64,000 nucleotides of DNA, from NCBI GenBank assembly GCA_048013815.1, contig CM106586.1, positions 11,718,001 to 11,782,000 of the forward strand, read 5' to 3'. The DNA is from Setoptus koraiensis (lineage: Eukaryota > Animalia > Arthropoda). The notes below the pieces were generated by a model. The model was not told the DNA's origin. It saw only the letters and a list, made by a program, of their open reading frames with translations, and ran no database searches. A program made the position numbers and the translations under genes. Each line of letters starts with the position of its first letter. Position 1 is the first letter of the stretch. Shown piece by piece: positions 1 through 64,000 of this stretch.

Positions 1-476
1 TTCCATCCGAGAGAGACCTTTTCAGCCATATCCTATTTTCAAGAATCGAAGACCAAAAATAAAAACACTCTAAAATGAGACAACCCCTTATTGCGCAATT
101 TTTGCGTTCTCGTGATCTTGAATAGAGCGAAAAATGTGCAAATCGTGTATATCGTCTGCAATGCTTATCACATTGGAATCGATGTATTCAAGTCAATGAA
201 TCGTATACTACTATTATTGTGATGCGCGGCGCTTGGCGGGATAGGTAGAATTCTGTCGATCATGTTCCCAAAATCCGATATCATCTAAATAGAGATACTA
301 GGCAGAACGGCAGTGGTTGGAGCTAGCGGGACATTCACTGACATTCGACTTTTAAAATCAGATTCATACTGATATGCTAAATCATGTTGTTTCCATCAAA
401 AACCTTGTAGAGAGGTTCACCGGCAAAAACAAATAAGAAATTTTTCATTTATTGGTAACGTACGTTTCGATCGGTT

Positions 477-2549
477 ATGAGTGAAAAGAAACATCGAGTC
501 TTTATAGATAGTGAGCCAACAAGTGCCACAGACAAAGTGAAATGGAACGCATTTACAAGCATTCACTCTAAAAATAGCGTCAAAGACCTCATTCGTTTAT
601 GTCACCAACAAAAAAATGGCCATTCTATTTTACAAAAACCAGACAGCAGAGGCCTCTTTCCGATTCATTGGGCCTCAATAAACAATCGACCTGACATGAT
701 TGAATACATGATCTTGCATAAAATTCCAAGGGATCTCGCCTGCCGTGACGATAGCCTGCATGGAGCCCGACCATTGCACTTAGCCGCTCTCAATGGATCC
801 ATTGAAGCTGCTTCATCGTTATTATTGAGTGGCCAGGTCAACAAAGACACGGATACCATGGCCAAGAGCATAATATCTATAATTGATAGTCTTGATTCAG
901 TTGGCCAGACAGCACTCATGCGATGCGCCATTAGTAGAAGTAGTAGCAGCGATTTATGCCCTGATTTTCTCACAGGCAGGAACACCTGGTCTCTTGGAGC
1001 AAGGCCCTCTCAAATGGCGTTGTATCTCATGGTGATGGGAGCAGATTGGCGAATCGTTGACATTCGAACAGGCTTCAACTTGATGCACTTAGCCGTCATC
1101 AACGATTGCCCAGATATAGTCCATTTGTTGTTGGCCATTGATGATAGCCTTGCCAATATGCACAGTGATGCGCCTGTCCACCGATCAAGCAACGGTGCAC
1201 AATTCAATCAAATACATTTAGTTGATGATGATTCGGACACAATAAAAACATTTGACTACTCGACTTTGCTAGGTGGTAGACACAATAGGCTAAAAAGTAA
1301 AAAGTTACAATTAGAGAAGGTGGAGCGCCCTTTGCTGCCCTTTGATTTGGCAATTATTTACAAGCGACCCTATATCTTAAGATTGCTGTGGAAAACAACG
1401 GATCTGAGCAAGTCTGTCATTTACAAGAGGCTGCTTGTCCATAGCAGTTATATGAATAGCAAGCGCACTAGGAACAAATCAGCAGATACTAGTGAATCTA
1501 ATTCGGATGAAATGAATAATCTGATTTTTAGAACTTATTTAACTAGCAGAAAAGAATCAGTTAAATTGTTAAGGTTCCACATAACACGATTCATATTAAT
1601 TATAGAATTGTTATTGGCTGCGCTATGGTGGTATCCCAAATACATGACTGCTTTTTTGAAAGATTCAACGAATGGTGGCAATCACTGGCTTTCGCATGCC
1701 ACATTCATGCTAACGTCGTCGCTCACAATTCTTTTTGGTTGTCGGACAAGTTTTAAAGATCCCGGCTACTTGAAACGTAACACAATACAGTATTTAAATG
1801 AGCTTATTGTGTTGATAAAACGAAATCCTTGTTTTAAAAAGAAACAATTGCATGCCATCGAGGACAACACTAGCGAAACGTTGAAAACGACAAGTAAAAA
1901 CAACAAAAATAATCAACAAATGAATGAAAATGACAGAGAAAGTATTCCAATCGAGCAAAGAGTCAAGTTATTGTGTCATTGGTGCAAATGTTTGAAAAAG
2001 CCCAGAAGTAGACATTGTAATCACTGCAATCACTGTGTACAAGATTTTGATCATCATTGTATGTATATAAATAGCTGCATTGGTAAAGAGAATCGTTTCG
2101 ATTTTTTAATCACATGCATAATGTTAACATTGACAAGCATCTATGGCACATTCATATTGAATGGAACTCAAAGAAAGAACTGGTTCGACTTTTTGTGGAT
2201 GGCCAAGTTTATACCCATCGCTGGATGGAAAACTTTTTGTACTCTTAGAAGAGCCTGTTTAGGTATAAGCCAATATGAAGAGATTAGATATCGGAAAATG
2301 AAGGGCTATCCTGTAGCTGTTGTGAGCAACATAGAACAAACAAAGGGTAATCGATTGTCAGGTCAATTAGACAGAGACAATGAAATGTTTTATCGCGAAC
2401 CCACAGGACGTCAGAGTAAAATAAGTACAAACTTAGGCGAATTCGCCAATTTCCGTTCTTTGAAACAGTATCTGCACCTCATTCTGTTCGAATCAGGGCC
2501 AAATCATTCAATTAATGATAGTGACATTAATATCTACAAATACGTGTAA
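477..2549 (+). CDS. ZDHHC17: Ankyrin-repeat DHHC palmitoyltransferase (ZDHHC17/13, Hip14/Akr1 type), intronless, 690 aa
   Basis: N-terminal ankyrin motifs (GLFPIHWAS, GARPLHLAA, GQTALMRCA, GFNLMHLAV), TM helices, and a complete DHHC-CRD (CHWCKCLKKPRSRHCNHCNHCVQDFDHHCMYINSCIGKEN). Family is clear; exact orthology (ZDHHC17 vs 13/Patsas) is not resolved. Confidence 0.9.
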   Translation: MSEKKHRVFIDSEPTSATDKVKWNAFTSIHSKNSVKDLIRLCHQQKNGHSILQKPDSRGLFPIHWASINNRPDMIEYMILHKIPRDLACRDDSLHGARPLHLAALNGSIEAASSLLLSGQVNKDTDTMAKSIISIIDSLDSVGQTALMRCAISRSSSSDLCPDFLTGRNTWSLGARPSQMALYLMVMGADWRIVDIRTGFNLMHLAVINDCPDIVHLLLAIDDSLANMHSDAPVHRSSNGAQFNQIHLVDDDSDTIKTFDYSTLLGGRHNRLKSKKLQLEKVERPLLPFDLAIIYKRPYILRLLWKTTDLSKSVIYKRLLVHSSYMNSKRTRNKSADTSESNSDEMNNLIFRTYLTSRKESVKLLRFHITRFILIIELLLAALWWYPKYMTAFLKDSTNGGNHWLSHATFMLTSSLTILFGCRTSFKDPGYLKRNTIQYLNELIVLIKRNPCFKKKQLHAIEDNTSETLKTTSKNNKNNQQMNENDRESIPIEQRVKLLCHWCKCLKKPRSRHCNHCNHCVQDFDHHCMYINSCIGKENRFDFLITCIMLTLTSIYGTFILNGTQRKNWFDFLWMAKFIPIAGWKTFCTLRRACLGISQYEEIRYRKMKGYPVAVVSNIEQTKGNRLSGQLDRDNEMFYREPTGRQSKISTNLGEFANFRSLKQYLHLILFESGPNHSINDSDINIYKYV

Positions 2550-3232
2550 TCTGCGAGATGTGTTTTCAGCACAGTTGGACACAGTACCGATGGTACTGTA
2601 CCATTGTGTATGCTAGTAGAGAAAATGATAAATGGTTACATCATCGACAAATGCACATACAGGCGCTCATCGAAAGCAATTCATCTCAACGTTTCAGGCT
2701 ATCAGCTCATGCTTAATGAGAAATTGTTGAGATATGATTCTAAGGCGATTTGATAGCCACTGGTACAAAAGGCCACTAGATGAAGTCTTAGAGGAGGAGT
2801 CATGGCAACTAGAATTGGTCCAAGAAGCGTGTGTGTAACGAATTTTCAATGAGGATTGAACAACGACCAATGGAATCAAGTGGTTCGAGGTGGCGGAGGA
2901 AAAGGGCACTTGGAGCTTCGAAATTCGAGGTGACATGTAGTACCGCTGGCGGTAAGTTTAGATCGAAGAGGGGGGATCAGAGTGATTGCGCTTCACTTAG
3001 AACAGCGCGTGCTCCATCAAACACAATACACAATAAAACTTTAGCTAATCAGTAGCTGTAGGATCGGAGGATTGGATTGCTGGTTGCCGAAATTCATTGC
3101 AAATTCATTGACCGATTTTGTTGAATTGTTGCTTGTTTGTTTATACTAACTAGTTTTCATTTTATTTACATTACATTTACTAAGTAAGTTTTCTACCACG
3201 AACGAGCGAGCTCATGACAACTGCAGTCCAAG

Positions 3233-4168
3233 ATGGCGCCCACAACGGATGCACAAATCCATTTAGATGCCACACCTGGGACAAATATTGGCGAAGAACA
3301 CAATAATGCTGATAATCACCAACTCATTAATAGTAATAGCTATGCATCATTTGATAACTTTCTGATGGCCAACAGGCTAGAACGTGACGCCACTATCAGG
3401 AGCTACCAAAATACTATAAGTAATACCTCTGAGCCATGTGGTGAATGTTTTGTGAATATAAACACCTTAACATTCAGTCTAGCAATATTAACTGTGATAA
3501 TAATGCTGATGGAAATCTGCTACACATGCTATTTTTTCAGACGCTACCTCAAGCCTATCATAGACCAATATCCAGTTCATCCTGCCGGGGCCTTGGAGCA
3601 TAGAAGGAAGCCCATTTTAACTGAGCCACGTCAATTGATCGCTGCGGACACCCCGATGATGAGCATCAACACAATGTCGACTGAACATCAATCGTTGTCT
3701 AAGGACTCCGATACTGGCCAAAATATTATGACAGCCACGACATTGAATAGGAGATTATTCAGATCAGCAAAATCGGTGAAATCAGCAAAGTCGGCAAAGT
3801 CAGCAAAGTCGGCAAAGTCTGCAAAGTCGACAAAGTCTGCAAAGTCTGCAAAGTCTGCAAAGTCTGCAAAGTCGGCAAGGTCGACAAAGTCGGCGAAATT
3901 AATGAAATTGACCAACACTCCCAGTCCGCAAATGAAATCACGAAAGACAATACCGAAGAAGAGATCGAAGTCATTGAGAAAGTTTGTTACATTGGTTGAG
4001 AACAAGTCGTTGCCGGATACACGACCGCCACATTTGCAACCTGGCATCAATCTAGAAGGCCAAGAATCAACAGGAACGAACTATTACACTGAGATCGCAC
4101 CCAAGAATGTCAAGTCAATATCTCAGTATGAGTTAATGCGTCAAAAAAAAACACTGTCCCCTAATTAA
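3233..4168 (+). CDS. Single-pass membrane protein with basic (K/R)S(A/T/V) repeat tail, 311 aa, unknown function
   Basis: ATG-initiated ORF; hydrophobic segment LTFSLAILTVIIMLMEICYTCYFF followed by RR; 15 tripeptide repeats; its C-terminal half is kept in frame in the duplicate. Confidence 0.7.
   Translation: MAPTTDAQIHLDATPGTNIGEEHNNADNHQLINSNSYASFDNFLMANRLERDATIRSYQNTISNTSEPCGECFVNINTLTFSLAILTVIIMLMEICYTCYFFRRYLKPIIDQYPVHPAGALEHRRKPILTEPRQLIAADTPMMSINTMSTEHQSLSKDSDTGQNIMTATTLNRRLFRSAKSVKSAKSAKSAKSAKSAKSTKSAKSAKSAKSAKSARSTKSAKLMKLTNTPSPQMKSRKTIPKKRSKSLRKFVTLVENKSLPDTRPPHLQPGINLEGQESTGTNYYTEIAPKNVKSISQYELMRQKKTLSPN
3761..3898 (+). repeat. Coding 9-bp tandem repeat (AAGTCNGCA), 15 units
   Basis: Read directly; 14 units in the duplicate at ~11331-11459. 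Confidence 0.9.
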
Positions 4169-5411
4169 CACGTAAACAGAGAATGTGAATATCAGTGTGA
4201 CACGATGATGTAACATCTTATCTCGACTGTCTATCACATGTCCGTAATTTTGTCATTCAACAGCAGCCGAGCCATAGAGAATAGGGTAATGGAGGTGTGG
4301 GGCCATCGGTTGGTGGTGTCCAGACTAACTTGCTTCCAACAAATATCGGTTGTAAGATATAAGTGAAAGAAAAAAAGTGCCACGAATCGGCACTCGTTTT
4401 CTGTTCTGACGACCACGATCATTAGATAGTAGGGAGGTTGCGAACGTAGATCTTCATATTTTTGAGGAGAAATGTCACGATATCGGTCACAATATTGGTC
4501 ACACTTTTTTTCTCGTCAGCTGAAATTTTTCTTTTTCTTTTGTTTTCAAGAGATTTGGAAGACTGAGGCAGAACTGGGCAGTAGCAAATCAACAGCACCG
4601 ACCTAAGATCTCCTCACGCCGGTTCACTGACTGAGAGGTCTGTTGTACAAATTCACTTATTCATCCAGTACAATGAAGCCAGAATAGATAAAATACAACT
4701 TTATGAATGGGCAGAAGGCGTTCAATACTCATGCTGAAAGGATGGAATTGTGCAAGATGACATGTTCAAACCGAAAATGGCAAAGATGAATCATCCAAGA
4801 TAGTGGCTGTTCAAAAACGTCCAAATTATCTAACTTTCTCTCAATTCTATGAATAAATAAATATCTACCTTTATCACAAGATCAATTGTGCCAATCGATA
4901 ATCAACCAAAAGCACATCAATGCATGGTCTAATCTGGTTCGATCTGCGTCAGTTGAGACCAACCACTCTCATCGACTTAATGAGGATAGAAACGACAGAT
5001 GCAACATGCATGCAGTGATACAGTGTAATGCAAACTGACAGCTTTTAGTACAACTGTGCTCGTGCATGAAAGTAGAACAGAGACTTTGACACACAACCAT
5101 TTTAACTTTCACCTGGTGTATTGCGGAACACTACGTCACGCGCTCAAGTTCATCTGCAACAAGCTATTCGAGATTTCACATTCACTTCATCAGGCTTCAT
5201 TTTTGTTGATTTGATGACTTTAACACCACCGACGAGTAAAGAATTGACGTCTCTTGCAAGTTGCTTGTATCATCAGTTGCAACAAAAAATCATCCCTCCT
5301 ATCTACTGAAAACAGCCGGATACAGCAATAGCGCCCAGGACAATACCAAAGTTATTAATCGAGTCATCTGCCAGTTTAGGTAGAGTCAAGGGTTCGCCTT
5401 GTGCGCTCACG

Positions 5412-5603
5412 ATGGGTGGTATAAATTTATTTGGCGAGCAAAAAAACGACGAAAGAATAGCGTGCTACTCAGAAACGATCACACCGACTGATTGTGGCTG
5501 CTTAACTCATATGATCAAGTACATCATGTATATCACGATGGGGGCGAACTTTTTGTGTTACACGGCGTTATTTTCTATCATTCTGATTAAGGCTCTAAGA
5601 TGA
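5412..5603 (+). CDS. Small single-TM ORF, type A (63 aa)
   Basis: ACGATGG start, PTDCGC motif, C-terminal TM (GANFLCYTALFSIILIKALR); frame, start and stop conserved with the diverged paralog at 8268. Confidence 0.5.
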   Translation: MGGINLFGEQKNDERIACYSETITPTDCGCLTHMIKYIMYITMGANFLCYTALFSIILIKALR

Positions 5604-6522
5604 GTGAATGTATTGACGAGGCAACGCTCTCAACTTTGATCATAGGACTATTTTATATCGGGTGAATCAATGATTGGCGTATCCGAATAACATCAGAAAA
5701 CCACTATGAATAACCACTATGATGTTCTAATAAGGTAGAGAGTTATTCAAGTATGCATGTGGCATGACCACATGATATGTTGATAAAATAAAATTTTTCT
5801 AATAAAAATGCTTACATGTATCATGACCAAATTAAGTTCCATTATTTCTTGATTGATGGAAACATATATTTTGAACGACAGGCTTCACTGAAAGATACGT
5901 AATGTCTCTAACAATTGGCATTAACATTACTTTAGTCGTGGATATAGTTTCAATCGAGGCAAGAGAAATCAGACCAAAGAGCTTCCCATGTCGGACTTGA
6001 ACTCACAAGTCAGTCAGTTCGTTGTCAGTTTGTGCTGTGACGATCATTATGACGTCACTATGTCAAAATAAAAGACTAACTTCGAGGCATCAGGTAAGTC
6101 AGACGATCTCCATCTACTAGTTGGATGATAACCTTAGTTCAATCAGTATTAACAGCCCCATGAGTTCAGACGCACATCAAGTACTTTATTAATCTGTATA
6201 TCAACGATTGAAATTAGTGAATTAATATCCGAGTAGGTTGATCAGGATTGCATTCTCATCCTCATCAGCTGAATGAAATTATAAAAGATGACATGCAAAT
6301 CGGCTGCTTCTATTACGCCCGAGCTCGTGCATGAAAGTAGAAGAGGAAACTGAATGAGACTTTGACACACAACCATTCTAACTTTCATTTCTTACATTTG
6401 ACTTGAAATTGAGGCGAATATCCCGCACAAATCACAATTGTTTGGTCAGGATCCATCGAATGAATGATATTTTTTCTATGGTGATTGAAGGAATAGTTAT
6501 TATATATTGAAATTATAGAGCC

Positions 6523-6942
6523 ATGTATCCCCCGAGATGCATCGAATCAGAATACTGGAGACAGTATCCTCTTTTATACAGAAATTATTCAATACTTGTA
6601 GATCCTTTTAATAGATTCAAGGAAAAAATGCTGTCCGTAGTGTCTGGATGTGATCGTCAATTGAATCAATGTCTTGAAGATTCCCTAAACCTGGATTTTG
6701 ACACTTTCGATGTTCCATCGTCTTGGTTTGGAAATTATGCATTTATCATGAGGAAAATGAACGAGAGTAATTGCTCCTCGCATTGCAGCACGCACTGGAT
6801 CATGATTGCATTGGGTATGATCTTCTTCTTTATTGGTATAGCGATGATCTTTGTGGTTTCAAAAAATATAGGCAAACGTGGAAAAAAACAAGTTGAAATT
6901 GCGACTAGAAACGTTCCCACTCGTTTCCAGTTCTTGGGGTAG
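6523..6942 (+). CDS. Small Cys-containing single-TM protein, type B (139 aa)
   Basis: GCCATG start, NCSSHCSTHW motif, TM, basic tail, AATAAA at ~7055; intact paralog at 25819-26238. Confidence 0.65.
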   Translation: MYPPRCIESEYWRQYPLLYRNYSILVDPFNRFKEKMLSVVSGCDRQLNQCLEDSLNLDFDTFDVPSSWFGNYAFIMRKMNESNCSSHCSTHWIMIALGMIFFFIGIAMIFVVSKNIGKRGKKQVEIATRNVPTRFQFLG

Positions 6943-7151
6943 TAGCAGCAATAATTTTGGAGAAAAATCAGTTCGAAGCTCTATCAAGACTTGAAGCAAT
7001 GTATGAATGTCAACCATGAGATCAACTCGATCGAAACTCTTTGTCTCTGCATAGAATAAAACGTAACCACCTTAATTTTTTGAATACTCTTGGTGTGCTA
7101 GCTCATTCATCATAGTGACAGATAGAGCTAACTTGATTATCGAGCAGATCC

Positions 7152-7345
7152 ATGTATGTTCGAAAATATCTCGGGAAAATGAACGAAAGTAATTGCTCCT
7201 CGCATTGCAGAACGCACTGGATCATGATTGCAGTGGGTATGGTCTTCTCTTCATTGGTATGGCGATGATCTCTGTGGTTTCAACCTATATAGGCAAACGT
7301 GAAAAAAAACGAGGTGAAACCACTCGTTTCCCGTTCTTTAAGTAG
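7152..7345 (+). pseudogene. 5'-truncated, frameshifted tandem duplicate of the type B gene
   Basis: Matches the C-terminal half and 3' UTR of 6523-6942; 1-bp deletion near 7250 (TTCTCTTCATT vs TTCCTCTTCATT in copy 2) gives a stop at 7266-7268. Confidence 0.65.
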
Positions 7346-7442
7346 TAGCAGCTACAATTTTGAAGAAAAATCATCAGTTCGAAGCTCTTTAAGACTTGAA
7401 GCAATATATGAATGTCAACCATGAGATCAACTCGATTGAAAC

Positions 7443-7499
7443 TCCTCTCTCTCTATCTCTCTTGCTCTCTCTCTCTCTCTTCTCTCTCTCTCCTCTCTT
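7443..7499. repeat. Imperfect (CT)n microsatellite (counterpart at ~26761-26790)
   Basis: Read directly. Confidence 0.8.
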
Positions 7500-8267
7500 G
7501 CGTAGAATAAAACGTAACCACCTTAACTTTTTGGAACTACCCTTGGTGTGCTAGATCATTCATCATAGTGACAGATAGAGATAATTTATTATCAAAGTCC
7601 ATGTATTAGCCGACAAAGAAAAAAAAACAAAGGACAATGAGCACTGAACTAAAGTGACACGCCGATCCAGAAAAATGCTGTATCTTGATGCCACTTGTTC
7701 GAGCATGTTGTCAAGAGACCTTGCGATGTGATAGTTCAAACATGAAGAAATGGGTCATTGTGACTCAAACACACGAGTGGAATCGGTGAACTCGTATCAG
7801 AGTGAGTTGGTTAGAATCGCAATTGCACTCCCATCAGCTTTATCGGGATAGAACAGATAAATGTAAAATGCATGCAGTGGTAATGCAAATCTACAGTTTC
7901 TATTATATCAGTGCTCGCGCATGAAAAAAGAAGAGAGACTTTGACACACAACCATTTTAACTTTCAACTGGTGTATTGCAGAACACTTACGTCACGCGCT
8001 CAAGTCTATCTGCAACAAACAATTCGAGATTACATTTTTCGCTTCATCAGGCTTCCTAGTTGCTATAGCAACTTTCACAACACAGATGGACAGAAACTCA
8101 ACATCGCTTCCAAATTGCTTGTATCATCCATCGATGCAACAGAAAATTCAACTCTTCTATCTCCCAGAAATTATCAGACACAACAAAAGCACGAGGGACA
8201 ATATCGGAGTTATTAATTGAGTCATCACCAGTCTAACATACAATCAAGCTGTCGCCTTGCATACACC

Positions 8268-8426
8268 ATGGACGATATTACAGGAACAAAATGCCACGCA
8301 GAACTAATTAGCCCGACTGACTGTGGGTGCGAGATACGATATCTGTTTAGGTATATCATGTTTGGAGCGAACTTTTTGTGTTACACGGCTTTGTTTTATA
8401 TCATTCTGATTAAGGCTCTGAGATGA
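8268..8426 (+). CDS. Small single-TM ORF, type A' (52 aa from the ATG)
   Basis: ACCATGG start; MDDITGTKCHAELISPTDCGC...GANFLCYTALFYIILIKALR; paralog of 5412-5603. Confidence 0.5.
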   Translation: MDDITGTKCHAELISPTDCGCEIRYLFRYIMFGANFLCYTALFYIILIKALR

Positions 8427-9267
8427 GTGAATGTATTGACAAGGCAACGCTCTCAACTATGATCATAGGACAATTTTCAATTGGATGAATTTAATGATTG
8501 GCATATCTGAATAACATCGGAAAACCACTATGAATAATAAGGCTGATGTTCTAATTAGGTAATGAATTATTCAAGTATGCATGTTGTCATGATATGTTGA
8601 TAAAATGTCGGAGAGAAGTCAATCTAATAAAAATGCTAACATGTATCATGACCAGATTTCCATTATTTCTTGATTGATGGAACCCTATGTTATGAATGAC
8701 AAGCTTCACTGATAGATACGTAATGTCAATATACATGTCTGTATACATTGGCATTAACATTACTTTAGTCGTAGATATAGTGTCAATCGAGGCAAGAGAG
8801 ATCAGACTAAAGAGCTTCTTTTGTCGGACTTGAACTCAGTTAGTTCCGTGACGATCATTATATCAGTACTTTATTAATCTGTATATCAACGATTGAAATT
8901 GGCATGTATCAGAGTAAGTTGATCAGGATTGCATTCTCATCCTCATCAGCTGAATGAAATTATAAAAGATGACATGCAAATCGGCTGCTTCTATTACGCC
9001 CGAGCTCGTGCATGAAAGTAGAAGAGGAAACTGAATGAGACTTTGACACACAACCATTCTAACTTTCATTTCTTACATTTGACTTGAAATTGAGGCGAAT
9101 ATTAGAAAATCTCGCATAAATAACAATTGTTTGGTCAGGATCCGTCGAATAATATTTTTGCATGGTAATTGACGGAATGGTTATGATTTATTGAAATTTC
9201 AGATAATAACACACCTGTGAAACGCACACACGCAAGCACACACACAGACGGAGAGAGAGAGAGAGTC

Positions 9268-9705
9268 ATGTTCCCTCCAGTATGCTTAGAAAGGGAGTTA
9301 GATAGGATGGGGATTCTTTCATGGGATAATGAACCTCATTTTGCCGCAGGATGTAGCGGTTCCGAGATTTATGGATGTACTATAAAGAATGATACCGAAC
9401 AAAACATGAAAATTCGGAGGAAATACTTCCACGAATGTCTCAAAGAAATTGTTCCGCTCGTGGTACAAGAACATGCAAAACGGATTCTCACCGAAATTAA
9501 CATTTCCAATTGCAACTCGCATTGCAGCCCGAACTGGATCCTAGATGCATTGGTTGTTTTCTTATTCTTTATTGGTATAGCGATGATCATTCTTGTTTTA
9601 ATGTTTTTGGACAAACGTGGAGGAATGTTAAACGGATCCGAGAAAAATAACTCTCCCTCTTCATCCCGTTCTTCATCCCGTCCTCATAAGCGCTCGCATT
9701 CTTGA
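9268..9705 (+). CDS. Small Cys-containing single-TM protein, type C (145 aa from the ATG)
   Basis: MFPPVC start, NCNSHCSPNW motif shared with type B, TM LDALVVFLFFIGIAMIILVLMFL, Ser/Arg tail, AATAAA at ~9812. Confidence 0.65.
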   Translation: MFPPVCLERELDRMGILSWDNEPHFAAGCSGSEIYGCTIKNDTEQNMKIRRKYFHECLKEIVPLVVQEHAKRILTEINISNCNSHCSPNWILDALVVFLFFIGIAMIILVLMFLDKRGGMLNGSEKNNSPSSSRSSSRPHKRSHS

Positions 9706-10640
9706 AGAAAAAAATCGTCAGTTCGAAGCTCTTTCGAGACTGTATATAAATGAGCCAATATAAATGTCAATTACGAGATCAACTCGATTGAAACTCTTCG
9801 TCTTTGCACAGAATAAACCTTATTCATCTTAACTTTTGGAACACCCGTAGTGTGCTAAACGCAGATTGACACATACTGATGCATCAATAACCGTGCACTC
9901 CAGTCAACCTACAACAAACGATTCGAGATTTTATTTCTCGCGTCATTTCTGATCTAAGATCCGAACTTTTCCAGTGATACATGCGAAAAAAATACATCTA
10001 TCTAGCTTTGCATTTATCTGTTGATCTGGCGCTTGATTTTTGCCGACATAATGAGCCTTGGCTGCAATTTTCTATTTGATTTAACAGAGGTCGATGTGAG
10101 AAAAGATCCCTGATTCTTTAGATCCAACGGAAAATGCACTGAAAACACTGAGGTGTCTCGATAAATTTTACGTTTTTTCTCATCTTTTTCTTGTTAATTT
10201 GTTTTTCGATTGCTCATTCGATCTCACGCACGAAAGATGCGTGCACAAAAAGCGACCTCGAGCGGTTTTTCCCTGAACTGCGGCTGAAGGTATCGGCAGA
10301 TTTCCACACGGTATATCGTCTGCAATGCTTATCACATTGGAATCGATGTATTCAAGTCAATGAATCGTATACTACTATTATTGTGATGCGCGGCGCCTGG
10401 CGAGGTAAGTAGAATTCTGTCGATCATGTTCCCAAAATCCGATATCATCTAAATAGAGATACTAGGCAGAACGGCAGTGGTTGGAGCTAGCGGGACATTC
10501 ACTGACATTCGACTTTTAAAATCAGATTCATACTGATATGCTAAATCATGTTGTTTCCATCAAAAACCTTGTAGAGAGGTTCACCGGCAAAAACAAATAA
10601 GAAATTTTTCATTTATTGGTAACGTACGTTTCGATCGGTT

Positions 10641-11738
10641 ATGAGTGAAAAGAAACATCGAGTCTTTATAGATAGTGAGCCAACAAGTGCCACAGACAAA
10701 GTGAAATGGAACGCATTTACAAGCATTCACTCTAAAAATAGCGTCAAAGACCTCATTCGTTTATGTCACCAACAAAAAAATGGCCATTCTATTTTACAAA
10801 AACCAGACAGCAGAGGCCTCTTTCCGATTCATTGGGCCTCAATAAACAATCGACCTGACATGATTGAATACATGATCTTGCATAAAATTCCAAGGGATCT
10901 CGCCTGCCGTGACGATAGCCTGCATGGAGCCCGACCATTGCACTTAGCCGCTCTCAATGGATCCATTGAAGCTGCTTCATCGTTATTATTGAGTGGCCAG
11001 GTCAACAAAGACACGGATACCATGGCCAAGAGCATAATATCTATAATTGATAGTCTTGATTCAGTTGGCCAGACAGCACTCATGCGATGCGCCATTAGTA
11101 GAAGTAGTAGCAGCGATTTATGCCCTGATTTTCTCACAGGCAGGAACACCTGGTCTCTTGGAGCAAGGCCCTCTCAAATGGCGTTGTATCTCATGGTGAT
11201 GGGAGCAGATTGGCGAATCGTTGACATTCGAACAGGCTTCAACTTGATGCACTTAGCCGTCATCAACGATTGCCCAGATATAGTCCATTTGTTGTTACCG
11301 ACAGCCACGACATTGAATAGGAGATTATTCAGATCAGCAAAATCGGTGAAATCAGCAAAGTCGGCAAAGTCTGCAAAGTCGACAAAGTCTGCAAAGTCTG
11401 CAAAGTCTGCAAAGTCTGCAAAGTCGGCAAAGTCGGCAAGGTCGACAAAGTCGGCGAAATTAATGAAATTGACCAACACTCCCAGTCCGCAAATGAAATC
11501 ACGAAAGACAATACCGAAGAAATCGGTGAAGAGATCGAAGTCATTGAGAAAGTTTGTTACATTGGTTGAGCACAAGTCGTTGCCGGATACACGACCGCCA
11601 CATTTGCAACCTGGCATCAATCTAGAAGGCCAAGAATCAACAGGAACGAACTATTACACTGAGATCGCACCCAAGAATGTCAAGTCAATATCTCAGTATG
11701 AGTTAATGCGTCAAAAAAAAACACTGTCCCCTAATTAA
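10641..11738 (+). CDS. Chimeric ORF: ZDHHC ankyrin N-terminus fused in frame to the KSA-repeat tail (365 aa)
   Basis: First ~219 aa match 477-1132; sequence then switches to the equivalent of 3730 onward after a 3-nt insert (ACC, 11297-11299). Expression unknown. Confidence 0.75.
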   Translation: MSEKKHRVFIDSEPTSATDKVKWNAFTSIHSKNSVKDLIRLCHQQKNGHSILQKPDSRGLFPIHWASINNRPDMIEYMILHKIPRDLACRDDSLHGARPLHLAALNGSIEAASSLLLSGQVNKDTDTMAKSIISIIDSLDSVGQTALMRCAISRSSSSDLCPDFLTGRNTWSLGARPSQMALYLMVMGADWRIVDIRTGFNLMHLAVINDCPDIVHLLLPTATTLNRRLFRSAKSVKSAKSAKSAKSTKSAKSAKSAKSAKSAKSARSTKSAKLMKLTNTPSPQMKSRKTIPKKSVKRSKSLRKFVTLVEHKSLPDTRPPHLQPGINLEGQESTGTNYYTEIAPKNVKSISQYELMRQKKTLSPN

Positions 11739-12285
11739 CACGTAAACAGAGAATGTGAATATCAGTGTGACACGATGATGTAACATCTTATCAAGACTGT
11801 CTATCACATGTCCGTAATTTTGTCATTCAACAGCAGCCGAGCCATAGAGAATAGGGTAATGGAGGTGTGGGGCCATCAGTTGGTGGTGTCCAGACTAACT
11901 TGCTTCCAACAAATATCGGTTGTAAGATATAAGTGAAAGAAAAAAAGTGCCACGAATCGGCACTCGTTTTCTGTTCTGACGACCACGATCATTAGATAGT
12001 AGGGAGGTTGCGAACGTAGATCTTCATATTTTTGAGGAGAAATGTCACGATATCGGTTACAATATTAGTCACACTTTTTTCTTTTTCTTTTGTTTTCAAG
12101 AGATCTGGAAGACTGGGGCAGAACTAGGCAGTAGCAAATTAACAGCACTGACCTAAGATCTCCTCGCCTCAGTCCACTGACTGAGAGGTCTGTTGTACAA
12201 ATTCACTTATTTATCCAGTACAATGAAGCCAGAATAGATAAAATACAACTTTATGAATGGGCAGAAGGCATTGAATACTCATGCT

Positions 12286-12813
12286 TAGGGTAGGGCAAAT
12301 CGGTTCCGAGCCGAACTATTCCTGTGCATGGCAAAAACCCCAAGAATTTTCTAGCGAGTCATTCTCATCATAAGGATGATTTTGAGACGTATTTGTGGTC
12401 ACCGAAAAACCGAAATTCAACTCATTTTCCTCATAATCACCGATTTTCACCAACTTGCACATAGGGACCGAAACACGGGTGGTTTTCATAGAAAAGAATA
12501 GAAATTTAGCCCAAATTATAAAGAAAAGCTGCCCTGTTGGGGTTTCCGAGAGTCGGTTGCTGGGCAATTGATCACTGATCACTTGTGATATTTATTGACT
12601 TCGGTCAGCATAACAAAGTCGCGCCGATATTACGGATATTACTCTATCAGAAAACGCAACAAAACCATCGATTCTCGACGCACCCTGCACTCACTGTATA
12701 TGGTGTTTCAAAAGTATCGAGACCCCAAAAAACGAAAAAACCGAGAAAATGCTATATTTGCTCCCATAAGAACCGATTTTGGTTGATTTTAGTGACCGAT
12801 TTGCCCTACCCTA
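12286..12813. mobile_element. Non-autonomous hAT-type MITE, 528 bp
   Basis: Perfect 19-bp TIR TAGGGTAGGGCAAATCGGT; 8-bp TSD CTCATGCT (12278-12285, 12814-12821); single CTCATGCT at the empty site 4728-4735. Confidence 0.9.
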
Positions 12814-13817
12814 CTCATGCTGAAAGTATGGAATTGTGCAAGATGACATGCTCAAACCGAAAATGGCAAAACAAAAAACGAAAAATGAATCATCCAAGAT
12901 AGTGACCGTTCAAAAACTACCAAAATTTCCAACTCTCTTTCAATTTTATGAATAAATAGATATCTACCTTTATGACAAGATCGATTGTGCCAATCGATAA
13001 TCAAAAGCACATCAATACATGCTCTAATCTGGTTCGATCCGCGTCTCTATTTTCAAAAAGCAATCAAGTATATAGTCTGGTTGAGGTGGATGGAATTCGT
13101 GTTGTCGACAAGGCAGCAAAATTATTGATAAATAATAAAGAAGTCATGAACCTTTTGAATTTAGTCTCTTTTTCTGGGTTACGGTCGTTTCAGAGACGTA
13201 AGTTTCAGCGAATTACACTTCGGAGACGTATATTTCAGAGAACGTCTTTTTCTGGAGCGATATATTTTTCACTCAACCTCTATTGATCTCTCTATATATC
13301 GGAGCTGTTAATATCTTTTTTGTCGTACATGTGGGATCGATAGAAATAAAGTTAAGCGCAGAACTGCTTTGATCGGACTTTGATTAGTTCAGACCAACCA
13401 CTCTCATCAACTAAATGGGGATAGAACCGATACATGTAACATGCATTCAGTGATAATGCGAACTGACAGCCTTTATTACAACTGTGCTCGTGCATGGAAG
13501 TAGAACAGAGACTTTGACACACAACCATTTTAACTTTCACCTGGTGTATTGCAGAACACTTACGTCACGCGCTCAAGTCCATCTGCAACAAACAATTCGA
13601 GATTTCACATTCACTTCATCAGGCTTCATTATTAATTTGGTGACTTTTACACCACCGACGAGTAAAGAATTGACGTCTCTTGCAAGTTGCTTGTATCATC
13701 AGTTGCAACAAAAAATCATCCCTCCTATCTACTGAAAACAGCCGGATACAGCAATAGCGCCCAGGACAATACCAAAGTTATTAATCGAGTCATCTGCCAG
13801 TTTAGGTAGAGTCAAGG

Positions 13818-14325
13818 TGTGATGCCTGAGCGTGTCACGGAACAGAATCGTAGCAGAGACGAGGAATTGAATAGCGAGCAGAGATGGAAGCGGATATTAT
13901 TATATCAATTATTTGAGGACTTAAATGTACTAATTAACTAAATCTGCCCGACAGGAATTACGAGTCCTGGGGCCTCTATCTATTACTGTATTTTATTACT
14001 GTTATTGCTGTGAAATTACTACTGTTTTATGCAGAGAACGAGAGAACGCAAGTGTGTATATCAAAATGAGTTCGGTCCTATTTATATGGTTTGACCACGC
14101 TGCATGAAAACGTGGTCTAGATTGGTGTGAGTTCCATATCCGTCGGCACAAACAAAGAACAGGGTCTTCACTATATTTACATCGATGGACATCATGATAG
14201 ATCATTGTTACATCCAGATTTAATGCAACTCTTTAAAGTCTCAAACAGTAAGGAGAGACGCACATGGGTCGGCACATGTGCATAGTACTGTAGATTATGT
14301 GCGGGCACAGTGCACGGGCATCACA
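13818..14325 (-). repeat. 3' LTR (508 bp)
   Basis: Ends TGTGATGCC/GGCATCACA (9-bp inverted termini); minus-strand AATAAA at 13992-13997; no difference from the 5' LTR seen by eye. Confidence 0.95.
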
Positions 14326-14340
14326 GTCCACCCTCTTGCA
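14326..14340 (-). other. Polypurine tract
   Basis: Minus strand GCAAGAGGGTGGAC directly precedes the 3' LTR. Confidence 0.6.
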
Positions 14341-14712
14341 ATTCTTGAGCTTGCGATAGAAATGCAACTTCTGTGCACTGTGCGGTGAAAAATACCTTGG
14401 GCTAAAACTCTCCGAAAAACCAGTGGTGAAAAAGGAGAGAAACCGTTGGTTATATCTTGCATGAAATGTCCGTTAGATTTGCAAATTTTGAATTTTCGCG
14501 CGGTGTGTCTCTAGAGCGCGTGTTGATTGTAATGTACACCGGTGGGTTCCGCAGTCCAAATCATTTATAACGGTTTTTCATGCAGTTCAAGTTAATACAT
14601 TCATCATTGGAGATATTGTCATTCCCTAATTATTATTCATCAGTTCATTTGAATCATTATTGTGGAACTTCATACATCGGATAACCATCATTATTAATCA
14701 ACTGCGTCCATC

Positions 14713-16812
14713 ATGGGGTATATTAGGAGACGTTTGGTTACGAATATTTTACGCCTTCGATATGCTAATTTAGGACGTCCTTCAATTAATGTGCTCGGTC
14801 CAGAGACATACGAATCCAAATATTTTCTGCTTAATGAGCCTGGAAAAGTATTAATATATTTTGGTCATCGTAAATCGACGAAACGTCCCTATGCCGTTAT
14901 TATCATCAAGAGTGACCATTGTGTAGATGAGAGACCTGTTGCCAAAGGATTTTTTATAGTCTACGTCGGAACTAATTACAATAACATCCAATCGGTCGAG
15001 GCAAAGCTCGTTTATAAGCACATTGGTGGAAAATGGGATTTTGACCGCAAAGGGATCATCAATTTAAAAGCACGTGAGGATGGCCTACATGACTACGGAG
15101 TATTGTTAGAATTCCTCACCAACATCGACATGGAAGAGTTGTATGATAGCTTTTGTGGTTCCTTCCATTTGGAATATATTGACATTAAGGAATATGGATT
15201 AGAGGGCTTTATTCCACCCTCTTGTGTCTCTATCAAACCAATGCGATTGGGATTTGACAAATCATATCATGACGGCAATGCTATACTCCGAGGAGAGAAG
15301 CCTTGTTTGGAGGGCGACAATAATAGCATCATTCTTCAGCATGATAATCATTGGTTCTATGGATTGACATGTATGAATACGTATAAGGGTGTTCGTGTCC
15401 ACACATTATCTATACTTATTGGACATAGAGGCTTCTTTCGGACCGAGGAGGAATTTAAAACTGTTATAGAGCTTTTCCAGAAGTGTCTATCTATTGAAGT
15501 CAACCGTGTTCTGGTGTCTCGTTGCGAGGAGAAGAGTGCGATTGGGGCCTGCGCTTCGGAGGCCATTCAATATATAGCTGCCTTAATAAAGGGAGAAATG
15601 GCTCCGCATGCCATCATTTTCTATCATTCGATCGATGCAGATATATACAAACTGAGATCTGATCCCATTTTCATCCTAGGGAAGGAAATGGTAAAATCGA
15701 TGGAGGAGATGAGTGACTTCTCGCAGTCCATCATTTCGAGTCAATCCCAGCCGATGGTGATGGACGATGATTTCCCAAATGAAGAGGGTATCCAGCCGGA
15801 AGAAGAAATAATTCAGCCAGCGGAGGACATCGCTGACACTGATGACCAACCTGGGATTGATGCCTCTTTTGAAGATATCTCCCAAAGTAGTAGCGTAGTG
15901 TTCCTCAGGATGGTGACAACTGTGTCAAGCCAATCGACTCAGCGTTCAGCTAGATGGGAAGAGGACTTTCTGGAAGCTGTTCAAGATAATATTATACACC
16001 ATAAATTCTTCAGTTTCCCCAAAATTCGCCTCAGTCCCCGCAGTCAAATTCAACTGGATCTAAGTACAGATGATATCACGAAGATTTTGGATGATTACTC
16101 TGAGGCTTTCTATCAACGTATTGGCGAGGAAGTTAGGTTTGTTGCGAGTTATGAAACGCGTATTGAGGATGCACGTGACATAACTGAAATGGTTTCGCCA
16201 GCTCGCTTTGTCGGATTAATGTTCTGTGGTGAGGAATTTGTGACCGTCTTAATCGATAAAGCTCATGACGAATACATCAGCTTTGCAGCAGGAAATTTGG
16301 TGAAACGTTCTTCAGATTTGAGGGAGAATTTGGAGAAAGTTGCGACAGCATATTTTCCAGCGCTGAGTGGATTCAAGCATATTATGGTTCCAAATTTATG
16401 TTTGAATCATATGAATTGCAGCCTCATTCACGCCTTAGTATCGCTCACCGTCATATCAGACTACATGACTCATTACCCCCGTTTGCCACACGCCATCATC
16501 TATCCGGCACCTCTAGTGCGTCATATGGCGTATTATCTCACAGTTGCGCGTATTTGCGCCAATAATGAAGCAAATCGAGCTTCAACCGGTCCACCATTAC
16601 GGAATCCCATAATACAAATTCCGGACACGGAAACGAAGGTAGTGGCTTTGAATTCCTGCCCATTCTGCCGAAAGAGAGGCAACATGAAAGGGTTAGCGGG
16701 TGTGTTCAAACACATTGATATGGCCCACGCAGGCCAAGCGTCAAAAGCAGCTAAAGCTCGGTACGAGAAGCGTCGAGTTAACATCATAGATCCGAGTAGT
16801 GATGAGGATTAG
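14713..16812 (+). CDS. Antisense accessory ORF of the retrotransposon (699 aa); possible Ulp1/papain-like repeats plus C2H2-like finger
   Basis: Long uninterrupted ATG ORF between pol and the 3' LTR on the opposite strand; CPFC-X14-H-X4-H at 16657-16728; no signal peptide or TM. Domain call is inference. Confidence 0.8.
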   Translation: MGYIRRRLVTNILRLRYANLGRPSINVLGPETYESKYFLLNEPGKVLIYFGHRKSTKRPYAVIIIKSDHCVDERPVAKGFFIVYVGTNYNNIQSVEAKLVYKHIGGKWDFDRKGIINLKAREDGLHDYGVLLEFLTNIDMEELYDSFCGSFHLEYIDIKEYGLEGFIPPSCVSIKPMRLGFDKSYHDGNAILRGEKPCLEGDNNSIILQHDNHWFYGLTCMNTYKGVRVHTLSILIGHRGFFRTEEEFKTVIELFQKCLSIEVNRVLVSRCEEKSAIGACASEAIQYIAALIKGEMAPHAIIFYHSIDADIYKLRSDPIFILGKEMVKSMEEMSDFSQSIISSQSQPMVMDDDFPNEEGIQPEEEIIQPAEDIADTDDQPGIDASFEDISQSSSVVFLRMVTTVSSQSTQRSARWEEDFLEAVQDNIIHHKFFSFPKIRLSPRSQIQLDLSTDDITKILDDYSEAFYQRIGEEVRFVASYETRIEDARDITEMVSPARFVGLMFCGEEFVTVLIDKAHDEYISFAAGNLVKRSSDLRENLEKVATAYFPALSGFKHIMVPNLCLNHMNCSLIHALVSLTVISDYMTHYPRLPHAIIYPAPLVRHMAYYLTVARICANNEANRASTGPPLRNPIIQIPDTETKVVALNSCPFCRKRGNMKGLAGVFKHIDMAHAGQASKAAKARYEKRRVNIIDPSSDED

Positions 16813-16830
16813 TGCCATGTCTAACATCAT

Positions 16831-16849
16831 ATTTATTACTTCAATAAAT
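16831..16849. terminator. Back-to-back polyadenylation signals between the convergent ORF3 and pol
   Basis: ATTTATT-ACTTC-AATAAAT: AATAAA on + at 16843-16848 and on - at 16832-16837, in the 49-bp gap between the two stops. Confidence 0.5.
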
Positions 16850-16861
16850 GACCGAGGTCAG

Positions 16862-19800
16862 TCAATCCGAATATCTAGGTGGTCTTCTTATTGTTCGCTT
16901 TGGACGAGTCGTAATGTTGTCGACAGGCATCGTAGGTGAATTATTGATGGCATCGCTTGTTGGTGCATTATTCAATGTCTCAATCGAAGTCAAGTGACTA
17001 TTTGGAGTCTGATGCGTAATTTGGTCATCAAGTGATGGATTTTCAGGGTTTCCCTCGGTAGAAGGGGACCTCCTGATGCTGTCCATTAACACATCGAGGA
17101 TACTCCGGTTATCTCCTGAGGTATCCGAAATTCTTGCATCGGAACTGCCGTGGGCGACGAGTGATTCAATTCTTGGACCGATTTCTTGACTAACCTTGTT
17201 TTGCATCAATTCACTCGATCGCGAATTCATTTGGCAATTCCCATCGGTAGGACTCAAGATAACAGGTGTGTCTACTTGTGCGTCGACAGGATTCTGTCGA
17301 TCTGCCATTAAAGGCGATTCGCATGCAAGTGAGACTAATTCCGGTACAAAAGAACTCGTGTTCGCAGTGTTGGACACCGATTCAGGTTCGACGTCTCGAG
17401 TTATTTGCATGGAATTGCTATTAGGAAATGTGTTATCTGAATTTCCTTCGACAGGTAAATTGATTACAGGTAAATTCGTCTGTGTACCGCAAGAAATCTG
17501 TTTATCAGTTATATTGCTCGATTCTGATGCATTTGAGTGTTGATGGACAGGTTGTATTATGGTGCCGTTAGGTTCTGTACTTATTTCACTTTGAATGTTG
17601 ACCTGCATGGAATCACCTGTTACAGGTGAGTTATAAGGATGAAATTGCATAGAGGGATTTATCAGAGAAGTGTTTATCATATTGTCGAGTGATCTGTTAT
17701 TTACTGCAGTATTATTAGAGTTAGCATTATTCAAGTCCGTTGATACTGGATCTAACGGTTGACTTGGAGTGTCATGCTGAATATCATTGATTCTTTGCAT
17801 AGAATCAGTGCTCAGTTGTGAGTTAGCATTGTTTTGGTCGACAGTTAATTGTTGAATTGGCAGTTCTGCCTGACTGTCGGTTGAGATTCGGTTATCTCTA
17901 GGGAGCGACCCTAATTGATGCATCGTATCTCTAATGTCCGCTGTTCCAGTGAGACCTCTTTGTGTCCCATACCACAAAGGGCAGTCGTCGACGTGGAAAG
18001 GGAGAGATGTTTGTCTAACAATGGGACTCTCAGAGTACCGATTAACATTAGTTAGTTCATCTGACCGGTTATTATTATTATTATCATTATTACTATTATT
18101 ATTATTAAGACCAAGTATACCTGTGGAGTCCGTATTTGGACATCGATTAACACGAGAGGTATATATGGTTGTACCTGTGGAGCCCACGTCTGAGCATCGA
18201 TTAGCACATGTGGTATGCGCTTGTATTGTACCTGTGGAGTCCGTAAGAGGACATCGATTAACACATGGGGTACGCGCTAAATTTTCATCTATGGAGCCCC
18301 CTGTGGGACATCGATTAGCATAGATGAGAGCAGGTTCATTGCTTGTGGAGCCCATAGACGGACGTCGATTAACACAAGAACGAACATCGCCATCAGTTGT
18401 GGTGCTCATTGAAGGAGATTGATTAACACGAAGATGAGTGACTTCACAAATGGAGTCTGTAGCGGGGCATCTGTTAGTATTTGTATGAGATACCTCATGA
18501 CAATTAGAGCCTACCGCGGGACATCGATTAGCATTTGTAAGATCATCATCTTCGTCATTACTTACCCACGGTGAAGTACGATACAAGTGTGTATTGAGAG
18601 CAGATAATTGTTGACTTACGGAGTCCTCAGGAGGACATCGATTATCATGAGTAACTTGTATCGATTCATTCACCGAATTCTCGCCTTCAGGCGAGGTCGC
18701 AGATAGTGTTGACCCTGAGCGTGTGTCAAGATGATTCAATGTCACAGGTACTACTATTTGACTCTGGATTGGAATCGGACTATCGGGAAGTGAGTTCAGA
18801 ATATCTTTGCCCCCGACCTCTGGTTCGTCTGCCTCTAGATCGATAACTTGGCCAGAGTCATGATCATTCATAGGTTTCGACAACAGATGGTGATTGAGGC
18901 GTCCGATCTCTTGAACTAAACCCTCCTCGAGTTCATCCTCATCTTCTCTAGAGAAATAAGGTTTTGCCTGTTCGAATGATATCCTTCTTTTAACAGTCTG
19001 GCTCAGGTCTGAGACAAGCAAGGCCTTAGGACTGTCCTTCTCTCCTATGAATTTAACAATAACAAAGGGGCCTTCCCATTTGTGAGCGAGCTTACGACAG
19101 ATCGTTGTTGGTACACGCTCGACTCTCACTAGGACTAGTTGTCCGATAGCATAGTTCTGTGGTTTACGCTTCTTGTCGTAATAGTATTTTTGGACAAGTT
19201 GCGCTTTATAAGTGTTGAACGCTGCTTCATGCCTGACCATATCACGCAGGTCTTTAATTAATGGTGCATCTATATCATTATCCAATTCGCCTGGTTGCCT
19301 CAGAGGGTTACGAGGTTTAACTCCGAATAACAATTCGTAAGGAGTGTATTTGGTCGATTGGTTGACTGTTGTATTATAATTAAATACGGCCCATTTAAGT
19401 TGTTGGTCCCAATCTTTTTGATGCCTGCTCACATAATTCTTGATTATTTTAACCAGAGTGGCATTAAACCTTTCGTCCATACCGTTACTTTGGGCGTGGT
19501 AGGTACACGTGTATGATGGCTGTATTTTGAGGGTGTTGAGCAATGTAGTATATTCTGCCGAAGTAAATTGCACCCCATTGTCGGTCACAATTTCTTTAGG
19601 ACAACCGTGTATGGCAAATATATCTTCTTTAAGGAAATTAATGATGTCGATAACTTCGGTTTTGGGTGTTGCTCTAGCGTAGCCGAAGCGACTAAAAGCA
19701 TCTATCGCTGTTATGATATATTTATTGCCCTTGTGTGATGTGGTGACTTTACCTACGATATCGACGTGAATTCTGTCAAATATGTTCGAGGTTACGATTG

Positions 19801-22531
19801 GTTGCAATAGGCCTACTTTGGGGCCTTTTGGTGTCTTGAGCCTCTGACAGACATCACACGTTTTGATATATTGTTCTATATAAGCATTCATACCGGGCCA
19901 ATAAAGATCGCGAAGACTTTCTTTAGTCTTTTTTACACCTTTATGTCCACCGATGATGAGATCGTCGTGAGCAAGTGTTAGGATCTTTTTCCTCATGCTT
20001 TTAGGTATAAACAGGCGATGTTTGGGATTTCCCTCGGTGGATTGGTCGATATAGTATAACTGATCATTAATAATAGTATAACGAGGTTCTAATCCCTTAT
20101 TAAGAGTCTCTTTGATGTAAGACATCTCTTCATCCCAATCGTTTTGAGGTATTTGTATGGAGCCCAGAGCTGCAACTGCATGTTGATGTCTAGCTAAGGT
20201 ATGTTTAGCCATTTGGTCAGCTTTATCATTTCCTTGATTATTTGAATGCCCCTTTATATGGATACACCTCAATTGTAGCTTAGTGGAGAGTTGAGCTAGT
20301 TCTTTAAATATAGCTTCGTTTATAATGGGATGGTTCTTGGAATCTTTCCAACCGTTAGCGATCCATTTCTCGAGTGATTTATTCAATGCATTTGCCGCGT
20401 ATCTACTATCAGTCATTATGACGATATTAGTAAGACCCTCTTTTAATGCAATCTTACATGCCTCAATGATGGCTCGGACTTCAGCGACTTGATTTGATGG
20501 TTTGTCATCATTTACCATGCCAGATGCGGCTAAATCAACATTGAAGGTAGGATAAACGGCCCAAGAAGCTCTGCAGTCGGGAGTGCCATTACCACTACAG
20601 GCGCCGTCTGTGAAGAAGATTTCTTCAGGTGGATCTGGATTCATGAACATCAAGCCGGAAATTGTATTGGGCTCCCTTATCACGAATTTAAGGTTTATAT
20701 CAGGAGGCAGCCGAATCATCAATCTTTCGACCCTGATTGGCAGTTCTTTAAGCTCCAATATCTTCACTAGGTTTTTGCAGGTAGTTACATAAGTAGTCTT
20801 GTCACATGGTAAATATACACCAAATTTCCTGTGAGCAAGAATGATAGCTAGTAATGTTTTCTCAATGTCTATGTAATTACATTCTGAAGCAGTCAGCACT
20901 TGACCTGCTCTTGAAATGAGCTCATGTCTCTCCGAAAAGCATGCAACTTCGATTGAGTTCTCCTTGGTGATGAGTTCCACCAATTTAGGCTCATCAGACG
21001 AGGGTATTCTTTGAGAAGTCGAGCTTTCCAACCTGAGTCGTATTTCCGTTAATGCCTTAGCATGTTCGTCGGTCCATTCAAACAGCACATTGTCTTTTGT
21101 TAAGTCACGCAACGGTTGGGCCAGTTGGGTAAAGCTCTTAATAAATCTGGCGTAGTAATTTAACGTTCCCAAGATGATTTGGATATCTGTTTTGGATCCA
21201 GGTTTGATTAAATAGATCGGGTCTGTTTTGCCCTTGACAGGTGCGATACTATTATGCTCAATTTGAAATCCTAAGAACTCTACTCTAGACTGAAAGAATT
21301 TGCATTTCGATTTCTTGAGCTTAACGTTATGTTGTTGACATTTATCAAGCACCCATCTAAGACGGTTATGATGTTCTTCCGGGGTTGGGGCAAATACAAG
21401 AATATCGTCAATGTATATAACACAGTATTTGTATATCCCTGCTTCAAATATATTATTCATTGTCCTTTGATATACTGCCGGTGAATTAGTTAGACCGAAT
21501 GGGGCAACTTTGTACTGATATAACCCATGTGGTGTAAGAAATGCGGTCTTGTGCCTGTCGTGCCTAGCTAACGGTATTTGGAAGAAACCTTCCGTGCAAT
21601 CGAGTGCGGAGAAATATTGAGATCCATGAAGACAGAGGAATAAGTCTTCGGCTCTTGGCAATGGATATGTATCTCTGATGGTTATGCGATTGATTGGAAT
21701 GTAATTAATAACCATTCTTTTGTCTCCAGTTTTCTTAGGTACCAGTCTTGCGTTGGAGGCGAAGTTGGAGCGGGAGTGTTCAATAATATTTGAAGCTAAC
21801 AAGCGATCAACTTGTCTCTTCATTTCGATAATATCTTCCGGTTTGTGACGTTTGAGACGTGCCTTTGGGGCGGCGTCTGATATTAAATCGATCACCATGG
21901 GTTCGCAATTTATGAGAGAGCTAATCTTCTCGGCAAATACATCCGGATACTCATTAAGTATGGAATGCACAACTTGGTTTTGCTTTATTGATGTTTGATC
22001 CCTCTTATTGATGCAGGATAGTGACACCGCCGATTGGAGTGTAATTGGTGATTCATGGCCAACTTGTTTGTTTTCTCTCTTCACTACTAAGTTTCCTCCT
22101 GCATTAATTATGTCGAATTTGAGCTTTTTAATGTCGGGGTTTCCCATTATCATATCGTGGCTCAAAAGATCTGTGCAATTGTCGACTATAAATGCTTCAA
22201 CTTCAACGGGAGCCATTTTAATAACGGATGAAGATATGTAGAGTTTTGTTGAACGGTTAACTTCGAAACGGGTGTTGTCTGCTGTACAGATATCTAAAGA
22301 GACTCTGGTTGTCGCAGGTGAATTCACTAACATAATTAAACCATCGGCAGGTATGAATGTCGCCGTTGCACCTGTATCCACTACGGCGGATATTTCTAAC
22401 GATTCGATTCTCAGCTTGGTTATTAATAGTTTAGAATTGGTGTCGAGACTGGAGATTATATAATCGGGCACATGGTCGCCTCTTATTCCTTGCACCCTTT
22501 GGCATTTAAATTGTCTGGGTTGGAAGGACAA
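16862..22531 (-). CDS. pol: Pol polyprotein: protease, RT, degenerate RNase H, second RNase H1, integrase with GPF module and long tail
   Basis: VVDTGAT (PR), YIDD at 21404-21415 (RT), TDGAC...AEVRA...TDS...KGH...NDKAD (RNase H1), HHCC and D,D-35-E cores, WEGPF. The track start is TTG, so it is probably made as Gag-Pol by frameshift. Confidence 0.95.
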   Translation of the reverse strand: MSFQPRQFKCQRVQGIRGDHVPDYIISSLDTNSKLLITKLRIESLEISAVVDTGATATFIPADGLIMLVNSPATTRVSLDICTADNTRFEVNRSTKLYISSSVIKMAPVEVEAFIVDNCTDLLSHDMIMGNPDIKKLKFDIINAGGNLVVKRENKQVGHESPITLQSAVSLSCINKRDQTSIKQNQVVHSILNEYPDVFAEKISSLINCEPMVIDLISDAAPKARLKRHKPEDIIEMKRQVDRLLASNIIEHSRSNFASNARLVPKKTGDKRMVINYIPINRITIRDTYPLPRAEDLFLCLHGSQYFSALDCTEGFFQIPLARHDRHKTAFLTPHGLYQYKVAPFGLTNSPAVYQRTMNNIFEAGIYKYCVIYIDDILVFAPTPEEHHNRLRWVLDKCQQHNVKLKKSKCKFFQSRVEFLGFQIEHNSIAPVKGKTDPIYLIKPGSKTDIQIILGTLNYYARFIKSFTQLAQPLRDLTKDNVLFEWTDEHAKALTEIRLRLESSTSQRIPSSDEPKLVELITKENSIEVACFSERHELISRAGQVLTASECNYIDIEKTLLAIILAHRKFGVYLPCDKTTYVTTCKNLVKILELKELPIRVERLMIRLPPDINLKFVIREPNTISGLMFMNPDPPEEIFFTDGACSGNGTPDCRASWAVYPTFNVDLAASGMVNDDKPSNQVAEVRAIIEACKIALKEGLTNIVIMTDSRYAANALNKSLEKWIANGWKDSKNHPIINEAIFKELAQLSTKLQLRCIHIKGHSNNQGNDKADQMAKHTLARHQHAVAALGSIQIPQNDWDEEMSYIKETLNKGLEPRYTIINDQLYYIDQSTEGNPKHRLFIPKSMRKKILTLAHDDLIIGGHKGVKKTKESLRDLYWPGMNAYIEQYIKTCDVCQRLKTPKGPKVGLLQPIVTSNIFDRIHVDIVGKVTTSHKGNKYIITAIDAFSRFGYARATPKTEVIDIINFLKEDIFAIHGCPKEIVTDNGVQFTSAEYTTLLNTLKIQPSYTCTYHAQSNGMDERFNATLVKIIKNYVSRHQKDWDQQLKWAVFNYNTTVNQSTKYTPYELLFGVKPRNPLRQPGELDNDIDAPLIKDLRDMVRHEAAFNTYKAQLVQKYYYDKKRKPQNYAIGQLVLVRVERVPTTICRKLAHKWEGPFVIVKFIGEKDSPKALLVSDLSQTVKRRISFEQAKPYFSREDEDELEEGLVQEIGRLNHHLLSKPMNDHDSGQVIDLEADEPEVGGKDILNSLPDSPIPIQSQIVVPVTLNHLDTRSGSTLSATSPEGENSVNESIQVTHDNRCPPEDSVSQQLSALNTHLYRTSPWVSNDEDDDLTNANRCPAVGSNCHEVSHTNTNRCPATDSICEVTHLRVNQSPSMSTTTDGDVRSCVNRRPSMGSTSNEPALIYANRCPTGGSIDENLARTPCVNRCPLTDSTGTIQAHTTCANRCSDVGSTGTTIYTSRVNRCPNTDSTGILGLNNNNSNNDNNNNNRSDELTNVNRYSESPIVRQTSLPFHVDDCPLWYGTQRGLTGTADIRDTMHQLGSLPRDNRISTDSQAELPIQQLTVDQNNANSQLSTDSMQRINDIQHDTPSQPLDPVSTDLNNANSNNTAVNNRSLDNMINTSLINPSMQFHPYNSPVTGDSMQVNIQSEISTEPNGTIIQPVHQHSNASESSNITDKQISCGTQTNLPVINLPVEGNSDNTFPNSNSMQITRDVEPESVSNTANTSSFVPELVSLACESPLMADRQNPVDAQVDTPVILSPTDGNCQMNSRSSELMQNKVSQEIGPRIESLVAHGSSDARISDTSGDNRSILDVLMDSIRRSPSTEGNPENPSLDDQITHQTPNSHLTSIETLNNAPTSDAINNSPTMPVDNITTRPKRTIRRPPRYSD
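18100..18540 (-). repeat. Degenerate coding repeat, ~8 units of 17-19 aa with core (A/V/T)NRCP
   Basis: Read from the Pol translation; ACATCGATTA-like cores every ~51-57 bp on the + strand. Confidence 0.8.
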
Positions 22532-23550
22532 TCTTTATTGAAATGGTAAGCTCCGCAGAATTTACAAGGGTAAGGTACTATCCCGTTAACTTTCTCGTAA
22601 TCTTTGCGGCACTTCTCGATGATCGTATCATCAACTCGTGGTGGTAGAAGTTTCGGTCGTGCTTGATCGAACCTACGTTTATCAAAAGAGTTATTGTAAG
22701 GCCGTTTGTAGTTGTTAGGCTTCCATTTACCGTCACGATGGAACTTTTTAGGGGGTCTGTCTTCTCCATATGTGCGTTTTTCAGGTGCTTTGAACGCAAC
22801 AGCTGCCAGTTCCGTTTTCTTGGTTAGTTCTTCTATAGTCGTGTTTTGCTTCTTCATTGCATTTTGAGTTTCCTCATGGATTTTAGCCAGCATTTTGACA
22901 ATAGTACTTGTATCAACAATAGAATTTTCTGAGAGATTCGGTTCAATTTCATCTTCGAACGTCTTGAGAACGGCACGTAATTCTTTCAGGGTTCCAATCT
23001 TACTTATGTTGGAGATATAATTGAGGTTAAGCTTCGTTTTAGAGGGCAAACTAGCGTATAGATGCTCTATTAGATCACGTTGATCTTTCAAGCTTTCCCC
23101 ATGATCTGGGTTGGCCTTTTTGTAGAGCACAATATAATCATCTAGATATGAAGATAGACTCTTTTCCCCTGGCTCATAATTCATTTGATGTAACTTCTTG
23201 ATAAAATCAAGACGAGAGTGAGAAGGGTAATATCTCTCTTTAAACTGTTTCTCGACAGTTGACCAGTCCCCTGCGGCGCTCTCTTTCTTCAGATTGGTCT
23301 TGAGCCAACCAAGAGCTGATTTCTCTAAGGCGTTGTAGAAATAATGACAACGATTCTTATCAGAGCATCGGTGAGTAACCTTCTTGAACTTGGAAAGAAA
23401 AGCACGTGGGTCTTCGTGTGAGGCTCCAGTGAATTCTGGTAGATCACCGTGTACAGCATGATTCTGAGAAAGGGTCTCGGATATTTCTCGAATATATGAA
23501 GTAGCGATATTTGAAATATCTTCTGAAACAGAGTCTCTGCTGGAAGTCAT
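22483..23550 (-). CDS. gag: Gag (355 aa)
   Basis: First ORF after the PBS; capsid-like helical region (LPEFTG...FLSKF); C-terminal knuckle CKFCGAYHFNKDC (CX2CX3HX4C). Confidence 0.85.
   Translation of the reverse strand: MTSSRDSVSEDISNIATSYIREISETLSQNHAVHGDLPEFTGASHEDPRAFLSKFKKVTHRCSDKNRCHYFYNALEKSALGWLKTNLKKESAAGDWSTVEKQFKERYYPSHSRLDFIKKLHQMNYEPGEKSLSSYLDDYIVLYKKANPDHGESLKDQRDLIEHLYASLPSKTKLNLNYISNISKIGTLKELRAVLKTFEDEIEPNLSENSIVDTSTIVKMLAKIHEETQNAMKKQNTTIEELTKKTELAAVAFKAPEKRTYGEDRPPKKFHRDGKWKPNNYKRPYNNSFDKRRFDQARPKLLPPRVDDTIIEKCRKDYEKVNGIVPYPCKFCGAYHFNKDCPSNPDNLNAKGCKE
22504..22510 (-). promoter_or_regulatory. -1 ribosomal frameshift heptamer U_UUA_AAU
   Basis: In the gag frame (GAC AAT TTA AAT) inside the 49-nt gag/pol overlap; pol is in the -1 frame; a GGGUGCA/UGUGCCC stem starts 6 nt downstream. 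Confidence 0.75.
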
Positions 23551-23645
23551 GATTCTATACGACTATCCTGTTGATTTGCAAGGATGGGCTATTTCCTCTT
23601 TTATTCTGTTCGTGGTAGATATTTTTCTAGTTTTACGACAGTGGC

Positions 23646-23663
23646 AACCACGCTCTGCTACCA
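23646..23663 (-). other. Primer binding site, initiator tRNA-Met
   Basis: TGGTAGCAGAGCGTGGTT, 2 nt inside the 5' LTR; complementary to the ...CTCTGCTACCA 3' end typical of metazoan tRNA-iMet. Confidence 0.85.
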
Positions 23664-23665
23664 AC

Positions 23666-24173
23666 TGTGATGCCTGAGCGTGTCACGGAACAGAATCGTA
23701 GCAGAGACGAGGAATTGAATAGCGAGCAGAGATGGAAGCGGATATTATTATATCAATTATTTGAGGACTTAAATGTACTAATTAACTAAATCTGCCCGAC
23801 AGGAATTACGAGTCCTGGGGCCTCTATCTATTACTGTATTTTATTACTGTTATTGCTGTGAAATTACTACTGTTTTATGCAGAGAACGAGAGAACGCAAG
23901 TGTGTATATCAAAATGAGTTCGGTCCTATTTATATGGTTTGACCACGCTGCATGAAAACGTGGTCTAGATTGGTGTGAGTTCCATATCCGTCGGCACAAA
24001 CAAAGAACAGGGTCTTCACTATATTTACATCGATGGACATCATGATAGATCATTGTTACATCCAGATTTAATGCAACTCTTTAAAGTCTCAAACAGTAAG
24101 GAGAGACGCACATGGGTCGGCACATGTGCATAGTACTGTAGATTATGTGCGGGCACAGTGCACGGGCATCACA
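23666..24173 (-). repeat. 5' LTR (508 bp)
   Basis: Same sequence as 13818-14325 at offset 9848; minus-strand TATAAA at ~23929-23934. Confidence 0.95.
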
Positions 24174-24197
24174 AAGGGTTCGCCTTGTGCGCTCACG

Positions 24198-24395
24198 ATG
24201 GGTGGTATAAATTTATTTGGCGAGCAAAAAAACGACGAAAGAATAGCGTGCTACTCAGAAACGATCACACCGACTGATTGTGGCTGCTTAACTCATATGA
24301 TCAAGTACATCATGTACATCACGATGGGGGCGAACTTTTTGTGTTACACGGCGTTGTTTTCTATCATTCTGAGGCTCTCATTCTTAAGTCTCTAA
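24198..24395 (+). CDS. Type A small TM ORF, copy 2, altered C-terminus
   Basis: Identical to 5412 through IIL, then RLSFLSL* because of a complex indel at ~24370-24390; the ATG lies 24 nt from the LTR edge. Confidence 0.45.
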   Translation: MGGINLFGEQKNDERIACYSETITPTDCGCLTHMIKYIMYITMGANFLCYTALFSIILRLSFLSL

Positions 24396-25368
24396 GATGA
24401 GTGAATGTATTGACAAGGCAACGCTCTCAACTATGATCATAGGACTATTTTCAATTAGATGAATTCAATGATTGGCATATCTGAATAACATCGGAAAACC
24501 ACTATGAATAATGGAGCTGATGTTCTAATTAGGTAGTGAATTATTCAAGTATGCATGTTGTCATGATATGTTGATAAAATTTAGGAGAGAAGTCAATCTA
24601 ATAAAAATGCTAACATGTATCATGACCAAATTTCCATCATTTCTTGATTGATGGAAACATATATTTCGAACGACAAGCTTCACTGAAAGATACGCAGTGT
24701 CTCTATGAATTGGCTTTAACATTACTTTTATCGTGTATATAGAGTCAATCGAGGCAAGGAAAATCAGACTAAAGAGCTCTCATGTCGGGCTTGAACTCAG
24801 TTAGTTCCGTCACGATCATTATGACGTCACTGTGTCAAAATAAAAGACTAACTTCGAGGCATCAGGTGAGTCAGACGATCTCCATCTACCAGTTGGATGA
24901 TAATCTTAGTTCAATCAAGATTAACAGCACCATGAATTTAGGCGTACATCAAGTACTTCATTAATCTGTATATCAATGATTGAAATTGGTGAATTCATAT
25001 CAGAGTAAGTTGGTCAGGATTGCATTCTCACTCTCATCAGCTGAATGAAATTATAAAAGATACATGCAAATCGGCTGCTTCTATTAAGTCCGAGCTCGTG
25101 CATGAAAGTAGAAGAGGAAACTGAATGAGACTTTGACACACAACCATTCTAACTTTCATTTCTTACATTTGACTTGAAATTGAGGCGAATATCAGAATTC
25201 TCGCATAAATAACAATTGTTTGGCCAGGATTTGTCGAATAATATTTTTGCATGGTAATTGACGGAATGGTTATGATTTATTGAAATTTCAGAAAATAGCA
25301 CACCTGTAAAACGTTCACACACAAAGACACACACACACACAGACTCATACACACACGGAGAGAGAGTC

Positions 25369-25731
25369 ATGTTCCCTCCAGTATGCTTCGAAAAGGAGGT
25401 GAATAGGAAAGATTTTCCAGCACCGTACGCTAGACCTGAGTTTAACCACGAAAAATGTTCGGGTCCCGTTGATGGTAAATGTTCTGTACTGCATGAAGAG
25501 ATGAAACCAGAGGAAAAATTTGATCGGATGGACGTCTTGCACGAATGTTACAATGAAGTTGTTCCGCTCGTGAGACGAGGGCAGGCAAAAGGGATTTTCA
25601 CAGAAATTAACAACTTCAATTGCAACTCGCATTGCAGCTCGAACTGGACCCTAGATGCATTGATTTTTTTCCTATTCTTTATTGGTATAGCGATGATCAT
25701 TCTTGTTTCAATGTTTTTGGACAAACCATAA
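25369..25731 (+). CDS. Type C-like small single-TM protein (120 aa)
   Basis: MFPPVC start, HEC..E.VPLV and NCNSHCS.NW motifs shared with 9268; middle part diverged; tail truncated by a recombination junction. Confidence 0.6.
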   Translation: MFPPVCFEKEVNRKDFPAPYARPEFNHEKCSGPVDGKCSVLHEEMKPEEKFDRMDVLHECYNEVVPLVRRGQAKGIFTEINNFNCNSHCSSNWTLDALIFFLFFIGIAMIILVSMFLDKP

Positions 25732-25818
25732 ATAACAATTGTTTGGTCAGGATCCGTCGAATAATATTTTTGCATGGTAATTGACGGAATGGTTATGATT
25801 TATTGAAATTTTAGAGCC

Positions 25819-26238
25819 ATGTATCCACCGAAATGCATCGAATCAGAATACTGGAGACAGTATCCTCTTTTATACAGAAATTATTCAATACTTGTAGATC
25901 CTTTTAATAGATTCAAGGAAAAAATGCTGTCCGTAGTGTCTGGATGTGATCGTCAATTGAATCAATGTCTTGAAGATTCCCTAAACCTGGATTTTGACAC
26001 TTTCGATGTTCCATCGTCTTGGTTTGGAAATTATGCATTTATCATGAGGAAAATGAACGAGAGTAATTGCTCCTCGCATTGCAGCACGCACTGGATCATG
26101 ATTGCATCGGGTATAATCTTCTTCTTTATTGGTATGGCGTTGATCTTTGTGGTTTCAACATATTTAGGCAAACGTGGAAAAAAACGAGGCGAAATTGCGA
26201 TTACTAACGTCCCCACACGTTTCCAGTTCTTGGGGTAG
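25819..26238 (+). CDS. Type B small single-TM protein, copy 2 (139 aa)
   Basis: Near-identical ectodomain to 6523-6942; substitutions concentrated in the TM and tail. Confidence 0.65.
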   Translation: MYPPKCIESEYWRQYPLLYRNYSILVDPFNRFKEKMLSVVSGCDRQLNQCLEDSLNLDFDTFDVPSSWFGNYAFIMRKMNESNCSSHCSTHWIMIASGIIFFFIGMALIFVVSTYLGKRGKKRGEIAITNVPTRFQFLG

Positions 26239-26454
26239 TAGCAGCAATAATTTTGGAGAAAAATCATCAGTTAGAAGCTCTTTTAAGACTTGAAGCAATA
26301 TATGAGTGTCAACCATGAGATCAACTCGATCGAAACTCTTTGTCTCTGCATAGAATAAAACGTAACCACCTTAATTTTTTGAACACTCTTGGTGTGCTAG
26401 CTCATTCATCATGGTGACCGATAGAGCTAACTTGATTATCAAACAGATCCATGT

Positions 26455-26682
26455 ATGTTCGAAAATATCTCGGGGAAAATGAACGAAAGTAATTGCTCCT
26501 GGCATTGCAGAACGCACTGGATCATGATTGCAGTGGGTATGGTCTTCCTCTTCATTGGTATCGCGATGATCTGTGTGGTTTCAACATTTTTAGGCAAAGG
26601 TAGAAAAAAACGAGGTGAAATTGCGACTAAAAACGTTCCCACTCGTTTCCCATTCTTTAAGGAGTGGCAGCAACAATTTTGA
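26455..26682 (+). pseudogene. 5'-truncated type B duplicate (75-aa ORF open here)
   Basis: Counterpart of 7152-7345; lacks the N-terminal ectodomain. Confidence 0.5.
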
Positions 26683-27541
26683 CGAAAAATCATCAGTTAG
26701 AAGCCCTTTTAAGACTTGAAGCAATATATGAATGTCAACCATGAGATCAACTCGATTGAAACTCTCTCTCTCTCTCTCTCTCTCTGTCTCTGCATAGAAT
26801 AAAACGTAACCACCTTAATTTTTTGAATACTCTTGGTGTGCTAGCTCATTCATCATAGTGACAGATAGAGCTAACTTGATTATCGAGCAGATCCATGTAT
26901 ATAGCCGACAAAGAAAAAAAAACAAAGGACAATGAGCACTGAACTAAAGTGACACGCCGATCCAGAAAAATGCTGTATCTTGATGCCACTTGTTCGAGCA
27001 TGTTGTCAAGAGACCTTGCGATGTGATAGTTCAAACATGAAGAAATGGGTCATTGTGACTCAAACACACGAGTGGAATCGGTGAACTCGTATCAGAGTGA
27101 GTTGGTTAGAATCGCAATTGCACTCCCATCAGCTTTATCGGGATAGAACAGATAAATGTAAAATGCATGCAGTGGTAATGCAAATCTACAGTTTCTATTA
27201 TATCAGTGCTCGCGCATGAAAAAAGAAGAGAGACTTTGACACACAACCATTTTAACTTTCAACTGGTGTATTGCAGAACACTTACGTCACGCGCTCAAGT
27301 CCATCTGCAACAAACAATTCGAGATTACATTTTTCGCTTCATCAGGCTTCCTAGTTGATATAGCAACTTTCACAACACAGATGGGCATTAACTCAACATC
27401 GCTTCCAAGTTGCTTGTATCATCTATCGCTGCAACAGAAAATTCAATTCAGACACAACAAAAGCACGAGGGACAATATCGGAGTTATTAATTGAGTCATC
27501 ACCAGTCTAACATACAATCAAGCTGTCGCCTTGCATACACC

Positions 27542-27640
27542 ATGGACGATATTACAGGAACAAAATGCCACGCAGAACTAATTAGCCCGACTGACTGTGG
27601 GTGCGAGATACGATATCTGTTTAGGTATATCATGATTGGA
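27542..27640 (+). CDS. Type A' small ORF, partial (cut by the gap)
   Basis: MDDITGTKCHAELISPTDCGCEIRYLFRYIMIG then N run. Confidence 0.45.
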
Positions 27641-28140
27641 NNNNNNNNNNNNNNNNNNNNNNNNNNNNNNNNNNNNNNNNNNNNNNNNNNNNNNNNNNNN
27701 NNNNNNNNNNNNNNNNNNNNNNNNNNNNNNNNNNNNNNNNNNNNNNNNNNNNNNNNNNNNNNNNNNNNNNNNNNNNNNNNNNNNNNNNNNNNNNNNNNNN
27801 NNNNNNNNNNNNNNNNNNNNNNNNNNNNNNNNNNNNNNNNNNNNNNNNNNNNNNNNNNNNNNNNNNNNNNNNNNNNNNNNNNNNNNNNNNNNNNNNNNNN
27901 NNNNNNNNNNNNNNNNNNNNNNNNNNNNNNNNNNNNNNNNNNNNNNNNNNNNNNNNNNNNNNNNNNNNNNNNNNNNNNNNNNNNNNNNNNNNNNNNNNNN
28001 NNNNNNNNNNNNNNNNNNNNNNNNNNNNNNNNNNNNNNNNNNNNNNNNNNNNNNNNNNNNNNNNNNNNNNNNNNNNNNNNNNNNNNNNNNNNNNNNNNNN
28101 NNNNNNNNNNNNNNNNNNNNNNNNNNNNNNNNNNNNNNNN
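27641..28140. other. Scaffold gap (500 N)
   Basis: Run of N. Confidence 1.
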
Positions 28141-28475
28141 TGACACAATCGTATCGGCAAGGCACTTCGATCAGCATAATTTTTTTTTTGTTACGTGCGA
28201 AAAAAAAGAAAGGTTTAGAAACTGAGCACATAAGAATGCAGGTTTTCGGGAGATCGCTCGGCGCACTAGATTTCGATGATAATTTATTTCGGCCCGGTAT
28301 TGGATATAAAATATCGGGAACTCTTACTGAAGCTCTGATATTTTTTGTTGCGATGATGACAATTTAATACTAAGCCGAAGTAAATATTCAGAGAGATTAA
28401 GTACGCCGAGCAATTGGCCGTAACCCTCAAGTGCAGAATGATTGTATTCGTGGTTTATTGAATCTGTCAACTTAC

Positions 28476-29681
28476 CTGATTGATCAAACAATCTTCGCTC
28501 AACTCTGTAGTGATCACGTTGCCGTTTTCTAAACTGTTATTTTCAGCTGACGACAAAACGTCTGGCAAATAGACAATTGATCCACTGATTGTGGTCGATA
28601 GGCTCGGTGAACTTGTTGACTTTGAGTATAGTGGCTGCTGTTGTTTTGTACGCAAACTCACTGATTTATATGCATATAAAATGGCCAATCTGAACAGACA
28701 CGCCAGCACCGGTATCATTCCAGAAATAATGATGTTCATCTCGTTCCTGATATTCTGGCAGACCATCGGGAGCATATAAAGACTCACCAACAATGGACTT
28801 ATAGGCCAATAATTTAAAGTGAATGTCTCCGCTATAGTGGAATTGAGCATCCATAACGGCAATATACCTAGATTGTCTAAGCTAACTGTGTTTACAGGTA
28901 ATGCAGAATTGTTACTGTGAACTGGTTTAAGAATTGTCTTTAAACTCTGGCTGTTTTCACTGGATTGTCGGTCATTAAATAAGTTCATATAATTTTTTGT
29001 CGTCGTCGGCGCCGATTTGTGCTGCTTATTTGATATTACAATGATGTTTAAGTAGATGCTCGGCCAAAGTATCAAAACAAACGATAGTAACAGACCAATC
29101 GAAGTTACAGGTAACCAAGGAGCCATCATTTCCTTTCTGGCCAAATATTTGGGTTTTCGCAATTTGAGTTGATGATTGACTATGATTACAATTGTCAATA
29201 TTAGCAGTGATACTATTGATGCAATAAACACAATAATTATCACTAATAGAATCGAGTTTTTACCAACTATAGGATGGACAACTGACTTGCCGGAGTCACT
29301 ATTTAGAATTGTATTCTTTTGGAAAAATCGTATCAAAAACAAACACATCAATTTAAATTAATCAATCGTAACTATTATTCGAGCGAATCGAAAGAGGATA
29401 ACCGTTCAACTTACATTATTTGTTTCGGAAGTATCGTGCTGGCACACTAATAGGATTAAATTGATCACAGAATAGGCTATAACTCCTATAAAGAAGTTTT
29501 GTAACTGACTATCAAACATCAAGGCTTTAAATCTGTTTCTCACTTCATCTATTTCCGCTTGATCGGTGTTCGAAGACTGGGATCCAATAACTACGCCATC
29601 TTCACTATCTGTATCGCCATTTCTTTGCTGACTTGGTGAGAATGATGCACCCGTCTTAATGGCACCATCCTTGGCAGGCAT
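28476..29681 (-). CDS. Spliced multi-pass membrane protein; exon 1 29681-29415, exon 2 29315-28476, further exon likely
   Basis: Phase-0 99-bp intron GTAAGT(29414)...AAG(29316) joins the 91-aa and 294-aa ORFs in frame; exon 2 ends at a consensus CAG|GTAAGT; about 4 hydrophobic segments including MMAPWL. Family not identified. Confidence 0.6.
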
Positions 29682-32600
29682 TGTTGCGCAATCTATATAT
29701 TTATTCTTTCCCGATATTTTTTCGCAGTTAAATAGCGTAAGATGACGCCGTTGTTGACACGTTAGGCACGATTTCTTCTGTGCTGGTTGACTATCCAGAA
29801 TTGACTATTCTCTTGTTGCCACAGAATAGCATACTAAAGAGGTCTTAAATCGAGTTTGTCTTCTTTTGTGCTCCTCGGTATCTCATGTGCTGAAACCTTT
29901 TACGTGAAGTTGGTTTCTGTGAATAATCACTGATCTCAATCCTCAGAGGGTTACTCTAGAAGAATATCCGGTAAACTTGGTGTGTTTTTGTGGGCCTCTG
30001 TCGAGTCGGCTGTGAAAGCATTTCATCTTCGTTTGGATCATATCATACAAGTAAAACAAAATTTCAAGCAACGGCATTAGAATTTCGAAGAACACGAAAT
30101 ATAGCATAGAAAATTCTTCTTATACATAGCGCCACTTGGGGATACTGTACCCACTTAGATATTACAGTTGCCCTGCTCGCCTTACTTTTTCAACCCCTTG
30201 GCCAGTAACCGCTGGTTAATGAATAATCAACTTCATAACAGCTTGAACTAATGTCTGGCTATTAAATCTCAATTCTTCCATTATCATTGCTTGCTATTTG
30301 ACTAATGTGCGAATGATGGGCCTTCTCTCTCTCTCTCTCGCTCTCTCTCGAGCTCATGCATACAAATCGCGGATGCCTCTAGCCATCTTTTTTACCGTTT
30401 CTCTCTTTTTGTTGCCACTCCTGGGTTGTCCATTAAATCTTCTCAGTAAGCATCTACATTCTTATATAGAACTGGTAAGGATGCTTGATGTGGTGCGAGA
30501 TCGAGGTCACGATTATTGAGTCACGACGAAGTGCTAGGAACAAAAATTCGCTGATGGAAAACGAAAAACAAAAAAAGAAAACAAAAGGATCATTTATCAT
30601 CAACTCTGATTGGAGAAACGATTGTTCATGCTTAAATTGATCCCATTCAAGTTTCGTTTATTTTAATCTTTGAACCACCGGCAGTAGAAGCAACAACATC
30701 ACCATCGTTGGTAAATAACCCGATTTCACTTTATTAAATTTGGTACTTCGTGACGACCATTCATTAGAGTGGTATAATTCCAGCATGTATGATTTGCTAA
30801 TTTAATATACAATTTATCTCCTCTATTGCAAGTATTTTCTGTGCTATCATCTCAAGCTAGAAAGTCTAAGTAAGAATAGACCATAATTTTCAAGGTGTCA
30901 TCTACTTTTGGCAACATTTCTCAACTCTTTCAGTGCATCTAGCCTCGATTTCTCTGACTCAGCTAGTTTACACTTCATTTATTGGGTCTCAACATTTTCT
31001 CGATCTTTATCTGGCTAGATATGAGACCGAATGGGAACTCCTCACACAATTTGTACATTTCTGTGCCGTCTTTTTTGAGGTTCAGAGCTAAATGATTACC
31101 AACAAGAATCTGCCTTAGATGAGGGCAGTTTAGCTAGATATATACATGTATTTTCATATAAACTCTGTTTCATAGAGTATACAAAAGTGTAGTAAATAGA
31201 GGAAAATGAGAATTTGCACAACGAGAATCCATACCCTTACTCTAGGACGAACTCAATGAAAAAACGACAAGTGTGAATCAAAAAATCTCGCGAATGGTAC
31301 GATAGGTCCGAGAATCATCCATTCTTGAATAGTACGGACAGAACCATAATGATGTCGATTTTTTGAAGGACCGACATCGTAAGGTCGAAATAATGGTATC
31401 ATGTCAAAAAATGGTATCATATTGTACGTCATATTGTGTCTGCTTCTAACCGATTCTGTTTTCCATGGGAATGAGCTGATCATTGACTCGATGGACACGA
31501 GGTCGATCTGGTAGTAAATTGTCGGTTGAATCGGGCGTAGACGAAATATCGAAAATCAAAATGTCAAATATTGTAACGCCAAAGATAGCAATACCGAACA
31601 ATAAAAGTCAAATGCTGAATGGTCGAATTTATGCAAGGGATTGTCCCATTTCGGGCTGATTTTTTTATTTCGATTCTCGCCAGCGAGCTCTCGTTTTTGC
31701 TCACACTGCATATAAGTACATTTATGTATATATGCATATCTGTGTGTCTTTGTGGCAGAATTAATTGCTAAGTAAACCATTCAATCATCGTGATTGAGTG
31801 TTTCCCGAAACACACTGCATTCGAGTTCAGAGCAGTGTTTCTGGAATTGCTATACTATGACTCATGTTAACGGATACAATTACACTAACACAAGTTTACT
31901 AGATCTCTTCACTGTAAATGATGAATGAAACTGTTTATGATCTAACTCAGCAAGAATCATGAGATGGCTCACTGAAATAAACACTAGGTGGCCATCGGGG
32001 ATCAAGCTCAGTTGCGCTGGGTATCAACACACATTGAAACTTGTATTACAAAGCTGCTTACTATCCGACGATCAGATAGTAGTGTTCCACTCGAATTGAT
32101 TAGTCTTTCTGCGACAACAGCTACATAGAGTAAACATGGTGGATCTATTTGCTACTTGTAGTGGCATTGACTTGAGGGAACAGCAATCCTCAGAGATTCC
32201 ACCTTTTTCAACTCACTCCTTAGCCCGCATAGTCTCCTTCAACCCCCCATATGCGTCTCTGGATCCTCTGGCGTCTCCGAGCTCCCACAATATTCCAAAT
32301 ATTCTGTTAATTCTTTCCGAATTTCCTCTGCTCCCCTGGTATCGATACCTCCTCAACTTCCGTGACTCAAAAAAAAACATGAAAACCATGAAATTATTTC
32401 TGTGTGGCCTTAATGGCCACTCCACCCGGCGATCTTTTGAAATTGGTAGAGAAGGGTGCAAGTATGCATTTTTTAATACCTTGCAGCGCCCTCTATGGCA
32501 TAAAAAGCAGAGCTGAAACTCGAATCGAGAAAAAAAAACCTACTTCCTTTAGGAAGTCCCTATACAGGCCCAAGCTCTACACGTTTACACGGGTTACTCA

Positions 32601-35600
32601 TCCTCGATTCGGAGTGTAAAAGTTCCGGGTTAGTTATTTCAGCAGAATTAATTCAAAAGTAGTGTACTTATCGCGAGCTTAGACCCAGATTGGATGTTTA
32701 GTGGATATCCATGTTTGGATAATCGGCATCCTCATTTGAAAGCATCGAGATAAAGAGAAGCAGTAGCTGAATCAATTCACACACATAGCGTTATTTACTT
32801 TGGCATTCACACTAGATAAATAGCGACAAAAATCTAGCTTTATTTACTTTGATACATGATTGATTGATGATGACAAATTGTTTCTCATTCGTTGTGTCAA
32901 ACATTTGAAGGCTGGAAATTGATTGCACAACAAGATGCCTTGCAGTGCTATGACACATGATAAGTGAGCAATCTCTACCTTGTGACATATCAAGAACCGA
33001 ATAATGATCCTATGGTAAAAAATGTGACATCCTAAGAAATGTCAGAGAAGTCTAGTTTTAGATTAAGAGGCTTACAACGGAGCTAAAATATGTATAAAGC
33101 TCAAAACAGCTGTAAATTAAATGAGATTGTGGCTCTTGTGCTCAAAGGTTTCCTTATTTAAGGTTTTTTACATTTCTACCAACTTATTCGCCAAGTCAAT
33201 CTGTCATTAAAGCAAATCCGTCATTGAATGATTGCATGTCAAAAAAAGAGACCATTGCCTATTCAGGTAGACTGAAACGAAGTTAACTTAGCATATGATC
33301 AATTATCAATCTATCACGACTAAACATGAATCTTGATGTCTCGTCCTATAATTAGTTAATAGATGGGATCCAATGGACGCAACTATACTTGTTGTAGGCC
33401 CTTTTGTGATTCACTCCGGTATCTAACTTCCTATTAATCACTGTAGTGATGTTTCTCTAGGAATGCACCTACCCTGGCTAATAACCAGATTATATTTTCA
33501 ATCAACTTTATTTTTTTTTTATACACTGGTGACAACAGTGCTACTGCTCTCAATAAGCTCGACAAAAAAACTTTTCATGTGAAACCAGAAAAGAAATTCA
33601 CTCCACATGACAAGGTTATGTTTAAGGGCAGAAGGGAGTAGAGGATAACCAGAAAAATATTTGAATAATAATATCTGGTAATCATTGCATTATAACTACC
33701 ATACGCCGACCCTCAGTGTATCTAGAGCTTTCCGTTGGAGAGAGCATTAAATTGGATTGGTTTGGCTATCCATTACTATGGAATGCAGTAATAATAAAAA
33801 TAAGTGGACAATCCAACAAACAGTATCTCTAATCATATAATTGCGTGTACTCAGAACAAAAGTGTCGCATGGTTTGCATCACACAAATTTGTAATCTACG
33901 ACTAGATCAGTGACTGAGGTGAGTGACTGTGATTACATAGAACCAGCTGAATCGTTTGGAAATAAATTGATTATTCGGTTGGCCACTGTACGTAACTAGA
34001 AGCCCAACAGCGGTAAATAGATAGATATGAATGGAGAGAAACAGTAAGGCAGTAACAGTGGGAGTCGCACTTTTTGCCGATACTAATTTTCGTCTCTAGC
34101 CTTGGCCTACAGAGTCACTTAATCACTTGTTTTTTCATGGCCACGGGCAAGCCAACAGCTTGGCCGCCACTAATGGTGAAGTAATAGCCACTGGGCATTG
34201 TGCAGAGGCCAATACAAATACGACGAGAACCAGAGATTCAAATTTTCGTCTGGTCACCGTTATACGAGATGATGATGCATATAGCGCCACATAGAGTGAC
34301 GTAACACAAGCCATCTAACAAACTTGAATAGTACGCGTTGCAAAGTGTATGCAATTCATTGTGTTTACATCTATTTCAGTTGCAGCCGTCAACATTCACC
34401 TGGCCCTAAATGCATCTGTTGGTCGAATTATGGCCCTCGCAGTTGCCAAATAAAAGTTTGAACTGTCTGCCTACATGCTACAGCCGGTCGGTTGGGCCAT
34501 CGTTTCTGAGCACCACGGTATTTACCAATAAGTAGATATATAGCGCTTATGTGGACCAACGGAGAAACCCATACAGACCAACAAACGACAGCGTGCCCAA
34601 TAGAGAGTACAGAGTGCATCCGAGTTTCCAGTTGTTAGTGTATCAGTGGGACTATTACATAACTATTAACTAGAGCACGGCGACAGGAGAAAAGAGCGGA
34701 CATCATCGCGACATGGAGATGTTTGTTAGAGTAAATGATCACTCGCTGCCAAGTGCTTGTTTGTCCTTGGCAGTAATGCTGACCATCATCGCACCTCTCC
34801 TTCTCGACAACTATTATTTTGTTATTCTTGCTCACATTCCAACACTGACTCTAGCTCAACGGCTGTTGTTGTTGTTGTTGTTGTTGTTTCACTTGTTTTC
34901 TCTGTCTCACCTTCCTGGTCGCGATTGGTTTGGTCTAGTCAAATAGTGGACGCACTAACCTCTTGGCAGTATCTAACACTTGCACTCAATGTCTGCCTCG
35001 GGTCAAACAAAATGCTCAAAGTGCCCACTCGCTTCCCTGGTTCATCACCAACAGGCCATGATTATGTGCTGTAGTAAAGGAGCTGTTCACCTACTACCGT
35101 TCATTGGTTATTTATTCAATGTAGATGGAGCCACATCTCTTTTCCAAGCTTCTCCCACTCGCCTCGCTCCTCTCAAACATCCGCCCACTAACCCAGCTAG
35201 TTGACGATCCATTCATGACAATCGATTCATTAGATGTATTCTAATAAATTAATTTTTTCTGGCAAAGTGCAAAGTTGGGTAGCTATCACACAAATTCACA
35301 TACAGAAGAAGATACCATGTACTGTTATACATCAAGCTCAACCAAACACCAGCTTACAAGCTTGTTAGTTTGTTGGATATTGCCCATCGAGCGGCTCAAT
35401 TAAATATACCCTGCTCACACGTGCACCAAAAGAATGTTATAATATCAGGTAATGGGTATCATCATATTTATTATGAGATTACCAAATAATAAACCAAATA
35501 TAATAGTGATCTTTGTCGCTGGCCGGCACCTCATTATGGTGACATTTGAATGAGCCACGATAATGGTGTGCTGTTGGATAAATATCCGCCCATTGAGGCG

Positions 35601-37073
35601 AATATTGTTCCCATGTTCAATTTGCTCACTGTCCAATTGTGCAAATAATATTTGTTGGTAGTCGTACATGTAAATCTGACATACATGTTAGTTGACTGAC
35701 CACTGCCCTCAAACACGTGCATTCGTCTGAACGTGCCGGTTCGAGCTATGCCCGACATTTCCCTGATATAGACTGTTCGAGACGATAATTGTCGGCGAAC
35801 AATCCACACACTGTTCGATTTAGTTCATCATTGTTGTACTTTACCCACAATTGAGTATATCAGATATCAGCCAAGATATCGCTTTATATCGCGGAGCAAT
35901 AGAAGCACACAAACGACCCATACATTATGATGACGATAACTGCAGCCAGAATTAGACTAATAGCCAATCGCATTCCTCTCTCTCTCTGCCTAATATCGCT
36001 CAACGTGTCCCCTTTGTCGTAGATGGCAGTTCTTTTCCTCTTGCATTCAATATTAGGTGTTCGACCAGATCATAAGCAGATCAATCTGAGCTTGCAAGTT
36101 AATTAGATTTCTCTCTTTCTTGTTATGATCGACCACCATGTGTTGACATCTTCCTAGTGCTGATATCGATAGAAAAAGTGTAATATCTCGTTGATCTATT
36201 TAATCATATCGGCGGCATATTAGTTGTCGTTGTCGAATTTGATTCCACGACTAGGATCCCAATCCGTGCGCGTCATCACTATCACTGTCAATATATTCAT
36301 TCATCTACTACCTCTTTCTCTCTTTGAGAACGCAATTTTCTCACTTCTTTTATCGCAGCTGAGGGACTCTCTATACTCGGTCCAGTCATAGTGATGCTAA
36401 GTTGGCAGCATGCACACTCATCTGTTTTCACATGAATTTCGTATCAGACAAGTGTGAACAGATTCATCAGAAACTGATTTAGTAATGGTAGCTCAATGCT
36501 AAGGAACCGAATATCACAGAGTATTAAGTGAACCAGTAATGATAGACCAGAGAAATGTGACATAGGTATAATCGCTCTTGAGAACCAACAGAAAGGGTTT
36601 GCAGCGCCTTTGGCAATGTGATTACTGATTTCTAGGATACGATACGAATATATAATTTCTTGATTAAATATATGGAGAAGAGTGTCAGATTTTCAATTGG
36701 GGGCAACAATTATGAAAACAAACATTCTCCAACTATCTACAAAATGGTAGTTGATATAGACATGGTTTTGTCGCCTCTTATATGAAGATCAAGGAGACGA
36801 TTATGATAGTATATCAGAGGATTTTTCCGAGTTGAATCACAAGTTTCGAGTTCAGTTTTTCATAATTTATCCTAGCATCTTTGCATTGATCATTTCTATT
36901 GTGATACTCTACAGAAAGTTTTTACAGGCTGTCGATACTATAGAATTATCCATCTTAGACACCCTACAGAGCAAGAAAGAACAAGAGACAAGTTCCAACG
37001 AGGCTGTCTCTGAAGAGAAAATGCCTTTCAACACCCTCAATAGCTTGTAAGCAGGCAACAAGATTCACTCCGA

Positions 37074-37385
37074 TTGAAACTTTTGAGACAGTACCGACCG
37101 ACGGATTCTGAGCTTGCTAAGCATTTTAATGTATTGAGAGGCCTTATATGGAAGTATAAATATAAAAATTTTGGTCTAAAGAAGCAATCTAAACGAAGAG
37201 TACATGCTTTAACCGAAAAAACCAAGAAGCAACGGCACCCAAATTTACATTCATGGCCTATACACCTTGCATTGCGAAAAGATAATTGGAAGAGATTCAT
37301 CACAAGTGATGAGAAGAAATTTGTATTAGCTACTGCCAGTGATAGAACAAAGTTTTATTTATACCTACGCAACCGTAGCTCCTAG
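37074..37385 (+). mobile_element. Degenerate Tc1/mariner-type transposase fragment
   Basis: LTEKTKKQR...W...WKRFITSDEKKF resembles the Tc1/Tc3 linker and first catalytic Asp motif (W..V.FSDEKKF); no downstream DDE and no TIRs found. Confidence 0.5.
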
Positions 37386-38881
37386 GTATCAGTCAAGGAG
37401 TAATGATGAATGAATAAACTCCATCATAAGATTCCATAGACTGATTTATCATGATCGAAATAGTTTTTGATTCAATTGGATTTAAATCAGACGACATAAA
37501 AACTATTACGTCCATTGTATTTAAAATAGATATGAAAACTATGGTTCAAACCAACCAAAGAATAAGAAAAAAGATTTAATCATTCCGTCCAAATGAAATC
37601 CAGTGGTTTGACATTTTTGGTTTAAACCACGATAAAATCCACTATGATTAAAACAAAGACCACCACACTAGTGTGCGAGAATTGACAGAAATTGTCCTGT
37701 GCAACCAATAAATACAGGAGTTTCGCCTTGAGGTACAAGATGTGCGTTCTTTTATCTAATTAGAATATTCGCCCAGCTTCATAGCGCCATCGTGAGCAAC
37801 GATTTCGCTCGTTTGATTAACATCGCCTGCTTAGGTAGCGGGCACGACAGAGAATTTTGGTGTCGACATGACAGGATAGAGACAGAATGGACACGTTGAA
37901 TGTATTAGGTTTAATTTTCGGCTCATTTGCATTTGTTTTATGAGTTGCCGGACACACACACACACACACGCACACATCTTTGGACATGGAGCCATTGAAC
38001 ACCGCCTCGTAATGTCACTACTTAACAAGTTGCGCGACACAACTGGGCAGTATCATGTGTTACAAGACAGCAGTGCTTTTGGCTGATATGCAAGGGCATC
38101 TAACTTTTATTATTATTATCACTAGTTGTATCGGCTATGTTTACTAATATTCTGGCGGAGTTTGTTACCAGCAAGCTGGTTGGTATATCTGAGTTGAGTC
38201 ATGTGTGTCAAGCGCCTTGTTTGGGCTAGCGAAGCGAAGCGGGACCGACTATCGGCAAACAGCGGCGTTTGTTGTTGCGCAATCATTATGTCGCGCTTGC
38301 TATACAAAACTCAATCGAACTGAACGAGCCCCCGATGGAAATTCTCTCTTTCTCTCTCTTTCTGGAAGTTGATTGATGAGCCGTCTCCGAAGAGGCGCCT
38401 TGGCGTTGTGTGAGCCAGTGGCGCCGTATGCCCATGTCGCTACACTGTTAACCTTGGTGCATAATGCGGCCAAAACGACAAAAACAGTGCCTCTAGTTGG
38501 ACGTTTTGCTGTTTCTTTGTTGGGCCCCATGCGAGTGTGTGTGTGTGTGTTGTTGTTGCAATGTGCGCCCGCTGACCAGTGTCAGATGATGTCGATGACG
38601 CCAACGCGGGCCCATGTCCGACCAGCTAAAGCGATCGCAACGACACAGAGCGGCCAACGGGAATGAGCGTCAAAAGACTTACGACTTTTGCTTCTTGCAT
38701 AAGCTCGCTTGGCTGAGACGCCTAAACGATGCAAGAACAATTGATGGTGCCAATATCAAACAGTAGTAGTGGCATTACAACTTTGTGCATAAGCCGCTGG
38801 CGAGCTAGCGAAGCAGTGTAAATTGTGAGGATTGTCTCACACAATATAGCACTAACACACATATTGTGTACTAATACGCAT

Positions 38882-38908
38882 ATGTGTGTGTGTGTGTGTG
38901 TGTGTGTG
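38882..38908. repeat. (TG)n microsatellite
   Basis: Read directly; others at ~37950 and ~38535. Confidence 0.85.
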
Positions 38909-40584
38909 CCGGGGCCCCAAGAAACAAAAGCAAGGTGTTACATTTTGACATTGGCTCGGCAGAGCTGCAGAGAGTTTGACTTGGCCAAATGTTGTGCGCC
39001 ACAATTTCGGCAAGTCCAGACAATATTGGCAAATGGCGCCATCGGTTGCCGGCGCGTTAACGCGCCGGCGTGTCTCATATTATGTAACACACATTATGAT
39101 TTAGTTAGTGTGTAGCTGGCACAAATTGTCACTCTAACAGTAGCCCAAATGATGGCATCTGCTGTGACTGGTGCCGTCTTGTTTTGTCTGCTAACAACTG
39201 TCAAGGCTCTGACCAAATGTTGTGCCGCCAGCAGATTCTATCTGCTGGCGGCTTACATGCTGTTGCTTGTGTGTCGCAATTGATGGAGAATCCGCCGAAA
39301 TACAACTCAATCCATTCAGTGTTATTTGTAGGTGCTCGCCAGTTGTCAGTATACACACAAGCGGCAGATGGATAGTGATATTAGAGTGTATTTGGTTCAG
39401 TTTAGATATGATCTGGTACGCAAATAGCGGCCACCAATGAGCGGCGCCGATACAACACTGGCGCGCGCCTGTAATTTACCCGGACTCATGGGCATAGTCG
39501 AAAATGGATGATTGAGATAGATTTGAGGCATTATCGCGCCATTGGAGCATTAATGTTTGATAGTGGCAGCTACTTTTTTTGTTGTTCATCAGAGCAACCA
39601 CTGGGCCCTTCACTAGTGGCCCAATGGCAAATCTTTCTTCTCGCTTTTTGCCAGCTGCCCCTCTTTCTAGCCATCTATTCTTGGTCAGCTGTTGCCCGAC
39701 TTGATCGCGCTCGTGTCACTCTCCATGAGTCGCTATGTCACTGGCTGTATCCGACCTAACTGACGCAAATAGACCCAGTTGGACTCAGTTGGACGCAGCT
39801 AGGCGCAGCAGTCCCAAATGAACTCAATCTAAGCAAGTTGGCTCTTTCCGTCTCTATTAGTAGTTTCTCGGCATCATCATCAGCGAGACTGCGAGCACAA
39901 GCCCGCTGTCGTCTGCATTCGCCATATTGTATACATATTGTGTGTGTGTATGTGTGCCCCAAAGAGGCAAACAACGAGCCACCTCATGTGTCGTGCATCG
40001 TCGCATATTTACGTAACCCGCCCGCCTCACTAGACAGCTGTAAAGATTTGTATTATAATAATATATCTTTGACATTGGAGCTTGCAAGTCGCCCGCTGCG
40101 TTCCGTTCACTTGGCGGTGTTTGATTCATTATTCATCGCATCCCGTCGACAGCCACTAAACTCTTGTAAGAAACCTCCTAATTGCGCCCAAATGCGCACA
40201 CACAATTGCTTTTACACATTATATATTGCCGTGCGTTCATGCTTTGCAGCCTGTTTGATACATTGCGGTTGATTTGTTTGCACAAGCTTGCATTTTATCA
40301 CTAGAGGGGGTGCCAAAATAACCGGACAAAGCAGTCGGGTCTCTTGGTGTTTTTGGCGCTCGTCTTTGCGACTAACGGAGGGCCAACAGGGCTGCTCTTG
40401 TGGCGCGACAATGACCTGTCACGCTTCACCTAACATTTGTATACTATTTACGTCACGTTATGCCGACTTGACCACCACGAACAACAAGCCGGCTCCACAG
40501 CTGGACAGTGGATATAAATGGAGCCATATAATGAAACGAATGAGCCGAAGCGAAGCTCGCCACCGGTCAGTCAATACACCGGGC

Positions 40585-40636
40585 ATATGTGCCGGGTATA
40601 TGTGCCGGGTATATGTGCCGGGTATATGTGCCGGGT
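40585..40636. repeat. Minisatellite, 13-bp unit ATATGTGCCGGGT x4
   Basis: Read directly. Confidence 0.9.
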
Positions 40637-43600
40637 ATGTGTGTGTCGCTGCAAGTTTTGTCCGTGTGGCAACACCTGTTTGTCTGATGACATACAACAA
40701 TTGCTTATTTGTGCTCGCGTTACATAACTCCACTTGATGCGAACCGCGTTGTGTTGCGTAAGTGTTGCAGAGATAACTGTAAATAGATGCAGCCTAGCAC
40801 GGTTACATGTTATATATATTACTTTTCATTTCCGCGTTTTGCTTGCAAGCCACTGCACCACATGCCATTTCGTGTGGTGCACAATCAGCCAACGAGCATT
40901 AATAATATCATTGAATGGGATCATCATCTTGCCCGGCAGCAGTTACAGCAACAACAATGATCATTGTGGCTCATTTATAAATATTGATTCTGTGATTCTG
41001 TTACGCTCGTCAGAGAATCAACTGCCACATATACCAATAACATATGGTGGCCATTACTGCGGCCCACGATGGCCCACGATGACCGCCGAATAACATACCG
41101 GTCAACACATTATCTGCATACGACCGGTACGATAACTTATCGCCGATAAGGTAAGGTGGCCAATAGCTGCACCAACAAATGAATACCCCACAACACATTA
41201 TAAACTGATTACTAATACAAAGATTACATAATAATAATTGCGGCCGAAGTTCGATTGCTTGTCTCAGCTTGCCCGTCTCTTGTTGCAAGCTGCGGCTATT
41301 AATTACAGCCAACAGCCTGCCAGTCAGTGATTGATGGACAGGTGTTTGGTGATTTTTTGCGCTATCAAGTGTTTTTTTTTGTTCGCACCAGACGGGCGCC
41401 ACTCTATTGCTGGCCAGCGTAATCATGTTACAGACAGTTTAAATAATCGCCTCCTATTGATTGCGCTAATTGTTTTGTTGCGGCCAACAGCAAATGGCTA
41501 GCTTGAGGTTATTTAGTTGGTCGTCATTAACAACAATACACTAGCAACAAACTGCAGCAAACATTATTACTTTGCCCAAGTTTCGTGTTGTCCGCCTGTG
41601 AGTTCTTCACGTGAGTAAAGACCAATTTAGGCAGGCGCCTTCATACGGCTGGATAAACTTGTACTTTATTCAACTTCACGGCATGCATATCATAATACCG
41701 CCGCCAATGTATTTTGTAAAGATTATTGGGCGCAAGCTGAAAGCTGAAACAACCGACACAGTGGCTATTCTTTATTGCCCAGCTTATTCAAGAATTAAGC
41801 TCATGGAGGGTGAGAGAGCGAGAGAGAGAGAGAGAAAACAATAATATCCACTGGAAACATGTTTACAACACTGCAAACACCACTAAAATAGCAAGATAAT
41901 GTTGAGAGAAACAAACAAACAAGTGGATTTAGTTCGGGCACGTGCGTTACATATCTACTAACGCCAGCACTATTATGTAACAAGCAACTGTGGTAGTTTA
42001 GACCTAAACCGCCAACTGGCTTTCATTAATAGCAGCGTCAATAGTTGGCCGCACTAACGATCCGTTTACCGTTAAGATGAGTGCGTGTGAGTGGTTGTTA
42101 TTAGTTTAGTCTAGACTCTGGACAGAGCGAGCGAGAGAGAGAAGGGCCAAAACAGTTTTGTTGTTATGCAATAACCACTGCTACTAGTGAACGCCTGAAT
42201 CAACACAGTTGTCCGTGGGTCCACAAACAAAGCAACCGCCATGTAGAGTAGCCAGAAAGCGAAACAATAACGGTCAATCTGGAAACTTCATTTAAACGCG
42301 CAACGTCAATACAAGCGACCCATTTGACAGTGTTCGAACCTCAATCGGTCAAGCAAACCCGATATGCAACCTTTTTTCATTGGTGTCACCTATGTACACA
42401 AAGCGCGTCACATTGACAAGTTTGCACACTGTTCGCTGACTGACTCAAAATCACGTCAATTCTCTGGACAGGTAAGCAACTGGGCGCCAACACCCGCACC
42501 CGCACCCGCATCCTCACTCGCCTGGCTGCTAGTTGAAAATTGTTCGAGCTCAATTGATTAACCAATGACACAATCACAATATAATCGCTTTAAATTAATC
42601 TAGTTTATGGCCTCGCTCAGTCAGTTAGTGGATGTTAGCTGCGAAAATGTTGTTATCATCGTGCGACATCACGTTTGCTCTACCAATTTAGACGCGGCCA
42701 TTGTTTGGCGTGCCTTCGTTACTATCTCTTGCAGTCGCCTTGGCTAATCGTCTTATTCTCTTTTTTGAAGTACCCCACTGCTGATAGTGCAAGTCTTGTT
42801 AATAAACTACTGTTTGTAGTGCAGTTATATGCAGTTATATGTTATACGCTACAGTTATATGTTATTTGTTATCTGCTAACTGCCATCTGTGTCAGTGCAC
42901 CTATCGGTACCACAAGCAACTAGCTTATTCTTTTGCTAGCAACTGTGAACTGGCACGGCGAGTAAACAAAAAGGGATTATTGCTAAGAGATGTCACGTTG
43001 GCCGGCTCTTGTCCATTTTCGTGTAATTTCCGGTCCAGAAAAATACTGTATTGATTTTCGGAGCGCACATAAGAAACCATTAGTGAAAAAAAAAAAGTTG
43101 ATATCATCAAACAATGTAAACTGTGAAAAATTTTCTAGTTCCAGCACCGATTCGTTACACGCATGACACAAGCCTCCAGTCTATAGGCGACCGAAGTGAA
43201 AAAAATTGGCCAAGTCAACGGTCATTGTTGCCAACAATTGTCCTTATGTTGCTACAGTAATTTAAAAGTTGACGCAGCTCGACTCATTAATTTAAGCAAC
43301 TCATTTGAGTCTAACCAGATCGCTATCAGATTCGTTTGCTCTCCCTAGCTGGCAAAGAACAAGAAGGGGTGCGTGTTTCTTGGGAGAACTAAACAAATGT
43401 TGGGCACACTAATATGTCATTTTGTATACAGGCCGAGGTGTCTACTCTTGCTAGTATTATTATACGTCATGCAACTACAACTGTTTTCTGTTTCGTGCCA
43501 CCTCAATCAAACGAAATGATCGCTTGGGACCGAGGTTGGAAATTTCCACCCCTTCACTTACTTCTCTCACTCTGAAAGCAGCTTGGCCCTTTTTCATCTG

Positions 43601-44184
43601 AAATACGTTGGTCAGCACGCCAGGTCAAGCGTGCAACTGGGCCAGAGCGTGTCAGAAGTTTGAATTGGTTCAGACTATGCCTTTCTGACTGTTATGAGAC
43701 CGGCAGGGAATGAGAGTAACGTTGAATTATGAGAGCATCGGGTGAGAGTTAAAGCACACAGCCTAAGCTCTCATCCAGTGAAAAATGACATTTTGCGACA
43801 TAAATTGTTTTGTTGCCGGCGTCGTTGATTCTGAATGCTTTTGCTGCTAGCGAGATTACGAATTCACCTGATTCAAGGGATGCGACGATCTAATTAGACA
43901 GCTTGGCAACCACCAACAGAGCAGTTGTTCATGTTCGCAAATTATCTCTCCTTTGATCGTCATTGTTAGCTGTAGGGTCCACAGTTTCAGAAAGGGAGAG
44001 GATGTAAGTGTATCCGCATGGATCTCTTTCGGGAAGGCAGCAATAAAGTGAGATGAAACTAACCAACGGCCCAGGCCAGAGCGAATTTTCACGAAATCGT
44101 GGCGTGACCCTAGGACAACTATGCCATCAGAGCCTGCACCATTCGCAAGGACTCGGCAGCATCTAGCCGAAAAAGGAAGCGAAG

Positions 44185-44663
44185 CCTTCTCTTACTTTTT
44201 CGAGTGGAGGTTTTTTTGATTTAAATCACTCGATTTAAATCAATGAAAATCTGGTCGCAATTAAAAATGTGATTTAAATCGCGGTTTTAATAGTTTTTAT
44301 TGGTTTGATTTAAATCAAATTGGTCTTAATTGGTTTCAATTGGTTTTGATTGGTTTTAATTCGATTTGATTTAAATCAAATAAAAAAAAACCGTGAAAGA
44401 CATGATTTAAATCAGAAAACAGCAAGATTTTCTTTGGGTGTGAGGAAGAGAGAGAAAGGGGGTTACATGTATGATTTAAATCAATAAAATCATATAAAAA
44501 CCAATTTGTATTAAAATCTTGATTTTAATCATTAAAACCATCATTTAAATCAAAAAAATCAATAAAATCAATAGAATCAAAAAAACCATTTAGACCATGA
44601 ATTTGATTTCAACTCCACAGCTGACTGATTTAAATCAAAAAAACGTCCACTCTAAGAGAAGGG
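44185..44663. mobile_element. Foldback/MITE-like element with ~29-bp imperfect TIRs and repeated GATTTAAATC palindromes
   Basis: GAGTGGA(G/C)GTTTTTTTGATTTAAATCA inverted at 44202-44228 and ~44626-44652; about 8 exact GATTTAAATC copies; no clean TSD. Confidence 0.65.
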
Positions 44664-47600
44664 CCTCACTCGCCATTTGCAGCATCTTAGTGTGGGAAGG
44701 TAGTGAGGCGGAAACAATGTTCAATACAGTGTCTTTCATTCAAATGATACAAGCCATATTTAATGCCAGATTGTTTTCAATGTCTGAAATGGTTTAAACC
44801 AGGCAAATGTTGTATTTTATTAGCGACAAAATACAATAAAAGCAAAATTTACTTTGATTTTCGCCCTTTTTATCATGACGAAATACATGAAAGGCGCCTG
44901 AAATACAATAAAAGCCGGGTTTAAACCATTAATACCATTGAGACATTCCAGACATCCAGAACAGAATGGTTTAAACCAAAAAGTGTCTTAAATGTATTAA
45001 ATGTCTCCTGAGTTAGAAGAGTTAGAGTTTTTTCGCCACACTCGTGTTGGGGTAGGTCCCATTGCCATGTTAACAAGTATGCCTGGGAAATCAGACTAAC
45101 TGAAATATATCTCCCATGGGTGGACGCCCATCAAATGTTTTCGGAGGTGAACTAATGACGGTATTGTGTGAATATCGTATCGAAACTAGAGAATCAACGC
45201 AATCAGATGTGTTTGCTGCTGCTTTATAGTAACGGGAGTCACATCGTAATAATTATTTGTGTATAGATTGTACCTAGCTAACGATCCATTATAAATGCTC
45301 GTTCGTTGAAATTTCGTTGAATGCACTGCCTGCATTCGAGCAGAAAACTCAAATTTTTATTTGCTCATTATTTGTCTATTTTTCGCACATCAGCAATAAC
45401 AACTGCGAAAAAAAAGTGAACCAAGTGATTTAGTCAGTCGTTTGTTTGCATCCACTAAAACTATGAAAAGCTATAGGCTCTCAACAAAACCAGCATACCA
45501 GCGACTATCGAACTTGTGGCGAGATCCATAAACAGGAAGAGATATTGCGCATTGATACGATGGCCAGTGGAAGTGGCAATGGTCGCGAAATGAAGTATTA
45601 CGTTAAAATATAGACCAGAATCTACTGCACTAAGTAGAGTAGATAGTGAACTGGATTTTTAGTGGTCGTCATAGGTTGTTGAAAGACACACAAACTTGCG
45701 CCAATTGGATTGGAGAGTCACGAAATGGCGATAAAGTGGCACGTTTAAATCAACTGACCATGAAACTACTTCTGCCTCAGCAAGCAGCATCATCTTTTTA
45801 GTTAGCTCAATGCGAGGCGTCTAACTCGATGGTGGGTCGGCGTTGAATTCTCATTGGCCCTTTGTTCGCTTATTTACTCTCTCCCTCTCTCCCCTTCTCA
45901 TCCGTTTGCTGATGCGAACACAGAACGAGTTACGAAAATCCGTTCACTGAGACCATTCACTCCAGCATTTCCTCTCACCTTGAGAGCGCAAAGCTACAGA
46001 GAGAAGAGTTTGCCCGGTGCTGTCTATATATCACAATCTATCTCCAATCACATTTATGTTAACGAGCATTGGTCATTGGCATTAACGATAAACAACAACG
46101 GCTTGTGTGTCAGCACTGACAACCCATTTGCCGAGGCATACATATGTGGTGTATGGCAATGGTGAGCTAGGTAGTGGTCTGTAGGTTTATGTTGTCACCC
46201 TACCATAATGGGTTTTGCTTTTAGGCCGGCTTTTTGAGGCGCTGGGCCGCCCATCGGGCATCACAATGAAATGAAAATTTATTAGACGTTTAGAAGGGGT
46301 GCCAGTGCTGGCGGGTGTGGGCGCAATAGCCTACTACATTCTCTCCATTGTGCATGCCACAAATTTAACAGTCTTCAACTGACCAATTGAGAAAGAGAAT
46401 AGCAGCAGCAGCACAAGCTGATGCAAAAAAGCTCTATCGCTTGTTGTTTCGCTATTGTCGAGCAAAGGCGCTTGACTTGGAGTTTTTCTCCAAAAATACC
46501 CGCTTCCAACAGCCTGAGAGTGCATCGAGGCCGGCGGGCACGTATGACTATGGATGTTGGCTTATATATAATATAAGATGAGTAAAGAGTGGCAATAATT
46601 TACAACATTGGCTAGTCATGGAGTTGCTGCTGGCCTCAGCTTTTCGGTTGCACTGAATTCGGGACAAACACTACCCGAAACAACACCTCCGGCTAACGTG
46701 AAAGTTGAAAGGGGACCCAAGGTGACCAATGTCCAATTACCTTGCTAGTCATGTCCATCTATGGCCATTCTGGCATGACCAGCAATCTGATGGCTATGGT
46801 TAGTGAAAAGATTGTGATCACTAAACAATAAGCGAGATTGCAGTTTACTGTAGTGTAGTTAATATTGTTGTCACTATTACTGCCTTGCTGATCTGCTTTT
46901 TTGTCCCCTTCTATAAATAAATGCGAGTTGTGTTCGCTGCAATCGAATTCAATCCCATCTGCCATTCCCAATCTATTGCTGCTAAATAAAGATAGATTCC
47001 ATTCAGTGAACCAGCTGTTCCAGCCGAACTTAAGTTCTGGCCAACTAATTGAATTATTGAAGTGAGCAAATCTACGTTTCGTTGCCACCGTATCGCATTC
47101 GAGCACATGAAGCCGTAGAGAAGATGTTGCACAAGATATCAACGATGCCCGTCGGCTAGCCTCACCGGTATATTTTGCGCACTGTAAATGATTGGTGATG
47201 GGGAGCCATAGAAAGCGAAATAAGTTATCCGCACCGGATTCTTGTAGTTCTTTGTGGCTTGTAGAGTTTCGACCGCCAACCGTGTCGCTACAACGCTCAC
47301 TGAACTCTCTGCTCAGCATGCTTACAACGAGAGCACCGGCAAATCAAAAATGATTGGGCACGTTCTGGCGATTTCTGTCGACGATAATTAGAGCCGATTA
47401 AAAGATTGGCCAGCTTTCCGACAGTGGCACGCAGCCGCCAGTGCGCGATCATGATCAACTCCTCGTCTGTTTGTTCTCTGACCTCTTATTTATTGTATTG
47501 ACAAGCTCGTTGAAACCACACGTTGCACCACAACTGTACCATAGAGACTATAGTAGTTGTGATGGCCATCTTGTCTTGTGTGAGAGCAAACAAATTGCCA

Positions 47601-50600
47601 GCAGTTTTCTAGCTAATAATAGATATGACCGTGTTATGAGAGTGTCAGACTAAGTTGTGGTTGCACGCCACAATAAACGAAACGCAAATACACCCAGACA
47701 TTGTCAACTATTAGATAAGAGTATTACATAATAATACAATAACATAATCGTGGTTGTAGTTGTAGTAAGAGATGCTTTGTTTTATTTCGCTTCTGATGCT
47801 ATAATGATGAGCATAACGAAATAGGACAATGCCACTGACAAGCGACAATCGACGACAACCAAATAGTAAATGGTCTATTTTGGCCTAGTCCTGTTGAGTC
47901 AGCTTTATCTGAGCGTAAACTTGAGTAGTAGCAAAGTCAGTTCATTTGCCGACCTTACACGCTGAAGCGGAACTGGCAACTGCTCGACGGTAAACTGGCA
48001 CTCTCACTCACTTGGCTAACAATCAGAATGACTAATGACACCCCTTTTGTGATAAGCAAAGGATATTACACAAACTCAACAACGCACACAAGCTTGTTAG
48101 CTAAGATAAACCGGCTAGACAAAATGCGAGCCCTATCTAATAGCGGGCAAGCAAATGTGAAGAGCACTCCATCCTGTTTTTCCTCTTATCTTTTTCTTCT
48201 GTTGTTGGCCGTGACTTTCTTTCTATGAAGCCTCTTTGAGTGACTCAATCGAGTGCGAAAAGATTAGAATTGGGTGAAACGCAAAACAATGCGGCAACTG
48301 CTGGCTGGCTGGCTGGCTAGCTGGCTGGCTAGCTAGCCCAAAATGATCGTAATTAACATTTTCAACCACTTCATGCAACCTGACAATAGCAACAAAATTC
48401 ACTTGATTCCGGCACTTGATGATGCAACCAACCATCCAAACAAATTAGGTAGGCACGAAAAGTTAATCACGACATCTAGGCCCAAAGAACCAATGAAACG
48501 CACTCAATACTTTTGGTTGGTCCCGCTTTTCTACCGCACGTCTCTCTTCAGCGAGCTTGTTAGTTTCATTTATAGGATCTTGCCGCTCCATGACTGCGCT
48601 CTATTGCACACCGGGCCACACAGAATAGAATAAAATAGAAAAGCTAAACATATTATGAATCCTATTATTACTGTGTGTGCAGTAACAGTTCAATTAAGTT
48701 ACTGTAACAATTGGCTTAGCTAACAAACAAGCGCCCACAAAAGTGATATTGTCTGCATTGATCAGTGTCGAGCTCTGGCCCATTCTAGTCACCATACATC
48801 ACCTAGATCACCCAGAGCTAACCATTCCTCTCTTTCTGGCGGAGGAACACTGACAAACTAACAGTTGGACAGAATCTAGGACAAATATATATATATATAT
48901 CGTGCAACAACGAGTTCATTCATTTGTTAGCTGAAACTATTACGCACTGAGCCAACTCTGCTGTATACGATCGACAATAAATTATTCTCTAGCGTATGTA
49001 ACTATTTCTCTTGATTGTTTTCTGAAACTTTATCTACCATGATGCTGACCAAACTCAACGCAAGTCCGCGAAAATTTCGGCTTCCGGTCTCGAGGAAAAA
49101 AATGAACAACTATAATCAAGTGAGTTTCTCGTGTAAAAGCATCGCTAGACGTTTTTGCTTGCAAGGAAATATGCTAATTTATGGAATAGAAACATGTGGT
49201 GAAAATATAAATAAACGAAAAAGTGTCTTTTTAGACTAGACGCTGTCACAGTCACATATTTTGCAGTGTCATACTTCATATACTTTATTACCTAGCATTA
49301 AAGCACACTGAGCATTAGAGATGGCCGAAAATGCACAAACGTTTGGCTGACCGTGCTTTGTTCGGTTTCGGTTTGATTTTAGTTGGATCCTAAGGTAAAA
49401 CACGAAAAAACTATCTATTTGCCCGAAAAATGAGAAAAAATCAAATCATTCATCACTAAGCGGAAACAAAATCTGCCTTTAAAAGACTAATGAACGGCTC
49501 TTGCGAGATTCAAATGGTGGATCTCTTGGTTGTCAGCTGGAATGGTTTTTTCCTATCGTTGCGCGGATTTTCGAAACATATCGCGAGGGACCAATGCCAA
49601 AAGCCTCCGTCTCTATTATTGTGAAGAACTGATTAAAATAGTGTAAAAATCTAGCTCTCTTCGGTAGACAGGTAGTTATGATGCGTGAACGTTGCTTTAA
49701 TTTAGTAAAAAAAAAAAAATGCAAAATGTTTATTCTATTCCATCAACTTGTACCATAGCCTGTAGTTTACAATTGAGAATTGTGGATGATACTTACAACA
49801 TTGGCAAGTAGACCGAATTGCAAGAGCCATACAAAGTCAACCTGGCATGAGCTCCCTTGGTTTTGTGGAGGTCTGTAGGAATAAACAAGTCGAGAATGAC
49901 TTATCTATGCATGTGACACCATTTTTCATAGTTGAATTTCCGATATAAGTGATTGTTCGAAATCGCATTTGATTCAACATCTGAACATGTTCGGTCAAAA
50001 AGAGAAAAACAATCTCGATAGCACCGCTATTGAAGTCGATTTGATCTAAGTGACCATTTCACTCCCTCCTGCCTGTCAATAAAATCCTATAGGACCTGGT
50101 CTTTAATTAAGTACAAACCAACGATCGACTCGCACGTGATCGTTTTGGCTGCATCAATCACAAAACGCTAGATTTACAAATTAATCACCGCTGACCATCA
50201 GCCAATCACATTAGTCGTCGCAAGTGATTGCTGGCCATCACGTCAGCATATAATAACTGCACAAGTAGCGATCAATCTACTGACAATAGTTCTAGGCTAG
50301 AAACTCTGCCTTGCAGGTATATCTCATATAGTTCATATGGACACACATACACAGAGAGAGAGAGAGAGAGAGAGGTGGACCCCACTTTACTCTTCATTGA
50401 GGATTCTTTCGCTAGCTTTTTAGATGATGCTGACAATGAAAATTGCAGCCTCAAGCTCGAAAGTTCAATCGTGTGGCGTTGCCGTCAGTGGTCACTCAAG
50501 TTTCGGAATCTCTAGATAATTGTTCAAGTTGGTCGACGTTCGTTCACTTTCTCGATCGATTGGTGTGTCACTAGGCTTTATCTGTTGTTATTATTATTAT

Positions 50601-52866
50601 TAGTCTCCAGTGTGGTAGTGGTGGATATAGTCGATCAAACACACAACTACAGTGGTGATAATTGAAAAAAGCTATGAACGTTCTAGAAGTAGATTATTAT
50701 TGTTGAGGTGGTTGTACAAAACATACACAGACAACAATAGGACTTATGAAGTTATACTTAACAAAATCATCATTGTTACGATATTATCGACAATGTTACT
50801 GACTGTTAATAGTTTTCTATTTCAACAATACAGACTGAACATACATTACGAACACAACTGCCCAATTGATTTTTCAGCATCGACGGTGATGATACAATCA
50901 TCGAGATAGCAGTTATTTCAGCTTATAGTCGACCACGAAACTGTTTTCCATGCAACTACCAGGGTGTATCAAAGAAATGATAAATTGGAATCGTATATGA
51001 TAAGCTTATACTAACCTTGTATGTTCAAATTGTTGGTGCTTGCAACAAGAACTAATTTTTCAGCGATTATTTTCAAATGTTATTTTCCAAATTCAATTAT
51101 CGTTGTACTGTGCAGGCAATAGTATGTATCTGTTCGCTTTCGGCTATCTATTTCCATTATAACATCCGTGGCAATGGTAACGTTATAATGGATTTGAGAA
51201 TTGTGTATGTAAGTGTAGTTTGGTTCTGTCGCTATAGTTCACCATGAACTTTCCCGTTCAAATTCAAGTAAGTTTTCTCCATACATTTGTTGCCAGTGGC
51301 TACTGTGCCATTCTTCATTGTATTAACTCATATCTTCATCGTATCAGCTCATATCGACGCTCTCACTTGATGCAAAATGATTTTTCTACATATCAGTTTT
51401 CGGCTAACATTTTGCACCTTCACACAAATTAAACGAATAGGTGTTTTTCGGTTACTAGTATTCAAAGGTCTACGAGATTTTTTACTGTTGACATGGAAAT
51501 TACACTAGAAAATGTCGAAATTAGTCTGCAGCATCTGAGCGAATTGAGGCCTCTTTGTTGTTTGTTCGGTCTGACTGGTTTGACTCGCGAATCGTTTTTC
51601 TCTCCTGCCTGATTTGTTGTTAGTGATCTACCACTGTCAGCAATTCTGATGGTCGCTTTTAATTGATGTATTTGCTAGATTTGTCGATTGAATCTAATAT
51701 CGGTTTTAGCTTCTAGTTTTAGTTTTCTTAAATTTTCCAGCGAGTATTGGTCAACTATTTGCGACTGATGTTTTTTTCTCTCCGTGACTATTTTCACACA
51801 CTGTAAAAGCAGAGTTTGCTTGTAGCTCAGGCGATCTTTTCTTTAGATGAGAGTGATTATTCTGGCAGCGCACATATATAGCAATAGGAACATTCTTCTG
51901 TACATTTGTTTAAACTCACTCGACCACTTACTTGATTGCGCTCAACGATTATGTTCCACACTAAAACACTTTGATATCCAATCTCATTTGATCCAATATT
52001 CATTGCGATGTGTTTCGTTGCGATTGTTCAATATATTTACAATGGTTAAACAAGTATTTTGTTATCAGATTCGCTGATGGTGGAACAGTTACTTCAAGAG
52101 GAGAACAGGCGATCACAAGAACACGAAGTTGAGACAACAGAAACGAATAACGAAATTCATGGTCATGATGTATAACTTTTAGGTCATAACATTGTTCGCT
52201 GAGATAGCAAAATTAACATGGCCGAACAAATATCTTGGGCATGTGCAGAGAGTCAATCTGTGGATCATTTTTTCCTTACATTCTTGCACCGACATCTGGT
52301 GAGTCATTGAAACACTTCATCAGATCATCATCGTTATATCAATGTATTGTCGTTTGCACACCATTGGAAAAGATGGATGGCGAAACATAAATCATCTCAG
52401 TTCCAAGATTTGGCTCCTAGTCCATTTGTCCGACGATTGTTAGCGCGATGGGAGGCCGTAAACAGGATCGGTCGATTGTCTACATTCATCGGCAAGCGCT
52501 CGTGGAACTACCGTGTTCAGGCACCTCTACGGCACCAAAAATAATATTTCTAAGATTGTCATGGCTAACTAAACGGTGGCCATGTGCGGAATATCAATCC
52601 CTGAATCATTTTCCATCTATTCTAGCACAGACTGATAAGTCACTTTAAAATTGAGTGGCAATCTCAGTGTGATAGGATCGTGACAGTTTAACCACTGTAA
52701 ATTTATTACTATACATCGGATGTAAGATCAATGCAACTACAAAAAGTATTCCGAGTCTGAAGATTCCTAAGACATAGGATTGATAGGTTTTATTGATTAT
52801 GTTGCGCTACTAGTTAACTTTGGTTTCCCTTAGTTTCATTTTTTCATCTGTATCATGACAGGATCA

Positions 52867-53208
52867 TCATAATTCTATGTTCTTCGGACCTTCCTGTTCG
52901 TTTCTGCTACGAGCAGTAGATTCTATGTTCTTCGGACCTTCCTGTCCGTTTCTGCTACGAGCATTAAATTCTATGTTCTTCGGACCTTCCTGTCCGTTTC
53001 TGCTACGAGCATTAAATTCTCTCGAAGGAAATTCTCTCGCATGAAATTCTCTCGGAGGCAATCTGACTTCCCGTTTGTTGGAGCCTGCAAAGCATTCCAA
53101 AACAAAGAGGCCCACCATTGCGAACAGTAAAAGTATGCAGACTATGTCTATAATAATATAACTCCATTCCGACATGCATACACCCCAGCAACAATTATCT
53201 GTATCCAT
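52867..53208 (-). CDS. Small single-TM protein with 16-aa C-terminal repeats (113 aa)
   Basis: ATG start, Cys-rich N-terminus, TM YIIIDIVCILLLFAMVGLFVL, REF-type short repeats, then 3 x NARSRNGQEGPKNIE. Confidence 0.5.
   Translation of the reverse strand: MDTDNCCWGVCMSEWSYIIIDIVCILLLFAMVGLFVLECFAGSNKREVRLPPREFHAREFPSREFNARSRNGQEGPKNIEFNARSRNGQEGPKNIESTARSRNEQEGPKNIEL
52873..53016. repeat. 48-bp tandem repeat x3
   Basis: TTCTATGTTCTTCGGACC starts at 52873, 52921 and 52969. Confidence 0.9.
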
Positions 53209-55139
53209 AATATTGTTGTATTGAGAAGTGTTTATGACAAGTATGATACGTTAGAAATGAGTTGGGTCACATCAGATATGATAGGTGTGAAGAGGCTCCT
53301 AGGAAATTGTGTGAGAGTAACAATGGAAACAATCATTGCAGGAGAAATGATACAAGGTGCTAAAGATTGCAATTTTTTTTAATGAACGTTAGCGCGTGAG
53401 GATTCAAGTATATACATTACCGTACTCACGTATATATTAATACATGTAGTATACTTGATATTTCTTTTTATCATGCATCGTCTGTTGTGTAAACTTAAGA
53501 TCATTTCGTTGGAGCAACATCGAAAGTATTCAGAGTCGTCACGCGCCGGGTACTTTTATCCAGATTCCAGCATAATGAAAAAAAAATGCCTCTGACAATG
53601 AATGACCCGGCCATTTCTATTGATTGCATATCGACCGATAAAATGAGGCAATGGATTAAGTAATTCATGTTGCTCTACGTACCAGGCGATTTGTTCGCCA
53701 ATTTCTGGTGCAATGTCTTCGATCTCAGTCATGATCAGTCTTTGACCCTGGGCAGCTCCAACACATGTAGTACAGGTGTATGATGATGTTTGGCCAGCCC
53801 ACAATCCTGAGGATATATTTTATCGGTTACCTTTATCCTGCATCCGTATGCTGATATCAAATAGTTATGTGGAGTGATGTTCAATTGAACATTCTTAAAT
53901 GAAGTTCTATAACATCGTCAATCAAGTGCGAACGTATACTATTTCATCTTTTCAAAAATCTATCTGGACTTCACCCTTCTGGGCTTTTGATTTTTTCCAT
54001 CCTACTTATTATAGTAGTAGTAGTAATAATAGTTTATTTTATGACACAACAGATTATCAACATCAACTCTTATCTCAGTAACGCGGCTTTGGTGGTGAAT
54101 TCGCAGTGCCGAATCAATTTGTGTAACGCCTGATGGCAGAATGTCTTTAAAAGTCACTTAAAGTCACTACGTAACTAGATGCAAACTAATGCTAGTGTCT
54201 CAACTAGTTTGTCCGACTTACATAGTCAAAATTTAGATAGAATACAAGTATCCAAATATATGCTTGCACCACCTTAAAGAGAATATTACTACATGTACTA
54301 TTTTATGAGCGAGGTCGGTAATACGTTATACAGAGTAATCCGGATGTTTGCGATAGTCGTTTTGTTTGAGTTGTTCGAACAAAAAATTCTCGACTGATTA
54401 GTAGAACCCTGTAGTAGAACGATTCGTTGGATGTTCAACAAGTGACTTTTCTTCAAAACGGCGACTCCTCGGATTGTTAAATTCGAGAAATCGCCAGAAA
54501 TTAGTTGTATGGTAGAACGATTTAGTCATCAGCAGAAACAAGAGCATTAACTAAGCCAATCAATAACTGTCAGGCAACTAGGAACTTTACTAAGATAATC
54601 GGTTCGTCCGGAAATAATGTCTCACGGCATATCGCCGACTGATTCTAGTAAAATTTATTTTATCAACTCCTTTTGAGTGGTTTTGAACCACGATTACAAT
54701 AAACAAAGCAGGCACAAATAGCGAAGCAGAGGTAAGTTATACCATGCGACAGATGTAATGAGTGCACAAAAAAAAATCTGTTCACAATAAAAAATGCTAA
54801 TCCAATTGCTTCATAATCTATATTTTTATTCAATCGGAGTATAAAAATATACGATAGTCAAGTGTCAAATTGAGCCGAAACGGGCATCGATATCCATTGA
54901 ATTGACCATAAAGGCTATATGGGGCTAGCCGGTCCTTCAATTCCGACCCATCAGTTACCTTCTGGGCATTTACCGGCTGGCCCGAAGATAATGCCTGATC
55001 ACACTCCGTTACGTTGCTTTAGAAAAACTATTGCTGACTGCATTACTACTAATACAAATATACCAAAACAGTACAGACTAGTAATTATGAAATTAACTGT
55101 TTTGATCCCAACGCAGCCACAGTCTTCGGGACTCACCAT

Positions 55140-56710
55140 TTTAATGGAACAAGGTGAGTATTCTTTTGAGCGGTGAATCGATGTTGATTGACCAAAAACT
55201 GTAATTTTGTTTTGTGTGCTCTTGTTGCACCAGATGGTTCTTGGAATACAAGTATAAAATGTTATCTTTTGTGGAAGTGCCTAGAAAGGGTAGTTAGCCT
55301 CTTAAATTTTTATGTATATGTTGTTGCGATAAAGTATTTAAGCATAAAAATATGAGTTGCAATGAGATGATAATTTATGCAGAAGATGCACTCTGAAGAT
55401 GAGATTGTTGTGAGAGACGTGCTGTCTTCTGAGCACATCTTCTGATTGCCGCATTCTAGAAAGCATTCGATGTAATTTGTGTCTCACATTCTCGTGACAC
55501 TTCTAGTCGGCTAATGAGAATGAAAATACGACCAAATCGTTCCACCATACAACTAATGATAAAATAAACTGAGCAAGATGTTCTATGTTGATAAATATTT
55601 ACATGTATAAATGAGCTGGGCACGATATCAAATATCTCTCTACGTTTATGGCAAGAGAGATCATTGCTCAATTCGATGTGTTTTCGATCGATTCTAATAT
55701 CGGACCTTTTCGATTGTCCCTGCTGTTACATCTGCCACAAACGATTCAACTCGCCAGCAACTAAATCAACCACACAATTTTTATGTGAATATTTTTTGTC
55801 ATCAAAAATTTTAGGGTCATCATTTTAAATAAAAAAAAGTTAGGAGTACTATAATAGCAAAGTTATGATTGTTATATTTTGATGATCGAAGCGAACAATC
55901 TCACTCGGCTACTTCATGATTTGTATTTTATTGAATTTAATTCTGAATTGATGATTTAAAATCAGACAGGAAGGTATGAAATATCCGATCGTTTAATATC
56001 AACTATAACACTGTCATAACTACTTCCGATGAACACTCGGATTGTTTGAACTAGTTTTCTAGTGATACTGCATCGATTCATCAGTTGATTCTGGTTTGGT
56101 ATTTGGAACGTATGCTGGAGGCAATACTAGATAGCATTGCGTCGCTGCCCCAATTCTAATCTGAGTTAAAACCAAAAATAAACCTAATTAATTGAAGAGC
56201 GAATACCAATACGAGGCAAAGAAGGAGAAAAGCCCAGCTTGACCAACCTAAGAGAAATTTTAGCCCGCATTTACATTGTTCAAAGCTTCTTTTGAACTCT
56301 TCTAATTCTTGGTCTGTTAAACCCATTATTTTAATAGAACAAGGCTAATATTCGTTTGAGCGATGAATTGATGTTGATTGGACCAAAAAGCGTAATTTTG
56401 TTTTGTGTGCTGTTTTTGTACCAGATGGTTCTTGGGATAAAAATGTTGAACGTTACTTTTTGTGGAGGGCCCTGGAAAGAGATTTCGGCCTCTTAAGTTT
56501 TTATAAAACCGGGAGTTGTAATATGATAATTTATATCAAGTGACTGGATTCTAGGATGAGAGCATTCACAACCAATAAATTAAGTTTATATTGGCACACC
56601 TATTCGATATCTGCCTATTGTTAGGATTGAATTCGGTGCTGTGAGAAGCAGCACATCTCCTGATTGCCGATTTCTTGAACATACTTGTATTTAGATGTTG
56701 CGTTCTCGTG
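55140..56710 (+). pseudogene. Pair of diverged direct repeats (~55140-55500 and ~56330-56710) containing an intron-exon unit
   Basis: CAAG|GTGAGT ... pyrimidine tract CCAG| in copy 1; both downstream exons read DGSW....Y.LW..LER...LL.FY; donor is mutated in copy 2. Confidence 0.4.
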
Positions 56711-57763
56711 ATACTGCACTGATGGAAATACGCTCGTGATTTATTAGGCCTAGTCTGTTAAATTGAATCGCTGGAAAGTGAAGTTCATGATTTGCTTACA
56801 ACCTTGTAGAGAGCTCAATTGAAGTTCAGAGTAATTGAGGCGTCAGAAATCTGGTTTATTTCGGTTTCCTGTTTGACGTTCACCAACCACGCCCATATTT
56901 CGCATAAGTTTGACTTTGAGGGAACAATTAGATGCAAGGTTGATTTTGGACTCAACCTAAATTAAAATCAGAGAAACCTCAGGTTAGGACCAGAATCTAT
57001 TGTAGTTGCGCTTTACGTTTGTGAAAATAACATGCTGTTCTGTGAGGCTTTTCACAAAATATTCGAACAGATAACAGATAAGAAAAGTTCATTGGCGATC
57101 AGTTTTTCATCATTTCGTTTTCTTTCATACAGATTATGTAATAGTTATGAGGCAATTGTATATTGGATGAGATGATCAGTAGGGCCAAGCAAATCGGCAC
57201 TTGTTTTCAAAAAATTTGTGTGAAAACACGGCCGTATTTAGATTTTTTTGGTGTTTCTCGAAAGACCATGGCATATTCCTGTGAAAACTGGGTTTGCCTC
57301 AAATTTTTCAGCAAAAACTCTCATAAAGAAAAAACGTCAGGGCGCTAAAAAGATGCATAATCAGAGCTAAATGATAGACCGTCTCCACTGGTTTTTTTTT
57401 ATGAAAACGCTCAAAACTCGATATCTATATTGTTTCGAATATTTTGAACGCTCAAAAAAAATCGCCCCCCCTACGTGCGCCACATCATTACTACTGTATG
57501 GAATCATCTGAAATTATCTAAAGATTTTAGAACTCATCGTACAGAAGCAAAGCACTGTCAGTTAGGTTTAAAAAGTTTTATTTCGTGTCTTGATTTGTTA
57601 TAGGTTTACAACCGTCCCCTCAATTTAGAACTTTCTTTTGTAGAAAGTATTCTACTGATCTATAACACTGCTTGCATGCAGGACTCGAAAACTCATGTAG
57701 GTTTGTTGTGTCAGCACCAAATGAAGATTAAACTGGTAACTAATGCTAAAGATCCAGAAGATG

Positions 57764-57979
57764 CTACCAGTTCCGGCCTCTTTCCGGCTGACCGTATCCG
57801 GAACGGAGGGGATTTTTTCTTGATCCTCTCCGATCAACTAGGAGTCCCATCAAAGCCATACCGTTCAATGCGCACACCAGAAAAAGTATGAAAAGGTTAA
57901 TAATAAAACCCATCCATGTGTTGTAAGCGCAATAGGCGGCACAGCATGCTACATATCCAATATCTCCGTATCTCTCCAT
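57764..57979 (-). CDS. Possible small single-TM protein (71 aa)
   Basis: ATG start, CC/C-containing N-terminus, hydrophobic GFIINLFILFLVCALNGMALMGLLV, basic tail. No paralog support. Confidence 0.3.
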   Translation of the reverse strand: MERYGDIGYVACCAAYCAYNTWMGFIINLFILFLVCALNGMALMGLLVDRRGSRKNPLRSGYGQPERGRNW

Positions 57980-59652
57980 CTCGAAATAAGTTGTTCCGTT
58001 GTCAAACGTTCAGATTTATCGAGATGTGTTCACAATAAATGTGCTATAATTGTATCGAGTTTGGTCTAATTATTTATTATTCATCTATGCAGTTTCCTTG
58101 ATAATTATATGAGAATGACGATAGAAACAATTTATGCATAGGTAAATCTGGTGGAGAGTGCAATTTGTTTGTCCCAAATGTCCTCTAGCGCTAGTTCAAA
58201 GATTCAAGGATCACTCTTTAGGTGTATGTCTGTTTACTGTTTGTTTGGATCTTCTGCTGTGAAAACCATAGACCTTTCAATTATATAAATGCATTCAGCA
58301 CGCGACACACCGAGTATGCCTCTCGAATGATTAGCCGCACTCGCTCACAGCGACGCCTTCAAAGGGCATTGAAATCGATAAACCGCTGACCTCAACTAAC
58401 TCAAGTAAAACCTCATATTCATGGCGAGACATGACATTTAACATTGTCAAACAAAATCACCAACTGATGTGGCACGCTCATCAATAAATTTATTCTTTCC
58501 TGGTCCAGTGTCTTTGACTTTAAACAATCATGAACTTTTCACTTGTGAGTCCAGATCACTAGAACACATGGTGTTTCGGTGCATCTGCATGGTATACGTG
58601 GTTGACATGGAATTTCATGCGAAAAGAATTTTCGGGGGATTTCGAAAAATCTGAAGGATGGATGGGCTACACCAAACCAATACGATTATTTTATGGTCTG
58701 AGTTAGTGTTCTGGTAGAAATAGTGCAAACTCCAGGTTTATGCACCCCGACTTCCGTCCACTTTCGTCCAGGGTTTGAACCGTTTCGACCGTTTCATCCA
58801 GTTTGACGAAATGGACGAAATGGTCGGAATGGGTGAAAGTGGCCTAACCATTGAGTTTTCACCTGGACAGCGCGTGTCTGACGATGATTTGAGATGATGA
58901 TGGTCAAATATCATTATTTCGTTACTTTTTCGAAGAATGAGTAATTGCCAAAGTATTCAGTAAATCTCAAATAAACTAATTCTATATTCTTCAGACGAAT
59001 AGAAGCAAACCAATTAATTAAAAAAAAAATAATAATGACGTGACTATTCCAGAAATACGACTTAAGTTGAGGTTTTAGTATACCTTTTCTTGCTCAGTTC
59101 GACCAGGAGAGAAAATTTAGACTATAGCCAGTTGGATGCCGTTAATGAGGTTTACCTTGTGAGTGTATCACTTGAGATGGCTTCCTTGTTACTTACAAAC
59201 TGTGATTTTAGTTTAGTTAGATCTGATAGGCTATCATATTTATCAAATATTCGAAAAAAGCGAGCTCTCCGCACTAACCTTCTAACGAAACTTTACCATT
59301 CGAACAATTTCACACATCAATAGCCGTCGATTTCGTCGACTCTAATGATATTATTTGTCGTTTTGAATAGGGAGGCGAACTCTGTATTTAATATTTTTTT
59401 TAATTCAGCACTCAGAAATCGATTTTTCTCAAAACTTCTAAAGAAAATAAAGAACGGTTGCAAGTCGCGTCCCAATAGTTCCATCAGTTCCAACGACAAG
59501 GAAAGATGATGAGATAAGCTCCGGAAGTGCATATCCTCTACACTAAAGACAATAGTTTGTAAATAGACCACATTGGAGTCAATTCATTTTTCTATCAACG
59601 AGAGGCACCGTCATGCATAAGCTTGTATTATTTTCTAACGATGGTGGTAGTT

Positions 59653-61776
59653 TCACCTACGATTCAAATTGATAAGCACCAGGCCTACTGAAATAGTCCA
59701 GGTTATTATCTAGAAAATTTTTGTTTGATGATTTGATTTGAATATAAGAGGAGGAATGATCGATCTGGTTAGGTCACTATTGATTTTTTTTGTTGTCACA
59801 GTTTGAGTTTTTAGTCTTTTCTCTCTTCTAGGAATTGTCATTGTGCTTACTGAGACGAAGCTACTCCATGCCATTGTGAATTGGCCTAAACAGGTGAAAG
59901 TACAACGAAATCTAGGAAAATAATGTTCGTAAACCAAATTCCAGCGCCTCTTCGTGGCAGTGTTATTATCACGAGCAACAAAACTGTTAATTTTTGGATA
60001 TAATGTCATCACCAATGATTTGACTATGTCTGTAATTGAGAATATACTTATGAAAATGAATGTAGCAGCCCCAAAAAATATAATTATCACTAATAGGCCC
60101 GCCTCGTTTTCGTGTACCCTGAACAAGCCGACTGCTATCACTATCGACGCGTATTCAATTGAGCCCAGAAAAACAACGAGAAATATTATGTAACTGGCCA
60201 GGTGATCAACGTGTTCTATATAAGCGAAAAAGTCTAGAAGCTCGTTTTGCAGATCATAAATTGTTTTTGATGGTAGCCTCAGATCGTCGTTGAATAAATT
60301 GATGTCAACTGATGTTATATAGAGATCTTGGCTATCATTCGTGGTTAGATTGTGTCGATCAATGTCTTCGTTGCACAAAAAAAATATCTGCTCTTGTTTC
60401 CGACTATTTTCCTCTAGACAAGAAGCTTGATGGTTGATAGTAGCCGTATAGGTGGTGGTGGTGGTCTTTTTGCATTCGATTGATGAGAGCTTCATGTCAT
60501 AACTTCTAATTAGATTGACTAATTTCGCATTGATATGTCTGGCCTGAATGACAATATCATAGACGAGCGTCATAAAAAATAATATTTCAAACCACACGGC
60601 TATGCAACTGTCGGCTATAAACATGACCGTCTCAAAGAAATCACTCGCAGCTCTAATGTGTAGATAGATTATTCCGGGTTTTTTACAATTTTTCGGATAA
60701 CGTTTCTCGTAATCAAAAGCTTCCTCTGGCGTGACCAACAATAAGAATAAGACAGCACAAAACAGTGAGATTAAAAGAATGAATCTAAGCGCCCTAGATA
60801 AATAGGCTCTGATGCTGATACTTCTTTTTTCCGCCAACAATTTTCTCTTTTTCTCCCTTTGAGTTATGTATTGATCAGATCGGAGATTGTGTTCATCCAT
60901 TTCATTTTTTTCATTTAATAACGATAATTGTTTTCGTTTTAAAATTGTGGTTGTTGTCTCCTCAATGTGTTTGCTACTGTTCCAATTTTCATCTTCTCTT
61001 AGTAATTTCTTATACATGTGACAATTGCTCTTATATAGATGCCAACTGTAAATACTATCGCATTGTATAAAGTGTGGACAACTAGTATCTTGATATGTGT
61101 TGGTTATTCTGTCCCATGACATAATATCATGTTTAAAGGTATCATGGTAACGTTGTGAAGCTCTCTGTAAAGCTAGCTGCCAATTGCTATTAGTGTCATT
61201 GCAAAGATCACATTCGAACGCCAATCTCGATCCAATTTTGTACTTTTTAATAGTTGGCTTCCTGTCAGGCTCTAAGTAACTATCAGGTAAAAAACAGAGA
61301 GCTAGATCCTTATCAACGAATTCATCGCGCTTGTAGTAAAAGTTATAAAATCTGGTCATCAGATGTAACAAACTAGCGACAAACTGAATAAGTGCAATCA
61401 CCTTAAAGTCACTTTCGTCTAAATTTGAACCAGGCAATATAAGTCTGCCTGGTATCAGACATGTTAGAAGGTAGTGTGTATGAAGTGCAGGCAAGAGTGA
61501 TAAGATTAGTATAGTGGCATACTTCAAAACGGTAGCCACATAATATAAACAGGTGCCAATCTCATATACTCGATAAATCCAGGGCAGCTTCATGTTGAAT
61601 CGTTTTTCCATGCAAGCAAATACAATCATCAATCTGATGGATTCATTAAGAGCAGGATTTACAATTGAATCTGTCAAATCCACATCATCATCGCCTGGGT
61701 TGGCTATAAGACCTCTTTTTCTTCTATTGTTGTCGGCTGTTGGTCTCTTTGCATTGGGTGCACTCGCATCGGTCAT
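59653..61776 (-). CDS. Gustatory-receptor-like multi-pass protein; exon 1 61776-59851, exon 2 59709-59653 (~659 aa)
   Basis: About 7 hydrophobic segments; C-terminal FTCLGQFTMAWSSFVS followed by a phase-0 141-bp GTAAGC...TAG intron and a hydrophobic last exon IITWTISVGLVLINLNRR*, matching the GR TM7 layout. Family call is inference. Confidence 0.6.
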
Positions 61777-64000
61777 CCTTATACAATCTATTGTGTCCTT
61801 TCTAACTTTTTAATATTTATCAGAAATAGCGCGCAGCAATAGTTATGATACATTTGTTGGAGCTCTTTCTCATCTATTTCTCGTCCGAAGAAAGCACATT
61901 AGATTTTGTCTATCGTTTGTGAGCAGATTACAATTGGTTGATAAATAACTTTTAAAACGTTGACACTTTAACAAATTGATTCTATTTTCCCTTAATCGAC
62001 GCACATATCTGATCAATCTGATGAAGAAGTGTATCAAAATTTCTTGGCTGACTTTTGTCCGATGATCCCGCACATTGAATTGACGCACAAAAAAATTATC
62101 AAGAGTTGTATGCTATTTCCTACATGTAAGCTATTCACATGTATTTTTGTACTCTTGTAAATTCGCTAAACTGACTGCGGAAGCATTGTGCGTAGATTCT
62201 CGCCTATACGTCTTCATCATGATCTTGAGTTTTTTTACAATCGAACTGCTAGAACACTACTGTGACCACATTTAATGGATGAAGGTTACGCAATGCTCGT
62301 GGTATAAGTTACTTATGGTGTCATAGTGTTCGTGTGGAAATGTATTTATGCGGAACAGCATGAGTAATTGCTAACACACACAAACTTTGCAGAGTATCCC
62401 TTAGATATATTATATGATATTATATGATATATTATGTTATTGAATTGTAAATAGTCGCTAGAAACAATTGAAGGGTAACCACACGCTAGTGTGCAAATAT
62501 AATTCTATCCATTGGAATATCGAAATGAAGTTTTAGTCGTAGAAGCTATATTTACATGCGCTCTAAAACACTGGAAACTTTCAGCTCATTTTGAGTTTGG
62601 GCCTACCATTCAGCCACCGAGCAGGGGTCAAAGTTTTATTATTGCGAATGTTATTCATTAGGTGCAATCATCATGCAACTAGGTGAATAACAATTGAAAA
62701 CAACAGAAATAGTTTCATTGATGATATATCACGGACAACACCCTCAGCCTCACATATGATTTGTACTGGCTCTTATGAGTTGTGTGCCTTTAGATCATAA
62801 ACACGAACAGTTCCATCAACTGATCTGGCCAGTACTACATCGTGACAAATACATATGAATAGGGCCGGGCTCAGAAATCTTTTCAATATTTTTCCTGTGG
62901 TAACATCACAAATGATAATATTCTTACACTGTATATTTGCCACAAGCTAACTTCCAACAATCTAATTCAGCTCAACAATCTATAAGGCCTCTCGAGTGTT
63001 CAGGAGATGTTTTGGTAAGGAGTTGTGTGATCGCATTCCAGAGTTTAATTGAGCGATTGCTACAAGAGCATCCTGACCATCAGCTAATTTGGTTGTGTTC
63101 CAGGATCGTGTGAGGTTTGAGGTATTTTTGTTCAAGCAGTAATCAAATACCGAGATGTAAGTTATGATGCTGAACGTTTTCAATCGTCGATATCTCCAGC
63201 ATGGGATGAATCGGCAAGTTGCATCTTGTCGCTATGCAATATGCAAGCCACGTTGTTTCTCTTTGTTTCAAATTTTGTCCATTTGTGATAATGGGTCGGC
63301 AAGTTATCTTATCGGAGGGGCCGAATTGAGGCCCTTTTGAAAGAAAGAGGTCATATTCCATCATTCTGAGAGAGTTAAAAGAGGAGAATTTCATTGTATC
63401 CAAAGGTTCTATATCTGCAATTAAGAATTCAATGGGAAAAGTCAGGGTCCGGCTCGGTAGATTCATGAGAAAGAATAAAATGTGAAAAAAACGCAGAAAA
63501 TACCGAGGTGGACCTCAAATCGCAGACAGAGGAGTCCTTTTTTGCTCACTCGGCATGATTTGTTCACACTCTGTGCCGAACATCCTTCGATGATCAGTCT
63601 GAAAATACCTCTTCCATATGAAGGCCCGAAAGTCTATCTTGTTTTAGATTGTTTTCTTTTGTTTGAGGCGTGTCAGGCATCACTTCAGGTAGCACAATCT
63701 CCATCCGTCCAACTTATATCGTTACCGCTTGGTGAAGTTTCCCGGAGTCTCTTTGAATGGGTCCTCACTGTGGCCCTTAAGTCACATAGACTTAAAAGAA
63801 GCATGAATCGACTTGGTTTGTTCTGCACTAAAATATGTCAATAAAATAAAGATAGAAAGTATTTCCAAGAAAGCCAAAAATGAAAAAAACACATTTTCTT
63901 GCAGGTTTGGACCCAATTTGGGGTCCCATCGCTTTGACACGCAGCCCTTACAGCCGGCCCGCCTAATATTGAAGCTGGTCTCAGCCAACTAAAATAGTGA

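Follow-up and report, generated by a model that had tools for sequence, protein, structure and literature searches.

The 699-codon open reading frame (ORF) that runs antisense to gag and pol in the LTR retrotransposon described here is best explained as an accessory gene of a dual-RNase-H Ty3/gypsy-type lineage. Its predicted product joins a clan CE core, a second CE fold, probably of pseudo-protease type, and a zinc finger, and it may act in the deconjugation of ubiquitin-like proteins (UBLs) and against silencing. We put the probability of this reading at roughly 55%. The element was analyzed within a stretch of 64,000 nucleotides, called the window below. Its features are listed in Table 1.

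Table 1. Coordinates of the element, its insertion site and the parts of the antisense ORF (positions of the window).
Feature	Position	Strand	Remark
Complete Ty3/gypsy-type LTR retrotransposon with dual RNase H	13818–24173	−	10,356 bp
3′ LTR (element orientation)	13818–14325	−	exact 508-nt match to 23666–24173
5′ LTR (element orientation)	23666–24173	−	exact copy of 13818–14325
Target-site duplication AAGG, left copy	13814–13817		4 bp
Target-site duplication AAGG, right copy	24174–24177		4 bp
Empty-site paralog	4951–6514		duplicated insertion locus without the element, same window
Primer-binding-site candidate	23646–23663	−	TGG at its start; 2 nt inward from the 5′ LTR
Polypurine-tract candidate	14326–14340	−	adjoins the 3′ LTR
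gag	22483–23550	−	355 aa; weak Retrotrans_gag and Ty3_capsid Pfam matches
pol ORF	16862–22531	−	1889 aa; Pfam domains
Reverse transcriptase (RT) in pol	21260–21742	−	RVT_1 E 1.3e-35
Native RNase H in pol	20708–21076	−	
Extra RNase H (PF00075) in pol	20198–20623	−	
Integrase in pol	19370–20008	−	
pol C-terminal tail, aa ~1201–1889	16865–18931	−	S/N/T/D/P-rich, not conserved
Antisense accessory ORF	14713–16812	+	699 aa; ATG start, stop-free frame
Spacer between LTR and antisense-ORF ATG	14326–14712	+	387 bp
Gap between convergent stop codons	16813–16861		49 bp
N1 unit, aa 1–150	14713–15162	+	folded alpha/beta; AF2 block pLDDT 72–90
N2 unit, aa 185–335	15265–15717	+	candidate active CE-type core
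His213	15349–15351	+	N2 unit
His238	15424–15426	+	N2 unit
Cys280	15550–15552	+	N2 unit
Linker, aa 336–420	15718–15972	+	acidic, Ser/Gln-rich; variable in family
C-terminal CE-fold domain (predicted), aa 421–640	15973–16632	+	degenerate canonical triad
Asp515	16255–16257	+	C-terminal CE fold
His573	16429–16431	+	C-terminal CE fold
C2H2-type zinc finger, aa 649–672	16657–16728	+	followed by basic tail

The element and its antisense ORF

The LTR retrotransposon is intact and recently inserted. Its two LTRs are 508 bp each, 100% identical and bounded by TG..CA, and the reading frames of gag, pol and the antisense ORF are uninterrupted. The insertion locus is duplicated elsewhere in the window, and this second copy is empty. 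There the AAGG target is single (5388–5391). Positions 4951–5391 match 13386–13817 on one side of the insertion, and positions 5388–6514 match 24174–25287 on the other. A DHHC-ankyrin gene neighbours the element. The remaining ORFs of the window gave no significant Pfam match, the best being DUF6903 below its gathering score, and no tRNA gene or Rfam family was found within the window.

The domains of pol follow the order protease, RT, RNase H, extra RNase H and integrase. Apart from RT, the Pfam E-values were 5.6e-29 for RNase_H, 1.1e-18 for Integrase_H2C2 and 2.2e-14 for rve, and the aspartic protease region gave a weak match. Together with the LTRs, the target-site duplication, the candidate primer-binding site and polypurine tract and gag, this order is that of a Ty3/gypsy element with dual RNase H. 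The gag and pol frames differ and overlap by 49 nt. Pfam found no chromodomain in the element. The C-terminal tail of pol is also free of Pfam matches, and homology to 81 pol relatives stops at about aa 1200.

The initial annotation described a stop-free frame that starts with ATG and lies opposite to gag-pol in the env position. This description was correct, as the 699-codon frame is located between pol and the 3′ LTR. Since it does not overlap pol, it is not the mirror ORF of a coding region. An open frame of 700 codons is not due to chance in DNA of about 40% GC. The product also lacks a transmembrane segment, as had been claimed; its highest Kyte-Doolittle mean over 19 residues is 1.35, which is not of transmembrane strength. 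Solely from its position, the 387-bp spacer is presumed to hold the promoter and 5′ UTR of the antisense ORF. At the other end, AATAAA occurs on both strands of the 49-bp gap (16843–16848 on the plus strand and 16832–16837 on the minus strand). This signal is weak because the window contains 127 such hexamers. The antisense ORF has no second copy in the window. Two further window ORFs of about 690 aa were considered as its paralogs and were rejected by comparison.

Relatives, linkage to pol and selection

When 1.84 billion representative proteins were searched, 20 relatives of the antisense ORF product were found at E ≤ 1e-3, and 11 of these are full length (637–720 aa). The source of ten relatives was looked up; these came only from Logan assemblies. 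One relative was found by a word-index search, and none by scans of the JGI metagenomes and IMG/VR. No free-standing cellular relative was found among the 1.84e9 representatives.

Linkage was surveyed on six contigs, each from a different sequencing run. On four of them (L002, L004, L005 and L006), the relative is convergent, tail to tail, with a pol that bears RVT_1, RNase_H and integrase. On the L003 and P0126 contigs, a convergent ORF is present beside the relative and is cut off. The identities of ORF and pol vary together, with paired values of 54/43%, 64/45% and ∼37/∼26%. In at least six elements, with pols only 36–64% identical, the antisense frame stays open over 637–720 codons.

Selection was measured against the L001 copy, which is the closest copy and has a broken frame; in-frame pieces were compared. 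In the folded parts pN was 0.15–0.28 and pS was 0.81–0.90, the latter being saturated. In the linker pN was 0.41. The copies on L003 and L009 differ at one position in the ORF and are too alike to inform on selection. At the level of sequence comparison, the antisense ORF is a real gene of the element, conserved and under purifying selection. Sister elements carry unrelated third ORFs in the sense orientation instead, so the wider lineage can do without the antisense gene.

These results bear on whether the protein matters at all. It could be the antisense RNA that counts, through regulation by double-stranded RNA, or the ORF could have been picked up from the host as a passenger. The antisense RNAs of retroelements can have regulatory effects of their own (PMC7264820), and transcripts of convergent genes 49 bp apart could overlap. 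However, the frame has stayed open across these divergent elements, amino-acid change is far below the saturated synonymous change, and the product has invariant residues and confidently predicted folds, as described below. That no free-standing cellular relative was found among the representatives counts against these explanations as well. We disfavour both explanations and consider them most improbable.

Predicted folds and candidate active site

An Ulp1-type fold had been proposed by eye, and the structural models uphold it. AlphaFold models were made for aa 1–340 (pLDDT 78.6, pTM 0.78) and aa 401–699 (pLDDT 86.5, pTM 0.84), and both gave credible Foldseek matches to clan CE structures in PDB. 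For the N-terminal model, every match with a probability above 0.7 belonged to clan CE (best E 2.7e-3, TMt 0.43). XopD, SENP7, SENP2 and 5lnb had probabilities of 0.94–1.0, and the unit aligned may be N1 or N2. For the C-terminal model, clan CE accounted for nearly all of the top ∼45 matches (best E 2.8e-4). Poxvirus I7L core proteases were the best of them, ASFV pS273R was also present, and NEDP1 matched with probability 1.0 and TMt 0.51. These scores are modest, with TM-scores of 0.4–0.5 on the target side, and they were obtained with predicted models. On this basis, a clan CE fold is predicted in both halves of the antisense protein.

Kinship to C48 at the sequence level was not recovered, since Pfam Peptidase_C48 gave no match. 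No Pfam CE family, whether Peptidase_C48 or a relative, matched the whole protein at E ≤ 0.1 or four pieces of the ORF at E ≤ 10, and none was found in the 20 members. Sequence and profile searches of PDB with the antisense ORF returned zinc fingers only. When the three units were compared with each other by profile-profile comparison, no sequence similarity was detected (probability <2%).

In the N-terminal region, the secondary-structure elements of N1 are ordered as in N2 with an offset of ∼154 aa. The region has only three invariant residues, His213, His238 and Cys280, which are found in 16/16 members; Arg270 is kept in 15/16. In the model, His213 begins a strand, His238 comes after the next strand and Cys280 is located 3 residues ahead of a helix. 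The active site of CE peptidases has the order His, third residue, Cys, and in many of them a Trp follows the catalytic His (PMC6759571). The order and the strand and helix placement of the three invariant residues fit this arrangement, and in the clade of the window's element a Trp directly follows His213. At the middle position, His238 takes the place of the usual Asp, Glu or Asn. The placing of all three residues in a triad is read from secondary structure and spacing. No oxyanion-hole Gln or Asn is conserved before Cys280, as column 274 contains N (5), D (4), K (3), G (2) and others. N2 is probably a clan CE (Ulp1/SENP-like) core that works as a cysteine (iso)peptidase, as judged from the model and these residues.

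The N-terminal matches also included PopP2, HopZ1a and Lem17, with probabilities of 0.77–0.91. They raise the idea of a YopJ-type acyl-transferase, an enzyme that acetylates host proteins by means of the same triad on a CE fold. These matches rank below SENP and XopD, their TM-scores are lower and no sequence similarity was found, and we regard such an activity as very unlikely.

The C-terminal domain differs at its canonical positions. The initial annotation gave 15349, 15550 and 16417 for the key codons of its second and third C48-like segments, and these are exactly the positions of His213, Cys280 and Cys569. Of the residues it picked, the His and Cys of the second segment are invariant and the Cys of the third is not conserved. 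Among the 20 relatives, the canonical His position (498) is Arg in 17 and His in 2. At position 569, 11 of them have Tyr, 3 have Cys and the rest have other residues, so no Cys is conserved. The triad Asp515, 17 residues past the canonical His position, is kept in 20/20. Given these changes at the His and Cys positions, the C-terminal fold is probably a pseudo-protease. It probably serves as a non-catalytic binding module.

The linker between the two halves is acidic, as previously noted, with 22% D+E, 21% S+T and 4% K+R. SIM-like motifs, in which a hydrophobic core is joined by an acidic run, occur in the linkers of 7/16 members, against 3.1 expected. The terminal CX2CX14HX4H finger of the initial annotation is also real. 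Its ligands C649, C652, H667 and H672 agree with the classical C-x2-C ... H-x3-5-H spacing, and all four are kept in 18/18 relatives that reach that far. The family profile matched a ZFY finger in PDB (E 0.006). No match to Pfam zf-C2H2 exceeded the gathering score; weak matches (E 0.0075–0.09) were seen in a few members. The end of the protein is basic, with 20% K+R in aa 641–699.

All CE-like units might alternatively be pseudo-enzymes. The protein would then be a scaffold or decoy that binds a ubiquitin-like protein or a host factor, and His213, His238 and Cys280 would form a structural metal site. This would account for the clear loss of the canonical His and Cys from the C-terminal fold and for the unconserved oxyanion Gln or Asn. 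It also suits the middle His, a residue often seen in zinc sites but unusual for a CE triad, and the SIM-like motifs of some linkers. However, with a His that opens a strand, a Cys just before a helix, the CE order and the Trp after His in the window's clade, N2 looks like an active core (PMC6759571), and no fourth ligand to the His/His/Cys set is conserved in the alignment. We hold the scaffold or decoy to be rather unlikely.

Possible role and comparison with known systems

In the accessory-gene reading that we prefer, the N-terminal CE core would catalyze through His213, His238 and Cys280, and the degenerate C-terminal CE fold is probably a binding module. The C2H2 finger and the basic tail would direct the protein to chromatin or nucleic acid. 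At the element, the protein would strip chromatin or host factors of SUMO or another ubiquitin-like modifier. By analogy with the Ulp1-bearing VANC/KIU of Mutator-like transposons, its removal would favour expression of the element against host silencing. In the most specific form of this reading, a lineage of LTR retrotransposons living in poorly sampled eukaryotes would encode in antisense its own chromatin-directed SUMO/UBL deconjugating enzyme, with an active CE core, a degenerate CE partner that binds the substrate and a targeting finger, and this enzyme would lift silencing. We offer this version tentatively and consider it less than likely as a whole. If it is true, this solution is convergent with the Ulp1-bearing genes by which plant Mutator elements counter silencing, and also with antisense regulators known from some retroviruses.

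The CE proteases of adenoviruses, poxviruses and ASFV process their own viral products. The antisense product may similarly cut the element's own Gag or the long tail of Pol, and that non-conserved tail of 690 aa is unusual. I7L core proteases top the C-terminal Foldseek list, which also contains pS273R, and NeSL/Utopia retrotransposons carry Ulp1-like proteases (PMC4640811) with the same presumed role. However, it is the C-terminal fold, which has lost the canonical His and Cys, that resembles I7L, and pol already has an aspartic protease region, though with a weak Pfam match. The gene is also on the opposite strand and would be expressed separately, and sister elements manage without it. A maturation protease is an unlikely explanation.

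Compared with clan CE (Ulp1/SENP/NEDP1, MEROPS C48, XopD, I7L and pS273R), the antisense protein has the predicted fold in common in both halves. The N-terminal half has His and then Cys in CE order, and the C-terminal half keeps the triad Asp. In contrast to these proteins, it has no detectable sequence similarity to the clan, it has His238 as the middle residue and its oxyanion Gln is not conserved. It also appears to chain two, perhaps three, CE-like units with a C2H2 finger.

CE-type protease-like domains are borne by several other mobile elements. Ulp1 domains are found in the KAONASHI/VANC (KIU) genes of Mutator-like transposons, for which a role against epigenetic silencing is reported (PMC13317346), in Ginger1 transposases (PMC2836005) and in NeSL/Utopia non-LTR retrotransposons (PMC4640811). 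Those domains are recognizable by Pfam Peptidase_C48 and are fused to, or located beside, a transposase or RT in the sense orientation. Here, in contrast, the candidate domains form a separate antisense gene of an LTR retrotransposon, below sequence detection. The likeness to VANC/KIU is a functional analogy (PMC13317346).

The plant Tat/Retand elements (Grande gene23, RIRE2 and Retand) have an antisense ORF in the same place and orientation and also have dual RNase H (PMC7264820, PMC4408406, PMC11963269). The initial annotation named them as context for the ORF, and the comparison gave no support for a plant Tat setting. The plant antisense ORFs encode PMD, Transposase_28 (TRP28) or nothing recognizable, whereas Pfam detected neither PMD nor Transposase_28 in our ORF or any relative. 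No close counterpart of the pol was seen among named plant elements. Named plant proteins are 33–35% identical to it over ∼40% of the query and lack PF00075, the extra RNase H. The 81 nearest pols have PF00075, are 39–57% identical and are all metagenome or read-archive proteins.

Oomycete Archon and Chronos are Ty3/gypsy elements with an added RNase H (PMC5348765). They resemble the present element in having the extra RNase H beside the native one, and Archon likewise has no chromodomain (PMC5348765). No additional ORF in Archon or Chronos is mentioned in PMC5348765, and no named oomycete protein was among the pol relatives found. The antisense genes of deltaretroviruses encode a minus-strand regulatory protein at the 3′ end, transcribed from or near the 3′ LTR (PMC7264820). 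This is an analogy of layout only; their proteins are of a type unrelated to the antisense ORF product.

For decades, LTR retrotransposons have been known to carry additional ORFs in antisense. Reviews still describe the products of these ORFs as resembling nothing and as having no known function (PMC7264820, PMC11963269). We found no description in the literature of an antisense accessory gene with Ulp1/SENP-type folds in LTR retrotransposons. The models give such an ORF a concrete, structure-based assignment, namely tandem predicted clan CE folds, one of them with an apparently intact nucleophile/base pair, together with a zinc finger. LTR retrotransposons would thereby join the DNA transposons and non-LTR elements that have repeatedly captured Ulp1-like domains, and the idea of anti-silencing by such elements gains a candidate molecule. 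The family goes undetected in Pfam and PDB sequence searches and occurs only in unannotated assemblies of read archives, and it therefore marks an unsampled host group.

Anatomy of the element and its surroundings

The antisense ORF lies opposite gag-pol in an LTR retrotransposon (13818-24173, minus strand), whose features are collected in the table. It converges on pol, with 49 bp between the two stop codons. It does not overlap pol, which rules it out as a mirror image of the coding region. The initial annotation of this ORF was confirmed: His213, Cys280 and Cys569 are encoded exactly where it had placed them. It had also described a protein with no transmembrane segment, an acidic linker and a C2H2-like finger. 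The highest 19-residue Kyte-Doolittle mean was 1.35, below the transmembrane level; aa 336-420 are acidic and Ser/Gln-rich by composition; and C-x2-C-x14-H-x4-H is present at the protein end.

Features of the retrotransposon and of two sister elements
Feature	Sequence	Position	Strand	Description
antisense ORF	window	14713-16812	+	ATG start, 699 codons, open
pol	window	16862-22531	-	1889 codons
gag	window	22483-23550	-	355 codons, precedes pol
LTRs	window	13818-14325 and 23666-24173		508-bp direct repeats, 100% base identity, ends TG..CA
target-site duplication	window	both sides of 13818-24173		AAGG, 4 bp
empty site	window	4951-5391 running unbroken into 5388-6514		single AAGG, first copy of segmental duplication
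primer-binding candidate	window	two bases inward from 5' LTR		TGG start, sequence reading
polypurine candidate	window	directly adjoining 3' LTR		purine-rich tract, sequence reading
sense third ORF	L007	6225-7754	+	509 aa, weak PHD match
sense third ORF	L008	6295-7569	+	424 aa

Within the window, 147-8366 recurs at 10311-27640 as a segmental duplication. The empty site in the first copy has AAGG once, so the element is a separate insertion that produced a 4-bp target duplication and post-dates the segmental duplication. The element appears to be young, given its identical LTRs and three open genes. The second copy contains the element, and pieces of the duplication are 80-99.6% identical. Direct repeats of ~430 bp with a (CT)n tract (26040-26900 and 6752-7454; 86-88% identical) fall within the duplicated flank.

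In Pfam, the domain order of pol is a weak aspartic protease, RVT_1, native RNase H, an extra RNase H (PF00075, E 5.6e-29) and integrase. A tail of ~690 aa follows the integrase (16865-18931, minus strand). It is rich in Ser/Asn/Thr/Asp/Pro, has no Pfam match and is absent even from the closest pol relative, P0002, whose long tail is its own. The 49-bp gap (16813-16861) holds AATAAA on each strand, 25-31 nt past the stop of the gene that each might serve. One sits 31 nt after the ORF stop and the other on the opposite strand after the pol stop, a weak signal; the minus-strand copy right after pol would fall upstream of the 3' LTR.

Elsewhere in the window, an intronless ORF (477-2549, plus strand) encodes an ankyrin-repeat DHHC palmitoyltransferase. 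Its sole close relative is a read-archive protein (63% identity) and all others reach at most 34%, so the host lineage appears to be poorly sampled. A second ankyrin-DHHC copy is truncated (ORF 10641-11738, matching the N-terminal part of the first). ORFs across 27491-28367 on both strands were rejected as artefacts of an assembly gap of 500 N (27641-28140). Two further long ORFs, 59710-61776 (minus strand, 688 aa) and 3233-4168 (plus strand, 311 aa), matched no Pfam family and showed no kinship to the antisense ORF.

Conservation of the antisense ORF

A word-index search found one relative of the ORF. When 1.84 billion cluster representatives were searched exhaustively with HMMER, 20 relatives reached E <= 1e-3, of which 11 are full-length (637-720 aa). 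The ten looked up were unnamed proteins, all of them from public sequencing runs assembled in Logan. JGI metagenomes and IMG/VR, when scanned, yielded no relative.

Genomic context was read on six contigs from six different runs. On four read-archive contigs (L002, L004, L005 and L006) the relative and a pol bearing RVT_1, RNase_H and integrase are arranged tail to tail, and gag lies beyond pol wherever the contig extends far enough. On L003 and the P0126 contig, a convergent ORF was seen, but truncated. A seventh contig, L009, has the same layout as L003. These two show a single difference over 2022 bases of the antisense ORF, against 27 over 2175 in the adjoining 3' pol, an unevenness that could reflect recombination between copies.

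Between the window and L002, pol is 54% and the ORF 43% identical. The corresponding values are 64% and 45% for L004 versus L006, and 36-38% and 24-35% between the two clades. These identities fit long co-descent of the ORF with the element, at a higher rate of change in the ORF.

The closest copy of the ORF (L001) spans three frames, owing to two frame changes that are either real or assembly errors, and was compared with the window ORF piece by piece for pS/pN. Synonymous sites were saturated (pS 0.81-0.90). Non-synonymous change was highest in the linker (0.41), followed by the C-terminal fold (0.28), aa 1-340 (0.21) and the finger with its tail (0.15). The ORF product is under purifying selection.

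Predicted folds and putative active site

Sequence methods found only the weak C2H2 finger in the ORF protein. AlphaFold2, fed shallow alignments of 16-20 natural relatives, gave confident models of aa 1-340 (pLDDT 78.6, pTM 0.78) and aa 401-699 (pLDDT 86.5, pTM 0.84). When the C-terminal model was compared with the PDB by Foldseek, clan CE peptidases (the Ulp1/SENP-type fold group) made up nearly all of the first ~45 matches. They included poxvirus I7L core protease (E 2.8e-4), NEDP1/Den1 (probability 1.0, TMt 0.51), SENP2, 3, 5 and 7, yeast Ulp1, XopD and ASFV pS273R. For the N-terminal model, all matches with probability >0.7 are clan CE, among them XopD (E 2.7e-3, TMt 0.43), SENP7, SENP2, 5lnb and SseL. 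Non-CE matches (acetyl-CoA carboxylase, metallo-beta-lactamases) had probability 0.1-0.4 and rmsd ~20 A. Among predicted viral structures, giant-virus Ulp1-like proteins matched with weak scores. The Ulp1-like fold, originally called by eye, is supported at modest statistical strength by these predicted models. The YopJ-type proteins PopP2 and HopZ1a are also among the clan CE matches of the N-terminal model, and a YopJ-type acyl-transferase is a rival reading of the ORF protein.

Strands and helices follow the same order in aa 1-150 and aa 185-335, the two folded units of the N-terminal model, at an offset of ~154 residues, which suggests an internal duplication. Profile comparison between the units of the ORF protein found no sequence similarity. 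The two-unit layout of the model fits the three Ulp1-like segments proposed initially.

In the N-terminal region, His213, His238 and Cys280 are the sole invariant residues among 16 sequences (~15% identity), and Arg270 is kept in 15 of them. A strand of the model begins at His213, His238 follows the next hairpin strand, and Cys280 lies three residues before a helix. Read from the alignment and secondary structure rather than from coordinates, this order and setting would match the catalytic His, the orienting middle residue and the Cys of CE peptidases. In the clade of the window, Trp directly follows His213, as is common after the catalytic His in CE peptidases (PMC6759571). The middle position holds His238, in place of the Asp, Glu or Asn of those enzymes. 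The family alignment has no conserved Gln ahead of Cys280.

In the C-terminal fold, Asp515 is invariant and lies 17 residues past position 498, which we take to be the His-to-Asp spacing of Ulp1/SENP enzymes. Of 20 sequences, 17 have Arg at position 498 and two have His. Here the initial interpretation held for the fold but not for a canonical active site in the third segment: its Cys569, just before a helix, is Tyr in 11 relatives and Cys in three. His573, Pro592, Asn528 and Glu520 are conserved instead. Because position 498 is mostly Arg and 569 mostly non-Cys, we read this fold as a probably degenerate CE domain, binding rather than cutting. A rival reading takes the entire protein as a purely binding decoy.

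Known systems and proposed role

Plant Tat/Retand elements have antisense ORFs between pol and the 3' LTR, together with dual RNase H; the products have PMD or Transposase_28 domains, or nothing recognisable (PMC4408406, PMC7264820, PMC11963269). In contrast, the ORF protein has neither PMD nor Transposase_28, and no named plant protein is close to the pol of the element. Its 81 nearest relatives that also have the extra RNase H (39-57% identity) are all unnamed. Oomycete Archon and Chronos share the dual RNase H, but an extra ORF is unreported there (PMC5348765). Ulp1-like domains are carried by Mutator, Ginger1 and NeSL/Utopia elements (PMC2836005, PMC4640811), and our literature search turned up none described in an LTR retrotransposon. 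The ORF joins two known kinds in a new form: the antisense accessory genes seen in LTR retrotransposons and the Ulp1-like domains that transposons carry. Two sister elements (L007 and L008; pol about 43-50% identical) have an unrelated sense third ORF in place of the antisense ORF. The 3' end of this lineage is therefore a slot for varying cargo.

The antisense ORF is a conserved, element-borne gene encoding CE folds and a finger. Its transcription would run in the antisense direction from the 387-bp spacer or the neighbouring LTR. The basic tail and finger would direct the protein to the nucleus and nucleic acid. The N-terminal core would cut a ubiquitin-like conjugate. The degenerate C-terminal fold would help hold the substrate, and so would the SIM-like acidic motif that some members have in the linker (7 of 16 members, 3.1 expected). 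A further rival keeps the cutting and changes the target, to a maturation protease acting on the element's own proteins. By analogy, the nearest functional precedent is VANC/KIU, a Ulp1-bearing gene in Mutator-like elements that relieves its own family of epigenetic silencing (PMC13317346). For the antisense ORF there is now a specific structural hypothesis, open to examination by descriptive data.
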